Source of the DNA: an uncultured Gammaproteobacteria bacterium
GTDB lineage: Bacteria > Pseudomonadota > Gammaproteobacteria > UBA9214
Length of the DNA stretch: 64,000 nt
Assembly: GCA_963773065.1 (NCBI GenBank)
Contig: CAVYZN010000027.1
Location: 93,830 to 157,829 of the forward strand
Direction of reading: 5' to 3'
Both the position numbers and the translations under genes were made by a program. Below the pieces are notes generated by a model. It saw only the letters and a program-made list of their open reading frames with translations, was not told where the DNA came from and did no database searches. The first letter of the stretch is position 1. Every line of letters starts with the position of its first letter. Below are positions 1 through 64,000 of this stretch, piece after piece.

Positions 1-611
1 TCCATGGCGTCGCGGCTGATGGCGAAGCGATGGGCGATGATTTCCGCGGTCTGCCCCATCGACAGGCCCACGACCGGGTCGGTGAGGCCGCGCAGCAGGC
101 CGATGACCGGCCGCAGATGGGCCGGGCGCAATTGCGTCAAGACCTTGAGGCGCGCCCGCGGCGTGCGCGCGCCGTTCCATGCCGCGAGCCAGTTGACCAT
201 GGCCGCACTGAACAGGATCGGGGCATGGCTCATGGATTCGACGCCGCCGGCCAGCACCAGGCTGGAGCGGCCGCTGGCAATGTTGCCGGCGGCGGCATCG
301 AGCGCCTGCATGCCCGAGGCGCAATTGCGCTGCACCGTCCAGGCCGGCACGCGTTCCCCGCAGCCTAGGCGCAGCGAGACCACCCGGGCGATGTTGGCCT
401 CGTTGGCCGACGGCATGACGCAGCCGAGGATGACTTCGTCGAAATCGGCGGGAGGAAACGGCTGGCGGGCGAGCAAGGGGTTCCCGGCGGCGACCGCGAG
501 GTCGGCAGCCGCAAACGGGCCCGGTTTGCCGCGCGCCTTGAGAAAGGGCGTGCGACACCCGTCGACTATATAGACTGGCCGGCCTTGCCGGCCGCCTGCC
601 TGTTCTTCCAT
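1..611 (-). CDS. Acetyl-CoA C-acyltransferase (thiolase, FadI-like), runs off the left edge
   Basis: Minus-strand translation [26 protein letters not shown]...EANIAR...TVQRNCASGMQA...AGGVESMS contains the thiolase motifs; not listed in the ORF track because it is open-ended. Confidence 0.9.
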   Translation of the reverse strand, partial: MEEQAGGRQGRPVYIVDGCRTPFLKARGKPGPFAAADLAVAAGNPLLARQPFPPADFDEVILGCVMPSANEANIARVVSLRLGCGERVPAWTVQRNCASGMQALDAAAGNIASGRSSLVLAGGVESMSHAPILFSAAMVNWLAAWNGARTPRARLKVLTQLRPAHLRPVIGLLRGLTDPVVGLSMGQTAEIIAHRFAISRDAM

Positions 612-3046
612 GCTGCATGCTCCTTGGTTAGGTGTTCAGGGAGAAATTCGTCGACCTGGATGACCATCCTGCGCGCCGCGACAGCCGCGCGGATAGCCGC
701 CGCTTCCGGTTCGCCGATCACGCCCGCCGCAACGCCGCCGTCGACGCCATCTTCCGGATCGCCACGGGGCAGGGCGCCGTCCTGCATGGCCTTACGCAGC
801 TTGCGCAGCGCCGCTTCGGCCGCCGTGCTTTTCTCAAGGGCGTCTTCAAGCTGGGCAAGCGGGGCGTTCGCGTCACCGGAATATACACGCCTTCCGTCAG
901 GCGGTCGCGCGCCGCGCCCGGCGCGAGGATGAGCTCGGCTACCCGCTGACCGAGTCGATCCCGCGGGCGCTTGCCGGGTTTGCCGAGCGGGAATGTCAGA
1001 CAGCGCGTCAACGCGGCGACGAAACGGTTGGGCAGGTTGTCGAGCACCTCGTGCAGGCGTTCCTGGATGTTGAACAGCAGGTCGGTCGCAGGCCCATTCC
1101 AGCAGCGGCAGCTCGTCCTCCGGCGCGCCGTGATCGTAATGGTGCTTGAGTACGGCGCTGCCGAGATACAGCAGGCTCAGCACGTCGCCCAGCCGGCCGG
1201 AGAGGGATTCCTTGCGCTTGAGTGTACCGCCCAGCGACAGCAGCGCCATCTCGGTGGTGACGGCAAAGGCGAGGCACATGCGCCCGAAACGGCGGTAGTA
1301 ATGAGCCGCGCACGCCGGTCTCCGGCGCGGCCAGCAGGCGGCCGCCGGTGAGTCCATGAAAGAGGCTGCGCACGGTGATGCTCAGGATATGGCTGGCATG
1401 ACCGAGCAGGGCCGCATCAAACGCCGCCACGTCGTTCTGCGATCGGCGGCTTCCATCTCCCGGAAGAGGTAAGGGATGGCAGCGGATCGCCCCCTGGCCG
1501 AAGATGATCAGGTTGCGGGTAAGGATGTTGGCGCCTTCCACGGTGATGCCGATCGGCAGGGCCTCGTAGCCGCGCGCCACGAAGTTTCTCGGTCCCATGC
1601 TGATGCCGCAGCCGCCCAGGATGTCCATGGCGTCGTTCACCACCAGGCGCATGCGTTCGGTCAGGTGATACTTGACGATCGCCGAGGCGACCGAGGGATC
1701 CTCGCCGCGTCGAGGGCGGCGGCGGTGAAGCCGCGCGCGGCGTTCATGACGTAGGTAGTGCCCGCGATGCGCGCCAGCACCTCGCTGATGCCCTCGAACC
1801 TGCCGATGGGCTGCTTGAACTGTTTCCTGACGGCGGCATAGGCGCCGATCGCGCGGCTCATCTTCTTGCCCGACGCGGTGCTCAAGCGCCGGCAGGGAAA
1901 TGGCGCGCCCGTCGGAGAGGCAGTTCATCAGCATGCGCCACCCCTTGCCGACGCAGGCTTCGCCGCCGATGACCCAGTCCATCGGGATGAAGACATCCGT
2001 GCCGCGGTTCGGACCGTTCATGAAGGACCTGGTTCATCGGGAAGTGGCGCGTGCCGATTTCGATGCCCGGTGTGTGCGTCGGGATCAGCGCCAGCGTGAT
2101 GCCGATGTCCTGCGTGTCGCCGAGCAGGTGATCCGGATCGTAGAGGTGGAAGGCGAGGCCCAGCAGCGTCGCCACCGGCCCGAGCGTGATGTAGCGCTTC
2201 TCCCAGTTCAGGCGGATACCCAGCACATCGGCCTTGCCTCCGTAGCTCTGGCGGCAGACGATGCCCTTGTCCGGCATGGCCGCGGCATCGCTGCCGGCTT
2301 CCGGTCCGGTGAGGGCAAAACAGGGGATCTCCGTCGCCGCGCGCCAGGCGCGGCAGGTAATAGTCTTTCTGGGCGTCGGTGCCGTAGGAGAGCAGCAGCT
2401 TCGCCGGACCGAGCGAGTTCGGCACCATCACGGTCACCCCGGCGGAAATGCTGACGCTGGCGATCTTCATGACGACCAGGGAATGCGCGTTCGCGGAAAA
2501 TTCCAGGCCGCCGTATTGCCTGGGAATGATCATGCCGAAGAACCCCTGCCGTTTCATGTAGTCCCAGGTCTGCGGCGTCAGGTCGCGCCGTTCTTCCGTG
2601 ATCTCCCAGTCATCGATCATGCCGCAGAGTTCCTCGACCGGCCCGTCGAGAAAGGCCTGTTCCGCCGCGGGGAGTTGCGGGGCAGGGAAGCCGCGCAGAC
2701 GCTGCCAGTCCGGCCGGCCGCTGAACAGTTCCGCTTCCCACCACACCGTGCCGGCCTCGAGCGCCGCGCGTTCGGTGTCCGACATGGCCGGGCATGATCC
2801 TGCCGGTATACGGCGAGCAGGGGTTTCATGGTCAAACGCCGGCGCAGGGGGTCAGGTCAGCAGCGCGGCGAGCAGCACGAACAGCATCCCGGCGGCCAGC
2901 ATCGCCGCGGCCGGCGGGTCATGGAAGACACCCCAGTAGGCGAGGCCGGCGCCGAGCAGGGCCGTCCAGAGATAACGCGATGCCTGCCGCGCCATCAGCA
3001 GGCCGATGGCGGTGATGACAAACAGCAGTTCAATGATCCAGTTCAT
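566..3046 (-). CDS. fadE: Acyl-CoA dehydrogenase FadE, several frameshifts (probably sequencing indels)
   Basis: Consecutive minus ORF fragments: N-terminal [62 protein letters not shown]-terminal IQVDEF. Confidence 0.9.
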
Positions 3047-3679
3047 GGCGGCCGTCCTGTGTGCGGAGATCAGTTCATGCCGCGCCAGTTCCCGCAGCGG
3101 TCTACCTGCAACTGGCTGTGAATAACGCGATAACCCAACTTCAATGTATCGACACGATTCCGGCTATTTGAATTTTAAAACAGGAATAAGGCCGGTGGGT
3201 TGCGCGGGGGTGACCGGTCTCACGGTATCCGGCAATACCCCTTTACCCTGTCCGGGTAATGATACGGTTGGGTGGCAATGCCGTGTATGCCGTGTAACCG
3301 GCCGGTGATTTCCGGCAGACAGGCTTGCGCAGATAATCGCCGATTCGTCAGCCGTGGCAGGCGGCGTGCCCCGGATCATATCCATCGGAACTGTCTGCCG
3401 CCCGTCGGGTAATCTGCCGCCGCGGTCCGTGACTACGGGGCGCTTTTGCCGGCGTGTCACCGGGCTGGCTATAGGTTCATTCAGGGTATTTATAAAATAT
3501 ATAAATAACAATAGCAAATACAACTAATTTAAATAATTCGGCACAATGGGATTGTGCCCGCGATGGACGCTGGTTCAGGTGCTCAGGATAAAGCGATGAC
3601 GGCTCACGCGGCCGCAAGATACGCGAGGATGAATAGTTATTGGTATAGTAGCGGGCAATCGCGACGTGGCCATACGATC

Positions 3680-4399
3680 ATGAAGCGCACCCAACTGACA
3701 GAGCTGGACATCGCCGGGGCCGCGCCGCGCCTGCGTCAGTGCGTGCTGTTTTCCGACCTCGACGCCGGCCAGTTCGACGGTATCATCCGGCACACGTGCC
3801 GCGTGCTGCTGCAGGAAAACGAAGTTCTGTTCGAACAGCAGCAGCCGGCGCGGGAGATTTTTCTGCTGGAGAGCGGGCAGATCAAGCTCGCGCGAGTTTC
3901 CCCGGAAGGCCAGGAGAAGGTCATCGACCTCATTTCGCCGGGCGACTCATTCGCCGAGGCGGTCATGTTCTCCCGCGATCGCACCTATCCGGTAACGGCG
4001 ACGGCCATCGTCGCCAGCCGGGTGTGGTCCATCGATGCCGAGCACTACGCCGGCATCCTGCGCCAGTCGACGGACGCCTGTTTCGCCGTCATGGCGCAGA
4101 TGAGCCGGCGGCTGCACTGGCAGATCGCGGAACTCGACCGTCTGACCCTGCACAACGCCACCTTTCGCGTGGTGAGCTATCTGCTCGACCAGGTTCCCAG
4201 CACCCACCTGGTGACCTCGGAGATCCAGCTCGACACCCCCAAACATGTGATCGCCTCGCGCCTGTCCATCACACCGGAAACCCTGTCGCGCACCTTTGCC
4301 AAGCTGAGCCGTGAGGGCTACATCGACATCATGGACAACATGATCCGGCTCAACGACATCGAGCGCCTGCGCCATTACACCCAGCCCGGTTCGTCGTAG
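3680..4399 (+). CDS. dnr: Crp/Fnr family regulator, DNR/NNR-type (NO-responsive)
   Basis: cNMP-binding fold (GQEKVI...GDSFAEAVMF) and HTH IASRLSITPETLSR; lacks the FNR N-terminal Cys cluster; denitrification context. Confidence 0.8.
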   Translation: MKRTQLTELDIAGAAPRLRQCVLFSDLDAGQFDGIIRHTCRVLLQENEVLFEQQQPAREIFLLESGQIKLARVSPEGQEKVIDLISPGDSFAEAVMFSRDRTYPVTATAIVASRVWSIDAEHYAGILRQSTDACFAVMAQMSRRLHWQIAELDRLTLHNATFRVVSYLLDQVPSTHLVTSEIQLDTPKHVIASRLSITPETLSRTFAKLSREGYIDIMDNMIRLNDIERLRHYTQPGSS

Positions 4400-4557
4400 A
4401 TCAGCGAGTCGGCATGGCCTTACCGTGCGCCATGGTTCAATGGTCCCTGTGCAGTTTCGGCCGAAACAGGGGCTACACGTGATCGAAGCGTGTGGTTTGC
4501 GGACAATCCTGCACGCCACTATGATTCATCACGGCGATTAGCGTAAGCTCGCCGCAC

Positions 4558-4740
4558 ATGGAGATGATCTATTTCACGCTGGCGGCCGTTGTCCTCTACG
4601 TGGGCACCGACTGGATTCTCGACCGCATCGAAATCGCGGCCGGACGGAGGCTGGAATACCGTAATCTCGTGTTCTTCGTCATCATGTTGACCATGGCAAT
4701 CACATCTTTTGCGCTGATTCGCCACTTCGGCAGCCAGTAA
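4558..4740 (+). CDS. Small two-TM hypothetical protein
   Basis: 60 aa ORF with two hydrophobic helices between dnr and the NO reductase operon. Confidence 0.65.
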   Translation: MEMIYFTLAAVVLYVGTDWILDRIEIAAGRRLEYRNLVFFVIMLTMAITSFALIRHFGSQ

Positions 4741-4817
4741 GCATCACGGTGGCATCACCCCAGTCATCGACTTCTTGTCCCATCAGGCAAACCACGTGAT
4801 GCCGTGACTGGCGATCC

Positions 4818-4831
4818 TTGACTTAAATCAA
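4818..4831. promoter_or_regulatory. FNR/DNR box
   Basis: TTGACTTAAATCAA, one mismatch to TTGAT-N4-ATCAA, upstream of the heme-copper operon. Confidence 0.8.
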
Positions 4832-4978
4832 GGCGTACTTTTTCGAATAACTGTTTTATACGCTACTCAAATTAAGTTAGCATCAGGTGCCCTGAATAAC
4901 CGCCATGGGCATATTACAACACGCCGGCACGCGACCCAGGGCGTGAAAAATGAACAGCTAACGAAGAGGGAGTTAGGA

Positions 4979-5152
4979 ATGAGCAAATCTAATCAGCCTG
5001 ATAACGTGGAAACGGAAGAGGAACGCATCCCCACGATGCAGAAACTCCTGGATAATCCGTTTCTGCTGCTGTTCCTCGGCGTAGCCATGCCCACGGTCCT
5101 GTATCTGATCTGGGGTGTGATGGAAATCGTCACCATTCCGATAGCCAAATAA
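4979..5152 (+). CDS. Small single-TM subunit of the heme-copper enzyme (IIa-like)
   Basis: MQKLLDNPFLLLFLG...WGVMEI single TM immediately before subunit II. Confidence 0.65.
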   Translation: MSKSNQPDNVETEEERIPTMQKLLDNPFLLLFLGVAMPTVLYLIWGVMEIVTIPIAK

Positions 5153-5170
5153 CCAAGGGGGCACGACACT

Positions 5171-5719
5171 ATGGCAATTCATCCTCCACCCGAGCGCAAC
5201 TGGTGGAAAGAACCGATTGCGCGCACCGAACTCATCTGGATCGTCATCGCCTTTTGCTGGGGGCTGTTGATGTTCTCCGCCATGGTCTACTGGCACATCG
5301 CCGGTAAGCAGAATCTCTCCAACGAGGCCTATCGCACCACGCCCGAGGCATTCGCGGCAAAAGCCAACGAGATGGTGGAGAAGTACCAGGTGCGCGAGGA
5401 GGCGGGGATGCCCGTCGTTCATCCGCCACCCGGCAGCGACGTCTACATGATCGCGCGGCTATGGCAGTGGTGGCCCATACTGGAGTTCGAGAAAGACCAG
5501 ACCTACCGCCTGCATCTTTCCTCCATGGACTGGATGCACGGGTTTTCCCTGCAACCGGTCAACATCAATCTGGAGATCCACCCGAATTACGATGTGATCG
5601 TGACGATGACGCCGAATCAGGCGGGCGAATTCGGCGTGATATGCAACGAATTCTGCGGCATCGGCCATCAGAACATGATCGGCAAGATCTACGTGGCTGA
5701 AAAAGTGGCCGAGCAATAG
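5171..5719 (+). CDS. Heme-copper oxidoreductase subunit II (CuA, B-family type)
   Basis: One TM plus cupredoxin with HGF...CNEFCGIGHQNM CuA motif. Confidence 0.9.
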   Translation: MAIHPPPERNWWKEPIARTELIWIVIAFCWGLLMFSAMVYWHIAGKQNLSNEAYRTTPEAFAAKANEMVEKYQVREEAGMPVVHPPPGSDVYMIARLWQWWPILEFEKDQTYRLHLSSMDWMHGFSLQPVNINLEIHPNYDVIVTMTPNQAGEFGVICNEFCGIGHQNMIGKIYVAEKVAEQ

Positions 5720-5724
5720 GGGGA

Positions 5725-7410
5725 ATGAGCAAGATGGCAAACTTCAAACATCGCGTCTGCCCGGCCACCGGGCTGCGCATCCACAGCGCCGCCGAGAACC
5801 TGATCAAGGCCAATGCCGTAACGGCGGTCATTTTTCTCGCCGTCGGCGGCTTTTTCGGTCTGCTGGTCGCGCTGACCCGCTGGCCGGCCGTGCATCTGTT
5901 GCCGGCGGACTGGTTCTACCTGGTGCTCACCGGCCATGGCCTGAATGTATTGCTGGTATGGATCATCTTTTTCGAAATCGCCGTGCTGTATTTTGCTTCC
6001 GCGATCCTGCTGAATTCACGCCTTGCCGCGCCACGCTGGGCCTGGAGCGGATTCGCGCTGATGCTGGTCGGCGCCGTGACGGTCAACGTCGCCGTACTGC
6101 AGGGCAACTCCAGCGTCATGTTCACCTCGTACGTGCCCATGCAGGCGGCGCCCCATTTTTACCTGGGGTTGATCCTGTTCGCCGTGGGCGCCCTGATCGG
6201 CTGTTTCGTGTTCTTCGGCACGCTGGTGATCGCCAAGGAGGAGAAGACCTACGAGGGGTCGGTTCCGTTGGTGACCTTCGGCGCGATCACGGCCGCGATC
6301 ATCGCGGTCTTCACCATCGCCTCGGGCGCGATCATCCTGATCCCGACCTATCTCTGGTCGCTCGGATACATCAGCAATATCGATACCCTGATGTACAGGA
6401 CCGTCTGGTGGGCCATGGGTCATTCCTCCCAGCAGATCAACGTCTCGGCGCACGTCTCCATCTGGTACCTGATCGCCGCCGTCGTGCTCGGCGCCAAACC
6501 CTTATCGGAGAAGGTCAGCCGCACGGCGTTTCTCATGTACATCCTGTTCCTGCAGCTTGCCAGCGCCCACCACCTGCTGGTGGATCCGGGCATCAGCTCC
6601 GAGTGGAAGATCTTCAACACCAGTTATGCCATGTACCTGGCGGTGCTGGGCAGCATGGTCCACGGCATGACGGTGCCGGGCTCGATCGAGGCGGCCCAGC
6701 GCGCGCGCGGCTATACCAACGGCCTGTTCGAGTGGTTGCGCAAGGCGCCGTGGGGCAACCCGGCTTTTTCCGGCATGTTCATGTCGCTGGTCATGTTCGG
6801 CTTTCTCGGCGGCATCTCCGGCGTCGTCATGGGCACCGAGCAGATCAACCTGATCATCCACAACACCCTGTATGTGCCCGGTCATTTCCACGCCACCGTG
6901 GTTGCCGGCACCACGCTGGCCTTCATGTCCGCCACTTACCTGCTGGTGCCGTTGATATTCCAGCGTGAACTGGTCATGAAGAAACTGGCCCGGGTGCAGC
7001 CCTACCTGTTCGGCCTCGGGGTCATGGGTATCTCGGTGTTCATGATGGGGGCGGGTACGCTCGGTGTACCGCGTCGCAACTGGGACATTACCAATGCGGA
7101 TGCGGTACTGCACTACGATTATCCGGGCGCGGCCTACCTGATGATGGGCCTGAACGGCATGTCCGCCATCCTGGCGGCCATCGGCGGCTTTGCCTTCATT
7201 GCCATCGTCGTCGGCTCGCTGTTGTTCGGCAAACGCACCGGGGACAAACCGCTCGAAGGACTCACCATGACCACGGCCACCCAATATGGCAGCGCCGATA
7301 CAATCAAGATACCGGGGACGGTCGTACTGGTCGGGGTGTTCTTCACGGCCTTCGTGCTCTACTACTTCGTCAACTGGAAGTATCTGGCCGAAGTCTGGCC
7401 GCTGCGCTAG
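5725..7410 (+). CDS. Heme-copper oxidoreductase subunit I, eNOR-type nitric oxide reductase
   Basis: His ligands present (TGHG, GHSSQQ, SAHH, GHFH); the H-x3-Y cross-link Tyr is replaced by Gln (HSSQQ); DNR box and nir cluster nearby. Confidence 0.8.
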   Translation: MSKMANFKHRVCPATGLRIHSAAENLIKANAVTAVIFLAVGGFFGLLVALTRWPAVHLLPADWFYLVLTGHGLNVLLVWIIFFEIAVLYFASAILLNSRLAAPRWAWSGFALMLVGAVTVNVAVLQGNSSVMFTSYVPMQAAPHFYLGLILFAVGALIGCFVFFGTLVIAKEEKTYEGSVPLVTFGAITAAIIAVFTIASGAIILIPTYLWSLGYISNIDTLMYRTVWWAMGHSSQQINVSAHVSIWYLIAAVVLGAKPLSEKVSRTAFLMYILFLQLASAHHLLVDPGISSEWKIFNTSYAMYLAVLGSMVHGMTVPGSIEAAQRARGYTNGLFEWLRKAPWGNPAFSGMFMSLVMFGFLGGISGVVMGTEQINLIIHNTLYVPGHFHATVVAGTTLAFMSATYLLVPLIFQRELVMKKLARVQPYLFGLGVMGISVFMMGAGTLGVPRRNWDITNADAVLHYDYPGAAYLMMGLNGMSAILAAIGGFAFIAIVVGSLLFGKRTGDKPLEGLTMTTATQYGSADTIKIPGTVVLVGVFFTAFVLYYFVNWKYLAEVWPLR

Positions 7411-7434
7411 CACGCTCATGAGGATGGCATCACG

Positions 7435-8299
7435 ATGAAGGAGACCCTGGCGCTCGTTTACTCGGTGTTCAAGATCCGCATCGGGACGGCCATCATGCTG
7501 ACCGCGCTCGCGGGTGTGGCGGTGGCCCCCGGACCGGCGCCGCAGGCGTGGAAGATCGCGGTACTGGCGCTGGCCGTCCTGCTGTCTTCGGCCAGCGCCG
7601 GCGCCTTCAACCAGTTCATGGAGCGCGATCTCGATGCGCGCATGAAGCGCACCCGCAACCGGCCTTTCGTAACCGGGCGGTTCACCGCCAACGGCTACTG
7701 GATGGCCGGAATCGTGCTGTTGCTGGTGTTTGCCGTGGCGGCGGCCGCGCTCGCGACCAACGCCATTGCCGCGATGTACGTCTTCCTCGGCGCATTTTTC
7801 TATGGGGTGGTCTACACCGTCTGGCTGAAACGCCGCACCTGGATGAATATCATCATCGGCGGTCTGGCCGGCAGTTTCGCCGTGCTTGCCGGCGCGGCCG
7901 CCGTCGATCCCGGACTGGCGCCCGCCCCGGTGATACTGGCTGTCGTGCTGTTCCTGTGGACTCCGCCGCATTTCTGGAGCCTGGCCTTCAAATACAAGGA
8001 CGAATACGCGGCGGCCGGCGTGCCCATGCTGCCGGTGGTGCTACACGATGCGACGGCGGCACGCATCATTCTTGCGCATACCCTGTTGCTGGTCGGCCTG
8101 TCACTGCTACCGGCACTGTACGGCTTGGGTTGGATCTATCTGCTGGGCGCCGCCACGGGCGGCGGCTGGTTCGTGTGGACCAGCATCCGCCTTGCCCGCA
8201 ATCCCTCACCGGCGGCGGCCATGACGCAATTTCCACGCTTCGCTGTTGCAACTGAGTCTGCTGCTTTGCGCCGCCATTCTGGATGCGTGGTTGACCTGA
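7435..8299 (+). CDS. ctaB: Protoheme IX farnesyltransferase (heme o synthase), frameshift near C-terminus
   Basis: NQFMERDLDARMKRTRNRP, YTVWLKRRT and WTPPHFWSL motifs. Confidence 0.9.
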
Positions 8300-8343
8300 G
8301 GAAGCCGTATTTTTTAGGTAGTGTTCATCCATAAACACCGTTT

Positions 8344-8427
8344 TCACCGCAAAGACGCAAAGTTCGCGAAGAAACTTATTAACAAAAACAATTAAACGGC
8401 TTTGCGTTCTTTGCGCCTTTGCGGTGA
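8344..8427. repeat. Intergenic inverted repeat, MITE/REP-like (related copy at 34608-34711)
   Basis: TCACCGCAAAGACGCAAAG...CTTTGCGCCTTTGCGGTGA arms; both copies preceded by CCATAAACACC. Confidence 0.6.
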
Positions 8428-8453
8428 GAAAAATCGTGACAGGAAACCCGTAG

Positions 8454-9312
8454 ATGCAACCGTTCCGCCTTTTGATTCTTGTCGGCCTGCTCATCGCGGG
8501 CACGGCCGGCCACGCCGCGGATCACCGACCATGGCCGGCGCCGGGCACGGGGCGGGCGCCGCGCACAGACACAGGCCGGTCCGGCCTATGACGAAGCCGC
8601 CGCCCTTGCCAGAAGCCAGGCGGCCATGGGCCGGCTGGTCGGCGACTATGAGTTCCTGGACGGCGAGGGACGGCGCGTCGCGCTGGGCGCCTTGCGCGGC
8701 AAGCCGGTGCTGATCAGCCTGGTCTACACCAGTTGTTATCACATCTGCCCGACGGTAACGACCAATCTGGCCCGTCTGATCAGAATCGCGCAAGGTGCCC
8801 TGGGTAATGACAGCTTTTCGGTTCTGACCATCGGTTTCGATACCCCGGTCGATACGCCGGATCGCATGCGTGAGTTCGGCAAACAGGTGGGGGTCATCAA
8901 CAACTGGCATTTCGTCAGCGCCAGCGCCGAGACCATGAAGCGCCTGTCCGATGATGTGGGTTTCATCTATTTCAAATCACCGAAAGGATTCGATCATCTT
9001 ATCCAGGCCACGATGCTCGATGCGGACGGCAAGGTGTACCGCCAGATTTACGGGATGGCCCCGGACCCGCCCGCCCTGGTGGAGCCGCTCAAGGAGCTGC
9101 TGTACGGCAAACCGGTGGCCGCCTCGCCCCTGAAAAGCCTGATGAACAATATCCGCCTGTTCTGCACCGTCTATGACCCGACGACCGGCCGGTATCATTT
9201 CGACTACTCGCTCTTCGTCAGCATCGCCATCGGCTTTCTGACGCTTGGAGCAACCGCCGTGTTCATCGTCCATGCCTGGCGCAGACCCCCGCCGCCGGGA
9301 CCCGCGGTTTAA
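8454..9312 (+). CDS. SCO family copper chaperone (frameshift in signal region)
   Basis: YTSCYHICP CxxxC motif, conserved His (FDHL), C-terminal TM. Confidence 0.85.
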
Positions 9313-9333
9313 ATCCAGGGAAGTCCCGGGCAC

Positions 9334-10905
9334 ATGACCGGTCCGCGCAGGGTTGCCAGAGCGGCTTTTGAAAGCGTCGAAAACGGCTTCGATCGCGCCT
9401 TTGGCCCCACCTGGAATCCCCTGCACCAGTTGGGCGCGCTCGGCTGGTTCTTCTACTGGATCACCATCGTCAGCGGCATCTACCTCTACATCTTTTTCGA
9501 CACCGGCATCAGCCAGGCCTACGAATCCCTGGAATACCTGACCCATGTGCAGTGGTATGCCGGCGGCGTCATGCGCAGCCTGCATCGCTATGCCTCCGAC
9601 GCCCTGATCATCGTCATGATGCTGCACCTGGTGCGCGAATACGTGATGGACCGCTATCGCGGCGCGCGCTGGTTTGCCTGGTTTACCGGCGTACCGCTGC
9701 TGTGGCTGGTCTTTGCCTGCGGCATCAGCGGCTACTGGATGGTATGGGACATACTCGCCCAGTACATCGCCATCGCCACCACGGAGTGGCTCGACACGCT
9801 CGGCATCTTCGGTGAATCCATCGCCCGCAATTTCCTCACTCCCGCGACCCTGAGCGGCCGGTTCTTCACGCTCATGGTGTTCATCCACATCGCCGTGCCC
9901 CTGGTCATGCTGCTGGTGATGTGGATCCATATCCTTCGCCAGCGCAACGCCAGGGTGAACCCGCCCGTCGGTCTGGCCGCCGGTACCCTGGCCATGCTGC
10001 TGGTGTTGTCTTTCATCAAACCGGCCCTCAGCCAGGCGCCGGCGGATCTCGGCGTCGTGCCTGCGGTGATCCATCTCGACTGGTTTTACCTGGCGGCCTA
10101 TCCCTTGCTCGACCGGGTCCCCGGGCGAGTGATGTGGGCGATCGCCTTGGGTGTAACCCTGTTGCTGTTGCTGGTGCCGTGGCTGCCGCCGCTGCGCCGC
10201 CGGAAGCCGGCCAGCGTCGATCTGGATAACTGCAATGGTTGCGGCCGCTGCGTCGAGGACTGTCCCTTCAGCGCCGTCGCGCTGCAGCCGCGCACGGACG
10301 GCGCCGGTTTTTCGCAGGAAGCCGTCGTGGCGAATGAGCTGTGCACCAGTTGCGGAATCTGCGTGGGCGCCTGCCCGACCTCCACGCCCTTCCGGCGCAC
10401 GACCGAGCTCATTCCCGGTATCGACCTGCCGGATCTGAGGATCCAGGCGATGCGCGACACGATGCTGGCGGCGGCATCCGGCCTTAGCGGAAAGGCACGC
10501 GTCCTCGTGTACGGCTGCGACCAGGGTCCCGATCTGAACGAACTCCGGGGCCCCGGAGTCGCGGTACTCCGGCTGCCGTGTATCGCCATGTTGCCGCCAT
10601 CCTTTTTCGATTTCATCATCACGCGCCATCACGTCGATGGCGTTTTCCTGACCGGCTGCGCCGAGGGAGACTGTCACTACCGTCTCGGCATTCAATGGAC
10701 GGAGCAGCGCCTGGCGGGGGAACGCGATCCCTATCTGCGCAAGCGTGTCCCGCGCGAACGCATCGGCGAGTTCTGGTCCGGACTCACCCATGGCAAACGA
10801 CTCAAGCGCGAACTCGCCGATTTCCAGGCGAGCCTCGGGTCGCTGCCGCCCGTCGCGCGGCGGGCGGTTGAACAAACGAGCGAGGGTGCCGTGCGCCATG
10901 ACTAG
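9334..10905 (+). CDS. Cytochrome b/b6-like + 2x[4Fe-4S] ferredoxin + MvhD/FlpD-like fusion
   Basis: RSLHRY...LHL and FIHI...WIH heme b ligands; CNGCGRCVEDCP and CTSCGICVGACP; C-terminal YGC...LPC...GCAEGDCHY. Confidence 0.8.
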   Translation: MTGPRRVARAAFESVENGFDRAFGPTWNPLHQLGALGWFFYWITIVSGIYLYIFFDTGISQAYESLEYLTHVQWYAGGVMRSLHRYASDALIIVMMLHLVREYVMDRYRGARWFAWFTGVPLLWLVFACGISGYWMVWDILAQYIAIATTEWLDTLGIFGESIARNFLTPATLSGRFFTLMVFIHIAVPLVMLLVMWIHILRQRNARVNPPVGLAAGTLAMLLVLSFIKPALSQAPADLGVVPAVIHLDWFYLAAYPLLDRVPGRVMWAIALGVTLLLLLVPWLPPLRRRKPASVDLDNCNGCGRCVEDCPFSAVALQPRTDGAGFSQEAVVANELCTSCGICVGACPTSTPFRRTTELIPGIDLPDLRIQAMRDTMLAAASGLSGKARVLVYGCDQGPDLNELRGPGVAVLRLPCIAMLPPSFFDFIITRHHVDGVFLTGCAEGDCHYRLGIQWTEQRLAGERDPYLRKRVPRERIGEFWSGLTHGKRLKRELADFQASLGSLPPVARRAVEQTSEGAVRHD

Positions 10906-11401
10906 ACCGCTGCAGCTCCTGGGCCAGGCGATCGCCTATGCGGTGTTTGCCGGCGTGGTCGGCTACTTCGCGGCCTCGCCCGCCTATACCCATCTCGATC
11001 CGGGACTCGCCCTGATCAAGCTCAGCTTCAGTCATGCCGGTAAGCACAAGGGGGAATGCCGGCAGCGGACGCCCGAGGAACTCGCCAAACTGTCACCCAA
11101 TATGCGCCGGCCGCTGGATTGCCCGCGTGGACGCTTGCCGCTGCAGGTCGAACTCATGCTGGACGGAGAACCCCTTTACCGTGGCGAACTGCCTCCCTCG
11201 GGTCTGGCGGGAGACGGCGCCGCCATGGCCTACAGCAAATTTCCCGTCGCGCCCGGCCGGCACCATCTCGCGGCCCGCCTGCGCGATAGCGACCGCTCGA
11301 CAGGCTATGATTACGAGAAGGAGGCGGAGATCACGCTGCATCCGCGGCAGAACTTCGTCATCGATTTCCGGCCGGCGTTGGGCGGGTTCCTGTTCCTGTG
11401 A
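10898..11401 (+). CDS. Membrane-anchored periplasmic hypothetical protein of the NO reductase operon
   Basis: Overlaps the previous stop; N-terminal TM, two Cys (ECRQ...DCPR), beta-rich C-terminus. Confidence 0.65.
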   Translation: MTRPLQLLGQAIAYAVFAGVVGYFAASPAYTHLDPGLALIKLSFSHAGKHKGECRQRTPEELAKLSPNMRRPLDCPRGRLPLQVELMLDGEPLYRGELPPSGLAGDGAAMAYSKFPVAPGRHHLAARLRDSDRSTGYDYEKEAEITLHPRQNFVIDFRPALGGFLFL

Positions 11402-11408
11402 GGCTGTC

Positions 11409-11798
11409 ATGGCACTGATTGAATGGAAGGATGAATTCGCCACGGGGGTTCCCGACGTCGACAGCGAGCACCGGCAGCTCATCGAGCTGATCAACGCCTT
11501 GCATGTCGCCCTGCTGCGCAAGGATGTCACCTACACGGTGATGGATTTCCTGGGCCAGATCTACGCGCGCATCTCGGGGCATTTTGCCCTGGAGGAGAAG
11601 ATCATGCGCGAGCGCGGCTACGACCAGTTTGAAGATCACAAGGCGGACCATGAACGCCTGCTCGATGAACTGCGGGACATCATGGATGACTATGAAGAGC
11701 ATGCCTATTTCAGCGATGAGGAATTCGCCCGGCAGATCGAGACCTGGTTTTCGCAACACTTCAAGACCCGGGACGCGCGTTGCACAAGCACCTGTTAA
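11409..11798 (+). CDS. Bacteriohemerythrin
   Basis: IEWKDEFATGVPDVDSEHRQL...HFALEE...HKADH...HFKTRD motifs; probable indel at the very end. Confidence 0.88.
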   Translation: MALIEWKDEFATGVPDVDSEHRQLIELINALHVALLRKDVTYTVMDFLGQIYARISGHFALEEKIMRERGYDQFEDHKADHERLLDELRDIMDDYEEHAYFSDEEFARQIETWFSQHFKTRDARCTSTC

Positions 11799-11914
11799 TC
11801 CCGATCGTGTTGTATGCGTAACCCACTGGCTCGAAGACACGCGCATTTATGGCCCATATCGTCCCCGCTTTCGTGGTGATGAGAGATACTATTTCGCAGT
11901 ATAGATGCCCAGGT

Positions 11915-11980
11915 GTAGGTGCGAATTTATTCGCACCTACTGAACGATGAGGTAACCATGCGAATAAATTCGCACTACGG
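11915..11980. repeat. GTAG-type REP-like palindrome pair
   Basis: GTAGGTGCGAATTTATTCGCACCTAC and inverted partner GCGAATAAATTCGCACTAC. Confidence 0.6.
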
Positions 11981-11983
11981 GGG

Positions 11984-12110
11984 ATGATGAAGCAAAAGCT
12001 GGAACTCACCGGGATCGGGAAGGAGAACCGGCCGAGACTGGAGTCGCGGATTCTGCTGGAAGACCCGGCGAAGTCCTATTACGCGGTGCATCGGCAGCGG
12101 AAAACCGGTC
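11984..12110 (+). pseudogene. N-terminal fragment of a type III R-M Mod-like methyltransferase
   Basis: MKQKLELTGIGKENRPRLESRILLEDPAKSY resembles the KLELTWIGK..RPRLEPRILLED Mod N-terminus; truncated after about 40 aa. Confidence 0.55.
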
Positions 12111-12125
12111 CGGTTGAAGCTGTTG

Positions 12126-12428
12126 TCATGTCTGCTCAGCGTCGATTTCGCTCAAGCGCAGCAACTGGTTCCCCCGACGCACGGTGAGGACATCCACTTT
12201 ATCCCTCACACTATAAATCACGCGATATGCGCCGAAGATAACCTCTCTGATTCGACGAATACCGACTTCCGGGACGACTCGACCGCTCTCCGGAAAGTCA
12301 GCCAGACGTTCCACTGTATCGAACAGTTCGACCACCCAGCGGGCGGCGGCATCCGGGTTGTCTTGCGCAATGTACTGCGCGATATCCTCAACTCGCTCCA
12401 AGGCAAGTGGAGACCACTCTACCTTCAC
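12126..12428 (-). CDS. RelE/ParE family toxin
   Basis: VEWSPLALERVEDIAQYIAQDNPDAA...FPESGRVVPE...YRVIY. Confidence 0.88.
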   Translation of the reverse strand: MKVEWSPLALERVEDIAQYIAQDNPDAAARWVVELFDTVERLADFPESGRVVPEVGIRRIREVIFGAYRVIYSVRDKVDVLTVRRGNQLLRLSEIDAEQT

Positions 12429-12706
12429 CGTGCCAGCCCTTTCAGGACGCGCGCTCTGGCCTCCTCATGTGACACACCTTCACCGGCCGCGAGTTGTTCC
12501 TCGGCGCAATAGATGTCTTCCAGGATATCCAAACGTTGTTGCATCAACTCAAACTCGTGCACATCCATCAGAACGGCTACGCCGCGACCCCGCTGAGTCA
12601 GTACCATCGGTCGCCGGGTCTCGTGAACCTGCTTCAGAAAGGACGCGACCCCGGCCCTGAACTCAGACAACGGGCGGATATCTTCATCGACTCTCATCTT
12701 GGTCAT
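12425..12706 (-). CDS. Phd/YefM family antitoxin
   Basis: DIRPLSEFRA...RPMVLTQRGRGVAVL; overlaps the toxin start; GTACGTT-like repeats upstream as a probable operator. Confidence 0.88.
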   Translation of the reverse strand: MTKMRVDEDIRPLSEFRAGVASFLKQVHETRRPMVLTQRGRGVAVLMDVHEFELMQQRLDILEDIYCAEEQLAAGEGVSHEEARARVLKGLAR

Positions 12707-12853
12707 AGTCACCTCAACGTACGTTCGACTGTACGTTGGACTGTACTCCAACCCGCTTTGTTTGGCCAGAAGACAGCGTATGGCTTGCTGCTTGAATACT
12801 TGTATACCTTATTGGGTTCACGCATTAACACCGGCGATGAACCCATCCGAGCG

Positions 12854-14434
12854 TTAGTGGCTGGTGCCCTCCGCGTAGTGGATCTTGTTGTAGACGTTGT
12901 ACTTGCCGACCGGCTTGTTCATGGGGAGGCGCTTCACCTCCTCGAACGTATTGGCGTCGTAGACTACGATGGCGCCGTCGGTTTCCCAGATGCTCACCAG
13001 AGCGTATTTGCCGTCGCGGGTGAATTCCACGTGCGCGGAGGTCTTGCCGGGCGCCGGGCGCAGCGTTTTGACGATCTCCAGCGTCTGCTTGTCGATGACC
13101 TGCATCGCGTCCTTGTTGGGACCGGAGAACACATCCACCCAGGCATAGCGCGTGTTTACATGGCTGCGCATGAAAAAGCCCGGGCCGAGCGTCGCGATCT
13201 TCTTGATCGTTTTCCAGTTCGCGGTGTCGATGATGCTGACCACGACCCTCCTTGAGATTGGGCGTGGCCAGCACGGTGGTGCCGTTCCAAGGCCAGGTGA
13301 TGCCGGAACCCAGATGCGGCATGCCCGGCAGATCCACATCGGCGATCTTGCGCCCGACGATGAGATTGACCACCTGGCCCTTGTTGCCGTCGCGCGCGGC
13401 GCCGATCAGATGCTCGTAGTTCTGGTCGAAGAAGAAGTCATCGAGGTAGTCATCGAGTGGGATGCGCCGCACGGGAAAGCGGCCCGGTCTCCGCCAGTCC
13501 CTCGCCCAGGCGGTAATCGTGCACCAGTCCGCCGTAGACGGGCGGCGGGTGGTCGGCGTAGCTGATTTCCCAGACCTGCTTGATATCCTTCAGCGCGACG
13601 ATGAAACTCTGCGCGCGGCGGCGCGGTGTAGACGGCGCTGACCCGCGAGCCCTTGCCGAGACCGTCATCGACCGGTATCACCTTGATCAGACTGAGGTCG
13701 CGCGCGTCCAGCAGCACCAGGTCCTGCGGCAGGTAGTTGCCGACCAGGACGTAGCGGTCATCGGCGGATACCGCCAGATTGCGGGTGTTGAGGCCGGCGC
13801 GCACCTCGGCCACGGTTTCCAGGCGGTACAGGTCGAACTTGCTGATCCAGCCGTCGCGCGAGGCGAAGTAGACGAAGCGCCCGTCGGAGGAAAACTTCGG
13901 TCCGCCGTGCAGGGCGTAGCGCGACTTGAAGCGGAAGATCGGCTCCAGCTTGTCGCCGTCCAGCACCGTGACATGATGATCCCCGGCCTCGACCACCAGA
14001 AACAGGTTCAGGGGATCGGCCGTGTAGACCGGCTTGACCGTCGTGGCGTTGCCCTCGACCGACTCGGGTTTGTACACCACCCGGCTTGCCCTGATCTCCG
14101 CCTCGCCCCACACCGGCGGGATCGCGGGCGCGGTGTAGATATACTCGACCAGCGCCGCGATCTCCTCGGGCTTAAGCGTCTCCCGAAAGGCCGGCATCTG
14201 GGTGGCGGGCAGTCCCGCGGCAATGAGCTCGGCCGCCGTGTCCTTCGGCGTGCGCTGCAGGCTCTCGGGCAAGAGGGCAGGGCCCATGGCCCCCAGCCGG
14301 TCCGCGCCGTGGCAGCTCGCGCAGTGCTTCCCGAAGAGGGCGGCGGCGTCCGGTGCCGCGGCGGCAACCGGGCCGTTCACGGATAAACAGAGCATCACAA
14401 GCAGCCCGCATGCTGTCGATTCTTTATTGATCAT
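12854..14434 (-). CDS. nirN: NirN, dihydro-heme d1 dehydrogenase (frameshifted)
   Basis: CASCH cytochrome c domain, YALHGGPKFS, GMPHLGSG, GPGFFMRSH and KPVGKYNV d1 propeller motifs across three fragments. Confidence 0.88.
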
Positions 14435-14506
14435 TTCGAATTTTCGGGGTGGCCATTAGTTGAGACGAAGTAGGGTGCGCCGTGCGCACCAGGCGAGAGA
14501 ATAACA

Positions 14507-14540
14507 AAAAAATCGGCGACCCGAAGGTCGCCGCATTTAT
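14507..14540 (-). terminator. Rho-independent terminator after traT, upstream of nirN
   Basis: GGCGACC-CGAA-GGTCGCC hairpin followed by a T-run on the minus strand. Confidence 0.6.
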
Positions 14541-14548
14541 CCTGCTTC

Positions 14549-14730
14549 AGGAAGCGCTGATCAAGCCTGTCATTCCCGCGAAAGCGGGAATCTAGAAATG
14601 TAGAGTGGGTTAGCGTTTTTTGCGTAACCCACCAGGCATTGCGCAGCAACACAACGCATTTTTTAATGAGTGCCCCCCGGCCCATCCGGTGGGTCACGGC
14701 ACCAACGGGCGTGCCTGACCCACCCTGCAT
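14549..14730. repeat. Cluster of REP/MITE-like palindromes
   Basis: GTCATTCCCGCGAAAGCGGGAATC plus GTAG-type imperfect palindromes; another at 14470-14490. Confidence 0.6.
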
Positions 14731-14739
14731 CATTGAATC

Positions 14740-15495
14740 TCAGAAAAAGCCCGCCATCGCGTAGGCGGTCTTCTGGAACATCAGGTCCTGGGCGTCCGCC
14801 AATTTCAGGTTGACCTTGTTCGCCGTCGTTACGATACGCGTGGTGTACTCTTTCCGGCCAGTGGCTTCCGAGACACGCTGGGTGCTGGATCCGGCATCCG
14901 ATATCTTGACGCTGATCTGGGTGTCCTTGCGGACAACCACTCCGCTGCGTGTTTTTTCCGTGATCTGTATATCGGCGACGAGCATGTAGGTCACGTCATG
15001 AACCAGCGCGCCGCTGACCGTTTCCGCCACGCCGGCAATCAAACCACCCGCGGCGGCGCCCGTATACGGGTTGCTCTGGTTAATCAGCGCCCCGGTCACT
15101 GCACCGGCGGCAAGCGAGCCAACATAGCCGCCACTCAAAGCCTTATCGGCCGCTGTCGGATTGGTCTTTTCCAGGTTCAGGACATACACCTTCATCTGGA
15201 AATGCGCGGCATCGGGATCTTCCACCAGACGATAGCCGTCTTCATTCTGGTCGAATTGTTCCTTCATGAATTTCTTGAACGCGTTGCGATCGAATTCCAT
15301 CACGCCGCTGCGAATATCCATGAATACGGTTCGTTTGTTCTTCGCCACGGGGTCGATGAATATTGCCGTACTGGTCCTGGTCTGAACCTCCAGATCCTTG
15401 TGGGCCAAGGCCGTCTGTGTTGCCGCACATCCAGTGAGAAAGGCAAGATAACTGCCGAAGAGCAGAATGCCTATAAGTCTCAGAACATTTTTCAT
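14740..15495 (-). CDS. traT: TraT-family complement-resistance/surface-exclusion lipoprotein
   Basis: Lipobox LTGC, LEVQTRTSTAIFIDPV, glycine-zipper core, DVTYMLVADIQITE, TRIVTTANKVNLK. Confidence 0.85.
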   Translation of the reverse strand: MKNVLRLIGILLFGSYLAFLTGCAATQTALAHKDLEVQTRTSTAIFIDPVAKNKRTVFMDIRSGVMEFDRNAFKKFMKEQFDQNEDGYRLVEDPDAAHFQMKVYVLNLEKTNPTAADKALSGGYVGSLAAGAVTGALINQSNPYTGAAAGGLIAGVAETVSGALVHDVTYMLVADIQITEKTRSGVVVRKDTQISVKISDAGSSTQRVSEATGRKEYTTRIVTTANKVNLKLADAQDLMFQKTAYAMAGFF

Positions 15496-15560
15496 TGCAG
15501 GAACTCCTTCATTATTGGTGGTTATGTAGTGAACGACTTTCCAGCCACATGCGACACAGA

Positions 15561-15959
15561 CTATTCATCCGGATAGTCGTGCCCATAGTAGCGGTGGTAA
15601 TACATGCAATCCCGATACTCACTCCAGGAGTATTGCAGCATGTCCTGACAGGTATACCCGGGTTTCCAATGCTCGCCTTGATACACCTGCGGCTTGACGC
15701 GTTTCTTCATGGCCTGCCGGATATAGGCATTGACCTGTTCGGGATGCTCCGCGTAAAACGGTTGTGACATGACCTCCTCATTAAACCGCTTCTGCGTCGC
15801 CGCCATATCGTCTGTCTCGGCGGGAAACGCCGGTGATGTCTGAAGCACGGATACAGCCAAGAGAAGGAGACTGTTGGATAACTTACGTGGACGATGTCCC
15901 GATGGGAAACGACGATACCCGGAGTGTTTACCGGTAGAGGCGGGACTGGATACGCACAC
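15561..15959 (-). CDS. Secreted hypothetical protein (true start uncertain)
   Basis: Signal-like LLLLAVSVL...AFPA and C-terminal YTC...YRDCMYYHRYYG. Confidence 0.55.
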   Translation of the reverse strand: MCVSSPASTGKHSGYRRFPSGHRPRKLSNSLLLLAVSVLQTSPAFPAETDDMAATQKRFNEEVMSQPFYAEHPEQVNAYIRQAMKKRVKPQVYQGEHWKPGYTCQDMLQYSWSEYRDCMYYHRYYGHDYPDE

Positions 15960-16300
15960 TGTCCGCCCGGTGCTGTGATTCCATCATGATGGTTTCCCCC
16001 TTTATTATTTTTTATTGATGTTATCCCTATTTCTGGGGCTTCTCTTGATGCATATCAAGATTCCGCCTTAATTCTTTAATTATTATTCCTGCAGTTCGGC
16101 AGGAGGTAGCCTGATGTTGAACGCAGTGAAACCCGGGTTTCACTACAGACAGGGGAATTCCTGAATCTGCGTGATACTAGATGCCGCGAGAATTGTACCC
16201 TGGTTGTCCGCAGGCTACACAGTGGAAGTGGTTGGTTTTCCAGCCAAGGCGCACATAAACAAACCAAAACGATCAACCATGCGCACGAAGAATGATGGGT

Positions 16301-16318
16301 ATACGTATTTGTACGTAT
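16301..16318. promoter_or_regulatory. Palindromic operator-like site
   Basis: ATACGTA-TTTG-TACGTAT; homologous site ATACGTA-TAAA-TACGTAG at 27162-27179. Confidence 0.5.
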
Positions 16319-16330
16319 ATAAAGAATTAC

Positions 16331-17513
16331 GGCTCTTTTATTAGTGGGTTAATGCGCCACATGTGGGTTGAGTTTGGAGAAGTCGAGTTTGCCGGCGATC
16401 AGGAAAATCACAGTACGGATCGTGCTGAACCAACCGTAGCCGCGCGCTTTGCGCTTGGCGGACTGGAACAGCCCGTTCAGTGCCTCCAGGAAACCATTGG
16501 TCTGACGGGTCTGCGCCCAGGCAATGATGCTCTCGAAATGGTTGCGGATCAGTTTGGCAACTTCCTTCATGGGTTCGACTTTGGAGCGCATGACATTGGT
16601 ACACCACTGCCAGAGCATGGCGGCGACCACGTTGATCTGTTTGCGATCGAGGATCTCGCGCAACTGCTCACGGTACACCCACGCTCGGGCGGTCCGCTTC
16701 GTGGTGAGTTTGGCGAGCAGGTTGTCGACTTCCGCGCGGGCGGTGTCGCTGAGAGTTCCGTAATTGCGCAGCAGCTTCCAGCGCAACCCCTTGAGGCCGG
16801 GCGTGGTTTTCTGCTCGATGCGCCGGGTCTCGTCCAGGGCCCTGGAGGCGTGGGCGATCACATGGAACTTGTCGAAGGTGATCCGGGCATTGGGAAGACT
16901 CTCGGCGCAGCCCTTGATGAAGGCCGGCGACATGTCGATGCTGACCGAGTCGATGGCATCAATGTCGGCACCATGGGCCCGGAGATCCTCGGCCAGCCGC
17001 CGGATCGCCTCGGCCTCACGGCCTTCGGTGACGAACAGCACCGCGCGGCGCTCGGCGTCGGCGGCCAGGGTGACATAGTCGTGGCCGCGGGCTCGCGAGG
17101 TCTCGTCGATGGCCAGGCGGGTGACCTCGGAGAAGTCGGCCTCGGCCAGCGCGAGATCGACATAGCGCCCGCAAATCGCCGCCACCCGATGCCAGCTCTC
17201 GCCGGTGAGACGTGCCACCGCCGCAAACGGCATCTCGCGCGCCAACATCAGCACAAGTGCCTCAAAGAGCAGCGTGAAGCCCGAGAGCTTCCCGGTCCAG
17301 CCCGGCTCGACCTGGCGCACCGCGCCACCAGGCAGCTTCACGCGGGGTACGCGGACCTCCAGGTAGCACTCGTGCTGGAAGAAATTGAGGTGCCGATAAC
17401 GCTTGCTGACCGTATCGTGCACCGGATGGACGCCAGTCTCACCAGCCACAGCGAACCGGCTGCCAGCAGTGAAGTCGATGCCTACGGTCAGAGTCTTTGC
17501 CGTCGCGTCCAAG
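16331..17513 (-). mobile_element. ISL3-family IS, one end deleted, 8-bp target duplication
   Basis: Transposase 16349-17512 (RHLNFFQH, AIDETS, IDMS, FDKFHV, TNGFLEALN); GGCTCTT end at 16331; AGAATTAC at 16323-16330 and 17514-17521. Confidence 0.9.
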
Positions 17514-17637
17514 AGAATTACCTTGTTTGATAGAAGACTTCTCGACTAAGATGTCCCAGTAATTAAGTCCCAGTAATAATGTGTCCCGCAAAATTTGCGG
17601 AAAAACTAATCACCAATAAAGACCGCAGGGCGATGTC

Positions 17638-18528
17638 ATGCCGTTCGAAACAACAACAATAAAACAGGGAAAAATTCAAACGCAGTGTGTGTTCACATGC
17701 GCCGCGAAACAAGAACATAAAGAAAAGGCGGAAACCGGCCGTGAGCATTCGCCGCGGGTGAGTGGCGGGGGGCGGTTCAGTGCGCGTTGTGGGTGTGCGG
17801 CCTTCGCCCTGTTCGCCGCTGTCGTGTTCCCATGCCACGCGGCGCCTCTCAACGACACCGGCATCACCACCTGTTCCAACAACACCGCTAACGGCCTGCC
17901 ATGTCCGCAGACGGATTTTCCCGGTCAGGATGCCGAGTATGGCCGCGATGCCGCCGCGGCGGCCGGCACCCTCACCAAGATCGGCGGCGGACGCGCTGGG
18001 TTCGACTTCACCAAGCTGGATGTCGACGGTAACGCACTACCAGCCTCGGCTACGGAGTGGTCATGCGTACGCGACAACGTCACCGGGCTGACCTGGGAAG
18101 TCAAGACCGCTGACGGCGGCCTGCGCGACCAGAACAATACCTACACTTGGTACAACCCCGATCCGAATACCAATGGTGGCGACGCCGGCACGCAAAACGG
18201 CGGGACATGTACCGGTGGTATCGCCTGCGACACCTATCATTATGCTCAGGCGGTGAACACAGCAGGTCTATGCGGTGCGGGTGATTGGCGCTTACCATCG
18301 CAGGAGGAATTGATTTCCATCGTGGATTTTGGTATCCCTCACTCAGCGCCGCCTACCATTGACACCGCATATTTCCCGTATACGCCAAGTTGGCTCTGGT
18401 GGTCGGCCTCTCCCAATGCTAGTGGTCCCGGCGGTGCGTGGGTCGTAAACTTCTTTAATGGCTCCGATGTGGTCGTAGAAACGTCTCTTGGTAACACACT
18501 CATTCGTCTCGTGCGCGGTGGACAGTGA
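17638..18528 (+). CDS. Secreted DUF1566 (Lcl C-terminal) domain protein
   Basis: LNDTGIT..C, GQDAEYGRD, CVRDNVTGLTWEVK, LCGAGDWRLPS..EL, RLVRGGQ end. Confidence 0.88.
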   Translation: MPFETTTIKQGKIQTQCVFTCAAKQEHKEKAETGREHSPRVSGGGRFSARCGCAAFALFAAVVFPCHAAPLNDTGITTCSNNTANGLPCPQTDFPGQDAEYGRDAAAAAGTLTKIGGGRAGFDFTKLDVDGNALPASATEWSCVRDNVTGLTWEVKTADGGLRDQNNTYTWYNPDPNTNGGDAGTQNGGTCTGGIACDTYHYAQAVNTAGLCGAGDWRLPSQEELISIVDFGIPHSAPPTIDTAYFPYTPSWLWWSASPNASGPGGAWVVNFFNGSDVVVETSLGNTLIRLVRGGQ

Positions 18529-18597
18529 ATTGATATACGGATTGGAGTGAGAAATATGCATGGATGGTGACAGAGGTGTATTCGCGTAAATTGCAGA

Positions 18598-21132
18598 TTG
18601 TATTCTCTCCTAGAAGGGCCATTACAAGAACAGGATGAAACGATGTCGGCTACATATCACTTGCAACTCGCAAACCTAAAACACGGAATTTTTCGCATAC
18701 GCCGGTATGCAGGGGGTGCGATCGTGCAGCGCGTGATCACCGGATTGCTGCTTATCCTTCTGATGCTGACGGGCGAGTCCCAGGCACAGACCTGCAGCAG
18801 CAGTATTCCGCCAACGACGCCCACTAGCCGCTTCACCGATAACGGTGACGGTACGGTGACGGATAGCGCGACCGGACTGATGTGGAAACAGTGCTCGGAA
18901 GGCCAGACAACGGCCGGTGCGGGCGGTTGCAGCGGCACGGCGTCGGCATTTACCTGGCAGCAAGCCTTGCAGCGGGCGCAACAGGTCAACGCGGGCGCGG
19001 CGGGCCAGCCGTTGGGTTATGCGGACTGGCGGGTGCCCAATATCAAGGAACTGATTTCCCTGGTGGAACGAGCCTGCACTTCCCCTGCCATTAACATAGG
19101 CCTGTTTCCACCCGTCCCCACATCGGAAGCGTTCGGGTTCTGGTCGGCTTCTCCCCAAGCCGACTTTCTCGGCGCCGCGTGGGTCATGTTCATCGGTCTT
19201 GGCGAATCCGGCTACGACAATGAATCCGTTGGCAATTACGTTCGTCTCGTGCGCGGCGGACAGTCTTTTTCGCCCCCGATAACTTCTCACTTCCGGCTGC
19301 CAACAAATCTAACTGATCAGACCGTTAATGTTTCATTTCCTATCACGATTGAAGCTCTGCTTTCTAACGGACAAAGAGATACAAGTTTTAATGGTAAGGT
19401 CACGCTATCAACCAACTACTCATCCCATAAAGTTTTACCTAGTTCAATTGAACTTATAAACGGTGTTGCGACGGTAGACGTTATAATTGACAGCGCTGGA
19501 ACTGGTGCGAAGGTAATCGCGATGTATGGGTCGTTAAGCGGTAGTAGCAATGCATTTGATGTCGTGAATTCGGCGGCGGTACCTACGACCCTTTTTATTC
19601 AGTTGGTTGACCAAGCTGGGCAGCCGTTCATCAGCAATTCATTTTTAGATCTTAGTGATTCCGCCAACAATTTTGAACATTATGAAAATTGGCCAAATAA
19701 TCCCGGTAATGGAAGTTACGTTTACAAAAATTTAGATGCTGACCATTATACATTTCAGGCGATTTCGGGCGTAACTGGATTCGCTAGCGAGAAAATAACC
19801 ATTGAAATAGCCACTGGCACGAGCCCACAAACACAAGTCGAAACAGTGAGGATGCGGGGTACAAGCAAGCCGCCGGTATTGCTGGTGCCGGGAATCATGG
19901 GTAGCACCATCGAAGGTATCGGACGATACAGTAACATGAATACCTACCCAGTTCTAAGTAAGAACCCTCCAACACCAGCAAATGAGTTAAAGATTTTCAA
20001 TAATTTTTTATGGTTGGCAGACGGTGGTTTTGATGATATCGCAACCGAACTAGAGACCGACTATACCGTCTACGATGTACCCTGGGATTGGCGCGTCAGT
20101 CTTACCTGTCCCGAATTTACCTCCTGCCCGAATGCATGGAGGTTGTATCTAATGAAGGCGATTGATGATGCCAAGAAGGATCCGGAACATGACGGAATCA
20201 TCAAATTCCAGAAAGTAGATATTGTGGCCCATAGCATGGGGGGGCTGCTTGTGCGGGCCTATATACAGAGTCCTGATTATAGAAATGATATCGATAAATT
20301 TGCCATGGTAGGCACACCTAACGAGGGCTCAGCAAAGGCTTATTATATGGCGGAAGGTGGTGACCCAGCTCGCGCAGATAGGATAGACGGCTGCACATTC
20401 CCAACTGATAAGCTAGGAATGAGTTGCTTTTACGCCAGGTCAACGGATGCGCTCTATAAGGCAATGAATTACGGGCAAACACCGTTTGCTCAATATGAAA
20501 ACTTTCTTACCGTACCCCCATATTATGTTATTACCACTAACTATGCAGTGGTGCCAGATCCGTCAAAACTGGTTCAGTTCTATGCCGAGAACGTGCCAAC
20601 AGCACGCCAGCTACAAGCCACCTACAGTGTTTTAAAAACAAACAGCGGGACACCCCAAAAATTATTGGCAGAGCCTAACAAATTTCTGGAAGCGTTAAAT
20701 TCTCAAAATTTGACTGATTACTATATTAATGAGTCTGATCCTAACCCGGACTCAAGAGTCAGGACAAAAATATTTATGTCAAATAATAATCTGACCTTGG
20801 AAATAATCAACGTTGCAGATCCTTTAATGTCATATCCAGAACAATATCATCCATACAAAGATGGCGTCCCAAGTGGTGAGGCCATAATGGATTACTTTGG
20901 AGATGGCACTGTGCTGGCGTGCTCTGCAGGCTTGCTTGGTGAACCAAGCTGCACGACCCGCTTGCTGTTTGGTGATATTCAATTGAATTGGGCTACGCTC
21001 CATATTGACTTCTTAAAGGGAAATGACAGTGAACACCTAGCGCTCATGAAGGCATTTAGTAAAGAGATTCATGAGTTCTTGAATCGGGGAGGTAGCAATG
21101 AAAATGAGTTCGCATTTTCCTGTCCGCCCTGA
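18598..21132 (+). CDS. DUF1566 domain fused to Ig-like domains and a PGAP1/LCAT-like alpha/beta hydrolase (true start probably downstream)
   Basis: DNGDGTVTD..TGLMWKQC, DWRVPNIKEL, RLVRGG; then PVLLVPGIMGS, IVAHSMGG, GTPNEGS, GDGTV, EH. Confidence 0.85.
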   Translation: MYSLLEGPLQEQDETMSATYHLQLANLKHGIFRIRRYAGGAIVQRVITGLLLILLMLTGESQAQTCSSSIPPTTPTSRFTDNGDGTVTDSATGLMWKQCSEGQTTAGAGGCSGTASAFTWQQALQRAQQVNAGAAGQPLGYADWRVPNIKELISLVERACTSPAINIGLFPPVPTSEAFGFWSASPQADFLGAAWVMFIGLGESGYDNESVGNYVRLVRGGQSFSPPITSHFRLPTNLTDQTVNVSFPITIEALLSNGQRDTSFNGKVTLSTNYSSHKVLPSSIELINGVATVDVIIDSAGTGAKVIAMYGSLSGSSNAFDVVNSAAVPTTLFIQLVDQAGQPFISNSFLDLSDSANNFEHYENWPNNPGNGSYVYKNLDADHYTFQAISGVTGFASEKITIEIATGTSPQTQVETVRMRGTSKPPVLLVPGIMGSTIEGIGRYSNMNTYPVLSKNPPTPANELKIFNNFLWLADGGFDDIATELETDYTVYDVPWDWRVSLTCPEFTSCPNAWRLYLMKAIDDAKKDPEHDGIIKFQKVDIVAHSMGGLLVRAYIQSPDYRNDIDKFAMVGTPNEGSAKAYYMAEGGDPARADRIDGCTFPTDKLGMSCFYARSTDALYKAMNYGQTPFAQYENFLTVPPYYVITTNYAVVPDPSKLVQFYAENVPTARQLQATYSVLKTNSGTPQKLLAEPNKFLEALNSQNLTDYYINESDPNPDSRVRTKIFMSNNNLTLEIINVADPLMSYPEQYHPYKDGVPSGEAIMDYFGDGTVLACSAGLLGEPSCTTRLLFGDIQLNWATLHIDFLKGNDSEHLALMKAFSKEIHEFLNRGGSNENEFAFSCPP

Positions 21133-22405
21133 TTGTCGTTTTTTAGGCAGAGTAGTCTGTGTTTTTTTCATACTAAGCCCATTAATTTCAAATGCCGCTC
21201 CATCACTATCGCTCTTCATACAAGGCAGAACACAGCCTTACTTAAGTCTCGTAAATGGAGGATCAATTGGCGTTAATCCGGTCACTAAGACACTGGAAAA
21301 TTCGTTAGTAAATTCGGATATTGAGATTAAGGCTGACTTATCGAATATTCAGATGGTCAATCCTGCAGCGGGCACTTATAACGTAACATTGGCTGGAACC
21401 TCCGAAGACATAATCACTATATATGCCGCATATTCTGATGATATTAAAGGTGCCCACGAAGAACAGACTGCAATGGTCTTGCAGCATGGTAATCCCTTGT
21501 ACTTCTCCGTTGTATATGATCCTCTGCAACAGCCTGCGCTACAGCTTATTTCGCCAGTAGCTCCACCTGCTTCGCCGAAAGCTGCTAATGTTGGTGGAAC
21601 TGTTCAGCTTAGATGGCTTAGCCCATCCGACCCTACCATTACTGCGTATCGTGTTTATGGACGTCTCGAAGAAATTCCCAAGTTTTCTTTATTGGGTGAG
21701 ACTCAGTCACTCTCCTTTGATACAGGCCATGTAGCGAGGAGTGGCGATGAAGGACAGCATTGGCAATATGTTGTAGTTGGAAAAAATGCGGCGAATAGGG
21801 AAAGTTTCTACTACATGCCAGTCAATAATCTCGTGCAAATGCTAGCGGTTTTTAGTGCCGCTCCAACCGAGGGTACTGTGCCTTTAAGTGTCTCATTCGA
21901 AGACTATTCTCAAGGCAGTCCGACTGCATGGGAATGGGACTTTGATGGTGATGAAATTGTAGACAGTACGGAACAGAACCCAACGCATACCTATACTCAA
22001 ACAGGGAACTATGACGTCACGCTAAAAGTAACCGGTTCCTTAGGTATCTCTACCCGCTCAGAACAGGGTTACATCACGATATTTGCGGATACTGTGGATA
22101 CCGATGGGGATGGCGTTTTCGATGGAAGCGACAACTGCAGTCTGAAGGCCAATCCGACGCAGCTCGACAGCGACCACGATGGCTTCGGCAACCAGTGTGA
22201 CTGTGATTTCAACCAGGACAATTTCTGCGGCGGCCCGGACTTCACGCTATTTATCGGCTGTTTCAATAAACCAACGGGCGGTAATCCGGTCTGCGAGGCA
22301 GCGGACATGAACGGCGACGGTTTTGTCGGGGGGCCGGACTTCACCCTGTTTGTTGGCGGGTTCAATAAACCGCCGGGGCCATCCGGGCTGGCTGTGAAGA
22401 ATTGA
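21098..22405 (+). CDS. Secreted FN3 + PKD + TSP3 + dockerin-like protein
   Basis: Signal peptide; VQLRW..P...YRVY FN3; PTAWEWDFDGD...QNPTHTY PKD; DTDGDG..DNC TSP3; C-terminal twin DxNxD..GGPDF repeats. Confidence 0.8.
   Translation: MKMSSHFPVRPDCRFLGRVVCVFFILSPLISNAAPSLSLFIQGRTQPYLSLVNGGSIGVNPVTKTLENSLVNSDIEIKADLSNIQMVNPAAGTYNVTLAGTSEDIITIYAAYSDDIKGAHEEQTAMVLQHGNPLYFSVVYDPLQQPALQLISPVAPPASPKAANVGGTVQLRWLSPSDPTITAYRVYGRLEEIPKFSLLGETQSLSFDTGHVARSGDEGQHWQYVVVGKNAANRESFYYMPVNNLVQMLAVFSAAPTEGTVPLSVSFEDYSQGSPTAWEWDFDGDEIVDSTEQNPTHTYTQTGNYDVTLKVTGSLGISTRSEQGYITIFADTVDTDGDGVFDGSDNCSLKANPTQLDSDHDGFGNQCDCDFNQDNFCGGPDFTLFIGCFNKPTGGNPVCEAADMNGDGFVGGPDFTLFVGGFNKPPGPSGLAVKN
22196..22405 (+). repeat. Dockerin-like module, copy 1 of 4 (others 24362-24559, 29113-29310, 32500-32697)
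   Basis: Near-identical DNA encoding CDCDFNQDNFCGGPDFTLFIGCFNKPTGG(N/D)PVCEAADMNGDGFVGGPD(F/Y)TLFVGGFN(K/G)PPGPSGL. Confidence 0.9.
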
Positions 22406-22488
22406 AAAACTTGTCCGATGCGAGTCGGATTTAGGGGGCATTAAAAGCGGCCAGCATTTCTCACCGGGCGGCGACAGAACGACATTAA

Positions 22489-22599
22489 GGAAGGTCTGAT
22501 TAAACCTGTCATTCCCGCGCAAGCGGGAATCTAGTCCATCCAAGATCAGTGGGTTACTGGATCCCCGCTTTCGCGGGGATGACCTGTTCAGAGTTGCTT
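22489..22599. mobile_element. MITE-like element with internal GTCATTCCCGCG..AGCGGGAATC palindromes
   Basis: Ends GGAAGGTCTGA...TCAGAGTTGCTT flanked by TAA; inverted relative at about 54583-54692 and half copy at 14549. Confidence 0.6.
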
Positions 22600-22615
22600 T
22601 AAGGGAGGAGCGTTT

Positions 22616-24559
22616 ATGGTCAGGCCACCCGAGTCAGGCGTCATCCCCGTCGTATATCCGTTAGGTTTTCCCAAAGCAAGTTTTTGCTCGTTGTCTTCAG
22701 CGTTACTCGCACTTGTGGTTGGCATTGCGAGCATATCGTGGACTGAGGTAACGGCAAATGAACAAACCCAAAAAACCACGAATCAAGCCGCGGATACAGT
22801 CGGCGGTCAGGGCGCGACATCGCTAAGACCGCGCTGGACACCGGCGAAACCCGCAAAGACCCTCCTCAAACCATGGCAGGAACGAAACCGCGTCATTGTT
22901 AAGTTTGTCGAGGGCAGCGACATTAGATTGCGGCAAGAGAGCTTAGTAAGCCTCAAGGGTCGTGATATCGGACGAGTCCGTGACGTGCTGGCCCGATATC
23001 GTATCGGCGCAAAGGAGCTTCGACGGTATTTCACCCGGTCTGAAGCATTGCTTAGCCAAGAGAAGCGCAGCGGCGAAGCGCGCAGCGGTCGTCAACTTGC
23101 CGATTTGAACTTGTATTTTGAACTTTCAGTCGCAGCGGACATCGACGTTGGCGCGTTATGCGACGACTTGAATGCCCTGGATATTGTTGAACTCGCCGAA
23201 CCGGCGCCAAGGCCGGCACCGCCGCCCGTGGACCTAGCCCCGCCGACTCCAGACTTTTCCTTCCTACAGAGTTATCGAGACGCACCACCCGGCATTGGTG
23301 TTAGCAATCTCAACATCAACGGCATAGACGGCAACGGCATTGCTTTTGTTGATATTGAATATAGCTGGCTGTTGAATCACGAAGATCTTGAATTGCCAAG
23401 TACGGCGAATATAGATACCGCAACAGCATCTGATCCCTTTTCGGACAGTAATCATGGTACCGCAGTGCTTGGCGAAATTGTCGGCGGTGATAACGGTTAC
23501 GGAGTCGTAGGAATAGCGCCGGCGGCGTCGGCTTTTGTTGCACCGGCGAGTACCCTGGAGTATGGCTACAATGTGGGACGGGCCGTCAATTTGGCTGCGA
23601 CGTCTCTGAACTCTGGTGACGTGATACTAATCGAACAACAAGCGGCTGTATGTGGAGGGGTTTGTGATCAAACGCAGGTCGGTTGTGGCCCAGTAGAGTG
23701 GAATCAATCTTTGTATGATGCGATCGCTAATGCAACTGCTAATGGTATTGTTGTCGTCGAAGCGGCCGGTAACGGTAACGTGAACCTCGACGACTCCGCC
23801 TGCCTTTCACAATTTGATCCAGCGGTGCGCGACTCCGGAGCGATCATCGTCGGCGCGGGTTTCCCTGCTACACATGAAAAATTAAGCTTTTCAACTTACG
23901 GTAACCGCGTAGATGTCCAAGGGTGGGGGGAATTTGTGACCACTACCGGCTACGGCGACAAGTTCGATCCTGGTGATGCTCGCCAACGCTACACGACTAA
24001 TTTTTCTGGAACATCGAGCGCGTCGCCCATGGTTACCGGTGCAGTCCTGGCCATTCAAGGAGTACGTAAAGCGGCTGGATTAACCCTGCTATCCCCGGAC
24101 CAACTGCGCCAGTTACTCGTTGATACCGGTACCCCTCAAGCCGGCAGCACACACATCGGCCCGTTACCGAATGTCAGCGCTGCGCTGGAACACGACAGCG
24201 ATGGAGATGGTGCCGTAGATGTACTCGACAACTGTCCCGCGATCGCCAATGCGGGCCAGGGAGATACCGATGGGGACGGTGTGGGTGATGCTTGCGATAA
24301 CTGCCTGGCAGTGGCCAATGCGGATCAGCGCGATACCGATGGCGACGGTTACGGCAACCGTTGCGACTGTGATTTCAACCAGGACAATTTCTGCGGTGGT
24401 CCGGACTTCACCCTGTTCATTGGCTGTTTCAATAAACCAACGGGCGGTAATCCGGTCTGCGAGGCAGCGGACATGAATGGCGACGGTTTTGTCGGTGGAC
24501 CCGATTTCACCCTGTTCGTTGGCGGGTTCAATGGCCCGCCAGGGCCATCCGGGCTGTGA
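22616..24559 (+). CDS. Secreted S8 subtilase + TSP3 + dockerin-like module (copy 1)
   Basis: Propeptide; catalytic D (DIE), HGTAV, AAGN, GTSSASP; C-terminal module. Confidence 0.9.
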   Translation: MVRPPESGVIPVVYPLGFPKASFCSLSSALLALVVGIASISWTEVTANEQTQKTTNQAADTVGGQGATSLRPRWTPAKPAKTLLKPWQERNRVIVKFVEGSDIRLRQESLVSLKGRDIGRVRDVLARYRIGAKELRRYFTRSEALLSQEKRSGEARSGRQLADLNLYFELSVAADIDVGALCDDLNALDIVELAEPAPRPAPPPVDLAPPTPDFSFLQSYRDAPPGIGVSNLNINGIDGNGIAFVDIEYSWLLNHEDLELPSTANIDTATASDPFSDSNHGTAVLGEIVGGDNGYGVVGIAPAASAFVAPASTLEYGYNVGRAVNLAATSLNSGDVILIEQQAAVCGGVCDQTQVGCGPVEWNQSLYDAIANATANGIVVVEAAGNGNVNLDDSACLSQFDPAVRDSGAIIVGAGFPATHEKLSFSTYGNRVDVQGWGEFVTTTGYGDKFDPGDARQRYTTNFSGTSSASPMVTGAVLAIQGVRKAAGLTLLSPDQLRQLLVDTGTPQAGSTHIGPLPNVSAALEHDSDGDGAVDVLDNCPAIANAGQGDTDGDGVGDACDNCLAVANADQRDTDGDGYGNRCDCDFNQDNFCGGPDFTLFIGCFNKPTGGNPVCEAADMNGDGFVGGPDFTLFVGGFNGPPGPSGL

Positions 24560-24807
24560 AAAATTGAATATAGGTCCGAAGCAAGCATGATTTAAGGGGC
24601 ATCAAAAGCAGCGGATTACGTAATTTCCTTTTTATAGACAGTGAGTAACAGCCCTCAATTCAATAACGGCAGTTCAATGATTCCGGCGGAGTCATGAACT
24701 TGACGAGATAATTTGTAAACTGTATTGTTGCGAAAATTAATAATAACGATAGTTGCAGTTCTTGAATTACGGAGATCCTACTAACCGAAGTAAGAGGATC
24801 TTCAATA

Positions 24808-25446
24808 ATGAACAAGTTCACTTGGTTTATCTTACGCCTTGTTGGTGGTGTCTGTGGGTGCATGTTCGCAGTTACCCAATCCCAGGCTGTAACCATTGGT
24901 CTCACACTCGGGAGCGACACGGATCCACTCACGGTAACTAACGGCGATACGATCACCTTCACGGTGGGAATGACTCCCGTGGAGGCGATTACCGGCTATA
25001 CGCTGGATATCCGCTATGATTCCACGGAGCTGGATTTTCAGACAGCCGCCCAGTTGGTACCTTTCTTCGGCGGTGCCTTTGTTCCACCTTTTAACCTAGA
25101 CCCGGCATCGACGGCGGGCGATTCGGGCAGCACCGGTTTGGCAACTTCAGACAGCGGTCGGGCTTCCGTCTTGCAGGTGAGTGATTCGCAGCCTGTAGGG
25201 GATCTTTTCAGTCTGACGTTTACCGTGTTAACGCCTGTATCCGATGGTCTGGCAGATCTGACGGTCGGGCTGCTCAATTCCGGTGCGGATGATATCAACC
25301 CTGCAGTCGGGGGTGCCGCGTTCACCATCGATCCAGACACGGTCAGTGCATCGATCGGGGCCGTTCCTGTTCCTGCCGCCATCTGGCTTTTCGGTTCCGG
25401 TCTGATGGGGATGATTGGACTAGCCAGAAGCAAAAAAGCGGCTTAA
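24808..25446 (+). CDS. Cohesin-like domain protein with VPxPA-CTERM sorting signal (copy 1)
   Basis: Signal peptide; GDTITFTV...GYTLDIRYDSTELDF...GDLFSLTFTV cohesin pattern; VPVPAAIWLFGSGL-TM-RSKK tail. Confidence 0.72.
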   Translation: MNKFTWFILRLVGGVCGCMFAVTQSQAVTIGLTLGSDTDPLTVTNGDTITFTVGMTPVEAITGYTLDIRYDSTELDFQTAAQLVPFFGGAFVPPFNLDPASTAGDSGSTGLATSDSGRASVLQVSDSQPVGDLFSLTFTVLTPVSDGLADLTVGLLNSGADDINPAVGGAAFTIDPDTVSASIGAVPVPAAIWLFGSGLMGMIGLARSKKAA

Positions 25447-25549
25447 CAGCTTCAGACGTGATGACGTGATTGCGGCGGCCTGTCGGTCGCCGTATTCGTT
25501 TGGTGGTTGGTGGTGTTGCCCTGAGTTTGGCCGACCCTGTCACATTACC

Positions 25550-25873
25550 TCACAGCACCGCATCCAGTCCCTTGCGATCGATCAGATTGAGCAGCTTCAA
25601 GGACGGGCCGCTCGGCTTCTTGTCGCCTATCTCCCACTTCCGCACGGTCGACAGACTCGTGTTGAGCACGGCTGCCAGAACGGCCTGGCTTAGATGGAGG
25701 TTTTTCCGTAGCGCGCGGATCTTCGCGGCGTTGTATTCGGGAATGGGTTCCATGCACAGCGCGCCGTACTTCTGCATCTTGCGCTTGTCGATGAATCCGA
25801 GACGATGCAAGTCACTCGCCATCTCGTGGACGGCTTCGAGGATTCGGCTCTTGGCCTTACGTTTGGTGGTCAT
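25550..25873 (-). CDS. HigA-like Xre HTH antitoxin
   Basis: SRILEAVHE...IRALRKNLHLSQAVLAAVLNTSLSTVRKWEIGDKKPSGPSLKLL. Confidence 0.85.
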   Translation of the reverse strand: MTTKRKAKSRILEAVHEMASDLHRLGFIDKRKMQKYGALCMEPIPEYNAAKIRALRKNLHLSQAVLAAVLNTSLSTVRKWEIGDKKPSGPSLKLLNLIDRKGLDAVL

Positions 25874-25924
25874 GGCAAATCTCCTGCAGCGAATCGTCTT
25901 CGAGCGCCTCACTCAACTGCCGAG
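25860..25924 (-). pseudogene. 3' remnant of the cognate RelE/HigB-like toxin
   Basis: Minus frame ARQLSEALEDDSLQEICHD overlaps the HTH start and is cut at 25925. Confidence 0.4.
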
Positions 25925-26031
25925 CAGTGGACTTTACGGATAAGGGCTCTTATTCTTCTATACATACTGCGGTTTGTTAGTAGATACCGAAGACACATTG
26001 AGCCAGGCGAACCGTTAACGAGGACCACACC

Positions 26032-26280
26032 ATGACGACGTTGCAAGTCAAACTGGAGTTACCTGATCCCCTTGCCAAAGAGGCGGCGACCATGGGTTTG
26101 CTGGAACCACAGGCTTTACAAACACTGTTGCGCGAGGCGGTGCGTAATCGCCACATCGCACGGCTCGCGGAAGCGCGTCGCAAGATCGCTGAGGCGGGCA
26201 TTCCGCCTATGACGATGGAAGAGATTCAAGCCGAGATCGAGGCTGTCCGCGCCGGGCGCCGCACAAAAAATACTGACTGA
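26032..26280 (+). CDS. Putative antitoxin
   Basis: VKLELPDPLAKEA...MTMEEIQAEI; coupled to the PIN gene. Confidence 0.7.
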   Translation: MTTLQVKLELPDPLAKEAATMGLLEPQALQTLLREAVRNRHIARLAEARRKIAEAGIPPMTMEEIQAEIEAVRAGRRTKNTD

Positions 26281-26699
26281 TGCGGCTGGTACTCGATACG
26301 AACATCGTCGCCTCGGGTCTCCTGTGGAACGGTGTGCCGGCACAATTGGTCGATGCGGCGCGGGCGGATGAAATAGAGATATTCACCAGTCGCATGTTGC
26401 TTGCCGAACTCACGCGCGTTTTGTGCCGCGCCAAGTTCGCCAAGGTAATCGCCGTGAGCGGTTTGTCGCTCGATGAGTTGATGCTTAGCTACGCCGAACT
26501 CGCTACCCTCGTTACACCCGAACCAATTCCCGCAACCGTCCTCAACGATCCCGATGACGATCACGTACTCGCCTGCGCGCTCGCAGCCAAGGCCGACCTC
26601 ATCGTCTCCGGAGATCGACATCTGCTTACGCTAAAAAGTTTTCAGCAGATTCCGATCGTGACGGCGGCGGAAGCCGTGCGGATCACCAGCGGACGATAA
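26280..26699 (+). CDS. PIN-domain (VapC-like) toxin
   Basis: RLVLDTNI...DPDDDHVLACA...IVSGDRHLL. Confidence 0.88.
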   Translation: MRLVLDTNIVASGLLWNGVPAQLVDAARADEIEIFTSRMLLAELTRVLCRAKFAKVIAVSGLSLDELMLSYAELATLVTPEPIPATVLNDPDDDHVLACALAAKADLIVSGDRHLLTLKSFQQIPIVTAAEAVRITSGR

Positions 26700-26825
26700 C
26701 CGTTTCTGGTCCCCCGGGTTACGTGAACTGTTCCGCCAGCGATGACTATCTCTTCGCCATGGCCCAGGCGCGCGAGGTGCTGGTAGGCAGCGCGGTGGCA
26801 GATTCATATCGACGAGCAGTTTCAT
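26700..26825 (-). pseudogene. Truncated DUF5615-type PIN toxin
   Basis: MKLLVDMNLPPR start coupled to DUF433, then degenerate. Confidence 0.5.
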
Positions 26826-27052
26826 GCATTGGCCAGCATGACCTCGCGTTCCTCGGCGCGCCATGCCGCGTAGCGAAGCGCTTGCATGATGTCCTCGCGT
26901 TCGAGGTAGGGATAGTCGGTGAGGATTTCATCGACGCTGCGTCCCGCTCCGATCTGGCCGACGATCATGCCAACCGTGAGGCGCATGCCACGGATGCACG
27001 CCTTGCCGCCCATCACGTCAGGCTGCTGGGTGATGCGATCCAATCGTCCCAT
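26822..27052 (-). CDS. DUF433 antitoxin
   Basis: RITQQPDVMGGKACIRGMRLTV...EILTDYPYLEREDI. Confidence 0.88.
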   Translation of the reverse strand: MGRLDRITQQPDVMGGKACIRGMRLTVGMIVGQIGAGRSVDEILTDYPYLEREDIMQALRYAAWRAEEREVMLANA

Positions 27053-27387
27053 GCTCCGCTCCTTATCGAAACTCATTGCCTTGCTATCGGATTGATATAG
27101 GGGTTCAAGTTACCTATAAGCAAACAGGAACGATCATCCCTGTGCAAGAAGAATCATTGGCATACGTATAAATACGTAGAGAAAAATTTCCTTGCTCAAA
27201 CGGAGATTCTGTGGCTAATACCTAAGATAACAGCAGTGCCATTGTTACGATAAAGGTATGATGAGTTCAGCGATTCTAGTTTCATCTTACTGTTGCTCGA
27301 CGTTGATTCTTTGCCGTAGTCGGCGATGCAGCTCCTAAATGCCAGGCCAGGAACAAGGTCACAGAGAAATAACAGGGAGGAGCGTTT

Positions 27388-29310
27388 ATGGTCAGGCCGC
27401 TCGAGTCAGGCGTCATCCCCGTTGTATATCCGTCAGGTTTTCCCAGAGCAAGTTTTTGCTCGTTGTCTTCAGCGTTACTCGCACTTGTGGTTGGCATTGC
27501 GAGCATCTGTTGGACTGAGGTAACGGCAAACGAACAAAACCAGAAGACCACGAATCAAGCCGCGGCTACAGTCGGCGGTCAGGGCGCGACATCGTCAAAA
27601 CCGCGCTGGACACCGGTGAAACCGGCAAAGACCCTCCTCAAACCATGGCAGGAACGAAACCGGGTCATTGTTAAGTTTGTCGAGGGCAGCGAGATTAGAT
27701 TGCGGCAAGAGGGCTTAGTAAGCCTCAAGGGTCGTGATATCGGACAAGTCCGCGCCGTGCTGGCTCGATACCGTATCGGCGCAAAGGAGCTTCGACGGTA
27801 TTTCACCCGATCCGAAGCATTGCTGAACCAAGAGAAGCACAGCGGCGAAGCGCGCAGCGGGCGTCAACTCGCCGATTTGAACTTGTATTTTGAAATTTCA
27901 GTCGCGGCGGACGTTGATGCTGGCGCGTTATGCGATGATTTGAATGCCTTGGATATTGTTGAACTCGCCGAACCGGCGCCAATGCCGGCACCGCCGCCCG
28001 TGGATCTAGCCCCGCCAACTCCAGACTTTTCCTTCCTACAGAGTTATCGAGACGCACCACCCGGTATTGGTGTTAGCAATCTAAACATCGGCGGTATTGA
28101 TGGCAACGGCATTGCGTTTGCGGATGTGGAATTCAGTTGGCTATTGAACCACGAGGACCTTGAACTCCCGAGTACCACCAATATCGACACGGCAACTGCA
28201 TCTGATCCCTTTTCGGACAGTAATCATGGGACCGCGGTGCTTGGCGAAATTGTCGGCGGTGATAACGGCTACGGGGTTATAGGAATAACGCCGGCGGCGT
28301 CGGCTTTCGTTGCACCGGCGAATACCGTAGAGTTCGGCGAGAATGAGGCACGGGCTATTAACTTGGCCGCGGCGACTCTGAACGCGGGTGATGCGATACA
28401 GATCGAACTACAAAATACAGTATGCGGGTTGAATAATGGTCCAATGGAGTGGTACCAACCCGAGTTTGATGCGATCGCGAATGCAACTGCCAATGGGATT
28501 GTTGTCGTCGAAGCGGCCGGGAATGGAGGCGTGAATTTAGACGATCCCAGTTGTGAATCGCGCTTTGACAGAGCAGTACGTGACTCCGGCGCGATCATCG
28601 TCGGCGCGGGTTTCCCAGCTACACATGAAAAATTAGACTTTTCCGATTACGGTAACCGCGTGGATGTTCAAGGGTGGGGGGTATTGGTGACCACTACCGG
28701 CTACGGCGACAAGTTCGATCCTGGTGATATTCGCCAACGCTACACGACTAATTTTACTGGAACATCGAGCGCGTCGCCCATGGTTACCGGTGCGATCCTG
28801 GCCATTCAAGGAGTACGTAAAGCGGCTGGATTAACCCTGCTATCCCCGGACCAACTGCGCCAGTTACTCGTTGATACCGGTACCCCTCAAGCCGGCAGCA
28901 CACACATCGGCCCGTTACCGAATGTCAGCGCTGCGCTGGAACACGACAGCGATGGAGATGGTGCCGTAGATGTACTCGACAACTGTCCCGCGATCGCCAA
29001 TGCGGGCCAGGGAGATACCGATGGGGACGGTGTGGGTGATGCTTGCGATAACTGCCTGGCAGTGGCCAATGCGGATCAGCGCGATACCGATGGCGACGGT
29101 TACGGCAACCGTTGCGACTGTGATTTCAACCAGGACAATTTCTGCGGTGGTCCGGACTTCACCCTGTTCATTGGCTGTTTCAATAAACCAACGGGCGGTA
29201 ATCCGGTCTGCGAGGCAGCGGACATGAATGGCGACGGTTTTGTCGGTGGACCGGATTTCACCCTGTTCGTTGGCGGGTTCAATGGCCCGCCAGGGCCATC
29301 CGGGCTGTGA
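27388..29310 (+). CDS. Secreted S8 subtilase + TSP3 + dockerin-like module (copy 2)
   Basis: Same architecture and catalytic residues as 22616-24559. Confidence 0.9.
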   Translation: MVRPLESGVIPVVYPSGFPRASFCSLSSALLALVVGIASICWTEVTANEQNQKTTNQAAATVGGQGATSSKPRWTPVKPAKTLLKPWQERNRVIVKFVEGSEIRLRQEGLVSLKGRDIGQVRAVLARYRIGAKELRRYFTRSEALLNQEKHSGEARSGRQLADLNLYFEISVAADVDAGALCDDLNALDIVELAEPAPMPAPPPVDLAPPTPDFSFLQSYRDAPPGIGVSNLNIGGIDGNGIAFADVEFSWLLNHEDLELPSTTNIDTATASDPFSDSNHGTAVLGEIVGGDNGYGVIGITPAASAFVAPANTVEFGENEARAINLAAATLNAGDAIQIELQNTVCGLNNGPMEWYQPEFDAIANATANGIVVVEAAGNGGVNLDDPSCESRFDRAVRDSGAIIVGAGFPATHEKLDFSDYGNRVDVQGWGVLVTTTGYGDKFDPGDIRQRYTTNFTGTSSASPMVTGAILAIQGVRKAAGLTLLSPDQLRQLLVDTGTPQAGSTHIGPLPNVSAALEHDSDGDGAVDVLDNCPAIANAGQGDTDGDGVGDACDNCLAVANADQRDTDGDGYGNRCDCDFNQDNFCGGPDFTLFIGCFNKPTGGNPVCEAADMNGDGFVGGPDFTLFVGGFNGPPGPSGL

Positions 29311-29558
29311 AAAATTGAATATAGGTCCGAAGCAAGCATGATTTAAGGGGCATCAAAAGCCGCGGATTACGTAATTTCCTTTTTATAGACAGTGAGTAAC
29401 AGTCCTGAATCCAATAACAGCAGTTCAATGATTCCGGCGGAGTCATGAACTTGACGAGATAATTTGTAAACTGTATTGTTGCGAAAATTAATAATAACGA
29501 TAGTTGCAGTTCTTGAATTACGGAGATCCTACTAACCGAAGTAAGAGGATCTTCAATA

Positions 29559-30197
29559 ATGAACAAGTTCACTTGGTTTATCTTACGCCTTGTTGGTGGT
29601 GTCTGTGGGTGCATGTTCGCAGTTACCCAATCCCACGCTGTAACCATTGGTCTCACACTCACGAGCGACACGGATCCACTCACGGTAACTAACGGCGATA
29701 CGATCACCTTTACGGTGGGAATGACCCCCCTGGAGGCGATTACCGGCTATACGCTGGATATCCGCTATGATTCCACGGAGCTAGATTTTCAGACAGCCAC
29801 ACAGTTGGTACCCTTCTTCGGCGGCGCCTTCGTTCCACCTTTTAACCTGGACCCGGCATCGACTGCGGGCGATTCGGGCAGCACCGGTTTGGCAACTTCA
29901 GACAGCGGTCGGGCTTCCGTCCTGCAGGTGAGTGATTCGCAGCCTGTAGGGGACCTTTTCAGTCTGACATTTACCGTGTTGACGCCTGTATCCGATGGTC
30001 TGTCCGATCTGACGGTCGGGCTGCTCAATTCCGGTGCGGATGATATCAACCCCGCCGTCGGGGGTGCCGCGTTCACCATCGATCCAGATACGGTCAGTGC
30101 ATCGATCGGGGCTGTTCCTGTCCCCGCCGCCATCTGGCTTTTCGGCTCCGGACTGCTGGGGTTGATTGGAATAGCCAGAAGCAAAAAAGCGACTTAA
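29559..30197 (+). CDS. Cohesin-like VPxPA-CTERM protein (copy 2)
   Basis: Near-identical to 24808-25446. Confidence 0.72.
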   Translation: MNKFTWFILRLVGGVCGCMFAVTQSHAVTIGLTLTSDTDPLTVTNGDTITFTVGMTPLEAITGYTLDIRYDSTELDFQTATQLVPFFGGAFVPPFNLDPASTAGDSGSTGLATSDSGRASVLQVSDSQPVGDLFSLTFTVLTPVSDGLSDLTVGLLNSGADDINPAVGGAAFTIDPDTVSASIGAVPVPAAIWLFGSGLLGLIGIARSKKAT

Positions 30198-30339
30198 CAG
30201 TTTCAGACGTGATGACGTGATTGCGGCGGCCTGTCGGTCGCCGTATTTCTTTGATGGTGTAACTCTGAGTTTGGCCGATCCTGATGCCATGGTCAGATAA
30301 CAGCCAAGAAATGAAAATAACAGCCCCTCGCCGGGCAGT

Positions 30340-30501
30340 TGCTTGGCCGGTCATTGGCGTTGTCCTCCTCGCGGATGCCCAGTTCCTCGTCATCCAGATA
30401 ACAGGCCGGGTCCTCCCACCACGGGTCGCCGGTCAACTGGAAGGCGCGCACCCGCGTATTGCCACCGCGATGTCGCGGAAGCCGCGGACGCGGTAGCGAC
30501 C
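30340..30501 (-). pseudogene. Duplicated 3' end of nirJ
   Basis: Encodes [32 protein letters not shown], identical to the NirJ C-terminus at about 32880-32975 but with synonymous differences. Confidence 0.85.
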
Positions 30502-30861
30502 GACTCGCCAATCTCAGTGGACTTTACGGAAAAGGGCTTTTATTCCTATACATGCCGGGCTTGTTTAACTGACCGCAGTCAGGACAAAAAAATTCAATAC
30601 TAATACTAAGGAATCAGGCAAGGATGCCGGCCAGGCAGTAGCGGTAGGGATGACCTTTGCGTGTGAGTGAGGAAAGAAAGAAAACCGGCGAAAGGGAGAC
30701 GTATTCAGATCGGATATGGGCCAGCAGCCGGGGGAGTCAGCCAGGTATTCAGGGGAAGAGGTCTGACGGATAGTGGCCTTTTTCGGTTGGAGTCATAGGG
30801 AATTGGTTGGCTATACTTTCATTGTGGACAACCTCATCGGGTCACAGGACATGACCACATC

Positions 30862-32697
30862 ATGAAGCGGCGTATTTCACCATTGCTTCGCAGCCTGTGT
30901 CTGGCGTCGATCTTTCTGGCACCCCTCGCCATGGCGGAGATCGGGCCTGATCCACCCAAACTCTCTCCCGAAGGCAAACTCGGGATCATGGGCGACAGTC
31001 TGGCCTTGGGTATCCACGCCTCGGAAATGTGCGGCAATGCCGACGCCTATGAATGCGCGCAGCAGGCCCTTGGCGCCTCCAGTCCCGACTGGAGTTATGT
31101 GGCAGCCGACAAGAGCTGGTCGATTGCCAGCCTGCTCGGCTTTGACCAGGCGCATATCGTTGCGGCCTATGTTGGTGGCGCAGAATGGAAGGACGCGCTC
31201 AACCAGGCCGTGACCGTTATGGCCGATCCTCAGGTCGAGGCCGTCTTCATCGGCCTCGGGGCAAACAATGTCTGCGTGCCACAGGGTCATGATTACAGTG
31301 ATGATCTTGCGACCATTGCCGGGCACATCGACGCGACCCTGACTTATCTCACGGATCACCTGCCCGCCGGGGGGCGTATCTACTGGAGCGGGGTGCTGGA
31401 TGTCCTGCAGCTTCGCGAACTCATGCGCGGGCGCGACCACAATTACTGGTTTGAAACCTGCCAGGGTGCCTGGGACCTGGACGCGAACAAGATCAAGGAC
31501 GGGGCGGCGAATGATGTGTGTGATCACATCTTCAATCACACCGCCTGCCAGCTTACCAGCGCCGTCGAGGAAGCCAAGGACGCGCTGACTGATCTACTGC
31601 TCAATACCTGGCGTGACCTCGAGGGCGTGGATGAGGGGCCCTGTGGCAAGATCCTGAGCAGCCGTTCGACCGACGCTGACCGGGAGGAGGCCCGACAATT
31701 CAACCTCGCGCTTAACCAACTGATGTCCGCCAAGGCGGCGGAATACGACGGCCGGAACGGCGTCGCGGTGTATTACAGTGACCGCATCTTCGAGGCATCG
31801 GCTAACCTCAGGCCCTATCATGTCTCCCGCCTGGACTGTTTTCACCCGAGCCGGGCCGGGCAGATATTCCTTGCCAATGAAACCTGGAGGGGATTTAACC
31901 CCCTCACCGAGTCGGCCGGCCGCTACTTTTTTGACGAATTTGACAGCCAGGACTATTGCGCCCAGGAATACACCACGTGGGGTTCATGCTGGACCGAGAT
32001 CGGCGAGAATAACGGGCCCTCGGCCGGTGATATCCAGATCAACGTGCATGAGCTCCGGGTGCGGGACAAGGACAAGGGTATCATGCGCAGCCTCGACCTG
32101 GACGGCATGCAAGCCGCCTGGCTCCAGTTCAACTGGCGGCGCGACGGACTGGACAACAATGACGATTATGTCTCAATCGACGTGTCACCGGATGCCGGCA
32201 TGACCTGGTTTCAACAGGACCGCATCAAGGGCGATGGCGATGACTACAATACCCACCGCGGCTACTACTATGACATCACCCCCTATGCCACGGGGAACAC
32301 GCTGCTCCGTTTCAAGAGCTCGAGTGATCTGGGTGATCACGACGAGGTGTTCTTTGACAATATAACCGTCTTTGGCTGGGGTCCAATCGTGCAGACCCAG
32401 GACACCGACGGCGACGGGGTTCCCGATGCGAGCGACAACTGCATCAGCCAATCGAATGCCGACCAGCGCGACACGGACGGCGACGGCTACGGTAACCTTT
32501 GCGACTGTGATTTCAACCAGGACAATTTCTGCGGCGGTCCGGACTTCACTCTCTTCATCGGCTGTTTCAATAAACCAACAGGCGGTGATCCGGTCTGCGA
32601 GGCAGCGGATATGAATGGCGACGGTTTTGTCGGTGGGCCAGATTACACTTTGTTTGTTGGCGGGTTCAATGGCCCGCCGGGGCCATCCGGGCTGTGA
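30862..32697 (+). CDS. Secreted SGNH/GDSL hydrolase + beta-sandwich + TSP3 + dockerin-like module
   Basis: GDSL, GLGANN and DCFHPS motifs; C-terminal module. Confidence 0.85.
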   Translation: MKRRISPLLRSLCLASIFLAPLAMAEIGPDPPKLSPEGKLGIMGDSLALGIHASEMCGNADAYECAQQALGASSPDWSYVAADKSWSIASLLGFDQAHIVAAYVGGAEWKDALNQAVTVMADPQVEAVFIGLGANNVCVPQGHDYSDDLATIAGHIDATLTYLTDHLPAGGRIYWSGVLDVLQLRELMRGRDHNYWFETCQGAWDLDANKIKDGAANDVCDHIFNHTACQLTSAVEEAKDALTDLLLNTWRDLEGVDEGPCGKILSSRSTDADREEARQFNLALNQLMSAKAAEYDGRNGVAVYYSDRIFEASANLRPYHVSRLDCFHPSRAGQIFLANETWRGFNPLTESAGRYFFDEFDSQDYCAQEYTTWGSCWTEIGENNGPSAGDIQINVHELRVRDKDKGIMRSLDLDGMQAAWLQFNWRRDGLDNNDDYVSIDVSPDAGMTWFQQDRIKGDGDDYNTHRGYYYDITPYATGNTLLRFKSSSDLGDHDEVFFDNITVFGWGPIVQTQDTDGDGVPDASDNCISQSNADQRDTDGDGYGNLCDCDFNQDNFCGGPDFTLFIGCFNKPTGGDPVCEAADMNGDGFVGGPDYTLFVGGFNGPPGPSGL

Positions 32698-32808
32698 AGA
32701 ATCGAATACCTGTCCGATCGATGAGCTATCACGGGTAACCCGCTATTTTGACGGACCTGTAATCATCCAGAGTTTCCTTAACGGTCTGGGCGGGTGTGTC
32801 ATCCTGGC

Positions 32809-34027
32809 TCATCCGGCGTGGCGGATGGTGCGGGTTGCGAGCCCGGCGGGTTCCGGGCGGTCGTCGGCATAGTCCGCCGCGCGGATGCCCAGTTCCTCGT
32901 CATCGAGGTAGCAGGCGGGGTCTTCCCACCAGGGGTCGCCGGTCAACTGGAAGGCGCGCACCCGGGTGTTGCCGCCGCAGATGTCGCGGAAGCCGCAGAC
33001 GCGGCAGCGGCCCTTCAACGGCCGCGGGCTGGCCTTCAGGCCGGCCATGAGCGGGTCGCGGGTGTCCACCCAGATCTCCGAGAACGGGCGCTCCTTCACG
33101 TTGCCGAGGTTGTAGTTCCACCAGAAGGTGTCGGGATGCACGTTGCCCAGGTTGTCGATGTTGGCGATGTTGACGCCGGAGGAATTGCCGCCCCAGCGCA
33201 CCAGGCGTTCGCGCAGCTCGTCGTAGCGTTCCGGCAGGCGGCGCTGCACCCACTGGAGCAGGTAGACGCCGTCGGCGTCGTTGTTGCCGGTGACGAACTC
33301 GCGCCGGCGGCCGGCCTGCACGTCGGCCCAGCAGGCGTCGAACAGCAGGTCCATCAGCCGGCGCGTCGTCTGGTGCACGACGTCGGATTTGCGGTTGCGG
33401 TTGCCGCGGCCGGCGTAGTTCAGGTGCGAGACGTAGAGCTTGTCGACCCGTTCGTCTTCCATGAGCTGGAGAATGAGCGGCAGCTCGTGGGCGTTGTCCT
33501 GGGTCGGGGTGAAGCGCATGCCCACCTTGATGCCGGCCTCGCGGCACAGGCGGATGGCCTGCAGCGAGGCGTCGAAGGCGCCCGCTTTCTGGCGGAAGCG
33601 GTCATGGGTGTCGCGGATGCCGTCGATGCTGATGCCGACGTAGTCATAGCCGACCGCGGCGATGTCCCCGATGCGGCCGGCATCGATGAGCGTGCCGTTG
33701 GTGGACAGGCCGACGTAGAAGCCGAGCGCCTTGGCGCGCCGGGAGATGTCGTAGATGTCCGGGCGCAGCAGCGGCTCGCCGCCGGAGAGGATCAGCACCG
33801 GCACCCCGAAGCCGCGCAGGTCGTCCATGACGGCGTAGACCTGGGCGGTGCTCAACTCGCCGGGGAAGTCGATATCGGCCGAGATCGAATAGCAGTGCTT
33901 GCAGGTCAGGTTGCAGCGGCGGATCAGGTTCCAGATGACCACCGGGCCGCTCGGCTTGCGCGCTGCCGGTTGCGCCGCGCTCCGGCGGCTGCGCGAGCGC
34001 CTGCAGATAGTGCGAAATGCGAAACAT
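32809..34027 (-). CDS. nirJ: Heme d1 biosynthesis radical SAM protein NirJ (5' frameshift)
   Basis: MFRISHY start, VIWNLIRRCNLTCKHCY, YVSHLNYAGRG, SPASM C-terminus. Confidence 0.92.
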
Positions 34028-34028
34028 G

Positions 34029-34550
34029 TCAGCCTCCCAGGCGCAGCCCGGTTTTTTTCAGGATGCGCGTGCTGAACAGGATATCGTAGCCGCGCACGCG
34101 CTCGCCCAGTTGTTGCGCGATCCGAGCGACCTTCTGCCGGACCTCGTCCTGGCTGTGGCCGTGCACCATGGCGAACAGGTTGTAGGGCCAGTCGGGCAAC
34201 TGCCGCGGGCGGTGATAGCAGTGGCTGACGATATCGAGCTCGCCGACCTCCTTGCCGACCGCCCGGATGAGATCGTCCGGCACGTCCCACACCGACATGC
34301 CGTTGGCGACATAGCCCAGGCGGTAATGGTTGGGCACCACGCCGATGCGGCGGATGCGCCCGTCGGCCAGCATGGCGTTGAAGCGCTCCATGATCCGTTC
34401 GGGCGTCTCCCCCAGTTCGCTCGCCACCCAGTGGTAGGGCCGCGGATCGAGCGGCAGCCCCGCCTGGGTGGCCAGCACGATGCGCCGGTCCAGTTCATCC
34501 AGGGTCTCGCGGCGGCGGAGTGGGGCGGTGTTGTGTGCGTCCTCAGACAT
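34029..34550 (-). CDS. nirH: Siroheme decarboxylase subunit NirH
   Basis: ATQAGLPL, PNHYRLGYVANGMSVW, SHCYHRPR..PDWPYNLFAMVH. Confidence 0.88.
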   Translation of the reverse strand: MSEDAHNTAPLRRRETLDELDRRIVLATQAGLPLDPRPYHWVASELGETPERIMERFNAMLADGRIRRIGVVPNHYRLGYVANGMSVWDVPDDLIRAVGKEVGELDIVSHCYHRPRQLPDWPYNLFAMVHGHSQDEVRQKVARIAQQLGERVRGYDILFSTRILKKTGLRLGG

Positions 34551-34607
34551 GAATGGCACCGACCTTAAGGATATCGTCTGTCTATAAACCATAAACACCA
34601 CTGATTC

Positions 34608-34711
34608 TCACCGCAAAGGACAGCAGATAGCCCGCGAAACGAGAAATAGGTTTGCTGCAAACGTACTAATAAACATCTTTCGCGAATCTGCTCCTGCGCC
34701 ATTTGCGGTGA
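34608..34711. repeat. Inverted repeat related to 8344-8427
   Basis: TCACCGCAAA...TTTGCGGTGA arms. Confidence 0.55.
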
Positions 34712-34743
34712 GTTTATTTCCGTGTATTCATACGCCATTTCTC

Positions 34744-35187
34744 TCAGACATGGAAATGCAGCCCGACATAGAATTCTTCCAGCTTGGGCAGGTTGAAAAC
34801 CTGGAGACCGGTTTCCGCCTCGATGCGCGTGAGCGTCGCCTCCAGGGCCTGCGGCGTTTCGGTGGCCAGCACGAACCACATATTCATTTCATGATCGCGC
34901 TGGTAGTTGTGCGCGACCTCGGGAAAGGCGTTGACCTGCGCCGCGACCGCCTCGAAACGCTCCGGCGGCACGCGCATGGCGCACAGGCTCACGGCCCCGC
35001 CCAGGTGTTCGGCGTGAAACATCGGGCCGAAGCGCGTCAGCAGGCCGTCCTCGAGCATGCAGCCGAGGCGCGTGATCAGCTCGCTTTCGGTGCTGCCCAG
35101 CCGCTGCGCCACCTCGCGGAACGGGTACTCGCACACCGGGAAGCCGCCCTGCAGCTCGTTGATGAGGCGGCGGTCGAGCGCGTCCAT
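34744..35187 (-). CDS. nirG: Siroheme decarboxylase subunit NirG
   Basis: DRRLINELQGGFP, RFGPMF, VAHNYQRDH.MNMWFV. Confidence 0.88.
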   Translation of the reverse strand: MDALDRRLINELQGGFPVCEYPFREVAQRLGSTESELITRLGCMLEDGLLTRFGPMFHAEHLGGAVSLCAMRVPPERFEAVAAQVNAFPEVAHNYQRDHEMNMWFVLATETPQALEATLTRIEAETGLQVFNLPKLEEFYVGLHFHV

Positions 35188-36182
35188 CAGCGTCCCAGCC
35201 GGTAGCGCGCGCCGCGCTGCTTGAAGCGCCGGCCGCTGAACAGAACCGCGTGCGGTATGTCGCCGAGCCCGAGCGCCTCGACCAGGCGGGCGATGCAGGC
35301 GAGCACGTCGTCGCGGTCCTGGCCGTGCACCATGCAGAAGAGGTTGTAGGGCCAGTCCGGCAGGCGCCGCGGCCGCTGGTAGCAAAGCGTCACGCAGTCG
35401 ATGTCGCCGAGCCGCCGGCCGATCCGCTCCACCCGCTCATCGGGCATGTCCCACACCACCATCGCATTGGCGCGGTAGCCCAGCTCGTGGTGGCGGACCA
35501 CGACGCCGAGGCGCTTGATGATGCCGGCATCGATCATCCCGCGCAGCCGCTCGATCACGGCCTGCTCCGGCATCCCGAGGCGCGCGCCGATCGCCCGGTA
35601 GGGGCGCGCGATGAGCGGCAGGCCCGCCTGGATGGCCTCGATCAGATCCTCGGCATGGCCGCGCGCGGTATCACCCTCCGTTTCGTTCGCGGCAGTCGCG
35701 CTCGTCTCGCCGCCGTCAGGCAGCGGCTCACGCTCCGCCAGCGTCATGCGGAAACCGAGATCGATGTGATAATCGCGGACGAGCGGCAGGTACAGCACGG
35801 CATGGCCGGTCTGTTGTTCTATCCGCGCGAGCGTCTCCGCGAGCGCGGCCTGGTCCGCGGCCGTGACGACAAACCACAGGTTGTAGCGATGCTCGCGTTC
35901 GTAATTGTGATTCACCTCGGGAAAGCCGTTCACCACGGCGGCCACCCGTTCCAGTTCCGCCGCGGGGACGCGCATGGCGGCGAGGGTGCTGGCGCCGATG
36001 GTGTTGGGCCTGAACACCGGACCGACGCGGCTCACCGCGCCCTGGACCTGCAGTTCCCGCAGCCGCGCCAGCACCACCGCCGTGCTGGTGTTGAGGCGCC
36101 GCGCGATCTGCGCGAAGGGCGTGGGGCTCAGCGGGAAATCGTGCTGAAAGTCGTTGAGCAGTTTTTCGGTCAGCGGTTCCAT
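35187..36182 (-). CDS. nirDL: Fused NirD-NirL siroheme decarboxylase subunit
   Basis: Two Lrp-like halves: VNHNYEREHRYNLWFV and VTLCYQRPRRLPDWPYNLFCM. Confidence 0.85.
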   Translation of the reverse strand: MEPLTEKLLNDFQHDFPLSPTPFAQIARRLNTSTAVVLARLRELQVQGAVSRVGPVFRPNTIGASTLAAMRVPAAELERVAAVVNGFPEVNHNYEREHRYNLWFVVTAADQAALAETLARIEQQTGHAVLYLPLVRDYHIDLGFRMTLAEREPLPDGGETSATAANETEGDTARGHAEDLIEAIQAGLPLIARPYRAIGARLGMPEQAVIERLRGMIDAGIIKRLGVVVRHHELGYRANAMVVWDMPDERVERIGRRLGDIDCVTLCYQRPRRLPDWPYNLFCMVHGQDRDDVLACIARLVEALGLGDIPHAVLFSGRRFKQRGARYRLGR

Positions 36183-36184
36183 GG

Positions 36185-37351
36185 TCACAGCCCGATGCGG
36201 TGGGCGCGGTCGGTGAAGAAGATGCCGCTCGGCTTGGCCGCCGGCAACTCGCCGGTCTTTTCCAGCGTGCGCGTGTCGTAGACATCGATGCGATCCTCGT
36301 CGCGCACCGACACCCAGACCTTCTCGCCGCGCGGCGTGAACTCCATGTGCAGCACCGCCTTGCCGGGCTTCAGCGTCTTGATGACGGCATGCGTTTCGGC
36401 GTCGATGACCTGCACGGTGTCGTTATCCGGATGCGCGAAGTTGACCCATATCTGCCGGCCGTCCGGGCGCGCCATGACGAACACCGGCTGGCCATGGACC
36501 GCGATGGCCGCCTCCTGCCGCCAGGTCGTGGTATCCACGACCAGCACCTTGTGTTCACCGACGGCGGGCAGGAAGGCCTGCGTTACCCGCGATCGCCCAG
36601 CCCTCGAGATGCGGCATCTTGTAGACGGGCAGCTTTTCATCGTGGGCCGCGTAGCCGGCGAGAATCCGGCGGGTGCCTTGTTCCGGGTGCCACAGGTCGA
36701 GCAGCGCCAGGCTGTCCTCGCCGAACAGTCCGGCGATGTAATAGCGTCCGTCGGGGGTGATCAGCGCGTCATAGGGCGCCCGGCCGATGTCCCGAAAGCG
36801 GGTGATCGCCGGCTTGTGGGGATCGTTCATGTCGGCGATCCAGATCTCGTCGGCGTCGTAGAGGCTGAAGACGAAGCGGTTACCCGGGGCGTCCACCAGC
36901 CCGACGACCTTCGAGAGCTTGCCCGGCTGGTATTCGGCCGGGATGTCGGCCACCGGTTCGAGCGTCTGCTGCGTCGAACACGCGCACGCCGCCGGGTTCG
37001 TAGTTGGAGACGGCGACCAGTGCGGCCGTCCTGGGAGATGGCGCCGCCGATGCTGTTGCCCGCCTGCAGGATGCGCTTGACGATGGTGCCGCTCAACAGG
37101 TCGACCTTGGTCAGGCCGCCGTCGCGGCCGAACACGTAGGCGTAACGCTCGTCGCGGGAGAACACCACCGAGGCGTGCGACAGGTCGCCGAGCCCGTCGA
37201 CCTCCGCGAGCCGCGTGTCCGTGCTGTGCTCGACGATCAACAACTGCCCGCTGGCGCGCTCCACGACGACGCCGAGATCGCCCGTGCCGCGCGGCTCGGC
37301 CAAAGCGGGGAGGGCGGAGAGCAGCAGGAGTAAAGGCAGCAGGGATCTCAC
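36185..37351 (-). CDS. nirF: NirF heme d1-binding protein (frameshifts)
   Basis: RGTGDLGVVVERA, DLSHAS, PYDALIT, PVYKMPHLEGW, KPSGIFFT. Confidence 0.9.
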
Positions 37352-37668
37352 GGGCGCTTCTCCGTGCCGATCATATAATCCACCAGCCAGGCGATCTCGG
37401 TCTTGCTCAACAGCGGCTTCCAGGGCGGCATGGGGGTGCCGGGGCGACCTTCGCTCACCGTCGCAATCAGCAGCTCGCGCGGTTTGCCGTGCAGGGCCTC
37501 GGGCGTCAGCGCGGGTCCGAGGCCGCCGGTCAGGCGCATGCCGTGACAGGACCCGCAGTCCTGGTAGAGCAGGTGGCGCAGTTCGTCCTGGCGTTCGCTG
37601 GAGAGCGTCTCCGCCGCGGCGGAGTCAGCCAGCAGGCACGCGCACAACAGCAGGCAGGGACTACGCAT
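37348..37668 (-). CDS. nirC: Cytochrome c55X NirC
   Basis: QDCGSCHGMRLTGGLGPAL...GRPGTPMPPW. Confidence 0.9.
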   Translation of the reverse strand: MRSPCLLLCACLLADSAAAETLSSERQDELRHLLYQDCGSCHGMRLTGGLGPALTPEALHGKPRELLIATVSEGRPGTPMPPWKPLLSKTEIAWLVDYMIGTEKRP

Positions 37669-37908
37669 GGCGTATGTGCATCTCCTCGATGTCGGGCAGC
37701 TTAATCCGCCGATAAAAGTAGGGTGCGCTTCGATGCGCTTACTTGCCGTAACCCGGCAAGCGTTGCCACGGCAACACACGGACGACACGGAAATTAACGA
37801 CGTGCATGCCGTGCATTGCCGGTGCTTACCGTGGCCAATGGTGATTTGGCTAACGATACCGCTAAGTAGACCAGTCGGAACTGACTCCTTTATCCTGCAA
37901 CGTTCGCC

Positions 37909-41448
<3,540 letters not shown>

Positions 41449-41764
41449 GGGTAAACGGCCGGTCGTCGCCTGTAGCCGCAGATAATACCACTCGCCGGTC
41501 ACGCGGGCCGCCTTCGCACCCCTACGACCAGCCAGGACTAGGCTTACTACGCCATCACGCAGTCTGTCAGCGAGCCTGTGACTGGCCAAGTGTGAATCAC
41601 GATGGAACCGACTGCCAGGCTGGGAAACGGGGTAATGTAGGCTACCCGGCAACGTGGTTTTTGTAAGACTTCTCTTATTGTTCGCGATCCCGGCCGGTGA
41701 TAGTCTCACACGAGATATGAAATCAACGATTCAATGGAATGAACGTCACTACGGGGAACAACAG

Positions 41765-42412
41765 ATGATCAATGTGATGATAGTGGATGACCATGACCTG
41801 GTCCGTACCGGCCTCAAACGGATACTCGATGATGTGCAGGGCATAGATGTCATCGCCGAGGCGGGTAACGGGGAACAGGCCATCGAGGTTGCCCGCAGCA
41901 AGAGGCCCGATATCGTCCTCATGGATGTCAGCATGCCGGGTATCGGCGGGCTGGAAGCCACCCGCAGGATCACCAACTCGTTTCCCGCCATCCGTGTCAT
42001 CGCAGTAACCGTACACGAGGAGATTCCTTTCCCGACATGCCTGCTTGAAGCCGGCGCTTCCGGTTATATCACCAAGGGAAGCGACGTCATGGAGATCATC
42101 AACGCCATCACAACGGTGCATCGTGGTCAGCAGTACCTTACCAGGGATGTCGCCGAGAAAGTTGCGTTTACCGCGATCAGGAATCGCAACCGCTCGCCGC
42201 TGGAACGGCTCTCGGACCGGGAAGCGGAAATCATGCTGATGATCATTCAGGGCATCAGGAACAAGGACATAGCCGAGATGCTCTGCCTTAGTCCTAAGAC
42301 CACCAGCACGCTGCGCTACCGGCTGCATGAAAAGCTGGGCGTAGATAACGACGTGGAACTGACGCGCTATGCCATCCGCCACGGCATCATCAAGGAAACC
42401 GAGGTTCATTGA
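41765..42412 (+). CDS. uvrY: UvrY/GacA-like response regulator
   Basis: VDDHDLVRTG, MPGIGGLEATR, LSPKT..T.RYRL; upstream of uvrC. Confidence 0.75.
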   Translation: MINVMIVDDHDLVRTGLKRILDDVQGIDVIAEAGNGEQAIEVARSKRPDIVLMDVSMPGIGGLEATRRITNSFPAIRVIAVTVHEEIPFPTCLLEAGASGYITKGSDVMEIINAITTVHRGQQYLTRDVAEKVAFTAIRNRNRSPLERLSDREAEIMLMIIQGIRNKDIAEMLCLSPKTTSTLRYRLHEKLGVDNDVELTRYAIRHGIIKETEVH

Positions 42413-42608
42413 TGTTGCCGGCAGACAGGCGAACGCCCCGTCGAACAGGGCAATCCACCCAACCTGCCGTCGCCAATTCCCGGCCATTAATCCGGAATAC
42501 TGAGAACTTCATCAAGGAATTTATTGGATGGAGTGGCAAGCTATCGCCTGTCGTGCTTAATTATCAATAGTACGGCTGATCCAGTATCACCCCAAGGTGG
42601 CTTTTCCG

Positions 42609-44060
42609 ATGGTTGCAAAGCAAAGTCACGCCCCGGAGTTTCCCGACCAGTTGCATTGGTTCAATGTGGACAAGCCGGTCAGACTGAGCGAACAAAGAGG
42701 CAGGGTTATCCTCCTTAACTTTGATGCGTATTGCTCGCTTCACTGCCTTCATGTGAACGCGGATCTCAACTATCTCGCCAACAAATTCCCGAACGAACTG
42801 GCTGTCATCGGTATCCATGGACCGCGGTACCCGGCCGAAAGAAGCACCGAGCACCTTCGGAATGCCAGCAGTCGCAATCACATCCGGCATCCGATTATCC
42901 ACGATCCGAAATTCCGGCTGTGGCAACGCTATGGAATCCACACCGGTCCGACGCTGGTTGTCATTGATCGGCAGGGTGTCATCGTAGGCTCGATTTCAGG
43001 AGATGGGAATCGCCAAAAACTTGAGTGGATCATCACCACGCTGCTGACCAGGACGAGTGAATCGACCACCGGGCTGAATGCGCCTTACGCCCTGCAGCAG
43101 ACGCCCGAGCCGGCGCGCCCCCTGTCGTTCCCTGACAAGATACTCGCCACCGAAACCCGGGTTTACATAGCCGACAGTGGCCACAATCGCATTCTGGCCA
43201 CATCACCGCAGGGCCACATACTGCATCAGTATGGTGACGGCAACCCGGGATTCATGGATGGCAACGGTTTCGCCGCGGCGTTCGATGCTCCACAGGGTAT
43301 GGTCATTGCCGACGAATTCCTCTATGTCGCCGACACCGGCAACCACGCCATACGCCGCATAAACATTCGCAACGATGACGTGGTGACGCTGGCCGGTAGC
43401 GGGGCGATGGGTCTGAAATCCAGCGGTGATTATTTTGGCAACCCACGCGAGGTGGACCTGAATTCCCCCAGCGGCCTGGCCTTCAAAACCAATGTGCTGT
43501 ATATCGCCATGACCGGCCTGCACCAGATCTGGTCGCTGTCACTCGTCACGAATACGCTGGAAATCTTCGCGGGCAGCGGCGAGGAAGGACTCGTCGATGG
43601 CGCCTCGTGGAACGCCTGTTTTGCCCAACCCACGGCATTGAGCATCATCGGGCACACACTCTATGTGGTCGATACCGGGTCGTCAGCCATTCGCGCCATT
43701 GACCTGAATACGCGGCACGTGACGACATTGGTCGGGAGGAGGGTCCTTGACTATGGGGATACGGATGGCATCGGGTCGGCCGCCGGATTCCAGTATCCGC
43801 TCGACATCAAGGCCGACCAGACCCAGAAATCGCTATGGATCGCAGATACATATAACAACAAGATCAGGAAGTTGAGAGTCGATAATAAACTGGTTTCCAG
43901 TTTTCTGGTGAAGCGTGATCTGAATGAACCCAGTGGGCTGGCATTCGGCGGGAATAATCTATACATTGCCAATACCAACCGTCACGAAATCGTTCGCATC
44001 AACCTGCACAGCGGATCCACAGAAGCCCTGAATGTCAGCGATAAATACATCGGTCTTTAA
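42609..44060 (+). CDS. Thioredoxin-like + NHL repeat protein
   Basis: N-terminal redoxin with YCSLHC; repeated IADSGHNRI, VADTGNHAIR and IADTYNNKIR. Confidence 0.85.
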   Translation: MVAKQSHAPEFPDQLHWFNVDKPVRLSEQRGRVILLNFDAYCSLHCLHVNADLNYLANKFPNELAVIGIHGPRYPAERSTEHLRNASSRNHIRHPIIHDPKFRLWQRYGIHTGPTLVVIDRQGVIVGSISGDGNRQKLEWIITTLLTRTSESTTGLNAPYALQQTPEPARPLSFPDKILATETRVYIADSGHNRILATSPQGHILHQYGDGNPGFMDGNGFAAAFDAPQGMVIADEFLYVADTGNHAIRRINIRNDDVVTLAGSGAMGLKSSGDYFGNPREVDLNSPSGLAFKTNVLYIAMTGLHQIWSLSLVTNTLEIFAGSGEEGLVDGASWNACFAQPTALSIIGHTLYVVDTGSSAIRAIDLNTRHVTTLVGRRVLDYGDTDGIGSAAGFQYPLDIKADQTQKSLWIADTYNNKIRKLRVDNKLVSSFLVKRDLNEPSGLAFGGNNLYIANTNRHEIVRINLHSGSTEALNVSDKYIGL

Positions 44061-44709
44061 CCCCGACTGTAGAGACTGTCCCCGCTTAACCACGTTCCTC
44101 GATCAGACCGGCCAGAAACATCCCGACTACCATTGTGCTCCGGTCGCCCCCTTCGGTGATCCCGAGGCGCACCTACTGATTGTCGGACTCGCGCCGGGCA
44201 TGCATGGCGCCAACGCCACCGGACGTCCGTTTACCGGTGACTATGCGGGCATCCTGCTCTACCGGACGCTTTTCGATTTCGGTTTCAGCAACAGGCCGGA
44301 GTCAAGAGAGCGCGATGATGGCCTGGAGCTGTTTGATTGCCGCATCACCAATGCCGTGAAATGCCTGCCGCCGCAAAACAAACCGCGGCCCGATGAAATC
44401 AGGCGGTGTAATGCCTATCTCAAACGCGAACTGGCGCACCTGTTCGACGGATCAGTCATCATCGGACTCGGAAGAATCGCCCACGATGCCGTGCTGCGGG
44501 CTATGGGGTTACGTCCCGCAACGTATCCCTTCGGGCATGGCCATACCCACCGTTTCGCAAACGGCAAACTGCTGATCGATTCCTACCATTGCAGCCGCTA
44601 CAACACCCAGACACGCCGCCTGACGGCGGAGATGTTCACCGACATCTTCCGTCTCGCCCGCGAGCTGGTTGAATCGCGGCCAACCCGATTGCCCGAAGCG
44701 TCTGGATAG
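44032..44709 (+). CDS. Uracil-DNA glycosylase, family 5 (UdgB-like)
   Basis: CRDCPRL, GLAPGMHGANATGRPFTGD, YHCSRYNTQT. Confidence 0.88.
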   Translation: MSAINTSVFNPDCRDCPRLTTFLDQTGQKHPDYHCAPVAPFGDPEAHLLIVGLAPGMHGANATGRPFTGDYAGILLYRTLFDFGFSNRPESRERDDGLELFDCRITNAVKCLPPQNKPRPDEIRRCNAYLKRELAHLFDGSVIIGLGRIAHDAVLRAMGLRPATYPFGHGHTHRFANGKLLIDSYHCSRYNTQTRRLTAEMFTDIFRLARELVESRPTRLPEASG

Positions 44710-44713
44710 ACGG

Positions 44714-46546
44714 ATGTCCGGAAAGAGTGCCGTATTCGACGCCGGCGATTTTCTGAAAACCCTGACCCCTCGGCCCGGCGTCTACCGCATGCTCGATGAT
44801 GAGGGTGCGGTGCTCTACGTCGGCAAGGCGCGCAATCTCAGGAAACGCGTGGCGAGTTATTTCCAGCGCACCGGTCTCAGCACCAAGACCCTCGCACTGG
44901 TGGCGCAGATCGCCGCCATCGAGATCACGGTCACGCATACCGAGAACGAGGCGCTGTTGCTGGAAAACAACCTGATCAAGACGTTTCAACCGCGCTACAA
45001 CGTGCTTCTGCGCGATGACAAGAGTTACCCGTATATCTACCTGTCATCGGATGAGCAATACCCGCGGCTGGCCTTTCACCGTGGGGCAAAACGCGGCAAG
45101 GGAAGCTATTTCGGGCCTTATCCCAGCGCCGGTGCCGTAAGGGAAAGCCTCCGCCTCCTGCAGAAGCTCTTCAAGGTGCGCCAATGCGAGGACAGTTTTT
45201 TCAGGAACCGATCCCGGCCCTGCATGCAATACCAAATCAAGCGCTGCAACGCGCCCTGCGTCGGTTATATCAGCCCGGCAGAGTATGCCGAGGACGTGAG
45301 GAACACGGTGATGTTTCTGGAGGGCAAGGACAGCGCCGTGATCGACGCCCTGGCCGCGCGCATGGAAAAGGCCTCCGCCGCGCTTGATTATGAGAAAGCC
45401 GCCGGCTATCGCGACCAGATCGCGACCCTGCGCCGGGTGCAGGAAAAGCAATACGTCAGCAATGAACGCGGGGACCTCGATATCCTGGCCTGTGCCACAG
45501 ACGGAGGCAATGCCTGTGTCCAGGTGTTCTTCATCCGCCATGGCCGCAATCTGGGCAATGCTATCTTCTACCCCAAGGTGCCGGATGATTCAGGCAATGA
45601 AGAGATCCTGTCGGCCTTTATCACCCAGTATTACCTGGGCCGGAACATTCCGGCCGAACTGCTGCTGAGCCACAAACCGGAGGATGCGGACTTGATTCAG
45701 AAGGTGCTAAGCGAGCAGGCGGGGCACAGGATCAAGCTTACCACCAGTGTACGCAACGAGCGGGCCCGCTGGCTCAGTCTCGCACTCAATAACGCCAAAC
45801 AGGCGCTCAGCAGCTACCTCAATACGCGCAAAGGCTATCTGGGACGCCTGCATGAACTCAAGGCAGCACTCGGCCTGGAAGAACTGCCGGAACGCATGGA
45901 ATGTTTCGATATCAGCCACACACAGGGGGAGTCGACGGTCGCCTCGTGCGTTGTGTTCGGGATGGAAGGGCCGTTAAAATCCGATTATCGCCGGTTCAAT
46001 ATCCAGGGCATCCAACCGGGCGATGATTACGCCGCCATGGAGCAGGCGCTGATGCGGCGCTACCTGCGGCTGATGAAGGGTGAAGGCAAGTTGCCCGAGC
46101 TGTTGTTCATCGATGGCGGGAAGGGCCAGATTGCAGCCGCCAAACGGGTAATGGAGGAATTGCAGGTGCCGGATGTTCGCATCATCGGCATCGCCAAGGG
46201 GCCGGAGAGGAAGCCCGGGCTGGAGACACTATATGTACCGGGACGAACTCAACCGATAAATCTTGCACCGGACTCGCCGGCTTTGCACTTGATCCAGCAA
46301 ATCCGTGACGAAGCACACCGCTTTGCGATTACTGGCCACCGCCAGCGTCGCAGCAGGGCACGTAAGGTATCGCCGCTGGAGCAGATCGCCGGAATCGGCC
46401 CGAAACGTCGCCAGCAACTGCTGAGACAACTGGGTGGACTCAGGGAGGTCGCCAAGGCCGGGGTGGATGATCTACTGACAGTCAAAGGAATCAACCGCGC
46501 GCTCGCGCAGCAGATCTATGACGCCTTTCACGGCGAGTTGACATAG
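44714..46546 (+). CDS. uvrC: Excinuclease ABC subunit C
   Basis: PGVYRM, YVGKA, DDKSYPY, ECFDISH, IDGGKGQ, RDEAHRFA, HhH. Confidence 0.97.
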   Translation: MSGKSAVFDAGDFLKTLTPRPGVYRMLDDEGAVLYVGKARNLRKRVASYFQRTGLSTKTLALVAQIAAIEITVTHTENEALLLENNLIKTFQPRYNVLLRDDKSYPYIYLSSDEQYPRLAFHRGAKRGKGSYFGPYPSAGAVRESLRLLQKLFKVRQCEDSFFRNRSRPCMQYQIKRCNAPCVGYISPAEYAEDVRNTVMFLEGKDSAVIDALAARMEKASAALDYEKAAGYRDQIATLRRVQEKQYVSNERGDLDILACATDGGNACVQVFFIRHGRNLGNAIFYPKVPDDSGNEEILSAFITQYYLGRNIPAELLLSHKPEDADLIQKVLSEQAGHRIKLTTSVRNERARWLSLALNNAKQALSSYLNTRKGYLGRLHELKAALGLEELPERMECFDISHTQGESTVASCVVFGMEGPLKSDYRRFNIQGIQPGDDYAAMEQALMRRYLRLMKGEGKLPELLFIDGGKGQIAAAKRVMEELQVPDVRIIGIAKGPERKPGLETLYVPGRTQPINLAPDSPALHLIQQIRDEAHRFAITGHRQRRSRARKVSPLEQIAGIGPKRRQQLLRQLGGLREVAKAGVDDLLTVKGINRALAQQIYDAFHGELT

Positions 46547-46547
46547 C

Positions 46548-47141
46548 ATGACGACAATGAAATGGAATATTCCGAACCTACTCACCCTGCTGCGCATCAT
46601 TCTGATACCGGTGTTCGTGCTCGTTTTTTACGCCCCGTACGAATGGTCAAACCTTCTCAGCACGGCGATCTTCGGCCTGGCTGCGGTGACGGACTGGCTC
46701 GATGGCTATTTCGCCCGTCGCCTGAAGCAGGCGTCCGTCTTCGGCGCATTCCTCGACCCGGTTGCCGACAAACTTATGGTCGCCGTCGCCCTGGTGGTGC
46801 TGGTCCAGGATAATCCGACCATGTTGTTCACGATACCCGCGGCCATTATCGTGGGACGCGAGATCGTAATTTCCGCGCTGCGTGAATGGATGTCCGAGAT
46901 CGGGGCGAGAACCAGGGTGGCGGTGTCGGTGATCGGCAAGATAAAAACGGCGGCCCAGATGGTCGCCATCCTGCTGCTGCTCTACAACCATCCACTTGGC
47001 GCATTCCCCACCCATGATGTCGGGCTGATACTGATCTACGTCGCCGCCACGCTGACCCTGTGGTCCATGGTCGTTTATCTGAGGGCCGCCTGGCCCATCC
47101 TGATGGGCAAACCGGCGTCGAATCCACGGGATGATGCTTGA
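46548..47141 (+). CDS. pgsA: CDP-diacylglycerol-glycerol-3-phosphate phosphatidyltransferase
   Basis: NIPNLLTLLRI, TDWLDGYFAR, FLDPVADK. Confidence 0.96.
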   Translation: MTTMKWNIPNLLTLLRIILIPVFVLVFYAPYEWSNLLSTAIFGLAAVTDWLDGYFARRLKQASVFGAFLDPVADKLMVAVALVVLVQDNPTMLFTIPAAIIVGREIVISALREWMSEIGARTRVAVSVIGKIKTAAQMVAILLLLYNHPLGAFPTHDVGLILIYVAATLTLWSMVVYLRAAWPILMGKPASNPRDDA

Positions 47142-47165
47142 CAGGCTATGAACCGACGATACAAT
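47138..47165 (+). promoter_or_regulatory. sigma70 promoter of the tRNA operon
   Basis: TTGACA-16 bp-TACAAT just upstream of tRNA-Gly. Confidence 0.75.
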
Positions 47166-47179
47166 GACCGTCTGTCAAT

Positions 47180-47255
47180 GCGGGAATAGCTCAGCTGGTA
47201 GAGCACAACCTTGCCAAGGTTGGGGTCGCGAGTTCGAATCTCGTTTCCCGCTCCA
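47180..47255 (+). tRNA. tRNA-Gly(GCC)
   Basis: Canonical 76-nt cloverleaf ending CCA. Confidence 0.97.
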
Positions 47256-47331
47256 TAGTTGCAGTTGGAAGAACCCCGGAAAGCCATCCGGGGTTTTTAC
47301 CGTCAGGCAGTGACCGTTGCGCAGCTTCAGC

Positions 47332-47405
47332 GGCTGAGTGGCAGAGTGGTTATGCAGCGGCCTGCAAAGCCGTGGACGCCGGTTCGATTCCGACCTCAGC
47401 CTCCA
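47332..47405 (+). tRNA. tRNA-Cys(GCA)
   Basis: Canonical 74-nt cloverleaf ending CCA. Confidence 0.96.
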
Positions 47406-47459
47406 ATTCTTCATCTACATCCTTAGCCCGTCTCTGTAAAATCCAACCTGCAGAGTTTC

Positions 47460-47545
47460 GCCCGGCAGGCGGAATTGGGAGACGCAAGGGACTCAAAATT
47501 CCCGATGGCAAAACCGTACCGGTTCGATTCCAATCCCGGGCACCA
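47460..47545 (+). pseudogene. Degenerate tRNA-Leu (anticodon reads CAA)
   Basis: Leu-like body with long variable arm and CCA, but acceptor C7:C66, no U8, two T-stem mismatches. Confidence 0.75.
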
Positions 47546-47685
47546 TATTACCAACAGCAAATCCGCTGCTTGCCGGGATCGCCTCTCGATTGGTGGAATC
47601 AGACCGTGATCATGGTCACTACATTTCCGATGACAAGTGACGATATTAGGGGCACTACTCTATCTTGTCAGGAAATATGATACCT

Positions 47686-48006
47686 ATGAACATAAAATAT
47701 CTCGCTTTAGCGGTGGCGCTGGCGGTTGTTGAGGCAAATGCTGGTAATTCTACCCTGGACGCGGCAATTGGTGGCGGCGTTGGTGGCGCCGCCGGTGCTG
47801 CGATCGGCAATGAGATAGGTGGCCGCGATGGTGCGATTATTGGCGGTGGTCTGGGTGGAGCGGTCGGGGCAGCGGTCACTACCGGTGATGAATCACACCA
47901 CTCATCATCGCATGAAGAAACGTATCATCATTACAATCCGCCGCCGGACGGATATCCTGCTCACCACTTCTGCCCACCCGGCCAGGCGAAGAAGGGTCGT
48001 TGCTAA
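47686..48006 (+). CDS. Glycine-zipper secreted protein
   Basis: GGGVGGAAGAAIG repeats and CPPGQAKKGRC tail. Confidence 0.8.
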   Translation: MNIKYLALAVALAVVEANAGNSTLDAAIGGGVGGAAGAAIGNEIGGRDGAIIGGGLGGAVGAAVTTGDESHHSSSHEETYHHYNPPPDGYPAHHFCPPGQAKKGRC

Positions 48007-48795
48007 CCCCACTGACGCTTGGTTCCCTGGTGTACTTCAATTTACTGGCGAAATGCACTGAGCATCGTTATTGGCCAGGTAGGGGTGAAGCAAGATCTTG
48101 ATCCTCTCACATCCCGGCTCGCCGGAATCCAGCCATAGCCCGTAATCCCCCTGGAGAGACGATGGCCTCAATGCGTACCTGTGACGGGCCTTTCGGCCCT
48201 CACTTGCCTTTTCAGCAAGACGAACACGGCAGTCGATAGTTGCGTTTCTTGAGTGCCTCGTGAAATCTCCAGATTGTCGTTGGCATGATGATCGTGTCAC
48301 GCACACAATGTCTTCGATCGAGAAACAGCAACCAGAAACCAAACAGGAAGTTGTCAAGTGCGGAAAGAGTGGGTGCGCACCGTCGACGACTGCAGGGATG
48401 CACGACTGCATGCAGGAGGTAGGGTAAGGCAGGAGCAATTACCGAGGAGTTAGGGCAACGCATTGAGCAGTTGCCGAGATCGATTGATGACCAGGAGTTG
48501 CTGCTGGTTGGCATGGATGCGCCCAACGACGCCGAACGCGAGAGCGGGCTAAGGGTGAGTGATCAGCGTGAAGCGCGCAGGGATACAGCAGCCAGCGCGC
48601 TCGCGACCGCCGTCCTTCTGGTTGACCCTCGCGAAATGAGCGGGTTATGCTCCCGCTACTCGCATTACCGGCCACAGTCGGAAATCAGGGCGGTGCGGGA
48701 TGTGCCCGCCGGGCATTGCCCTGGATCAAGAAAGGACCGCGCGAGCCTGTTGTAAACAGAGAAGCGAAACATCGACATCCAGCCATGAGGTTCCC

Positions 48796-49671
48796 ATGTT
48801 CGCTTTCAGCACGGAAGAACTGCAAACGGTCCTGTTGCAATTGGATCAGACCATCTACAACCACGAGCAATGGTCCAAGGGGCTAGACCGGACGCTGATC
48901 TGCAAGTCTCACTGCGACCAGCGCGACGTGAGTCCGGAAGCGCACCGGCAATGCCAGTTCGGCCAGTGGTACTACACCTATGCCTCGGCCAAGCTGCAAC
49001 AATTGCCGGCCTTCGTTGCGATCGAGGCGGAACATGCACGCATGCATCAACTGGCCGCGCGCCTGCTGATGGCGGTCGCGGCCGGTAAGACCATCTCGCC
49101 GTACGAGTACGACAATTTCGCCCAGACCCTGGAACGCCTGCGCCTGCAACTGCATTCCCTCAAAAGCGAACTGAACGAGCAGCTCTTCAACCGTGACCCG
49201 CTCACCGGCGCCAATACCCGTAACGGCCTGCTCACGGAACTGCGCGAACAGCATGAACTGGTGAAACGCCGGGTGCAGCCCTGCGGCCTGGTCATGATGG
49301 ATCTGGATTATTTCAAGGCGGTCAACGACGGTCATGGCCACCCGGCCGGCGATCAGGTACTGGTCGAAACCGCGGCGTTTCTGATGGAGCACCTGCGATC
49401 TTACGACAAGATATTCCGCTACGGCGGCGAGGAGTTTCTCATCTGCCTGCCCAACATGGATGCGGCGGTCAGCGTGGGCGTGGTGGAGCGCCTACGCAAA
49501 GAACTTGCGCAAAAGGCCTACTCTCTCGCGGTTGGAACCACCATACAGGTTACGGCTTCCTTCGGCGTGGCGGAGCTGGATCCCAACCTGCCGGTGGAGG
49601 CGACACTGGACCGGGCCGACAAGGCGCTTTATGCGGCCAAGGGTGCCGGCCGGAATTGCACGCGGGCCTAG
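48796..49671 (+). CDS. CZB-domain diguanylate cyclase (DgcZ-like)
   Basis: HEQW, HRQCQFGQWY, HARMH zinc-binding motifs; RSYD I-site and GGEEF. Confidence 0.88.
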   Translation: MFAFSTEELQTVLLQLDQTIYNHEQWSKGLDRTLICKSHCDQRDVSPEAHRQCQFGQWYYTYASAKLQQLPAFVAIEAEHARMHQLAARLLMAVAAGKTISPYEYDNFAQTLERLRLQLHSLKSELNEQLFNRDPLTGANTRNGLLTELREQHELVKRRVQPCGLVMMDLDYFKAVNDGHGHPAGDQVLVETAAFLMEHLRSYDKIFRYGGEEFLICLPNMDAAVSVGVVERLRKELAQKAYSLAVGTTIQVTASFGVAELDPNLPVEATLDRADKALYAAKGAGRNCTRA

Positions 49672-49693
49672 GATCCCGCGATGTGAACGAACC

Positions 49694-50143
49694 ATGCAGG
49701 ACCTGTCCGGGATCCGACCCCGCAGCGAGGATAGCGTTATAAAACGGTTTGCAGGCGTGCTCTTTGTGGGTCTCCATTTGCTATCACAGGGTGCGTACGC
49801 GGACGATACCATCATCGTGTTCGATGCCTCCGGGCCAATGTGGGGCCGGATCGAAGGCATGACCAGTATCGACATTGCACACGAGTTCATGGCCGGGCTT
49901 CTTGTGCGGCCGCCTGCCGACAAGCGTCTTGGACTCATGGCCTACGGCCATCGGCGCATGGGCGACTGCACCGACGCCGGTGAAGTCGCCTACCTAAGTT
50001 ATGCCAATGCGCGCGACGGCAGTCCCGCCCGGCTGCAGTTACCGGCCGAACCCGGTGCCTACGAGTTTCGCTATGTGTTGCTTGGCAAGAAGGTGATTGC
50101 CCGCCGCCAGATCGAGGTGACGGCCCCTGTAAAATTTGCATGA
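49694..50143 (+). pseudogene. Internally deleted vWA-domain protein
   Basis: IVFDASGPMWG...LMAYGHRR.GDCTD joined directly to a C-terminal PAEPGAYEFRY segment. Confidence 0.55.
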
Positions 50144-51347
50144 AACGCAGGGACTTTCTCAGGTATGCGGCAATTACCCCCCTAGCGGCTCCCGTACTGT
50201 GTCAAGGGTTTGCGATGACGCCACAACCTGGTGAACAACAGGCTAACCACAGACCCGATGCGGTCACCCTGTTCGTCGCCGGCGACGTGATGACGGGGAG
50301 AGGTATCGACCAGGTGCTGCCCCATCCCGGTGACCCGCACATTTTCGAACCCTACAGCCGTTCGGCGCTGGATTATGTGAGACTCGCCGAGCGCACCACC
50401 GGCCCGATCCCCCGGGCGGTGGTCTACACGTATATCTGGGGTGACGCCCTGGCGGCGCTCGATGCAGCCGCTCCCGATCTGCGAATCATCAACCTGGAAA
50501 CGGCGGTCACCCGCACCGGGACACCCTGGCCGGGCAAGGGCATCCAGTATCGCATGCACCCGGACAACATTCCCTGCCTGAGCGCGGCGCATATCGACTG
50601 CTGCGTGCTGGCCAACAACCATGTGCTGGACTGGGGTTACGCGGGATTCGAGGAGACCCTGGTGACCCTGTCAAAAGCCGGCTTGACGACGGTGGGGGCG
50701 GGCGCCGACCAGGCGCCGGCGGTGTTTCCACTGCCGGGGCAGGGACGGGTCCGGCTATCTTTGCCTGGGGGTTCCCCAAGCAGCGGATCCCGGCGACATG
50801 GGCGGCAAGCGCCGGCAAGCCGGGGCTCAACCTGTTGGAGGACCTTTCGAACCACACGGTAAATAGGATCGCCGCAACCGTGCACGCGCACCGGCGACCC
50901 GGTGACCGGGTGGTGGTTTCGCTGCACTGGGGAGGCAACTGGGGCTATGCGCTCCCGGAGGAGCACACCCGCTTCGCTCATGCGCTCGTCGATGAGGCGG
51001 GCGTGGATCTGGTTCACGGACATTCCTCGCACCACCCCTTGGGCATCGAAGTCTACCGGGGCAAACTGGTGCTCTATGGCTGTGGCGACCTGATCGATGA
51101 CTACGAAGGCATCAGTGGCCATGCCCAGTACCGGGTCGATCTCGCGCTGCTCTACCTGGTGAGGCTGGACCGGTCAACGGGTGAACTGCGGCGTCTGGAG
51201 ATGATCCCGATGCGCCGGCAGCGTTTCAGGCTCAACACCGCGCAAAGCGAGGACATCGACTGGCTGGGAACGACGCTGGACCGGGAGAGCCGGCGACTGG
51301 GAGCCAGGGTTATACGCTCCGATCGCGATACCCTGCGGCTGGACTGA
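50140..51347 (+). CDS. CapA/PGA_cap family metallophosphoesterase with Tat-like signal (frameshifted)
   Basis: MKRRDFL, GDVMTGRG, NLET, LANNHVLDWG, HWGGNW, GHSSHH, YGCGD. Confidence 0.85.
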
Positions 51348-52676
51348 ACCGCCCCGGGTTTACCGGAGACTCCATTTCTTGAGAGGATGGGGTGATGAAC
51401 ACGTCAAAGAAATATTCACCGGAAGTTCGGGAGCGTGCGGTGCGGCTGGTGATTGAGCACGCAGGGTGAGCACGCGTCCCAGTGGGCGGCGATCGGTTCG
51501 ATCGCGGGCAAGATGGGCTGCACGGCGGAGACGCTTGCGTAAATGGGTACGCCAGGCAGAGCGCGATCAAGGGCAGCCTGGCGGTTTGACCAGTTCGGAG
51601 CGGGAACGGGTCAAAGAGCTGGAGCGCGAGAACCGTGAGCTCGGCGGGCCAATGAGAATCTTGCGCAAGGCGGCGGCTTTTTTCGCCCAGGCGGGAACTC
51701 GACCGCCGAGCGAAGTGATGGTGGCGTTTATCGACGCGCACCGGGCCGAGTACGGGGTCGAGTCGATCTGTGCGCGAGCCTGCCGATCGCCCCATCCACC
51801 TACTACGAGCAGAAGGCCCGCGAGAGGGATCCGAACGCGGTTACCGCCGCGGGCGCGGCGCGATGATCGAACTCTCGGAGGAGATCCAGTAGGTTCTGGG
51901 ACGAGAATTTCCGTGTCTACGGCGCAGAGAAGGTCTGGAAGCAACTAAACCGCGAACAGCATCGCCGTGGCGCGCTGCACGGTGGAGCGGCTGATGCGCG
52001 ATCCTCGGCCTGCACGGGGTGGTTACGTGGCCGCTCTTGCAGGACCACGACGATGACCGATGAGGCCGCCCAGCGGCCGGTGGACCGGGTGAATCGGCAG
52101 TTCACGGCCACGCGGCCTAATCAGCTATGGGTAGCAGATTTTACCTACGTCGCCACCTGGGCGGGCCTCGTCTATGTGGCCTTTGTCATCGATGTCTTTG
52201 CGCGGCGCATTGTCGGCTGGCACGTCGCCAGTTCGATGCGCACGGGATCTGGTGCTGGATGCGCTGGAGCAGGCGCTGTGGTCGCGCACTGGGACGGACG
52301 ATGTCTGGTGCATCACAGCGACCGGGGCAGTCAGTACCTGTCGATCCGCTATACGCGAGCGCCTGGCGGAAGCAGGCAATTGAGTCATCGGTTGGCAGCC
52401 TCGGTGATTCCTATGACAACGCCCTGGCCGAGACCGATCATAGGTCTGTACAAGACCGAGGTCATCCGTCACCGCGGCCCCTGGCGGCACATCGATGCGG
52501 TCGAGTACGCCACCCTGGAGTGGGTTGACTGGTTCAATCACCGTCGGTTACTGGAGCCATCGGTTACGTGCCACCAGCGGAGTTGGAACAGGCGTTTCTA
52601 TTATCGTCAACTGGAAGAGTCGGCCATGGCGGCCTGACTCAAACAACCGAGTCTCCGGAATTCCCGGGGCGGTTCA
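51345..52676 (+). mobile_element. IS3-family IS (IS51/IS629-like)
   Basis: TGAACCGCCCCGGG...CCCGGGGCGGTTCA inverted repeats, GGAC duplication, OrfA HTH and OrfB WVADFTYV/HHSDRGSQY fragments. Confidence 0.93.
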
Positions 52677-52747
52677 GGACTGGACGTGAGCACCGTGAAT
52701 GCTCATGCGCTCAAGTTAATTACCTCGCGCAGTCATGGAGAAGTCCT

Positions 52748-53052
52748 ATGGAGGATGAGATAAAGCAGAACCTGCGCAATCGTGATACTTGGTGGCGCGC
52801 ACTTTATATATTGCTGTTTATGGTTATCTATGGTGTTGCCGAGTTTGTCATCGGCGCGGTGGTGCTGTTCCAGCTCTACTCCGTGTTATTTACCGGCTAT
52901 ACCAATGAGAGACTGCTGACGCTGGGGCAGAATCTCACACGTACGTTTACCAGATTACGCTCTTTCTTACCTTTAACAGCGACGAGCACCCCTATCCGTT
53001 CGGAGATTGGCCAGACGGTCCGCCCACCGAATTCGACGATGAGCCTGTCTGA
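52748..53052 (+). CDS. DUF4389-like membrane protein (frameshift)
   Basis: TWWRALYILLF...NERLLTLGQNL then YQI..FLTFNSDEHPYPF.DWP. Confidence 0.75.
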
Positions 53053-53380
53053 GCAAACTGTGCATACGAGCGGTGGGTGTTAAATGCTACGCAGAGTTGA
53101 TCAGTTGGCTGGCTGGTCGCAATCTCTCGACTATACTTGCACCTAAGCTAGGGGGGCGGGGTTCTAGCCAGTTTCTGTGTGCGCAAAAACAAACTCTTGG
53201 CTAAGTTGCTTGGCGGTCAACCGCCGGCTTCATGCGCTGTTTCTCGGAAGCCGGTTTTCCGATTAATGATTGCCGGTGCGTCTGCCGGAGATATGGCGGT
53301 AAAGATACCCAGGGCAAGGACAGGATTCAGCTTTAGGTATCTTAATTTTTTCAGTGTTTAAACAACGAGGAGATTTCAAC

Positions 53381-54015
53381 ATGGAAAAACCAACAAAACT
53401 GATTCTGTCTGCCGTACTGGCAGTATCCCTGCCGGCCGCGGCGTTCGCTGCCGGACTACAGCAAGAAATGGAAAAAATGCCGCCGGATACGACACATCTC
53501 TACCCGACGCCAGCACAGATCGACACGAGCAGGCTGATCGAGGCGACGGCCACGGTAGAGGCCATAGACCTGGCCAATCCACTGGTCACCCTCAAGGGCC
53601 CCGAAGGCCGGATGGTTACCATCAGGGCAGGCGAAGAGGTGAAGAATCTTGCCCAGATTAAGGTCGGCGACAAGGTCAACATCAAGTACTATGAAGGCAC
53701 GGCGCTTAATATCCACAAGCCCGGCGAGGCGCAACCCGAGTTGGGGACAACGGTTACCGGGGGAGTGACCCGGACCGCACCCCCCGGAGCGAAGCCCGCC
53801 GCGAAAGCCGAGAATGTGGTCACGAGAACCGTTGAAATCATGTGGGTCGACCCCTACAAGAAAACCATCTCCTTCGCGCACCCGACAAAGGGTACCGGAC
53901 CGTCTCGGTGAAGGACACGCACCTGGAGCATTACCTCAAGGAATTGAAGGAAGGTGATGTCGTGGAGGTGGTCAGCACGGAGTCCCTGGCGATTGCGGTG
54001 GAACCGGCGAAGTAG
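53381..54015 (+). CDS. Secreted hypothetical protein with tandem OB-fold-like repeats (frameshift)
   Basis: ATVEAID...VTLKGPEG...NLAQIKVGDKV.IKYYE and second repeat LKEGDVVEV. Confidence 0.65.
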
Positions 54016-54582
54016 CAGGCGAAGCACCGGCGCCCTGCCGGTAAGATAGGCACACAGGTGGCCTGCCGGTTGACAAACCGGTGGGCCACTTGTGACGTTC
54101 CCCGGCTGCTCATAGACACACGGGGCGTCCACAAAAGACTTGCCGGCGATCGCGGAGTGTTTGCGATCGGGTTTCGTCAGCGGTTGTGAGTGCGGCTGGC
54201 GGCAGCCGGCCTGGCTGCGTGCCGCCCTGGACAGCGAGGATCGCAGCATCCGGCTGTATAACCTCGCCACCGGCATGCTCGCACTCGAAAACCGTGAGGA
54301 TCATCCCCATCTGCGCATTGACAGCGAGAGTGACAAAGGCCGCCGTTCCATTTTTTTTCGACTAACGGGTTCGCAACGGCGGCTTTGGTGGTCCTGCTGG
54401 GCGCCGGGCACACCCTGACTATGTTCAGCGATCCTGGCGGCACCGGCATGGCCTGGCGGGTGATGACGATCTCTTCATTGTGTCGAAGATCTGAGTAACG
54501 GCTGTTGCTTTCCAGAGGGCAGGTGTTACCGGTCCCTCAGGACCGAGCAGCGGCGTCGGAGAGACTATACTTGTTTAATTAA

Positions 54583-54692
54583 GGAATCTCCGAACAAGTC
54601 ATCCCCGCGAAAGCGGGATCCAGTAACATACTGATCCTGGGCAGACTGGATTCCCGCTTTCGCGGGAATGACAGGCTTAATCAGAGTTACCT
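54583..54692. mobile_element. MITE-like element, inverted relative of 22489-22599
   Basis: GTCATCCCCGCGAAAGCGGGA...ATTCCCGCTTTCGCGGGAATGAC with similar flanks. Confidence 0.6.
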
Positions 54693-54753
54693 TGAAGGAT
54701 TTCACAAACCTCCCTGCCGTGTCAGGGAATGTAATGACAAAGGAGAAAAACCC

Positions 54754-55320
54754 ATGAAACTGCAATTACGTACTTATCTTGTTTTCCTGCTGCTGGCCGT
54801 ACCCTTCGCCCAGGCCTGGGCGGACGAATACACTGACACAATCAAGGTCTTCAAGGACGCCGGCGAGAGCGGCAGCTTCTTCGCCAAGAGTTACGGCTAC
54901 GCCGTGTTCCCCACCATCGGCAAGGGCGGCATCGTCGTCGGCGGGGCCTATGGCAAGGGCCGGGTCTACGCCAAAGGCAATTACGTCGGCGACACCTCGG
55001 TGACCCAGTTGAGCGTGGGTTTCCAACTGGGGGGTCAGGCCTACAGCCAGATCGTCTTCTTCGAGGACAAGCGCGCCTTCGATGAATTCACCAGCGGCAA
55101 ATTCGAATTCGGCGCTCAGGCCTCGGCGGTGGCGATTACCGCGGGTGCTTCGGCCGAAGCCACGACCACCGGGAGTTCCGCCGGCGCCAGCGGCGGTAAA
55201 CACGATGCGACCACGGTGGGCAAATACTACAAGGGCATGGCCGTCTTCACCGTGGCCAAGGGCGGGTTGATGTATGAAGCCAGCATAGGCGGACAGAAGT
55301 TCAGCTATACACCGAAATGA
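54754..55320 (+). CDS. Ysc84/SYLF-like secreted protein
   Basis: GYAVFPTIGKGG..VGGAYGKG, GFQLGGQ, KGGLMYEASIGGQKFSY. Confidence 0.82.
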   Translation: MKLQLRTYLVFLLLAVPFAQAWADEYTDTIKVFKDAGESGSFFAKSYGYAVFPTIGKGGIVVGGAYGKGRVYAKGNYVGDTSVTQLSVGFQLGGQAYSQIVFFEDKRAFDEFTSGKFEFGAQASAVAITAGASAEATTTGSSAGASGGKHDATTVGKYYKGMAVFTVAKGGLMYEASIGGQKFSYTPK

Positions 55321-55495
55321 CGGGTTGGCACCGGAGTGCGGCTTCCCGTGTTTCGGACGGGATGTCATTCGGAGAGCGCAGGCAGTCGTCCGTGTCACGG
55401 GAACCCCTACTCATCACCGGGAGGAGTGGGGTTCCCGCCGGCTACCGGGTTTGCGGGTGAGTTACGCGATCGGTAGAGGAAAGACAGCAATCCGC

Positions 55496-58400
55496 ATGCG
55501 TCTTGCTGACCTGAAGCATCCCGGGTTTTACTGCCCGCGGGCCTTGCCCTCATCCTGGGTATTGGGTCTGCCGTCGTATTTCACCCCGCCTTCCAGAAAA
55601 AAATGCTGCTCGACCACGTCGGTCCGCTGGTCGACTCGCTGGAAATCGGTTACATCCTTACTCACGCCATGGTCACTGGACCTGAAGAATCTTTCCCTGG
55701 GGTATCGGGGCGGGCAGTTCTCGATCGGGGAAGGGACGTTCCGGTACTGCCTGTCGTCACTCCTTCTGTTGAATCTCAATATCAAGACCCTCGCACTCAA
55801 GGATGTCAACATCGACCTGGAGAAGTTCAAACCGCCCGAAACCGCGGAGACTAAAAGCGGTCCCTTTCCCGGTGTGCTGGCCTCACTGCAGCACGGACTC
55901 GGTTACACCCTGCAGGACATGATGATCAATGCCGCGGTTCGCCTCCCCGGGCAGCGCTCACTGACCGCGAGGATTTCAGGCGGTGGAATCAAACCGAAGA
56001 CCAACGGCGCGATCACGGTCGCGTTTCGCTTCGACACGGGTAACAAGGATGATCATATCGATGTCGATGGCCGGCTAGTTCTGGATCAGCTCACGCGGGG
56101 GCGCTTCGCGAGAATGGAAACCGCGCTCGCCATCCAGACCACGCTGGCGCAACTGCCGGAGACGGAACGCGTCGATCTGAACCTGACCGTCACACCGGCA
56201 CAGGCGGCTGCCGGCCGGCAGGAGGTGCCCACGCCCGCGGAGGATAGCAAGGTGCCGCACTACACACCCGAGGCGTTGCGCCTTGCACTGCAGCTTGATG
56301 ACAGTAAAGGGGAGAACCGCTCGGCCCTGGAACTCGAGGGCAGCTATGACGGGAATAGCGGTGGTATTGATGGCGGCTACCGGATCACGGCGAATGAGCG
56401 GCTGGTGCAGCCGTAACTCAGGGATACCGTCATACCGCCAGCCGGAGAAGTGCGTCGGGGGAGTTCAAGTTCAACAGTGCAAGCCTGACCGGTGACATGA
56501 CAATCACCAGCGACTTGCTGGTGAAGGACATCCGGGAGGTCCACGCCGACAAGAGGCTCCCCAGGATGTTGCGGCTCAGGAATAATTTTCGTGTGTCGCT
56601 GCTGCCCGGCAAGCAGTTGCGGGTCGAGACGCTGGATACGGACATGTTCGATGACGCCAACAATAAACCCCTGGCATCGAGACTTCACGGCGATCTCCAT
56701 ATTCCCATGGATGACATCGCCGCTTTCCTCCACCAGGAAAACACCCTGCTGGAATTCGAACTGCCCGGGGTGCCGCTGGCCTGGTTTGACGTGTTCCTGC
56801 CCGATTACGAAATCAGGGATGGAATCCTGAAAGCCGCCTTCGAGGTGACAACCGATGCCAGCGCCGCGATCCACATCAAGCCGGTCAAACCACTGGAGGT
56901 AACGGGGCTCACCGTCAAGCAACAGGATAGATCCCTCGTCGAGGGCCTCAATCTGTCAGTCCTGCCAAGCATAACCTATCGCGGCGATGCCCTCAGTGTC
57001 TCACTCAAAAAGCTGGTGGCTGATGCCGGCAAGGGCGCACTGGCCACCGCCGAGCTCGAAGCCACCATCCCGCTGTCGAAGCAGTCGCACGGTGACATCA
57101 CCGCACAAGCCAATGCCGATCTGGATCTGCACCGGCTGGTGGAGTTTCTCGCCATCAAACCGGCGGGCCGGGAAACACTACCCCGGCATCTCAGCCTGGA
57201 TTATGAGGCATCGCTACGGCGACAAGTCGGCTGCTGACCGTGAACAAACTGGATGCCAGCCTGTCACTGGAGCACAAGACCCGGTTGCTGCGGCTGCAAG
57301 TGCTGCAACCACTGGTCGTGGAAACCACGCAGACCGGCCGGAAACTCGGGGATACGCGCGGGCGAGCTGGCCACGCTCACCATCAGCGACATCCAACTGG
57401 ACTGGTTTTCCGCCTTCGTGCCGGCGACCACGCTGAAAGGCAAGTTGTACCGCGCGGATCTGACTCTGGCTGCTGACGCTAAGGGCGCGGCCAGCGTTAC
57501 CTGGGCAAGCCCGTCGAAATCAGCCATATCACTGTCGCCGGACCTGAGGGTCCGCTGCTCGAGGATCTCGGCATCAGCGTAAGGCCCACCGTCCGCATCG
57601 CACCGGAAGGCCGCATATCGACTACCAGGATCTCGGCGTTACCAGTCACAGGGCGCGGCTGGTTTCCGGCGGTGGCCAGATCACGCTGCCGGCATCGGCG
57701 GATAATCCCCTCGTGGCTGATGGTCACCTCAACGTCGACGTGCAGGCGCTTTCGCGGCAACCGCTCATCGCCACGGCTTTGCAGGCGGCGTTCGATGCAC
57801 CGGTGCGGCTGGAGGCGGATTACAGTCTGGCGCTTGGCGATTCCGCGATTGATATCGATCGCCTTGCGGCCAGTATCTTCTATACCGCCCCGGAACCGCG
57901 GGTGTCGCTGCAGGCTGATTCGAAACTGCGGGTACGAACCCGGCTTGGCGGGAAGCAATCGGAACTCGGCCGCACCACCGGCAAGGTCACGCTCACGCTG
58001 GCGCACCTGACGCCGGAGCCGTTTGCGAAAGTACTCAAGGCGAAGGGCCTTGCCTTCGCGGATGCAACCGGCAAGGCCGTGCTCGTCTCGAATGGCAAGT
58101 CCCTGACTGTCGATACCATCGAACCCCTCAAGATAACGGGTATCGCCGTGAACAACACGGCCGGAGCCATGCTGAACCCGTTCACCCTGGCGGTGGATTC
58201 GGAAACGACCCTGCAGGGCGATACCTTGCAGGCAAGTCTGGGTGCGCTCAGCATCGCCTTCGATCGCGACAAAGGTGCGCATGCCCTCGATGCGCGCGCC
58301 GACCTGACGCTGAAAGCCGCCGGTGATGCCGTCAGGTTGGATGCCCTCAATGCCGATCTGTCGGCATTATTGCCGCAGTCCTCGATCAGCCCGCGATCCT

Positions 58401-59813
58401 GCCCGGCCACACCCTGACGGCCGGCAAGCTCACGGCAAACGTGCGGGTGGATACGAGCGGGAAGCTCACCGCGACCACCCGGATCCAGGATTTACAGGCC
58501 AAGAAAGAGCTGGCGCTGCGGACGCTTGAACTGGACGTCAACGGGCGGCTTGCCCCCGATGGCGGCTTTACCCTCTCGCGCCCCTCAAGGAACAGGGCAA
58601 GTCCGGTGACAGCGATATCCAGGTGAAGGCCGCGTATGCGCCCACGGGCGGCAGCAACAAGGTCGTGGATATCGCCATCGACAGCACGGTGTTCTATCTC
58701 AATGACATCCTAAACACGCTGAACGCCATCGCGGGGAAAAAGGCCGCCGCTCCTCCGGGGGAACAAAGCCGGCGGCCGCGGAGAACCCGGCGGAGCAGGC
58801 AGATGAGAAGCCGGCCCTCGACCTCAAGCCGGATGCGCGCGCCTTCTGGGACACGAGCGACTATGACGCGCGGGTGAAATTGAAACTCGATCGCCTCTTC
58901 TACACGGATTATCTCGAGTTCCGCGACATCCAGGGCCAAGCCACCCTGCTGCCCGACAAACTCGAATTCAATGGTTTTGCGGCGCATTTCCACGAGGGCC
59001 CGATGACGCTCGACGGGTGGATGAGCTTTACCCCCGGCGAGACACCCTACGGCCTGAAGTTTTGGGCCGGTGTGGAGCGGTTCGACCTGGCCAAGTTTTT
59101 CCGGGACTCATCCCCGGCTCCACGCCGCGCGCGGAAGGGCTCTTCGATGTTAGTCTCGATGCCTTCGGCGCCTCGCCCAACCTGCCCCAGTATCGCAACA
59201 ACCTATACTTCGACATGCGCCTGCGAAGCCGCGATGGCGACTCCCGCCCGTTCAATCCGAACAGTGCGCTCTTCGCCACAAGTTCCGGCTTCGCGGGGGT
59301 ATTCGGGGAGGGCGTGTCCAATCTTCCCACCGGCCTTTTCGGTCTGGGCGCCTTCTCGCGGCTGGTCAACTACATGAAGGAAATCCGGTACGACAAGATC
59401 GATATCCACCTGTCCGGGTAAATCGCGCGACGTGCAGATCAAGGAATACGCCGTCCAGAGTCCCAATATCCTGATGACCGCAACGGGCGGTATCACTTAC
59501 CGGGAAGGCGTCGATATCGTCGACAGTCCCCTGTCCATGGAGGCCAGGCTCGATATCGCGCGCGCGGCGCGGCCATTCTCTACAGCCTGGGCCTGCTGCA
59601 GCCGGAACAGGACGACTACGGTTACTGGAAGGGCCCCGTCTTCAAGGTCTGGGGAAAGATCGCCAAATCGGAGTCAATCTCGACGACATCATCAGCGAGG
59701 CGGGCCGTGGCGCGGTGCTGGGCGGCATTACCCGCCCGGTTTCCGGGCTGTGGGGCAACCTCAAGTACTGGTGGTTCGACGGCGACAAGGCGCCGATCGA
59801 GTACAACAAATAG
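55496..59813 (+). CDS. Large AsmA-like envelope protein (~1400 aa), many frameshifts
   Basis: N-terminal TM anchor followed by long amphipathic beta-rich fragments in successive frames. Confidence 0.5.
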
Positions 59814-60414
59814 CGATTCTGAGTTTTCGGGCTAAGGCCTGCTCGCGGCCGGAATTAGCGTATTCCTTGGGCACATCCCGGGTCGCGGACTCGATATGAA
59901 TTTCTTCCGCTTGGTTCAGCTCCATGGGTATAGCCTTACGCCGTCGATCGGGTATGCCGCGAGCGTAATAAGGTGGCAAACCCTGCTTGGTGGCCCTCAC
60001 GCGCCTGTCTGGTTTTTTTCTTCGTTCCTTCATAGAGGTCATCTCATTTGTCCTCACTGCAATGCAGTCGATACCTTTCGAACAAGAAAAACGGGACCGT
60101 CTATTGAACGAAAGTCGTATACGGAATAAACCGGGACCCGATCAGCGACAAGCGAGCCTACACCGTAGCCAAAGGCGGGTTGACGTAGGAAGCAAAGCGC
60201 CATTGGCTCGATCTCCATAGCCTTATGGTTATCCAGAGGGTCTGTCATCAAACTGTAACATTAATGTCATATACATTGACCGATCCGGAATTCAACCGTG
60301 CCGGACAGAACAACGAATCACGGGGTCCGATCCCTGAAATGACCCGCCTGCCTGGAGGCCGGGGATCCGCAAACGCGGGGACATTTCGTCATCACTCATT
60401 CGGGGAAAAACATC

Positions 60415-61057
60415 ATGAACACCGAGTCTGGACTCAAGAATACGCCCTCGGCCGGTAACACGGGGGGTTACGCGGGGAAAATCGGCGCAGCCGGCGCCGC
60501 AGTCAAATCAGGGATAGTCAACAGCCTGCGCGGCATAGACGAAATCGAGGCCGAGATCGTCAGCCTGGTGAGCGACACCATCTCTAATTCCATCAAGACC
60601 TCCGGGGCTCTGTCCGCCGAAACCGTCGCCATGGTGCACGATGTGGTGCAGGGCGCCATTTCCGCCACCGAAGAGGTCGGGGGAACAGGGACTGGTGCTC
60701 GCGACCAAGAGCCTGGCCAAGGGTGTGATCATGGGTGTCGGGGACGTGGGTGGCGATGTGATCATGGCCGCCCGGGAGACCGCCAGGGCGGCGGTGAGCA
60801 GCGCAGCCGAGGTGGGCGGTGACCTGGCCATGGTGGCGCGCCGCGCAGTGGATGGCGTGATCGAGGCGACCGCCAGGAGACCGGCGGTAACGCGGCCGAG
60901 ATCGCCAAGGCCGCCGCCGGCGGCGCCGTGGAGGCCGCCGGCGCCATCCAGCAATACGGCGGTCGCGACTGTGCGGGATGTACTGGTAGGGATCGCGGGT
61001 GGCATCGAGGATGTCGTCGGCGCCGTGTTGCCCAAAACCATTAAACCGGGCGCCTAA
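60415..61057 (+). CDS. Ala/Gly/Val-rich repetitive hypothetical protein (frameshifts)
   Basis: Repeats such as VQGAISATEEVG, AKGVIMGVGDVGGD, AVSSAAEVGGD. Confidence 0.6.
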
Positions 61058-61566
61058 AGAATCCTGAGTTGTTCATGACGCAGGATACGCCGAGGCCTGC
61101 GCCGCGGAGCGTTGCGCTTTTCCGGGAACGCCTTCCGTGGTGATGCGAGACGTGCCGAGACCGATGACATCTGACGACGTGTTGCCGAACAACAACCACG
61201 ACACGGTCAAATGGCATTTGGTGAGAAGCATTCCGCGCGCGTGCCTCCCGATGAAAGCGTGGGCCTCAGCGCTCCCTGGCCTGGTGGGCAACGCCTTCGA
61301 CTTCGCCGGCACGGCCGATGACCATTGGTCTGGGTTTCCCCTTGATCCTTTCCAGGCTGGGTAAAGATCCGGCCTTAGGCAGCGGCCCCCTCGCCACCAT
61401 CATTCAGGACGTGCTCAGTCTGATCATCTATTTCACGGTGATCACGTTGCTGGTGTCGTAAACGCTGGCCTGGTCGGGTCTGTGCTAACCTAGTAACAAC
61501 CTCGGCGCCAGGCGTTACTGCTCCCCGACAGATGCCAACCCGTCCCGACCGGTACCGACAGCCCCA

Positions 61567-64000
61567 TGATCCAGCCGGGGCAATAACAGCAAACGCGCGG
61601 GCGTGGGTCTCGAGGTCGTGCATGTGCAGGTCGCAGGGACGCGCCCGCTTCCGTTCGCCGCAGTTGCGGGGGGCCGCCGGTATGGCGCGGCGGCTGCGAA
61701 ACGCGGTTGCGGGCCATCCCGGTTTTCCAGGCCAGTCGGGTCAGTCATCTGACCGGCGGCGGTTCCTCCTCCTGTTCGATCCCGCCGTTCCCATGCGCAC
61801 TGTCCGGGAGACCGTTTACCTGGAACTTGCCGAGGGTGTCGCGGCAGCGGGAACCGATGCCGCTGCGGCCCCTGTCCGTACCGAACGCCGATCGGATGCG
61901 CTCATTACGGCGACCCGCAGGGCTGAGCGACCACGCGGGCTGCCGTGTCCAGAAAGACCGCCTCGCACCACCGCCGTTCGCTGGCACTACGAGACCGTTC
62001 ATTGCGTGCTGGAACTCACCAACAGCTCGCCGACAAGCGGGTTGGGCAAGGGGATGAGGCCGCCGGACGGCTGCTCCGGCGTGGAAAGAATAGCCTTGCG
62101 GTATCTGCGGGACGCTCCTCACTCGACATGATGTTATCCCAGATCACCTCCGTGCCCGTGCTATTGCTCGGCGCGTCCGCGGGGGTGGCGATACTCACCG
62201 GGGGACTGGCTGATGCCGCGGTCATCCTGGCGGTGGTAGTGGTCAACGCCGGTATCGGGTTCATTACCGAATCCTACGCGGAGAACACCATCAACGCCCT
62301 TACCCACGTCACCTCGGGTAACGCCGCGGTCGTGCGCGATGCGACAGTGCAAATCATTGCCGCGGAATTGGTCGTTCCCGGCGATATACTTGTGCTCTGG
62401 CCCGGCAACCGGGTGGCCAGGCCCAGATGCGCGTCTGGTGCGCACCCGGGATTGTTCGGTCGACGAATCGATGCTGACGGGGGAGAGTTTTTCCGGTCAT
62501 CAAATCGGCCGAGGTAGTCGGAACAGCGGACACGCCGCTCGGTGACCGGCATTGCATGGTTTGGCGTGGGAACCCTGGTTACCGGCGGCAGCGGACTGGC
62601 GGTTGTTGTCGCTACGGGCCCGGTTACCGAGATCGGACAGATTCAGGACCTGGTGGGAGAGACCCGCGCGCCGCAAACGCCGATGCAGCGCCAGGGCTCG
62701 ATCGGATGGGCCGGCGAGTTCGCCATCCTGAGTACCGCTGTCTGTGCGGGCGTATTCGGCATCGGGCTAGTACGCGGGTACGGGTGGCTTGAAATGCTCA
62801 AGTCCTCGATATCGCTTGCCGTCGCCGCCGTGCCCGAAGGGCTGCCCACGGTAGCCACGACCACGCTCGCGCTGGGCATGCGGCAATTGCGGCGCAAGGG
62901 CGTCCTGATCCGACAGCGACTGGACGCCGTTGAAACGCTCGAGCTGGGTCCCGGCCATCTGTCTGGACAAGACCGGCACATTGACCGAGAACCGCATGGC
63001 GGTCATCAACATCCACGCGGGAGAACACTCCATCGCAATAGCAGGGCGGAGAGTTCTTCGATGCCGGTACCCGCGTCGCTCCCGCGTCGCTGCAAGCCGT
63101 GCGCCAGGTGCTCGTTATCGGCGCTCTGTGCAACGAATCGGAGCCCGACCCCGGCATCGGAGTCTACAACGGCTCCGCCCAACCGAAAACGCCCTCCTCG
63201 AAGCGGCCTACCCTTGCCGGCATCGAACCTGCGGCGCTGCGCACGCATATGCCACGCCTGCAAATACAGTATCGCGATGAAAATCACCAATACATGAGCC
63301 ACCTGCATGCCGCGCCCGAGGGCGGCTACCTCAGGGCCGTCAAGGGAAGTCCCGCCGAGGTCATCGGGCTGTGCCGCTGGAAACAGGTCGATAGCGCCTT
63401 AATCGAGCTCTCGGACGACGAACGAGCGACACTTCTCCGGGACAACGAGGCCCTGGCTGGCAATGCGCTGCGCGTGCTGGGCTCGCCTGCGCCAGCGCAC
63501 CGACACCCGACAACCAGCGAGTTCGACGAACTCATCTGGTTGGGCATGGTGGGCATCGCCGACTGTTACCCGTCCCGGCATGCCGGAACTGATGCGATTG
63601 TTTCATCGGGCGGAGTATCGCACCCTCATGATTACCGGTGATAAAGACGCCACCGCCTATGCGATCCGGCAAGGAACTCAAGCTCGGCGACGGCGATCCC
63701 GTCCAGATCCTGACTAAAACGGCTGGATAAAGCATTTCGATCCCGAGCTGCTGGCCGGTCTGGTACAAGAAAACCCACGTATTCGCTCGCGTAAGCCCTA
63801 CTCACAAGTTGCGTATCGTGCAGGCGCTGCAGCGCGCCGGCGGAGTGGTGGCGATGACGGGCGACGGCATTAACGACAGCCCAGCGCTACGCGCCGCCGA
63901 TATCGGCATCGCCATGGGCGATGGCGGAACCGAGGCGGCCCGCACGGTGGCGGACGTGATCATCGAAGATAACAATCTCCACAGCATGGTGACCGCCGTT
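61567..64000 (+). CDS. Type II cation-transporting P-type ATPase with N-terminal HMA2-like domain, frameshifted, runs off the right edge
   Basis: [46 protein letters not shown]; N-terminal GRARFR motif. Confidence 0.85.

What the first reader, a model, noticed from the sequence alone, without database searches (positions are those of the whole stretch)
21098..32697. Candidate cellulosome-like cohesin-dockerin protease/esterase display system anchored by a VPxPA-CTERM tail
Seen: four secreted proteins with three unrelated N-terminal bodies (FN3/PKD, S8 protease x2, SGNH hydrolase) end in the same ~65 aa module after TSP3 Ca-binding repeats. The module has two dockerin-type repeats (DFNQDNFCGGPDFTLF and DMNGDGFVGGPDFTLF). 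Both repeats carry Gly-Pro at positions 10-11, the dockerin recognition positions. Behind each protease lies a 212 aa protein made only of a signal peptide, a cohesin-pattern beta-sandwich and a VPVPAAIWLFGSGL-TM-basic tail. Known: dockerins bind cohesins in clostridial cellulosomes, symmetric repeats allow dual binding, and VPLPA/PEP-CTERM tails are exosortase sorting signals. Inference: a single-cohesin anchor clips interchangeable non-glycosidase enzymes to a Gram-negative surface. I do not know of such a system being characterised in a gammaproteobacterium.
Basis: partly seen in the sequence, partly recalled or inferred. Interest (0 to 1): 0.92.

Follow-up and report, generated by a model that had tools for sequence, protein, structure and literature searches.

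The report
Exosortase-sorted cohesin with dockerin-tagged enzymes
An uncultured gammaproteobacterium encodes small "socket" proteins (cohesin fold with a Gram-negative surface-sorting tail) next to secreted proteases and other enzymes that all end in the matching "plug" (a dockerin), which suggests a plug-and-socket way of pinning enzymes to the cell surface or slime layer, though binding has not been measured.

Summary
Four secreted proteins (PKD, two S8 proteases, SGNH esterase) end in the same 67-aa module after thrombospondin-type-3 repeats, and a 212-aa protein follows each protease.

The module is a divergent dockerin. Its profile hits solved dockerins (E 1.9e-8). Its model matches dockerin 2y3n_B (TM 0.80, rmsd 1.0 Å). 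Seven relatives pass Pfam Dockerin_1.

Its VPVPA tail belongs to the PEP-CTERM class. The genome's only exosortase is the VPLPA-specific XrtD type.

Cohesin-CTERM genes lie beside dockerin-tagged genes with unrelated cargos in 6 of 11 related contigs and 4 of 7 other module-bearing genomes.

Predicted binding has only weak support: 0.32 against 0.00 for the best control. Surface anchoring is inferred.

It is not a cellulosome: there is one cohesin, no scaffoldin and no glycosidases.

No paper in the searched library links cohesin or dockerin to PEP-CTERM. This scan has noted about 22 similar pairs. I rate it a new variant of a known kind.

The parts
21098..22405 (+). Secreted PKD-domain protein (435 aa) ending in a TSP3 repeat plus the dockerin module (module about nt 22190-22390)
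   Evidence: ORF. PKD_4 56.4 bits, Dockerin_1 21.9 bits (cut-off 22.9); module 96% identical to the protease module.
22616..24559 (+). S8 subtilase A (647 aa) with two TSP3 repeats and a C-terminal dockerin module (nt 24356-24556)
   Evidence: Peptidase_S8 74.0 bits, TSP_3 33.3 bits, Dockerin_1 16.6 bits; dockerin profile and fold; the two Ca-loop repeats.
24808..25446 (+). Cohesin-CTERM protein A (212 aa): leader 1-27, cohesin domain about aa 28-184 (nt 24889-25359), VPVPA-TM-basic tail aa 185-212
27388..29310 (+). S8 subtilase B (640 aa), paralogue of A, with an identical TSP3 plus dockerin tail (module nt 29107-29307)
   Evidence: Peptidase_S8 71.8 bits; body 446 of 508 aa identical, tail 132 of 132 identical.
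29559..30197 (+). Cohesin-CTERM protein B (212 aa), 203 of 212 residues identical to A
   Evidence: VPLPA-CTERM 24.5 bits (cut-off 25.35).
30862..32697 (+). SGNH/GDSL hydrolase (611 aa) with a TSP3 repeat and the dockerin module (nt 32494-32694)
   Evidence: Lipase_GDSL 31.8 bits, Dockerin_1 16.1 bits; its orthologue in MAG locus L019 lies directly upstream of the cohesin-CTERM gene.

Best explanation
This is a minimal, non-cellulosomal cohesin-dockerin tethering system of a diderm bacterium.

Four secreted proteins (a PKD protein, two subtilases and an SGNH esterase) carry a C-terminal calcium-binding dockerin behind thrombospondin-type-3 spacer repeats. The 212-aa proteins are single cohesins. 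Their VPVPA-hydrophobic-basic tail is a VPLPA/PEP-CTERM sorting signal, recognised by the genome's XrtD-type exosortase.

The likely sequence of events is as follows. The cohesin is exported, and its tail is processed by the exosortase. The cohesin then ends up on the outer surface or in the exopolysaccharide matrix. The dockerin-tagged enzymes, secreted separately, bind it through the Ca-loaded dockerin.

Shown here: homology and fold of both modules, the class of the tail, the presence of the matching exosortase type, and conserved gene pairing with changing cargo.

Inferred: that the two modules bind each other, that the tail is processed, and where the cohesin finally sits (cell surface or matrix).
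For: Dockerin module:
- Both repeats have the D1-N3-D5-D12 loop followed by a helix.
- The A2 profile hits solved dockerins: 2y3n_B E 1.9e-8, and 6kgc_B, 6kg9 and 6kge at about 1e-5.
- The model (pLDDT 84.5) has dockerins as its 18 best Foldseek rows, led by 2y3n_B with TM 0.80 and rmsd 1.0 Å over 58 columns, though no row has E <= 1e-3.
- Seven relatives of the module in paired or neighbouring loci pass Pfam Dockerin_1 at 23.4-35.0 bits.

Cohesin:
- 11 of 12 PDB sequence hits of profile A1 are cohesins, best E 5.4e-7.
- Foldseek gives 46 hits at E <= 1e-3. All listed rows but one (9ifr, a CLIPPER domain) are cohesins.

Tail:
- 9 of 33 family members have VPEP in place of VPVPA at the same position.
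- The genome has 12 VPLPA-CTERM-like tails, 5 of them above cut-off.
- It has a single exosortase, whose best match is the VPLPA-CTERM-specific XrtD model (333 + 224 bits over two ORFs).

Gene pairing:
- In this genome, 3 of 3 cohesin-like genes adjoin a module gene.
- Among loci found through the cohesin, 6 of 11 have a module-bearing neighbour. The other 5 are contigs of 1.1-2.4 kb with little flank.
- Among genomes found through the module, 4 of 7 have a small CTERM-tailed protein adjacent or one gene away. G133 adds one more pair.

Cargo varies: SGNH esterase (L019), di-haem peroxidases, multicopper oxidases, an LVIVD propeller and CarboxypepD_reg giants. Elsewhere the module sits on S8, M23, C13, GDSL, beta-helix, PilY1 and other bodies.

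In the duplicated unit the tail is identical at 132 of 132 residues and the cohesin at 203 of 212, while the protease body is identical at 446 of 508.

Complex prediction: weak support. The score is 0.32 (runs 0.29, 0.32, 0.36) against 0.00 for the best of 3 controls. The runs agree in at least 100% of their contacts, and the partner's pLDDT is at least 73. That mark was reached by 116 of 157 solved complexes and 2 of 215 mismatched pairs. At 0.60 or under, it was reached by only 18 of the 157 and by both mismatches that passed. Cohesin-dockerin complexes are solved, so this pass may reflect likeness to them and not binding of this pair.
Against: - No curated model reaches its cut-off on the window's own proteins: Dockerin_1 16.1-21.9 vs 22.9; Cohesin 22.9 and 21.7 vs 24.1; PEP-CTERM 19.5 and 19.2 vs 20.7; VPLPA-CTERM at most 24.5 vs 25.35.
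- The complex score is in the band where a pass is 'more often wrong than right unless likely beforehand'.
- 3 of 7 module-bearing genomes (G010, G129, G245) showed no CTERM or cohesin-like neighbour in the 9-13 kb fetched.
- Of the four that did, the G124 neighbour matched only the C-terminal third of the family profile, tail included, and G204 and G068 gave only weak cohesin-body hits (E 1.4e-4 and 7.2e-4).
- The XrtD gene reads as two overlapping ORFs. It may be broken, or this may be an assembly indel; another gene in the window, 566-2785, is split the same way.
- Gly-Pro at the positions that contact the cohesin in clostridial dockerins has no precedent among the solved complexes I saw, so the contact surface may differ.
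- Only two cohesin genes serve four module proteins, and no expression data exist.
Confidence: 0.6

Rival explanations
1. Both modules are true homologues of dockerin and cohesin but do not bind each other. The dockerin-like tail would be a generic Ca-stabilised C-terminal domain that binds something else, such as exopolysaccharide, a host or prey surface, or another receptor. The cohesin-like CTERM protein would be an independent matrix or adhesin protein. The adjacency would then reflect co-regulation or shared carriage on a mobile island.
For: Binding is only weakly supported. 3 of 7 module-bearing genomes show no cohesin-like neighbour in the fetched flanks. Among representatives, 38 of 149 carry more than one module and 24 of 149 carry it away from the C-terminus, so the module has uses beyond a simple C-terminal tag. 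The island has lower GC and sits next to traT and IS/TA genes.
Against: The pairing recurs in distant genomes with unrelated cargo and in both gene orders. A paralogous, much diverged pair (31% and 46% identity) exists on another contig of the same genome. The docking parts are the best conserved parts of the duplicated unit. In every family where a partner is known, cohesin and dockerin bind each other (established knowledge of the families; solved complexes listed).
Confidence: 0.22
2. The 67-aa module is mainly a C-terminal secretion or sorting signal recognised by an export machine, in the manner of the T9SS C-terminal domain. The conserved PPGPSG end would be a processing site.
For: 125 of 149 representatives carry it within 25 aa of the C-terminus, on very diverse bodies. 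PGP[SA] lies in the last 30 residues of 89 of 150, and P84, G85 and P86 are invariant or nearly so in A2. This feature is not part of the canonical dockerin as I recall it.
Against: 13 of 149 carry it near the N-terminus and 11 elsewhere. L027, L029 and L058 have it internal or N-terminal. Homology and fold are those of dockerins. No dedicated secretion genes lie in the island.
Confidence: 0.08
3. The 212-aa protein is a partner specific to the protease, such as an inhibitor, chaperone or immunity protein, and not a general anchor.
For: In the window it follows each of the two subtilase genes and neither of the other two module genes.
Against: In L019 the 79%-identical orthologue follows the SGNH esterase gene. 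In other loci the neighbour is an oxidase, a peroxidase, a propeller or a giant protein. The fold is cohesin, with a sorting tail.
Confidence: 0.05

Closest known systems
Single-cohesin cell-surface anchoring proteins of Gram-positive cellulosome producers: Clostridium thermocellum OlpA and OlpC (PDB 3ul4, 4dh2) and Ruminococcus flavefaciens ScaE (2zf9)
   Different: Their anchors are SLH modules or a sortase LPXTG signal in a monoderm wall (recalled, not tested here). Here the anchor is a VPLPA/PEP-CTERM exosortase signal in a diderm. The cargo here is proteases, an esterase and a PKD protein, not glycoside hydrolases or scaffoldins.
Non-cellulosomal cohesin-dockerin pairs: Archaeoglobus fulgidus (cohesin 2xdh) and Clostridium perfringens NagJ/NagH and related enzymes (2ozn, 2jh2, 2vo8, 2w1n)
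   Different: In those systems the cohesin is a module inside larger enzymes or soluble proteins. None has an exosortase tail, as far as the entry titles and my recall go.
'Planctosome' hypothesis for freshwater Planctomycetes (Andrei et al. 2019, PMC6461901; passages read)
   Same: An in-silico proposal of a cohesin-dockerin complex with TSP3 repeats that holds peptidases on a diderm surface.
   Different: There the anchor is a 2,210-aa protein with a lamin-tail domain plus an adaptor protein, and the peptidases are M12B and M14. No PEP-CTERM or exosortase link is made. Here the anchor is a 212-aa single cohesin with a CTERM tail.
PEP-CTERM/exosortase sorting, VPLPA-CTERM with XrtD branch (NCBIfam TIGR03370 and TIGR04152)
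   Same: The tail architecture (motif, hydrophobic helix, basic cluster) and the matching exosortase type in the genome.
   Different: PEP-CTERM proteins are mostly of unknown function. None is described in the searched library as carrying a cohesin.

Membership tests
Dockerin (Pfam PF00404 Dockerin_1) | Score at or above the Pfam gathering cut-off (22.9 bits) | tested here: not met
   21.9, 16.6, 18.2 and 16.1 bits for the four window proteins. Seven relatives of the module in other loci do pass, at 23.4-35.0 bits.
Dockerin (Pfam PF00404 Dockerin_1) | Two tandem repeats, each a 12-residue EF-hand-like Ca loop (D1, N/D3, D5, D12) followed by a helix | tested here: met
   DFNQDNFCGGPD and DMNGDGFVGGPD, each followed by FTLF...; 16 of 24 positions are identical between the repeats; helices at 37-46, 55-60 and 70-79 of the 89-aa model.
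Dockerin (Pfam PF00404 Dockerin_1) | Sequence-profile and fold similarity to solved dockerins | tested here: met
   2y3n_B E 1.9e-8 and 6kgc_B E 8.3e-6; the 18 best rows are dockerins, with 2y3n_B at TM 0.80 and rmsd 1.0 Å, though all Foldseek E-values are above 1e-3 (short domain).
Dockerin (Pfam PF00404 Dockerin_1) | Ca-dependent binding to a cohesin | not testable with these tools
   Only a prediction is available. One search gave weak support: 0.32 against 0.00 for the best control.
Cohesin (Pfam PF00963) | Score at or above the Pfam gathering cut-off (24.1 bits) | tested here: not met
   22.9 and 21.7 bits, aligned over the first strands only (profile positions 11-49).
Cohesin (Pfam PF00963) | Nine-stranded beta-sandwich of the cohesin type, with profile similarity to solved cohesins | tested here: met
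Cohesin (Pfam PF00963) | Binds a dockerin | not testable with these tools
   See (weak support only).
PEP-CTERM / VPLPA-CTERM sorting signal (PF07589, TIGR02595, TIGR03370) | C-terminal motif (VPxPA or PEP), hydrophobic helix and basic cluster at the very end of a protein with a signal peptide | tested here: met
   ...AVPVPAAIWLFGSGLMGMIGLARSKKAA; 9 of 33 homologues have VPEP at the same place; helix 191-211.
PEP-CTERM / VPLPA-CTERM sorting signal (PF07589, TIGR02595, TIGR03370) | Score at or above the curated cut-offs | tested here: not met
   PF07589 19.5 and 19.2 vs 20.7; TIGR02595 15.5 and 15.7 vs 16; TIGR03370 18.3 and 21.4 (protein scan) or 21.3 and 24.5 (genome scan) vs 25.35. All are just below.
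PEP-CTERM / VPLPA-CTERM sorting signal (PF07589, TIGR02595, TIGR03370) | A cognate exosortase is encoded in the same genome | tested here: met
   one PF09721 match at 250.7 bits; the best model is XrtD (VPLPA-CTERM-specific), 333.4 + 224.4 bits over two overlapping ORFs (cut-off 400 for the fused protein), so it is either frameshifted or split.
Cellulosome | Scaffoldin with several cohesins that integrates dockerin-bearing glycoside hydrolases, usually with a CBM | tested here: not met
   There is one cohesin per protein. No longer relative of the cohesin was found (weak evidence). The cargo is S8, SGNH and PKD, and no GH or CBM hit was found.

The most novel reading that the evidence does not exclude
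Small cohesins sorted by exosortases, together with dockerin tags, form a general and widespread plug-and-socket system. With it, diderm bacteria would pin secreted enzymes, oxidoreductases and giant adhesins to their surface or exopolysaccharide matrix. That would give a whole class of PEP-CTERM proteins its first molecular function. The locus here represents an XrtD/VPLPA branch. Its dockerins have Gly-Pro at the recognition positions and are kept identical across paralogous enzymes. A second, diverged cohesin-dockerin pair in the same genome hints at orthogonal specificities.
Probability: 0.5. Interest if true: 0.8.

Novelty: new variant of a known kind. Interest (0 to 1): 0.62.

Why it matters
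Cohesin-dockerin pairing is the assembly principle of Gram-positive cellulosomes and a widely used tool in protein engineering. What the many non-cellulosomal cohesins and dockerins do is described as unknown (PMC5244752, passage read). The function of most PEP-CTERM proteins is also open.

A conserved pairing of an exosortase-sorted cohesin with dockerin-tagged enzymes links the two questions and makes both testable with two small recombinant domains.

The module family is large: 1053 representative clusters at E <= 1e-3. It sits on proteases, lipases, oxidases and adhesin-like giants. The mechanism, if real, would therefore bear on how environmental diderms organise extracellular enzymes in biofilms and flocs. 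It could also supply new orthogonal cohesin-dockerin pairs that fold in an oxidising, Gram-negative envelope.

Tried and rejected
- RNA evidence: no RNA holder listed.
- Longer, scaffoldin-like relatives of the cohesin: none at E <= 1e-3 among 3234 candidates of 372-2000 aa. The tool itself calls this weak evidence.
- ESM Atlas on the cohesin body: best scores 0.88-0.85, all below the 0.9 level. One cluster has Pfam Cohesin on 13% of its members. This is a lead only.
- The class-wide scan with the whole cohesin family profile was swamped by the CTERM tail: 29 of 300 genomes matched, nearly all over profile positions about 170-208 only. It is therefore useless as a co-occurrence count for the cohesin body. 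I used neighbourhoods of module hits instead.
- NCBIfam 'GC-type dockerin' NF041540: 15.3 bits vs 29, in the PKD protein only. Not a member.
- The MtsC, MtsD and Omp28 hits reflect only the TSP3 repeats.
- Peer et al. 2009 (PMC3035643) and Haft et al. 2012 (PMC3256604) are not held. What I say about them is recalled, or taken from passages of papers that cite them.
- I considered and rejected a protease-specific inhibitor or chaperone role for the 212-aa protein, because the cargo differs in L019 and other loci. I also rejected chance, because the pairing recurs.
- A correlation between cohesin and dockerin divergence across the pairs was not pursued. Shared descent would produce it without any binding.

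Full report
**1. What is there**

They are a 435-aa protein (21098-22405), a 647-aa protein (22616-24559), a 212-aa protein (24808-25446), a 640-aa protein (27388-29310), a second 212-aa protein (29559-30197) and a 611-aa protein (30862-32697), all on the + strand.

Pfam names the bodies: PKD_4 (56.4 bits), Peptidase_S8 (74.0 and 71.8 bits) and Lipase_GDSL (31.8 bits). All four end in thrombospondin-type-3 repeats followed by the same 67-aa module. TSP_3 scores 33.3 and 33.2 bits in the proteases, above the 25-bit cut-off, and 21.6 and 20.3 bits in the other two.

The module is identical in the two proteases and 96% identical in the other two proteins. Its two halves read DFNQDNFCGGPD-FTLFIGCFN and DMNGDGFVGGPD-FTLFVGGFN. 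They are identical at 16 of 24 positions, with Gly-Pro at loop positions 10-11 in both.

The protease-plus-212-aa unit is a tandem duplication (about 22590-25480 and 27360-30230), separated by three toxin-antitoxin-like genes. Within the duplicate, the protease bodies are identical at 446 of 508 residues. The TSP3-plus-module tails are identical at 132 of 132 and the 212-aa proteins at 203 of 212.

**2. The module is a dockerin**

On the window's proteins, Pfam Dockerin_1 scores 16.1-21.9 bits, below the 22.9 cut-off.

An exhaustive HMMER search with the 69-aa module found 1053 representative proteins at E <= 1e-3, 125 at E <= 1e-10 and 28 at E <= 1e-30. Of the 150 listed, 149 match my local module HMM. 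In 125 the module ends within 25 residues of the C-terminus, in 13 it lies near the N-terminus, and in 11 elsewhere. Thirty-eight carry more than one module, and 53 of 150 have the GGPD[FY][TS]LF (Gly-Pro) form.

A profile of 39 module sequences (A2) hits thrombospondin/COMP through its TSP3 part. Through its module part (profile positions 63-118) it hits solved dockerins: 2y3n_B at E 1.9e-8, three C. acetobutylicum dockerin sequences (6kgc_B, 6kg9_A, 6kge_D) at about 1e-5, and 5k39_B, 2b59_B and others. Generic EF-hand proteins follow at weaker scores.

The AlphaFold model (pLDDT 84.5, three helices) has dockerins as its 18 best Foldseek rows. The best is 2y3n_B, with TM 0.80 normalised to the target and rmsd 1.0 Å over 58 columns. 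No row reaches E <= 1e-3, as is usual for so short a domain.

Seven more canonical relatives of the module, in the paired loci described below, pass Pfam Dockerin_1 at 23.4-35.0 bits.

One feature that I do not recall from clostridial dockerins is a nearly invariant PPGPSG end (PGP[SA] in the last 30 residues of 89 of 150 representatives).

**3. The 212-aa protein is a cohesin with an exosortase tail**

Pfam Cohesin scores 22.9 and 21.7 bits against a cut-off of 24.1.

The word-indexed search gave 51 hits at E <= 1e-3. Thirty-three match the cohesin body (74-100% of the query covered) and all come from metagenomes or MAGs. The other 18 share only part of the query (14-49% covered).

I aligned 31 of those 33 with the window protein and the contig-C14 paralogue, leaving out fragments P0024 and P0029 (A1, 33 rows).

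The A1 profile hits 12 PDB sequences at E <= 10. Eleven are cohesins or scaffoldins, with 3l8q best at E 5.4e-7. The model (pLDDT 84.4, pTM 0.71) has a leader helix, nine strands and a C-terminal helix at 191-211.

The tail AVPVPAAIWLFGSGL...RSKKAA scores just under the cut-offs of PF07589, TIGR02595 and TIGR03370. In 9 of the 33 aligned family members the same position reads VPEP, the canonical PEP-CTERM motif. I take this as good evidence that the tail is a sorting signal of that class.

The genome (3.84 Mb, 33 contigs, 90.9% complete) has 12 VPLPA-CTERM-like tails, 5 above cut-off. It has a single exosortase gene. Its best NCBIfam model is the VPLPA-CTERM-specific exosortase XrtD, but the match is spread over two overlapping ORFs (333.4 and 224.4 bits; the cut-off for the fused protein is 400). 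An acyl-CoA dehydrogenase gene in the window is split in the same manner. I cannot tell a real frameshift from an assembly indel.

**4. Are the two linked?**

*In this genome.* The genome holds four intact modules, all in this island. It also holds one remnant on contig C14, more canonical in sequence (DLNNDGATNTLDLNLL...) and 46% identical. That gene is cut by an ISL3-like transposase ORF and has a TGA inside the match. Directly downstream of the remnant lies a 193-aa cohesin-like protein with an IPIPA tail, 31% identical to the window's (Pfam Cohesin 18.3 bits over the full profile). So all 3 cohesin-like CTERM genes of the genome adjoin a module gene.

*Loci found through the cohesin.* There are 11 such loci outside the genome. 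Six have a module-bearing neighbour:
- L019: an SGNH esterase upstream, in a MAG labelled Gammaproteobacteria.
- L021 and L022: a module gene upstream.
- L023: a module gene downstream.
- L027 and L029: 1200-aa proteins with the module near the N-terminus.

The other five (L020, L024, L025, L026, L028) are contigs of 1.1-2.4 kb, where little of the neighbours can be seen.

*Genomes found through the module.* The module occurs in 8 of 301 sampled genomes of the class, own genome included. I fetched 9-14 kb around the hits in the other seven. Four of the seven have a small CTERM-tailed protein adjacent to a module gene (G124, G204, G068) or one gene away (G182). G010, G129 and G245 show none.

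The cohesin nature of these neighbours is weaker:
- G204 and G068: local cohesin-body HMM E 1.4e-4 and 7.2e-4.
- G182: Pfam Cohesin 19.7 bits.
- G124: only the C-terminal third plus the tail aligns.

G133, found through the tail, adds another adjacent pair (cohesin-body E 2e-4; Dockerin_1 32.6 bits).

*Cargo.* The cargo in these pairs is unrelated: di-haem cytochrome c peroxidases, multicopper oxidases, an LVIVD propeller and CarboxypepD_reg giants. Among 43 module-bearing representatives scanned, the bodies include S8 (3), GDSL (2), M23, C13 (2), beta-helix, NHL, PilY1, DUF11, FG-GAP, CARDB, PKD, fn3, Lcl_C and FGE-sulfatase. Eight have no Pfam hit.

*Recognition positions.* Loop positions 10-11 differ between subfamilies (GP, NL, NI, NF, SL, NT and others), while the Ca ligands stay the same. 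This is the pattern expected if these positions set specificity, but that is an inference.

**5. Predicted binding**

The verdict was weak support. The median score was 0.32 (runs 0.29, 0.32, 0.36) and the best of three controls scored 0.00. The runs agree in at least 100% of their contacts, and the partner's pLDDT is at least 73.

By the tool's calibration, 116 of 157 solved complexes and 2 of 215 mismatched pairs reached the mark. At 0.60 or below, only 18 of the 157 did, along with both of the passing mismatches. Because cohesin-dockerin complexes are in the PDB, the pass may reflect likeness only. I count it as a small increment.

**6. Mechanism proposed**

I think it most likely (about 0.6) that the 212-aa proteins are exported and their tails are handled by the XrtD-type exosortase. 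They would then sit on the outer surface or in the exopolysaccharide matrix. There they would capture the dockerin-tagged subtilases, esterase and PKD protein through a Ca-dependent cohesin-dockerin contact, with the TSP3 repeats acting as a Ca-stiffened spacer.

[quoted passage not shown] The final attachment of such proteins is not settled, so 'surface' versus 'matrix' stays open.

The rivals are a non-binding pair that is only co-inherited (0.22), the module as a secretion signal (0.08), and a protease-specific partner (0.05).

**7. Comparison with what is known**

The system works like the single-cohesin anchoring proteins of Gram-positive cellulosome producers (OlpA, OlpC, ScaE). It is not a cellulosome: there is one cohesin, no scaffoldin was found and there are no glycosidases or CBMs.

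Non-cellulosomal cohesins and dockerins are known from all three domains of life. I could not read the survey by Peer et al. 2009. A paper citing it says their function outside the cellulosome is not known (PMC5244752, passage read).

The genome paper of the gammaproteobacterium Saccharophagus degradans noted two dockerin-like and six cohesin-like ORFs and left binding untested (PMC2386152, passage read).

The nearest published idea is the 'planctosome', an in-silico model of a cohesin-dockerin peptidase complex with TSP3 repeats on a planctomycete surface. It uses a different, 2,210-aa anchor and has no exosortase link (PMC6461901, passages read). An Omnitrophota preprint describes giant proteins rich in dockerin and TSP3 repeats (10.1101/2023.11.21.568195, passages read).

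In the library searched:
- No paper holds cohesin + dockerin + PEP-CTERM.
- None holds 'cohesin domain' + PEP-CTERM.
- None holds dockerin + PEP-CTERM (none of the 6 papers listed holds both).
- The one paper with dockerin + exosortase treats the two separately.

Most subscription journals are not in that library.

**8. Earlier notes of this scan**

A word search returned 22 earlier findings in at least 20 genomes describing PEP-CTERM-anchored cohesins beside dockerin-bearing proteins. The taxa include Verrucomicrobiota, Planctomycetota, Omnitrophota, Myxococcota and a marine gammaproteobacterium. One of them is marked 'part of it fell' on a later check.

These are AI notes and not independent evidence. 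They do mean that this window is a further instance of a class the scan already knows. No note concerns a look-alike of this locus or mentions XrtD/VPLPA.

**9. Verdict**

Binding and localisation are not shown. I rate it a new variant of a known kind, with interest 0.62.

The points specific to this locus are:
- the XrtD/VPLPA branch of exosortase sorting;
- the Gly-Pro dockerin subtype, with 53 of the 150 listed representatives sharing its motif;
- perfectly conserved docking tails on diverged paralogous proteases;
- a second, diverged cohesin-dockerin pair in the same genome.

Noticed in passing
window 17600-32700, with flanks 13406-15495 and 32809-40761: The island has lower GC (0.45-0.58 against about 0.62) and interrupts a nitrite-reductase / haem d1 cluster. 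On one side are a truncated nirS-like gene (13406-14434, -) and a traT-like lipoprotein gene (14740-15495, -). On the other are nirJ-like radical SAM (32809-34290, -), NirD/L/G/H-like genes (34029-36188, -) and a 950-aa nirS with an N-terminal Fer4_5 domain (37909-40761, -). It looks horizontally acquired.
   Followed up: partly
window 30345-30468 and 32855-32978: A 124-nt direct repeat (87% identical) places a copy of the 3' end of the nirJ-like gene on the far side of the SGNH esterase gene. This suggests the esterase gene was inserted or recombined in separately from the rest of the island.
   Followed up: no
window 25550-27100: Three toxin-antitoxin-like genes sit between the two duplicated protease-cohesin units: HTH_3 (25550-25912, -), a PIN domain (26280-26699, +) with an 82-aa upstream partner (26032-26280), and DUF433 (26822-27076, -).
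   Followed up: no
window 17638-18528 and 18598-21132: Two Lcl_C-domain proteins lie just upstream. The second (844 aa) also has an LCAT/alpha-beta-hydrolase lipase domain. Neither carries the dockerin module, although a module-bearing Lcl_C protein exists elsewhere (P0057).
   Followed up: partly
window 566-2785 (-); L018 762-2361 (-) = G000:C6: An acyl-CoA dehydrogenase gene reads as three overlapping ORFs, and the XrtD exosortase as two. Either the assembly has indel errors or these genes are frameshifted. This matters for whether the exosortase is functional.
   Followed up: partly
L015 (G000:C14:37657-40857), 707-3048 (-): This is a third, diverged cohesin-CTERM gene (193 aa, IPIPA tail). 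Its upstream dockerin-bearing gene has lost its body to an ISL3-like transposase ORF and has a TGA inside the dockerin.
   Followed up: partly
L005 (G000:C11:1717-4818), 3-710 (+) and 883-1605 (+): Two further VPVP-tailed proteins lie in tandem at a contig start. The first is 31% identical to the 212-aa protein over residues 31-209 (E 4.6e-4). No module gene is in view.
   Followed up: no
L027 860-4558 and L029 74-3706 (metagenome contigs): These are about 1200-aa CarboxypepD_reg proteins that carry the dockerin-like module near the N-terminus (aa about 100-180) and not at the C-terminus. Each is followed by a cohesin-like PEP-CTERM protein.
   Followed up: partly
alignment A2; window 24536-24556 and equivalents: A nearly invariant PPGPSG(L) motif ends the module. 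It lies in the last 30 residues of 89 of 150 representatives. Some distant members continue with xCAGxxPCP. Its role is unexplained.
   Followed up: partly
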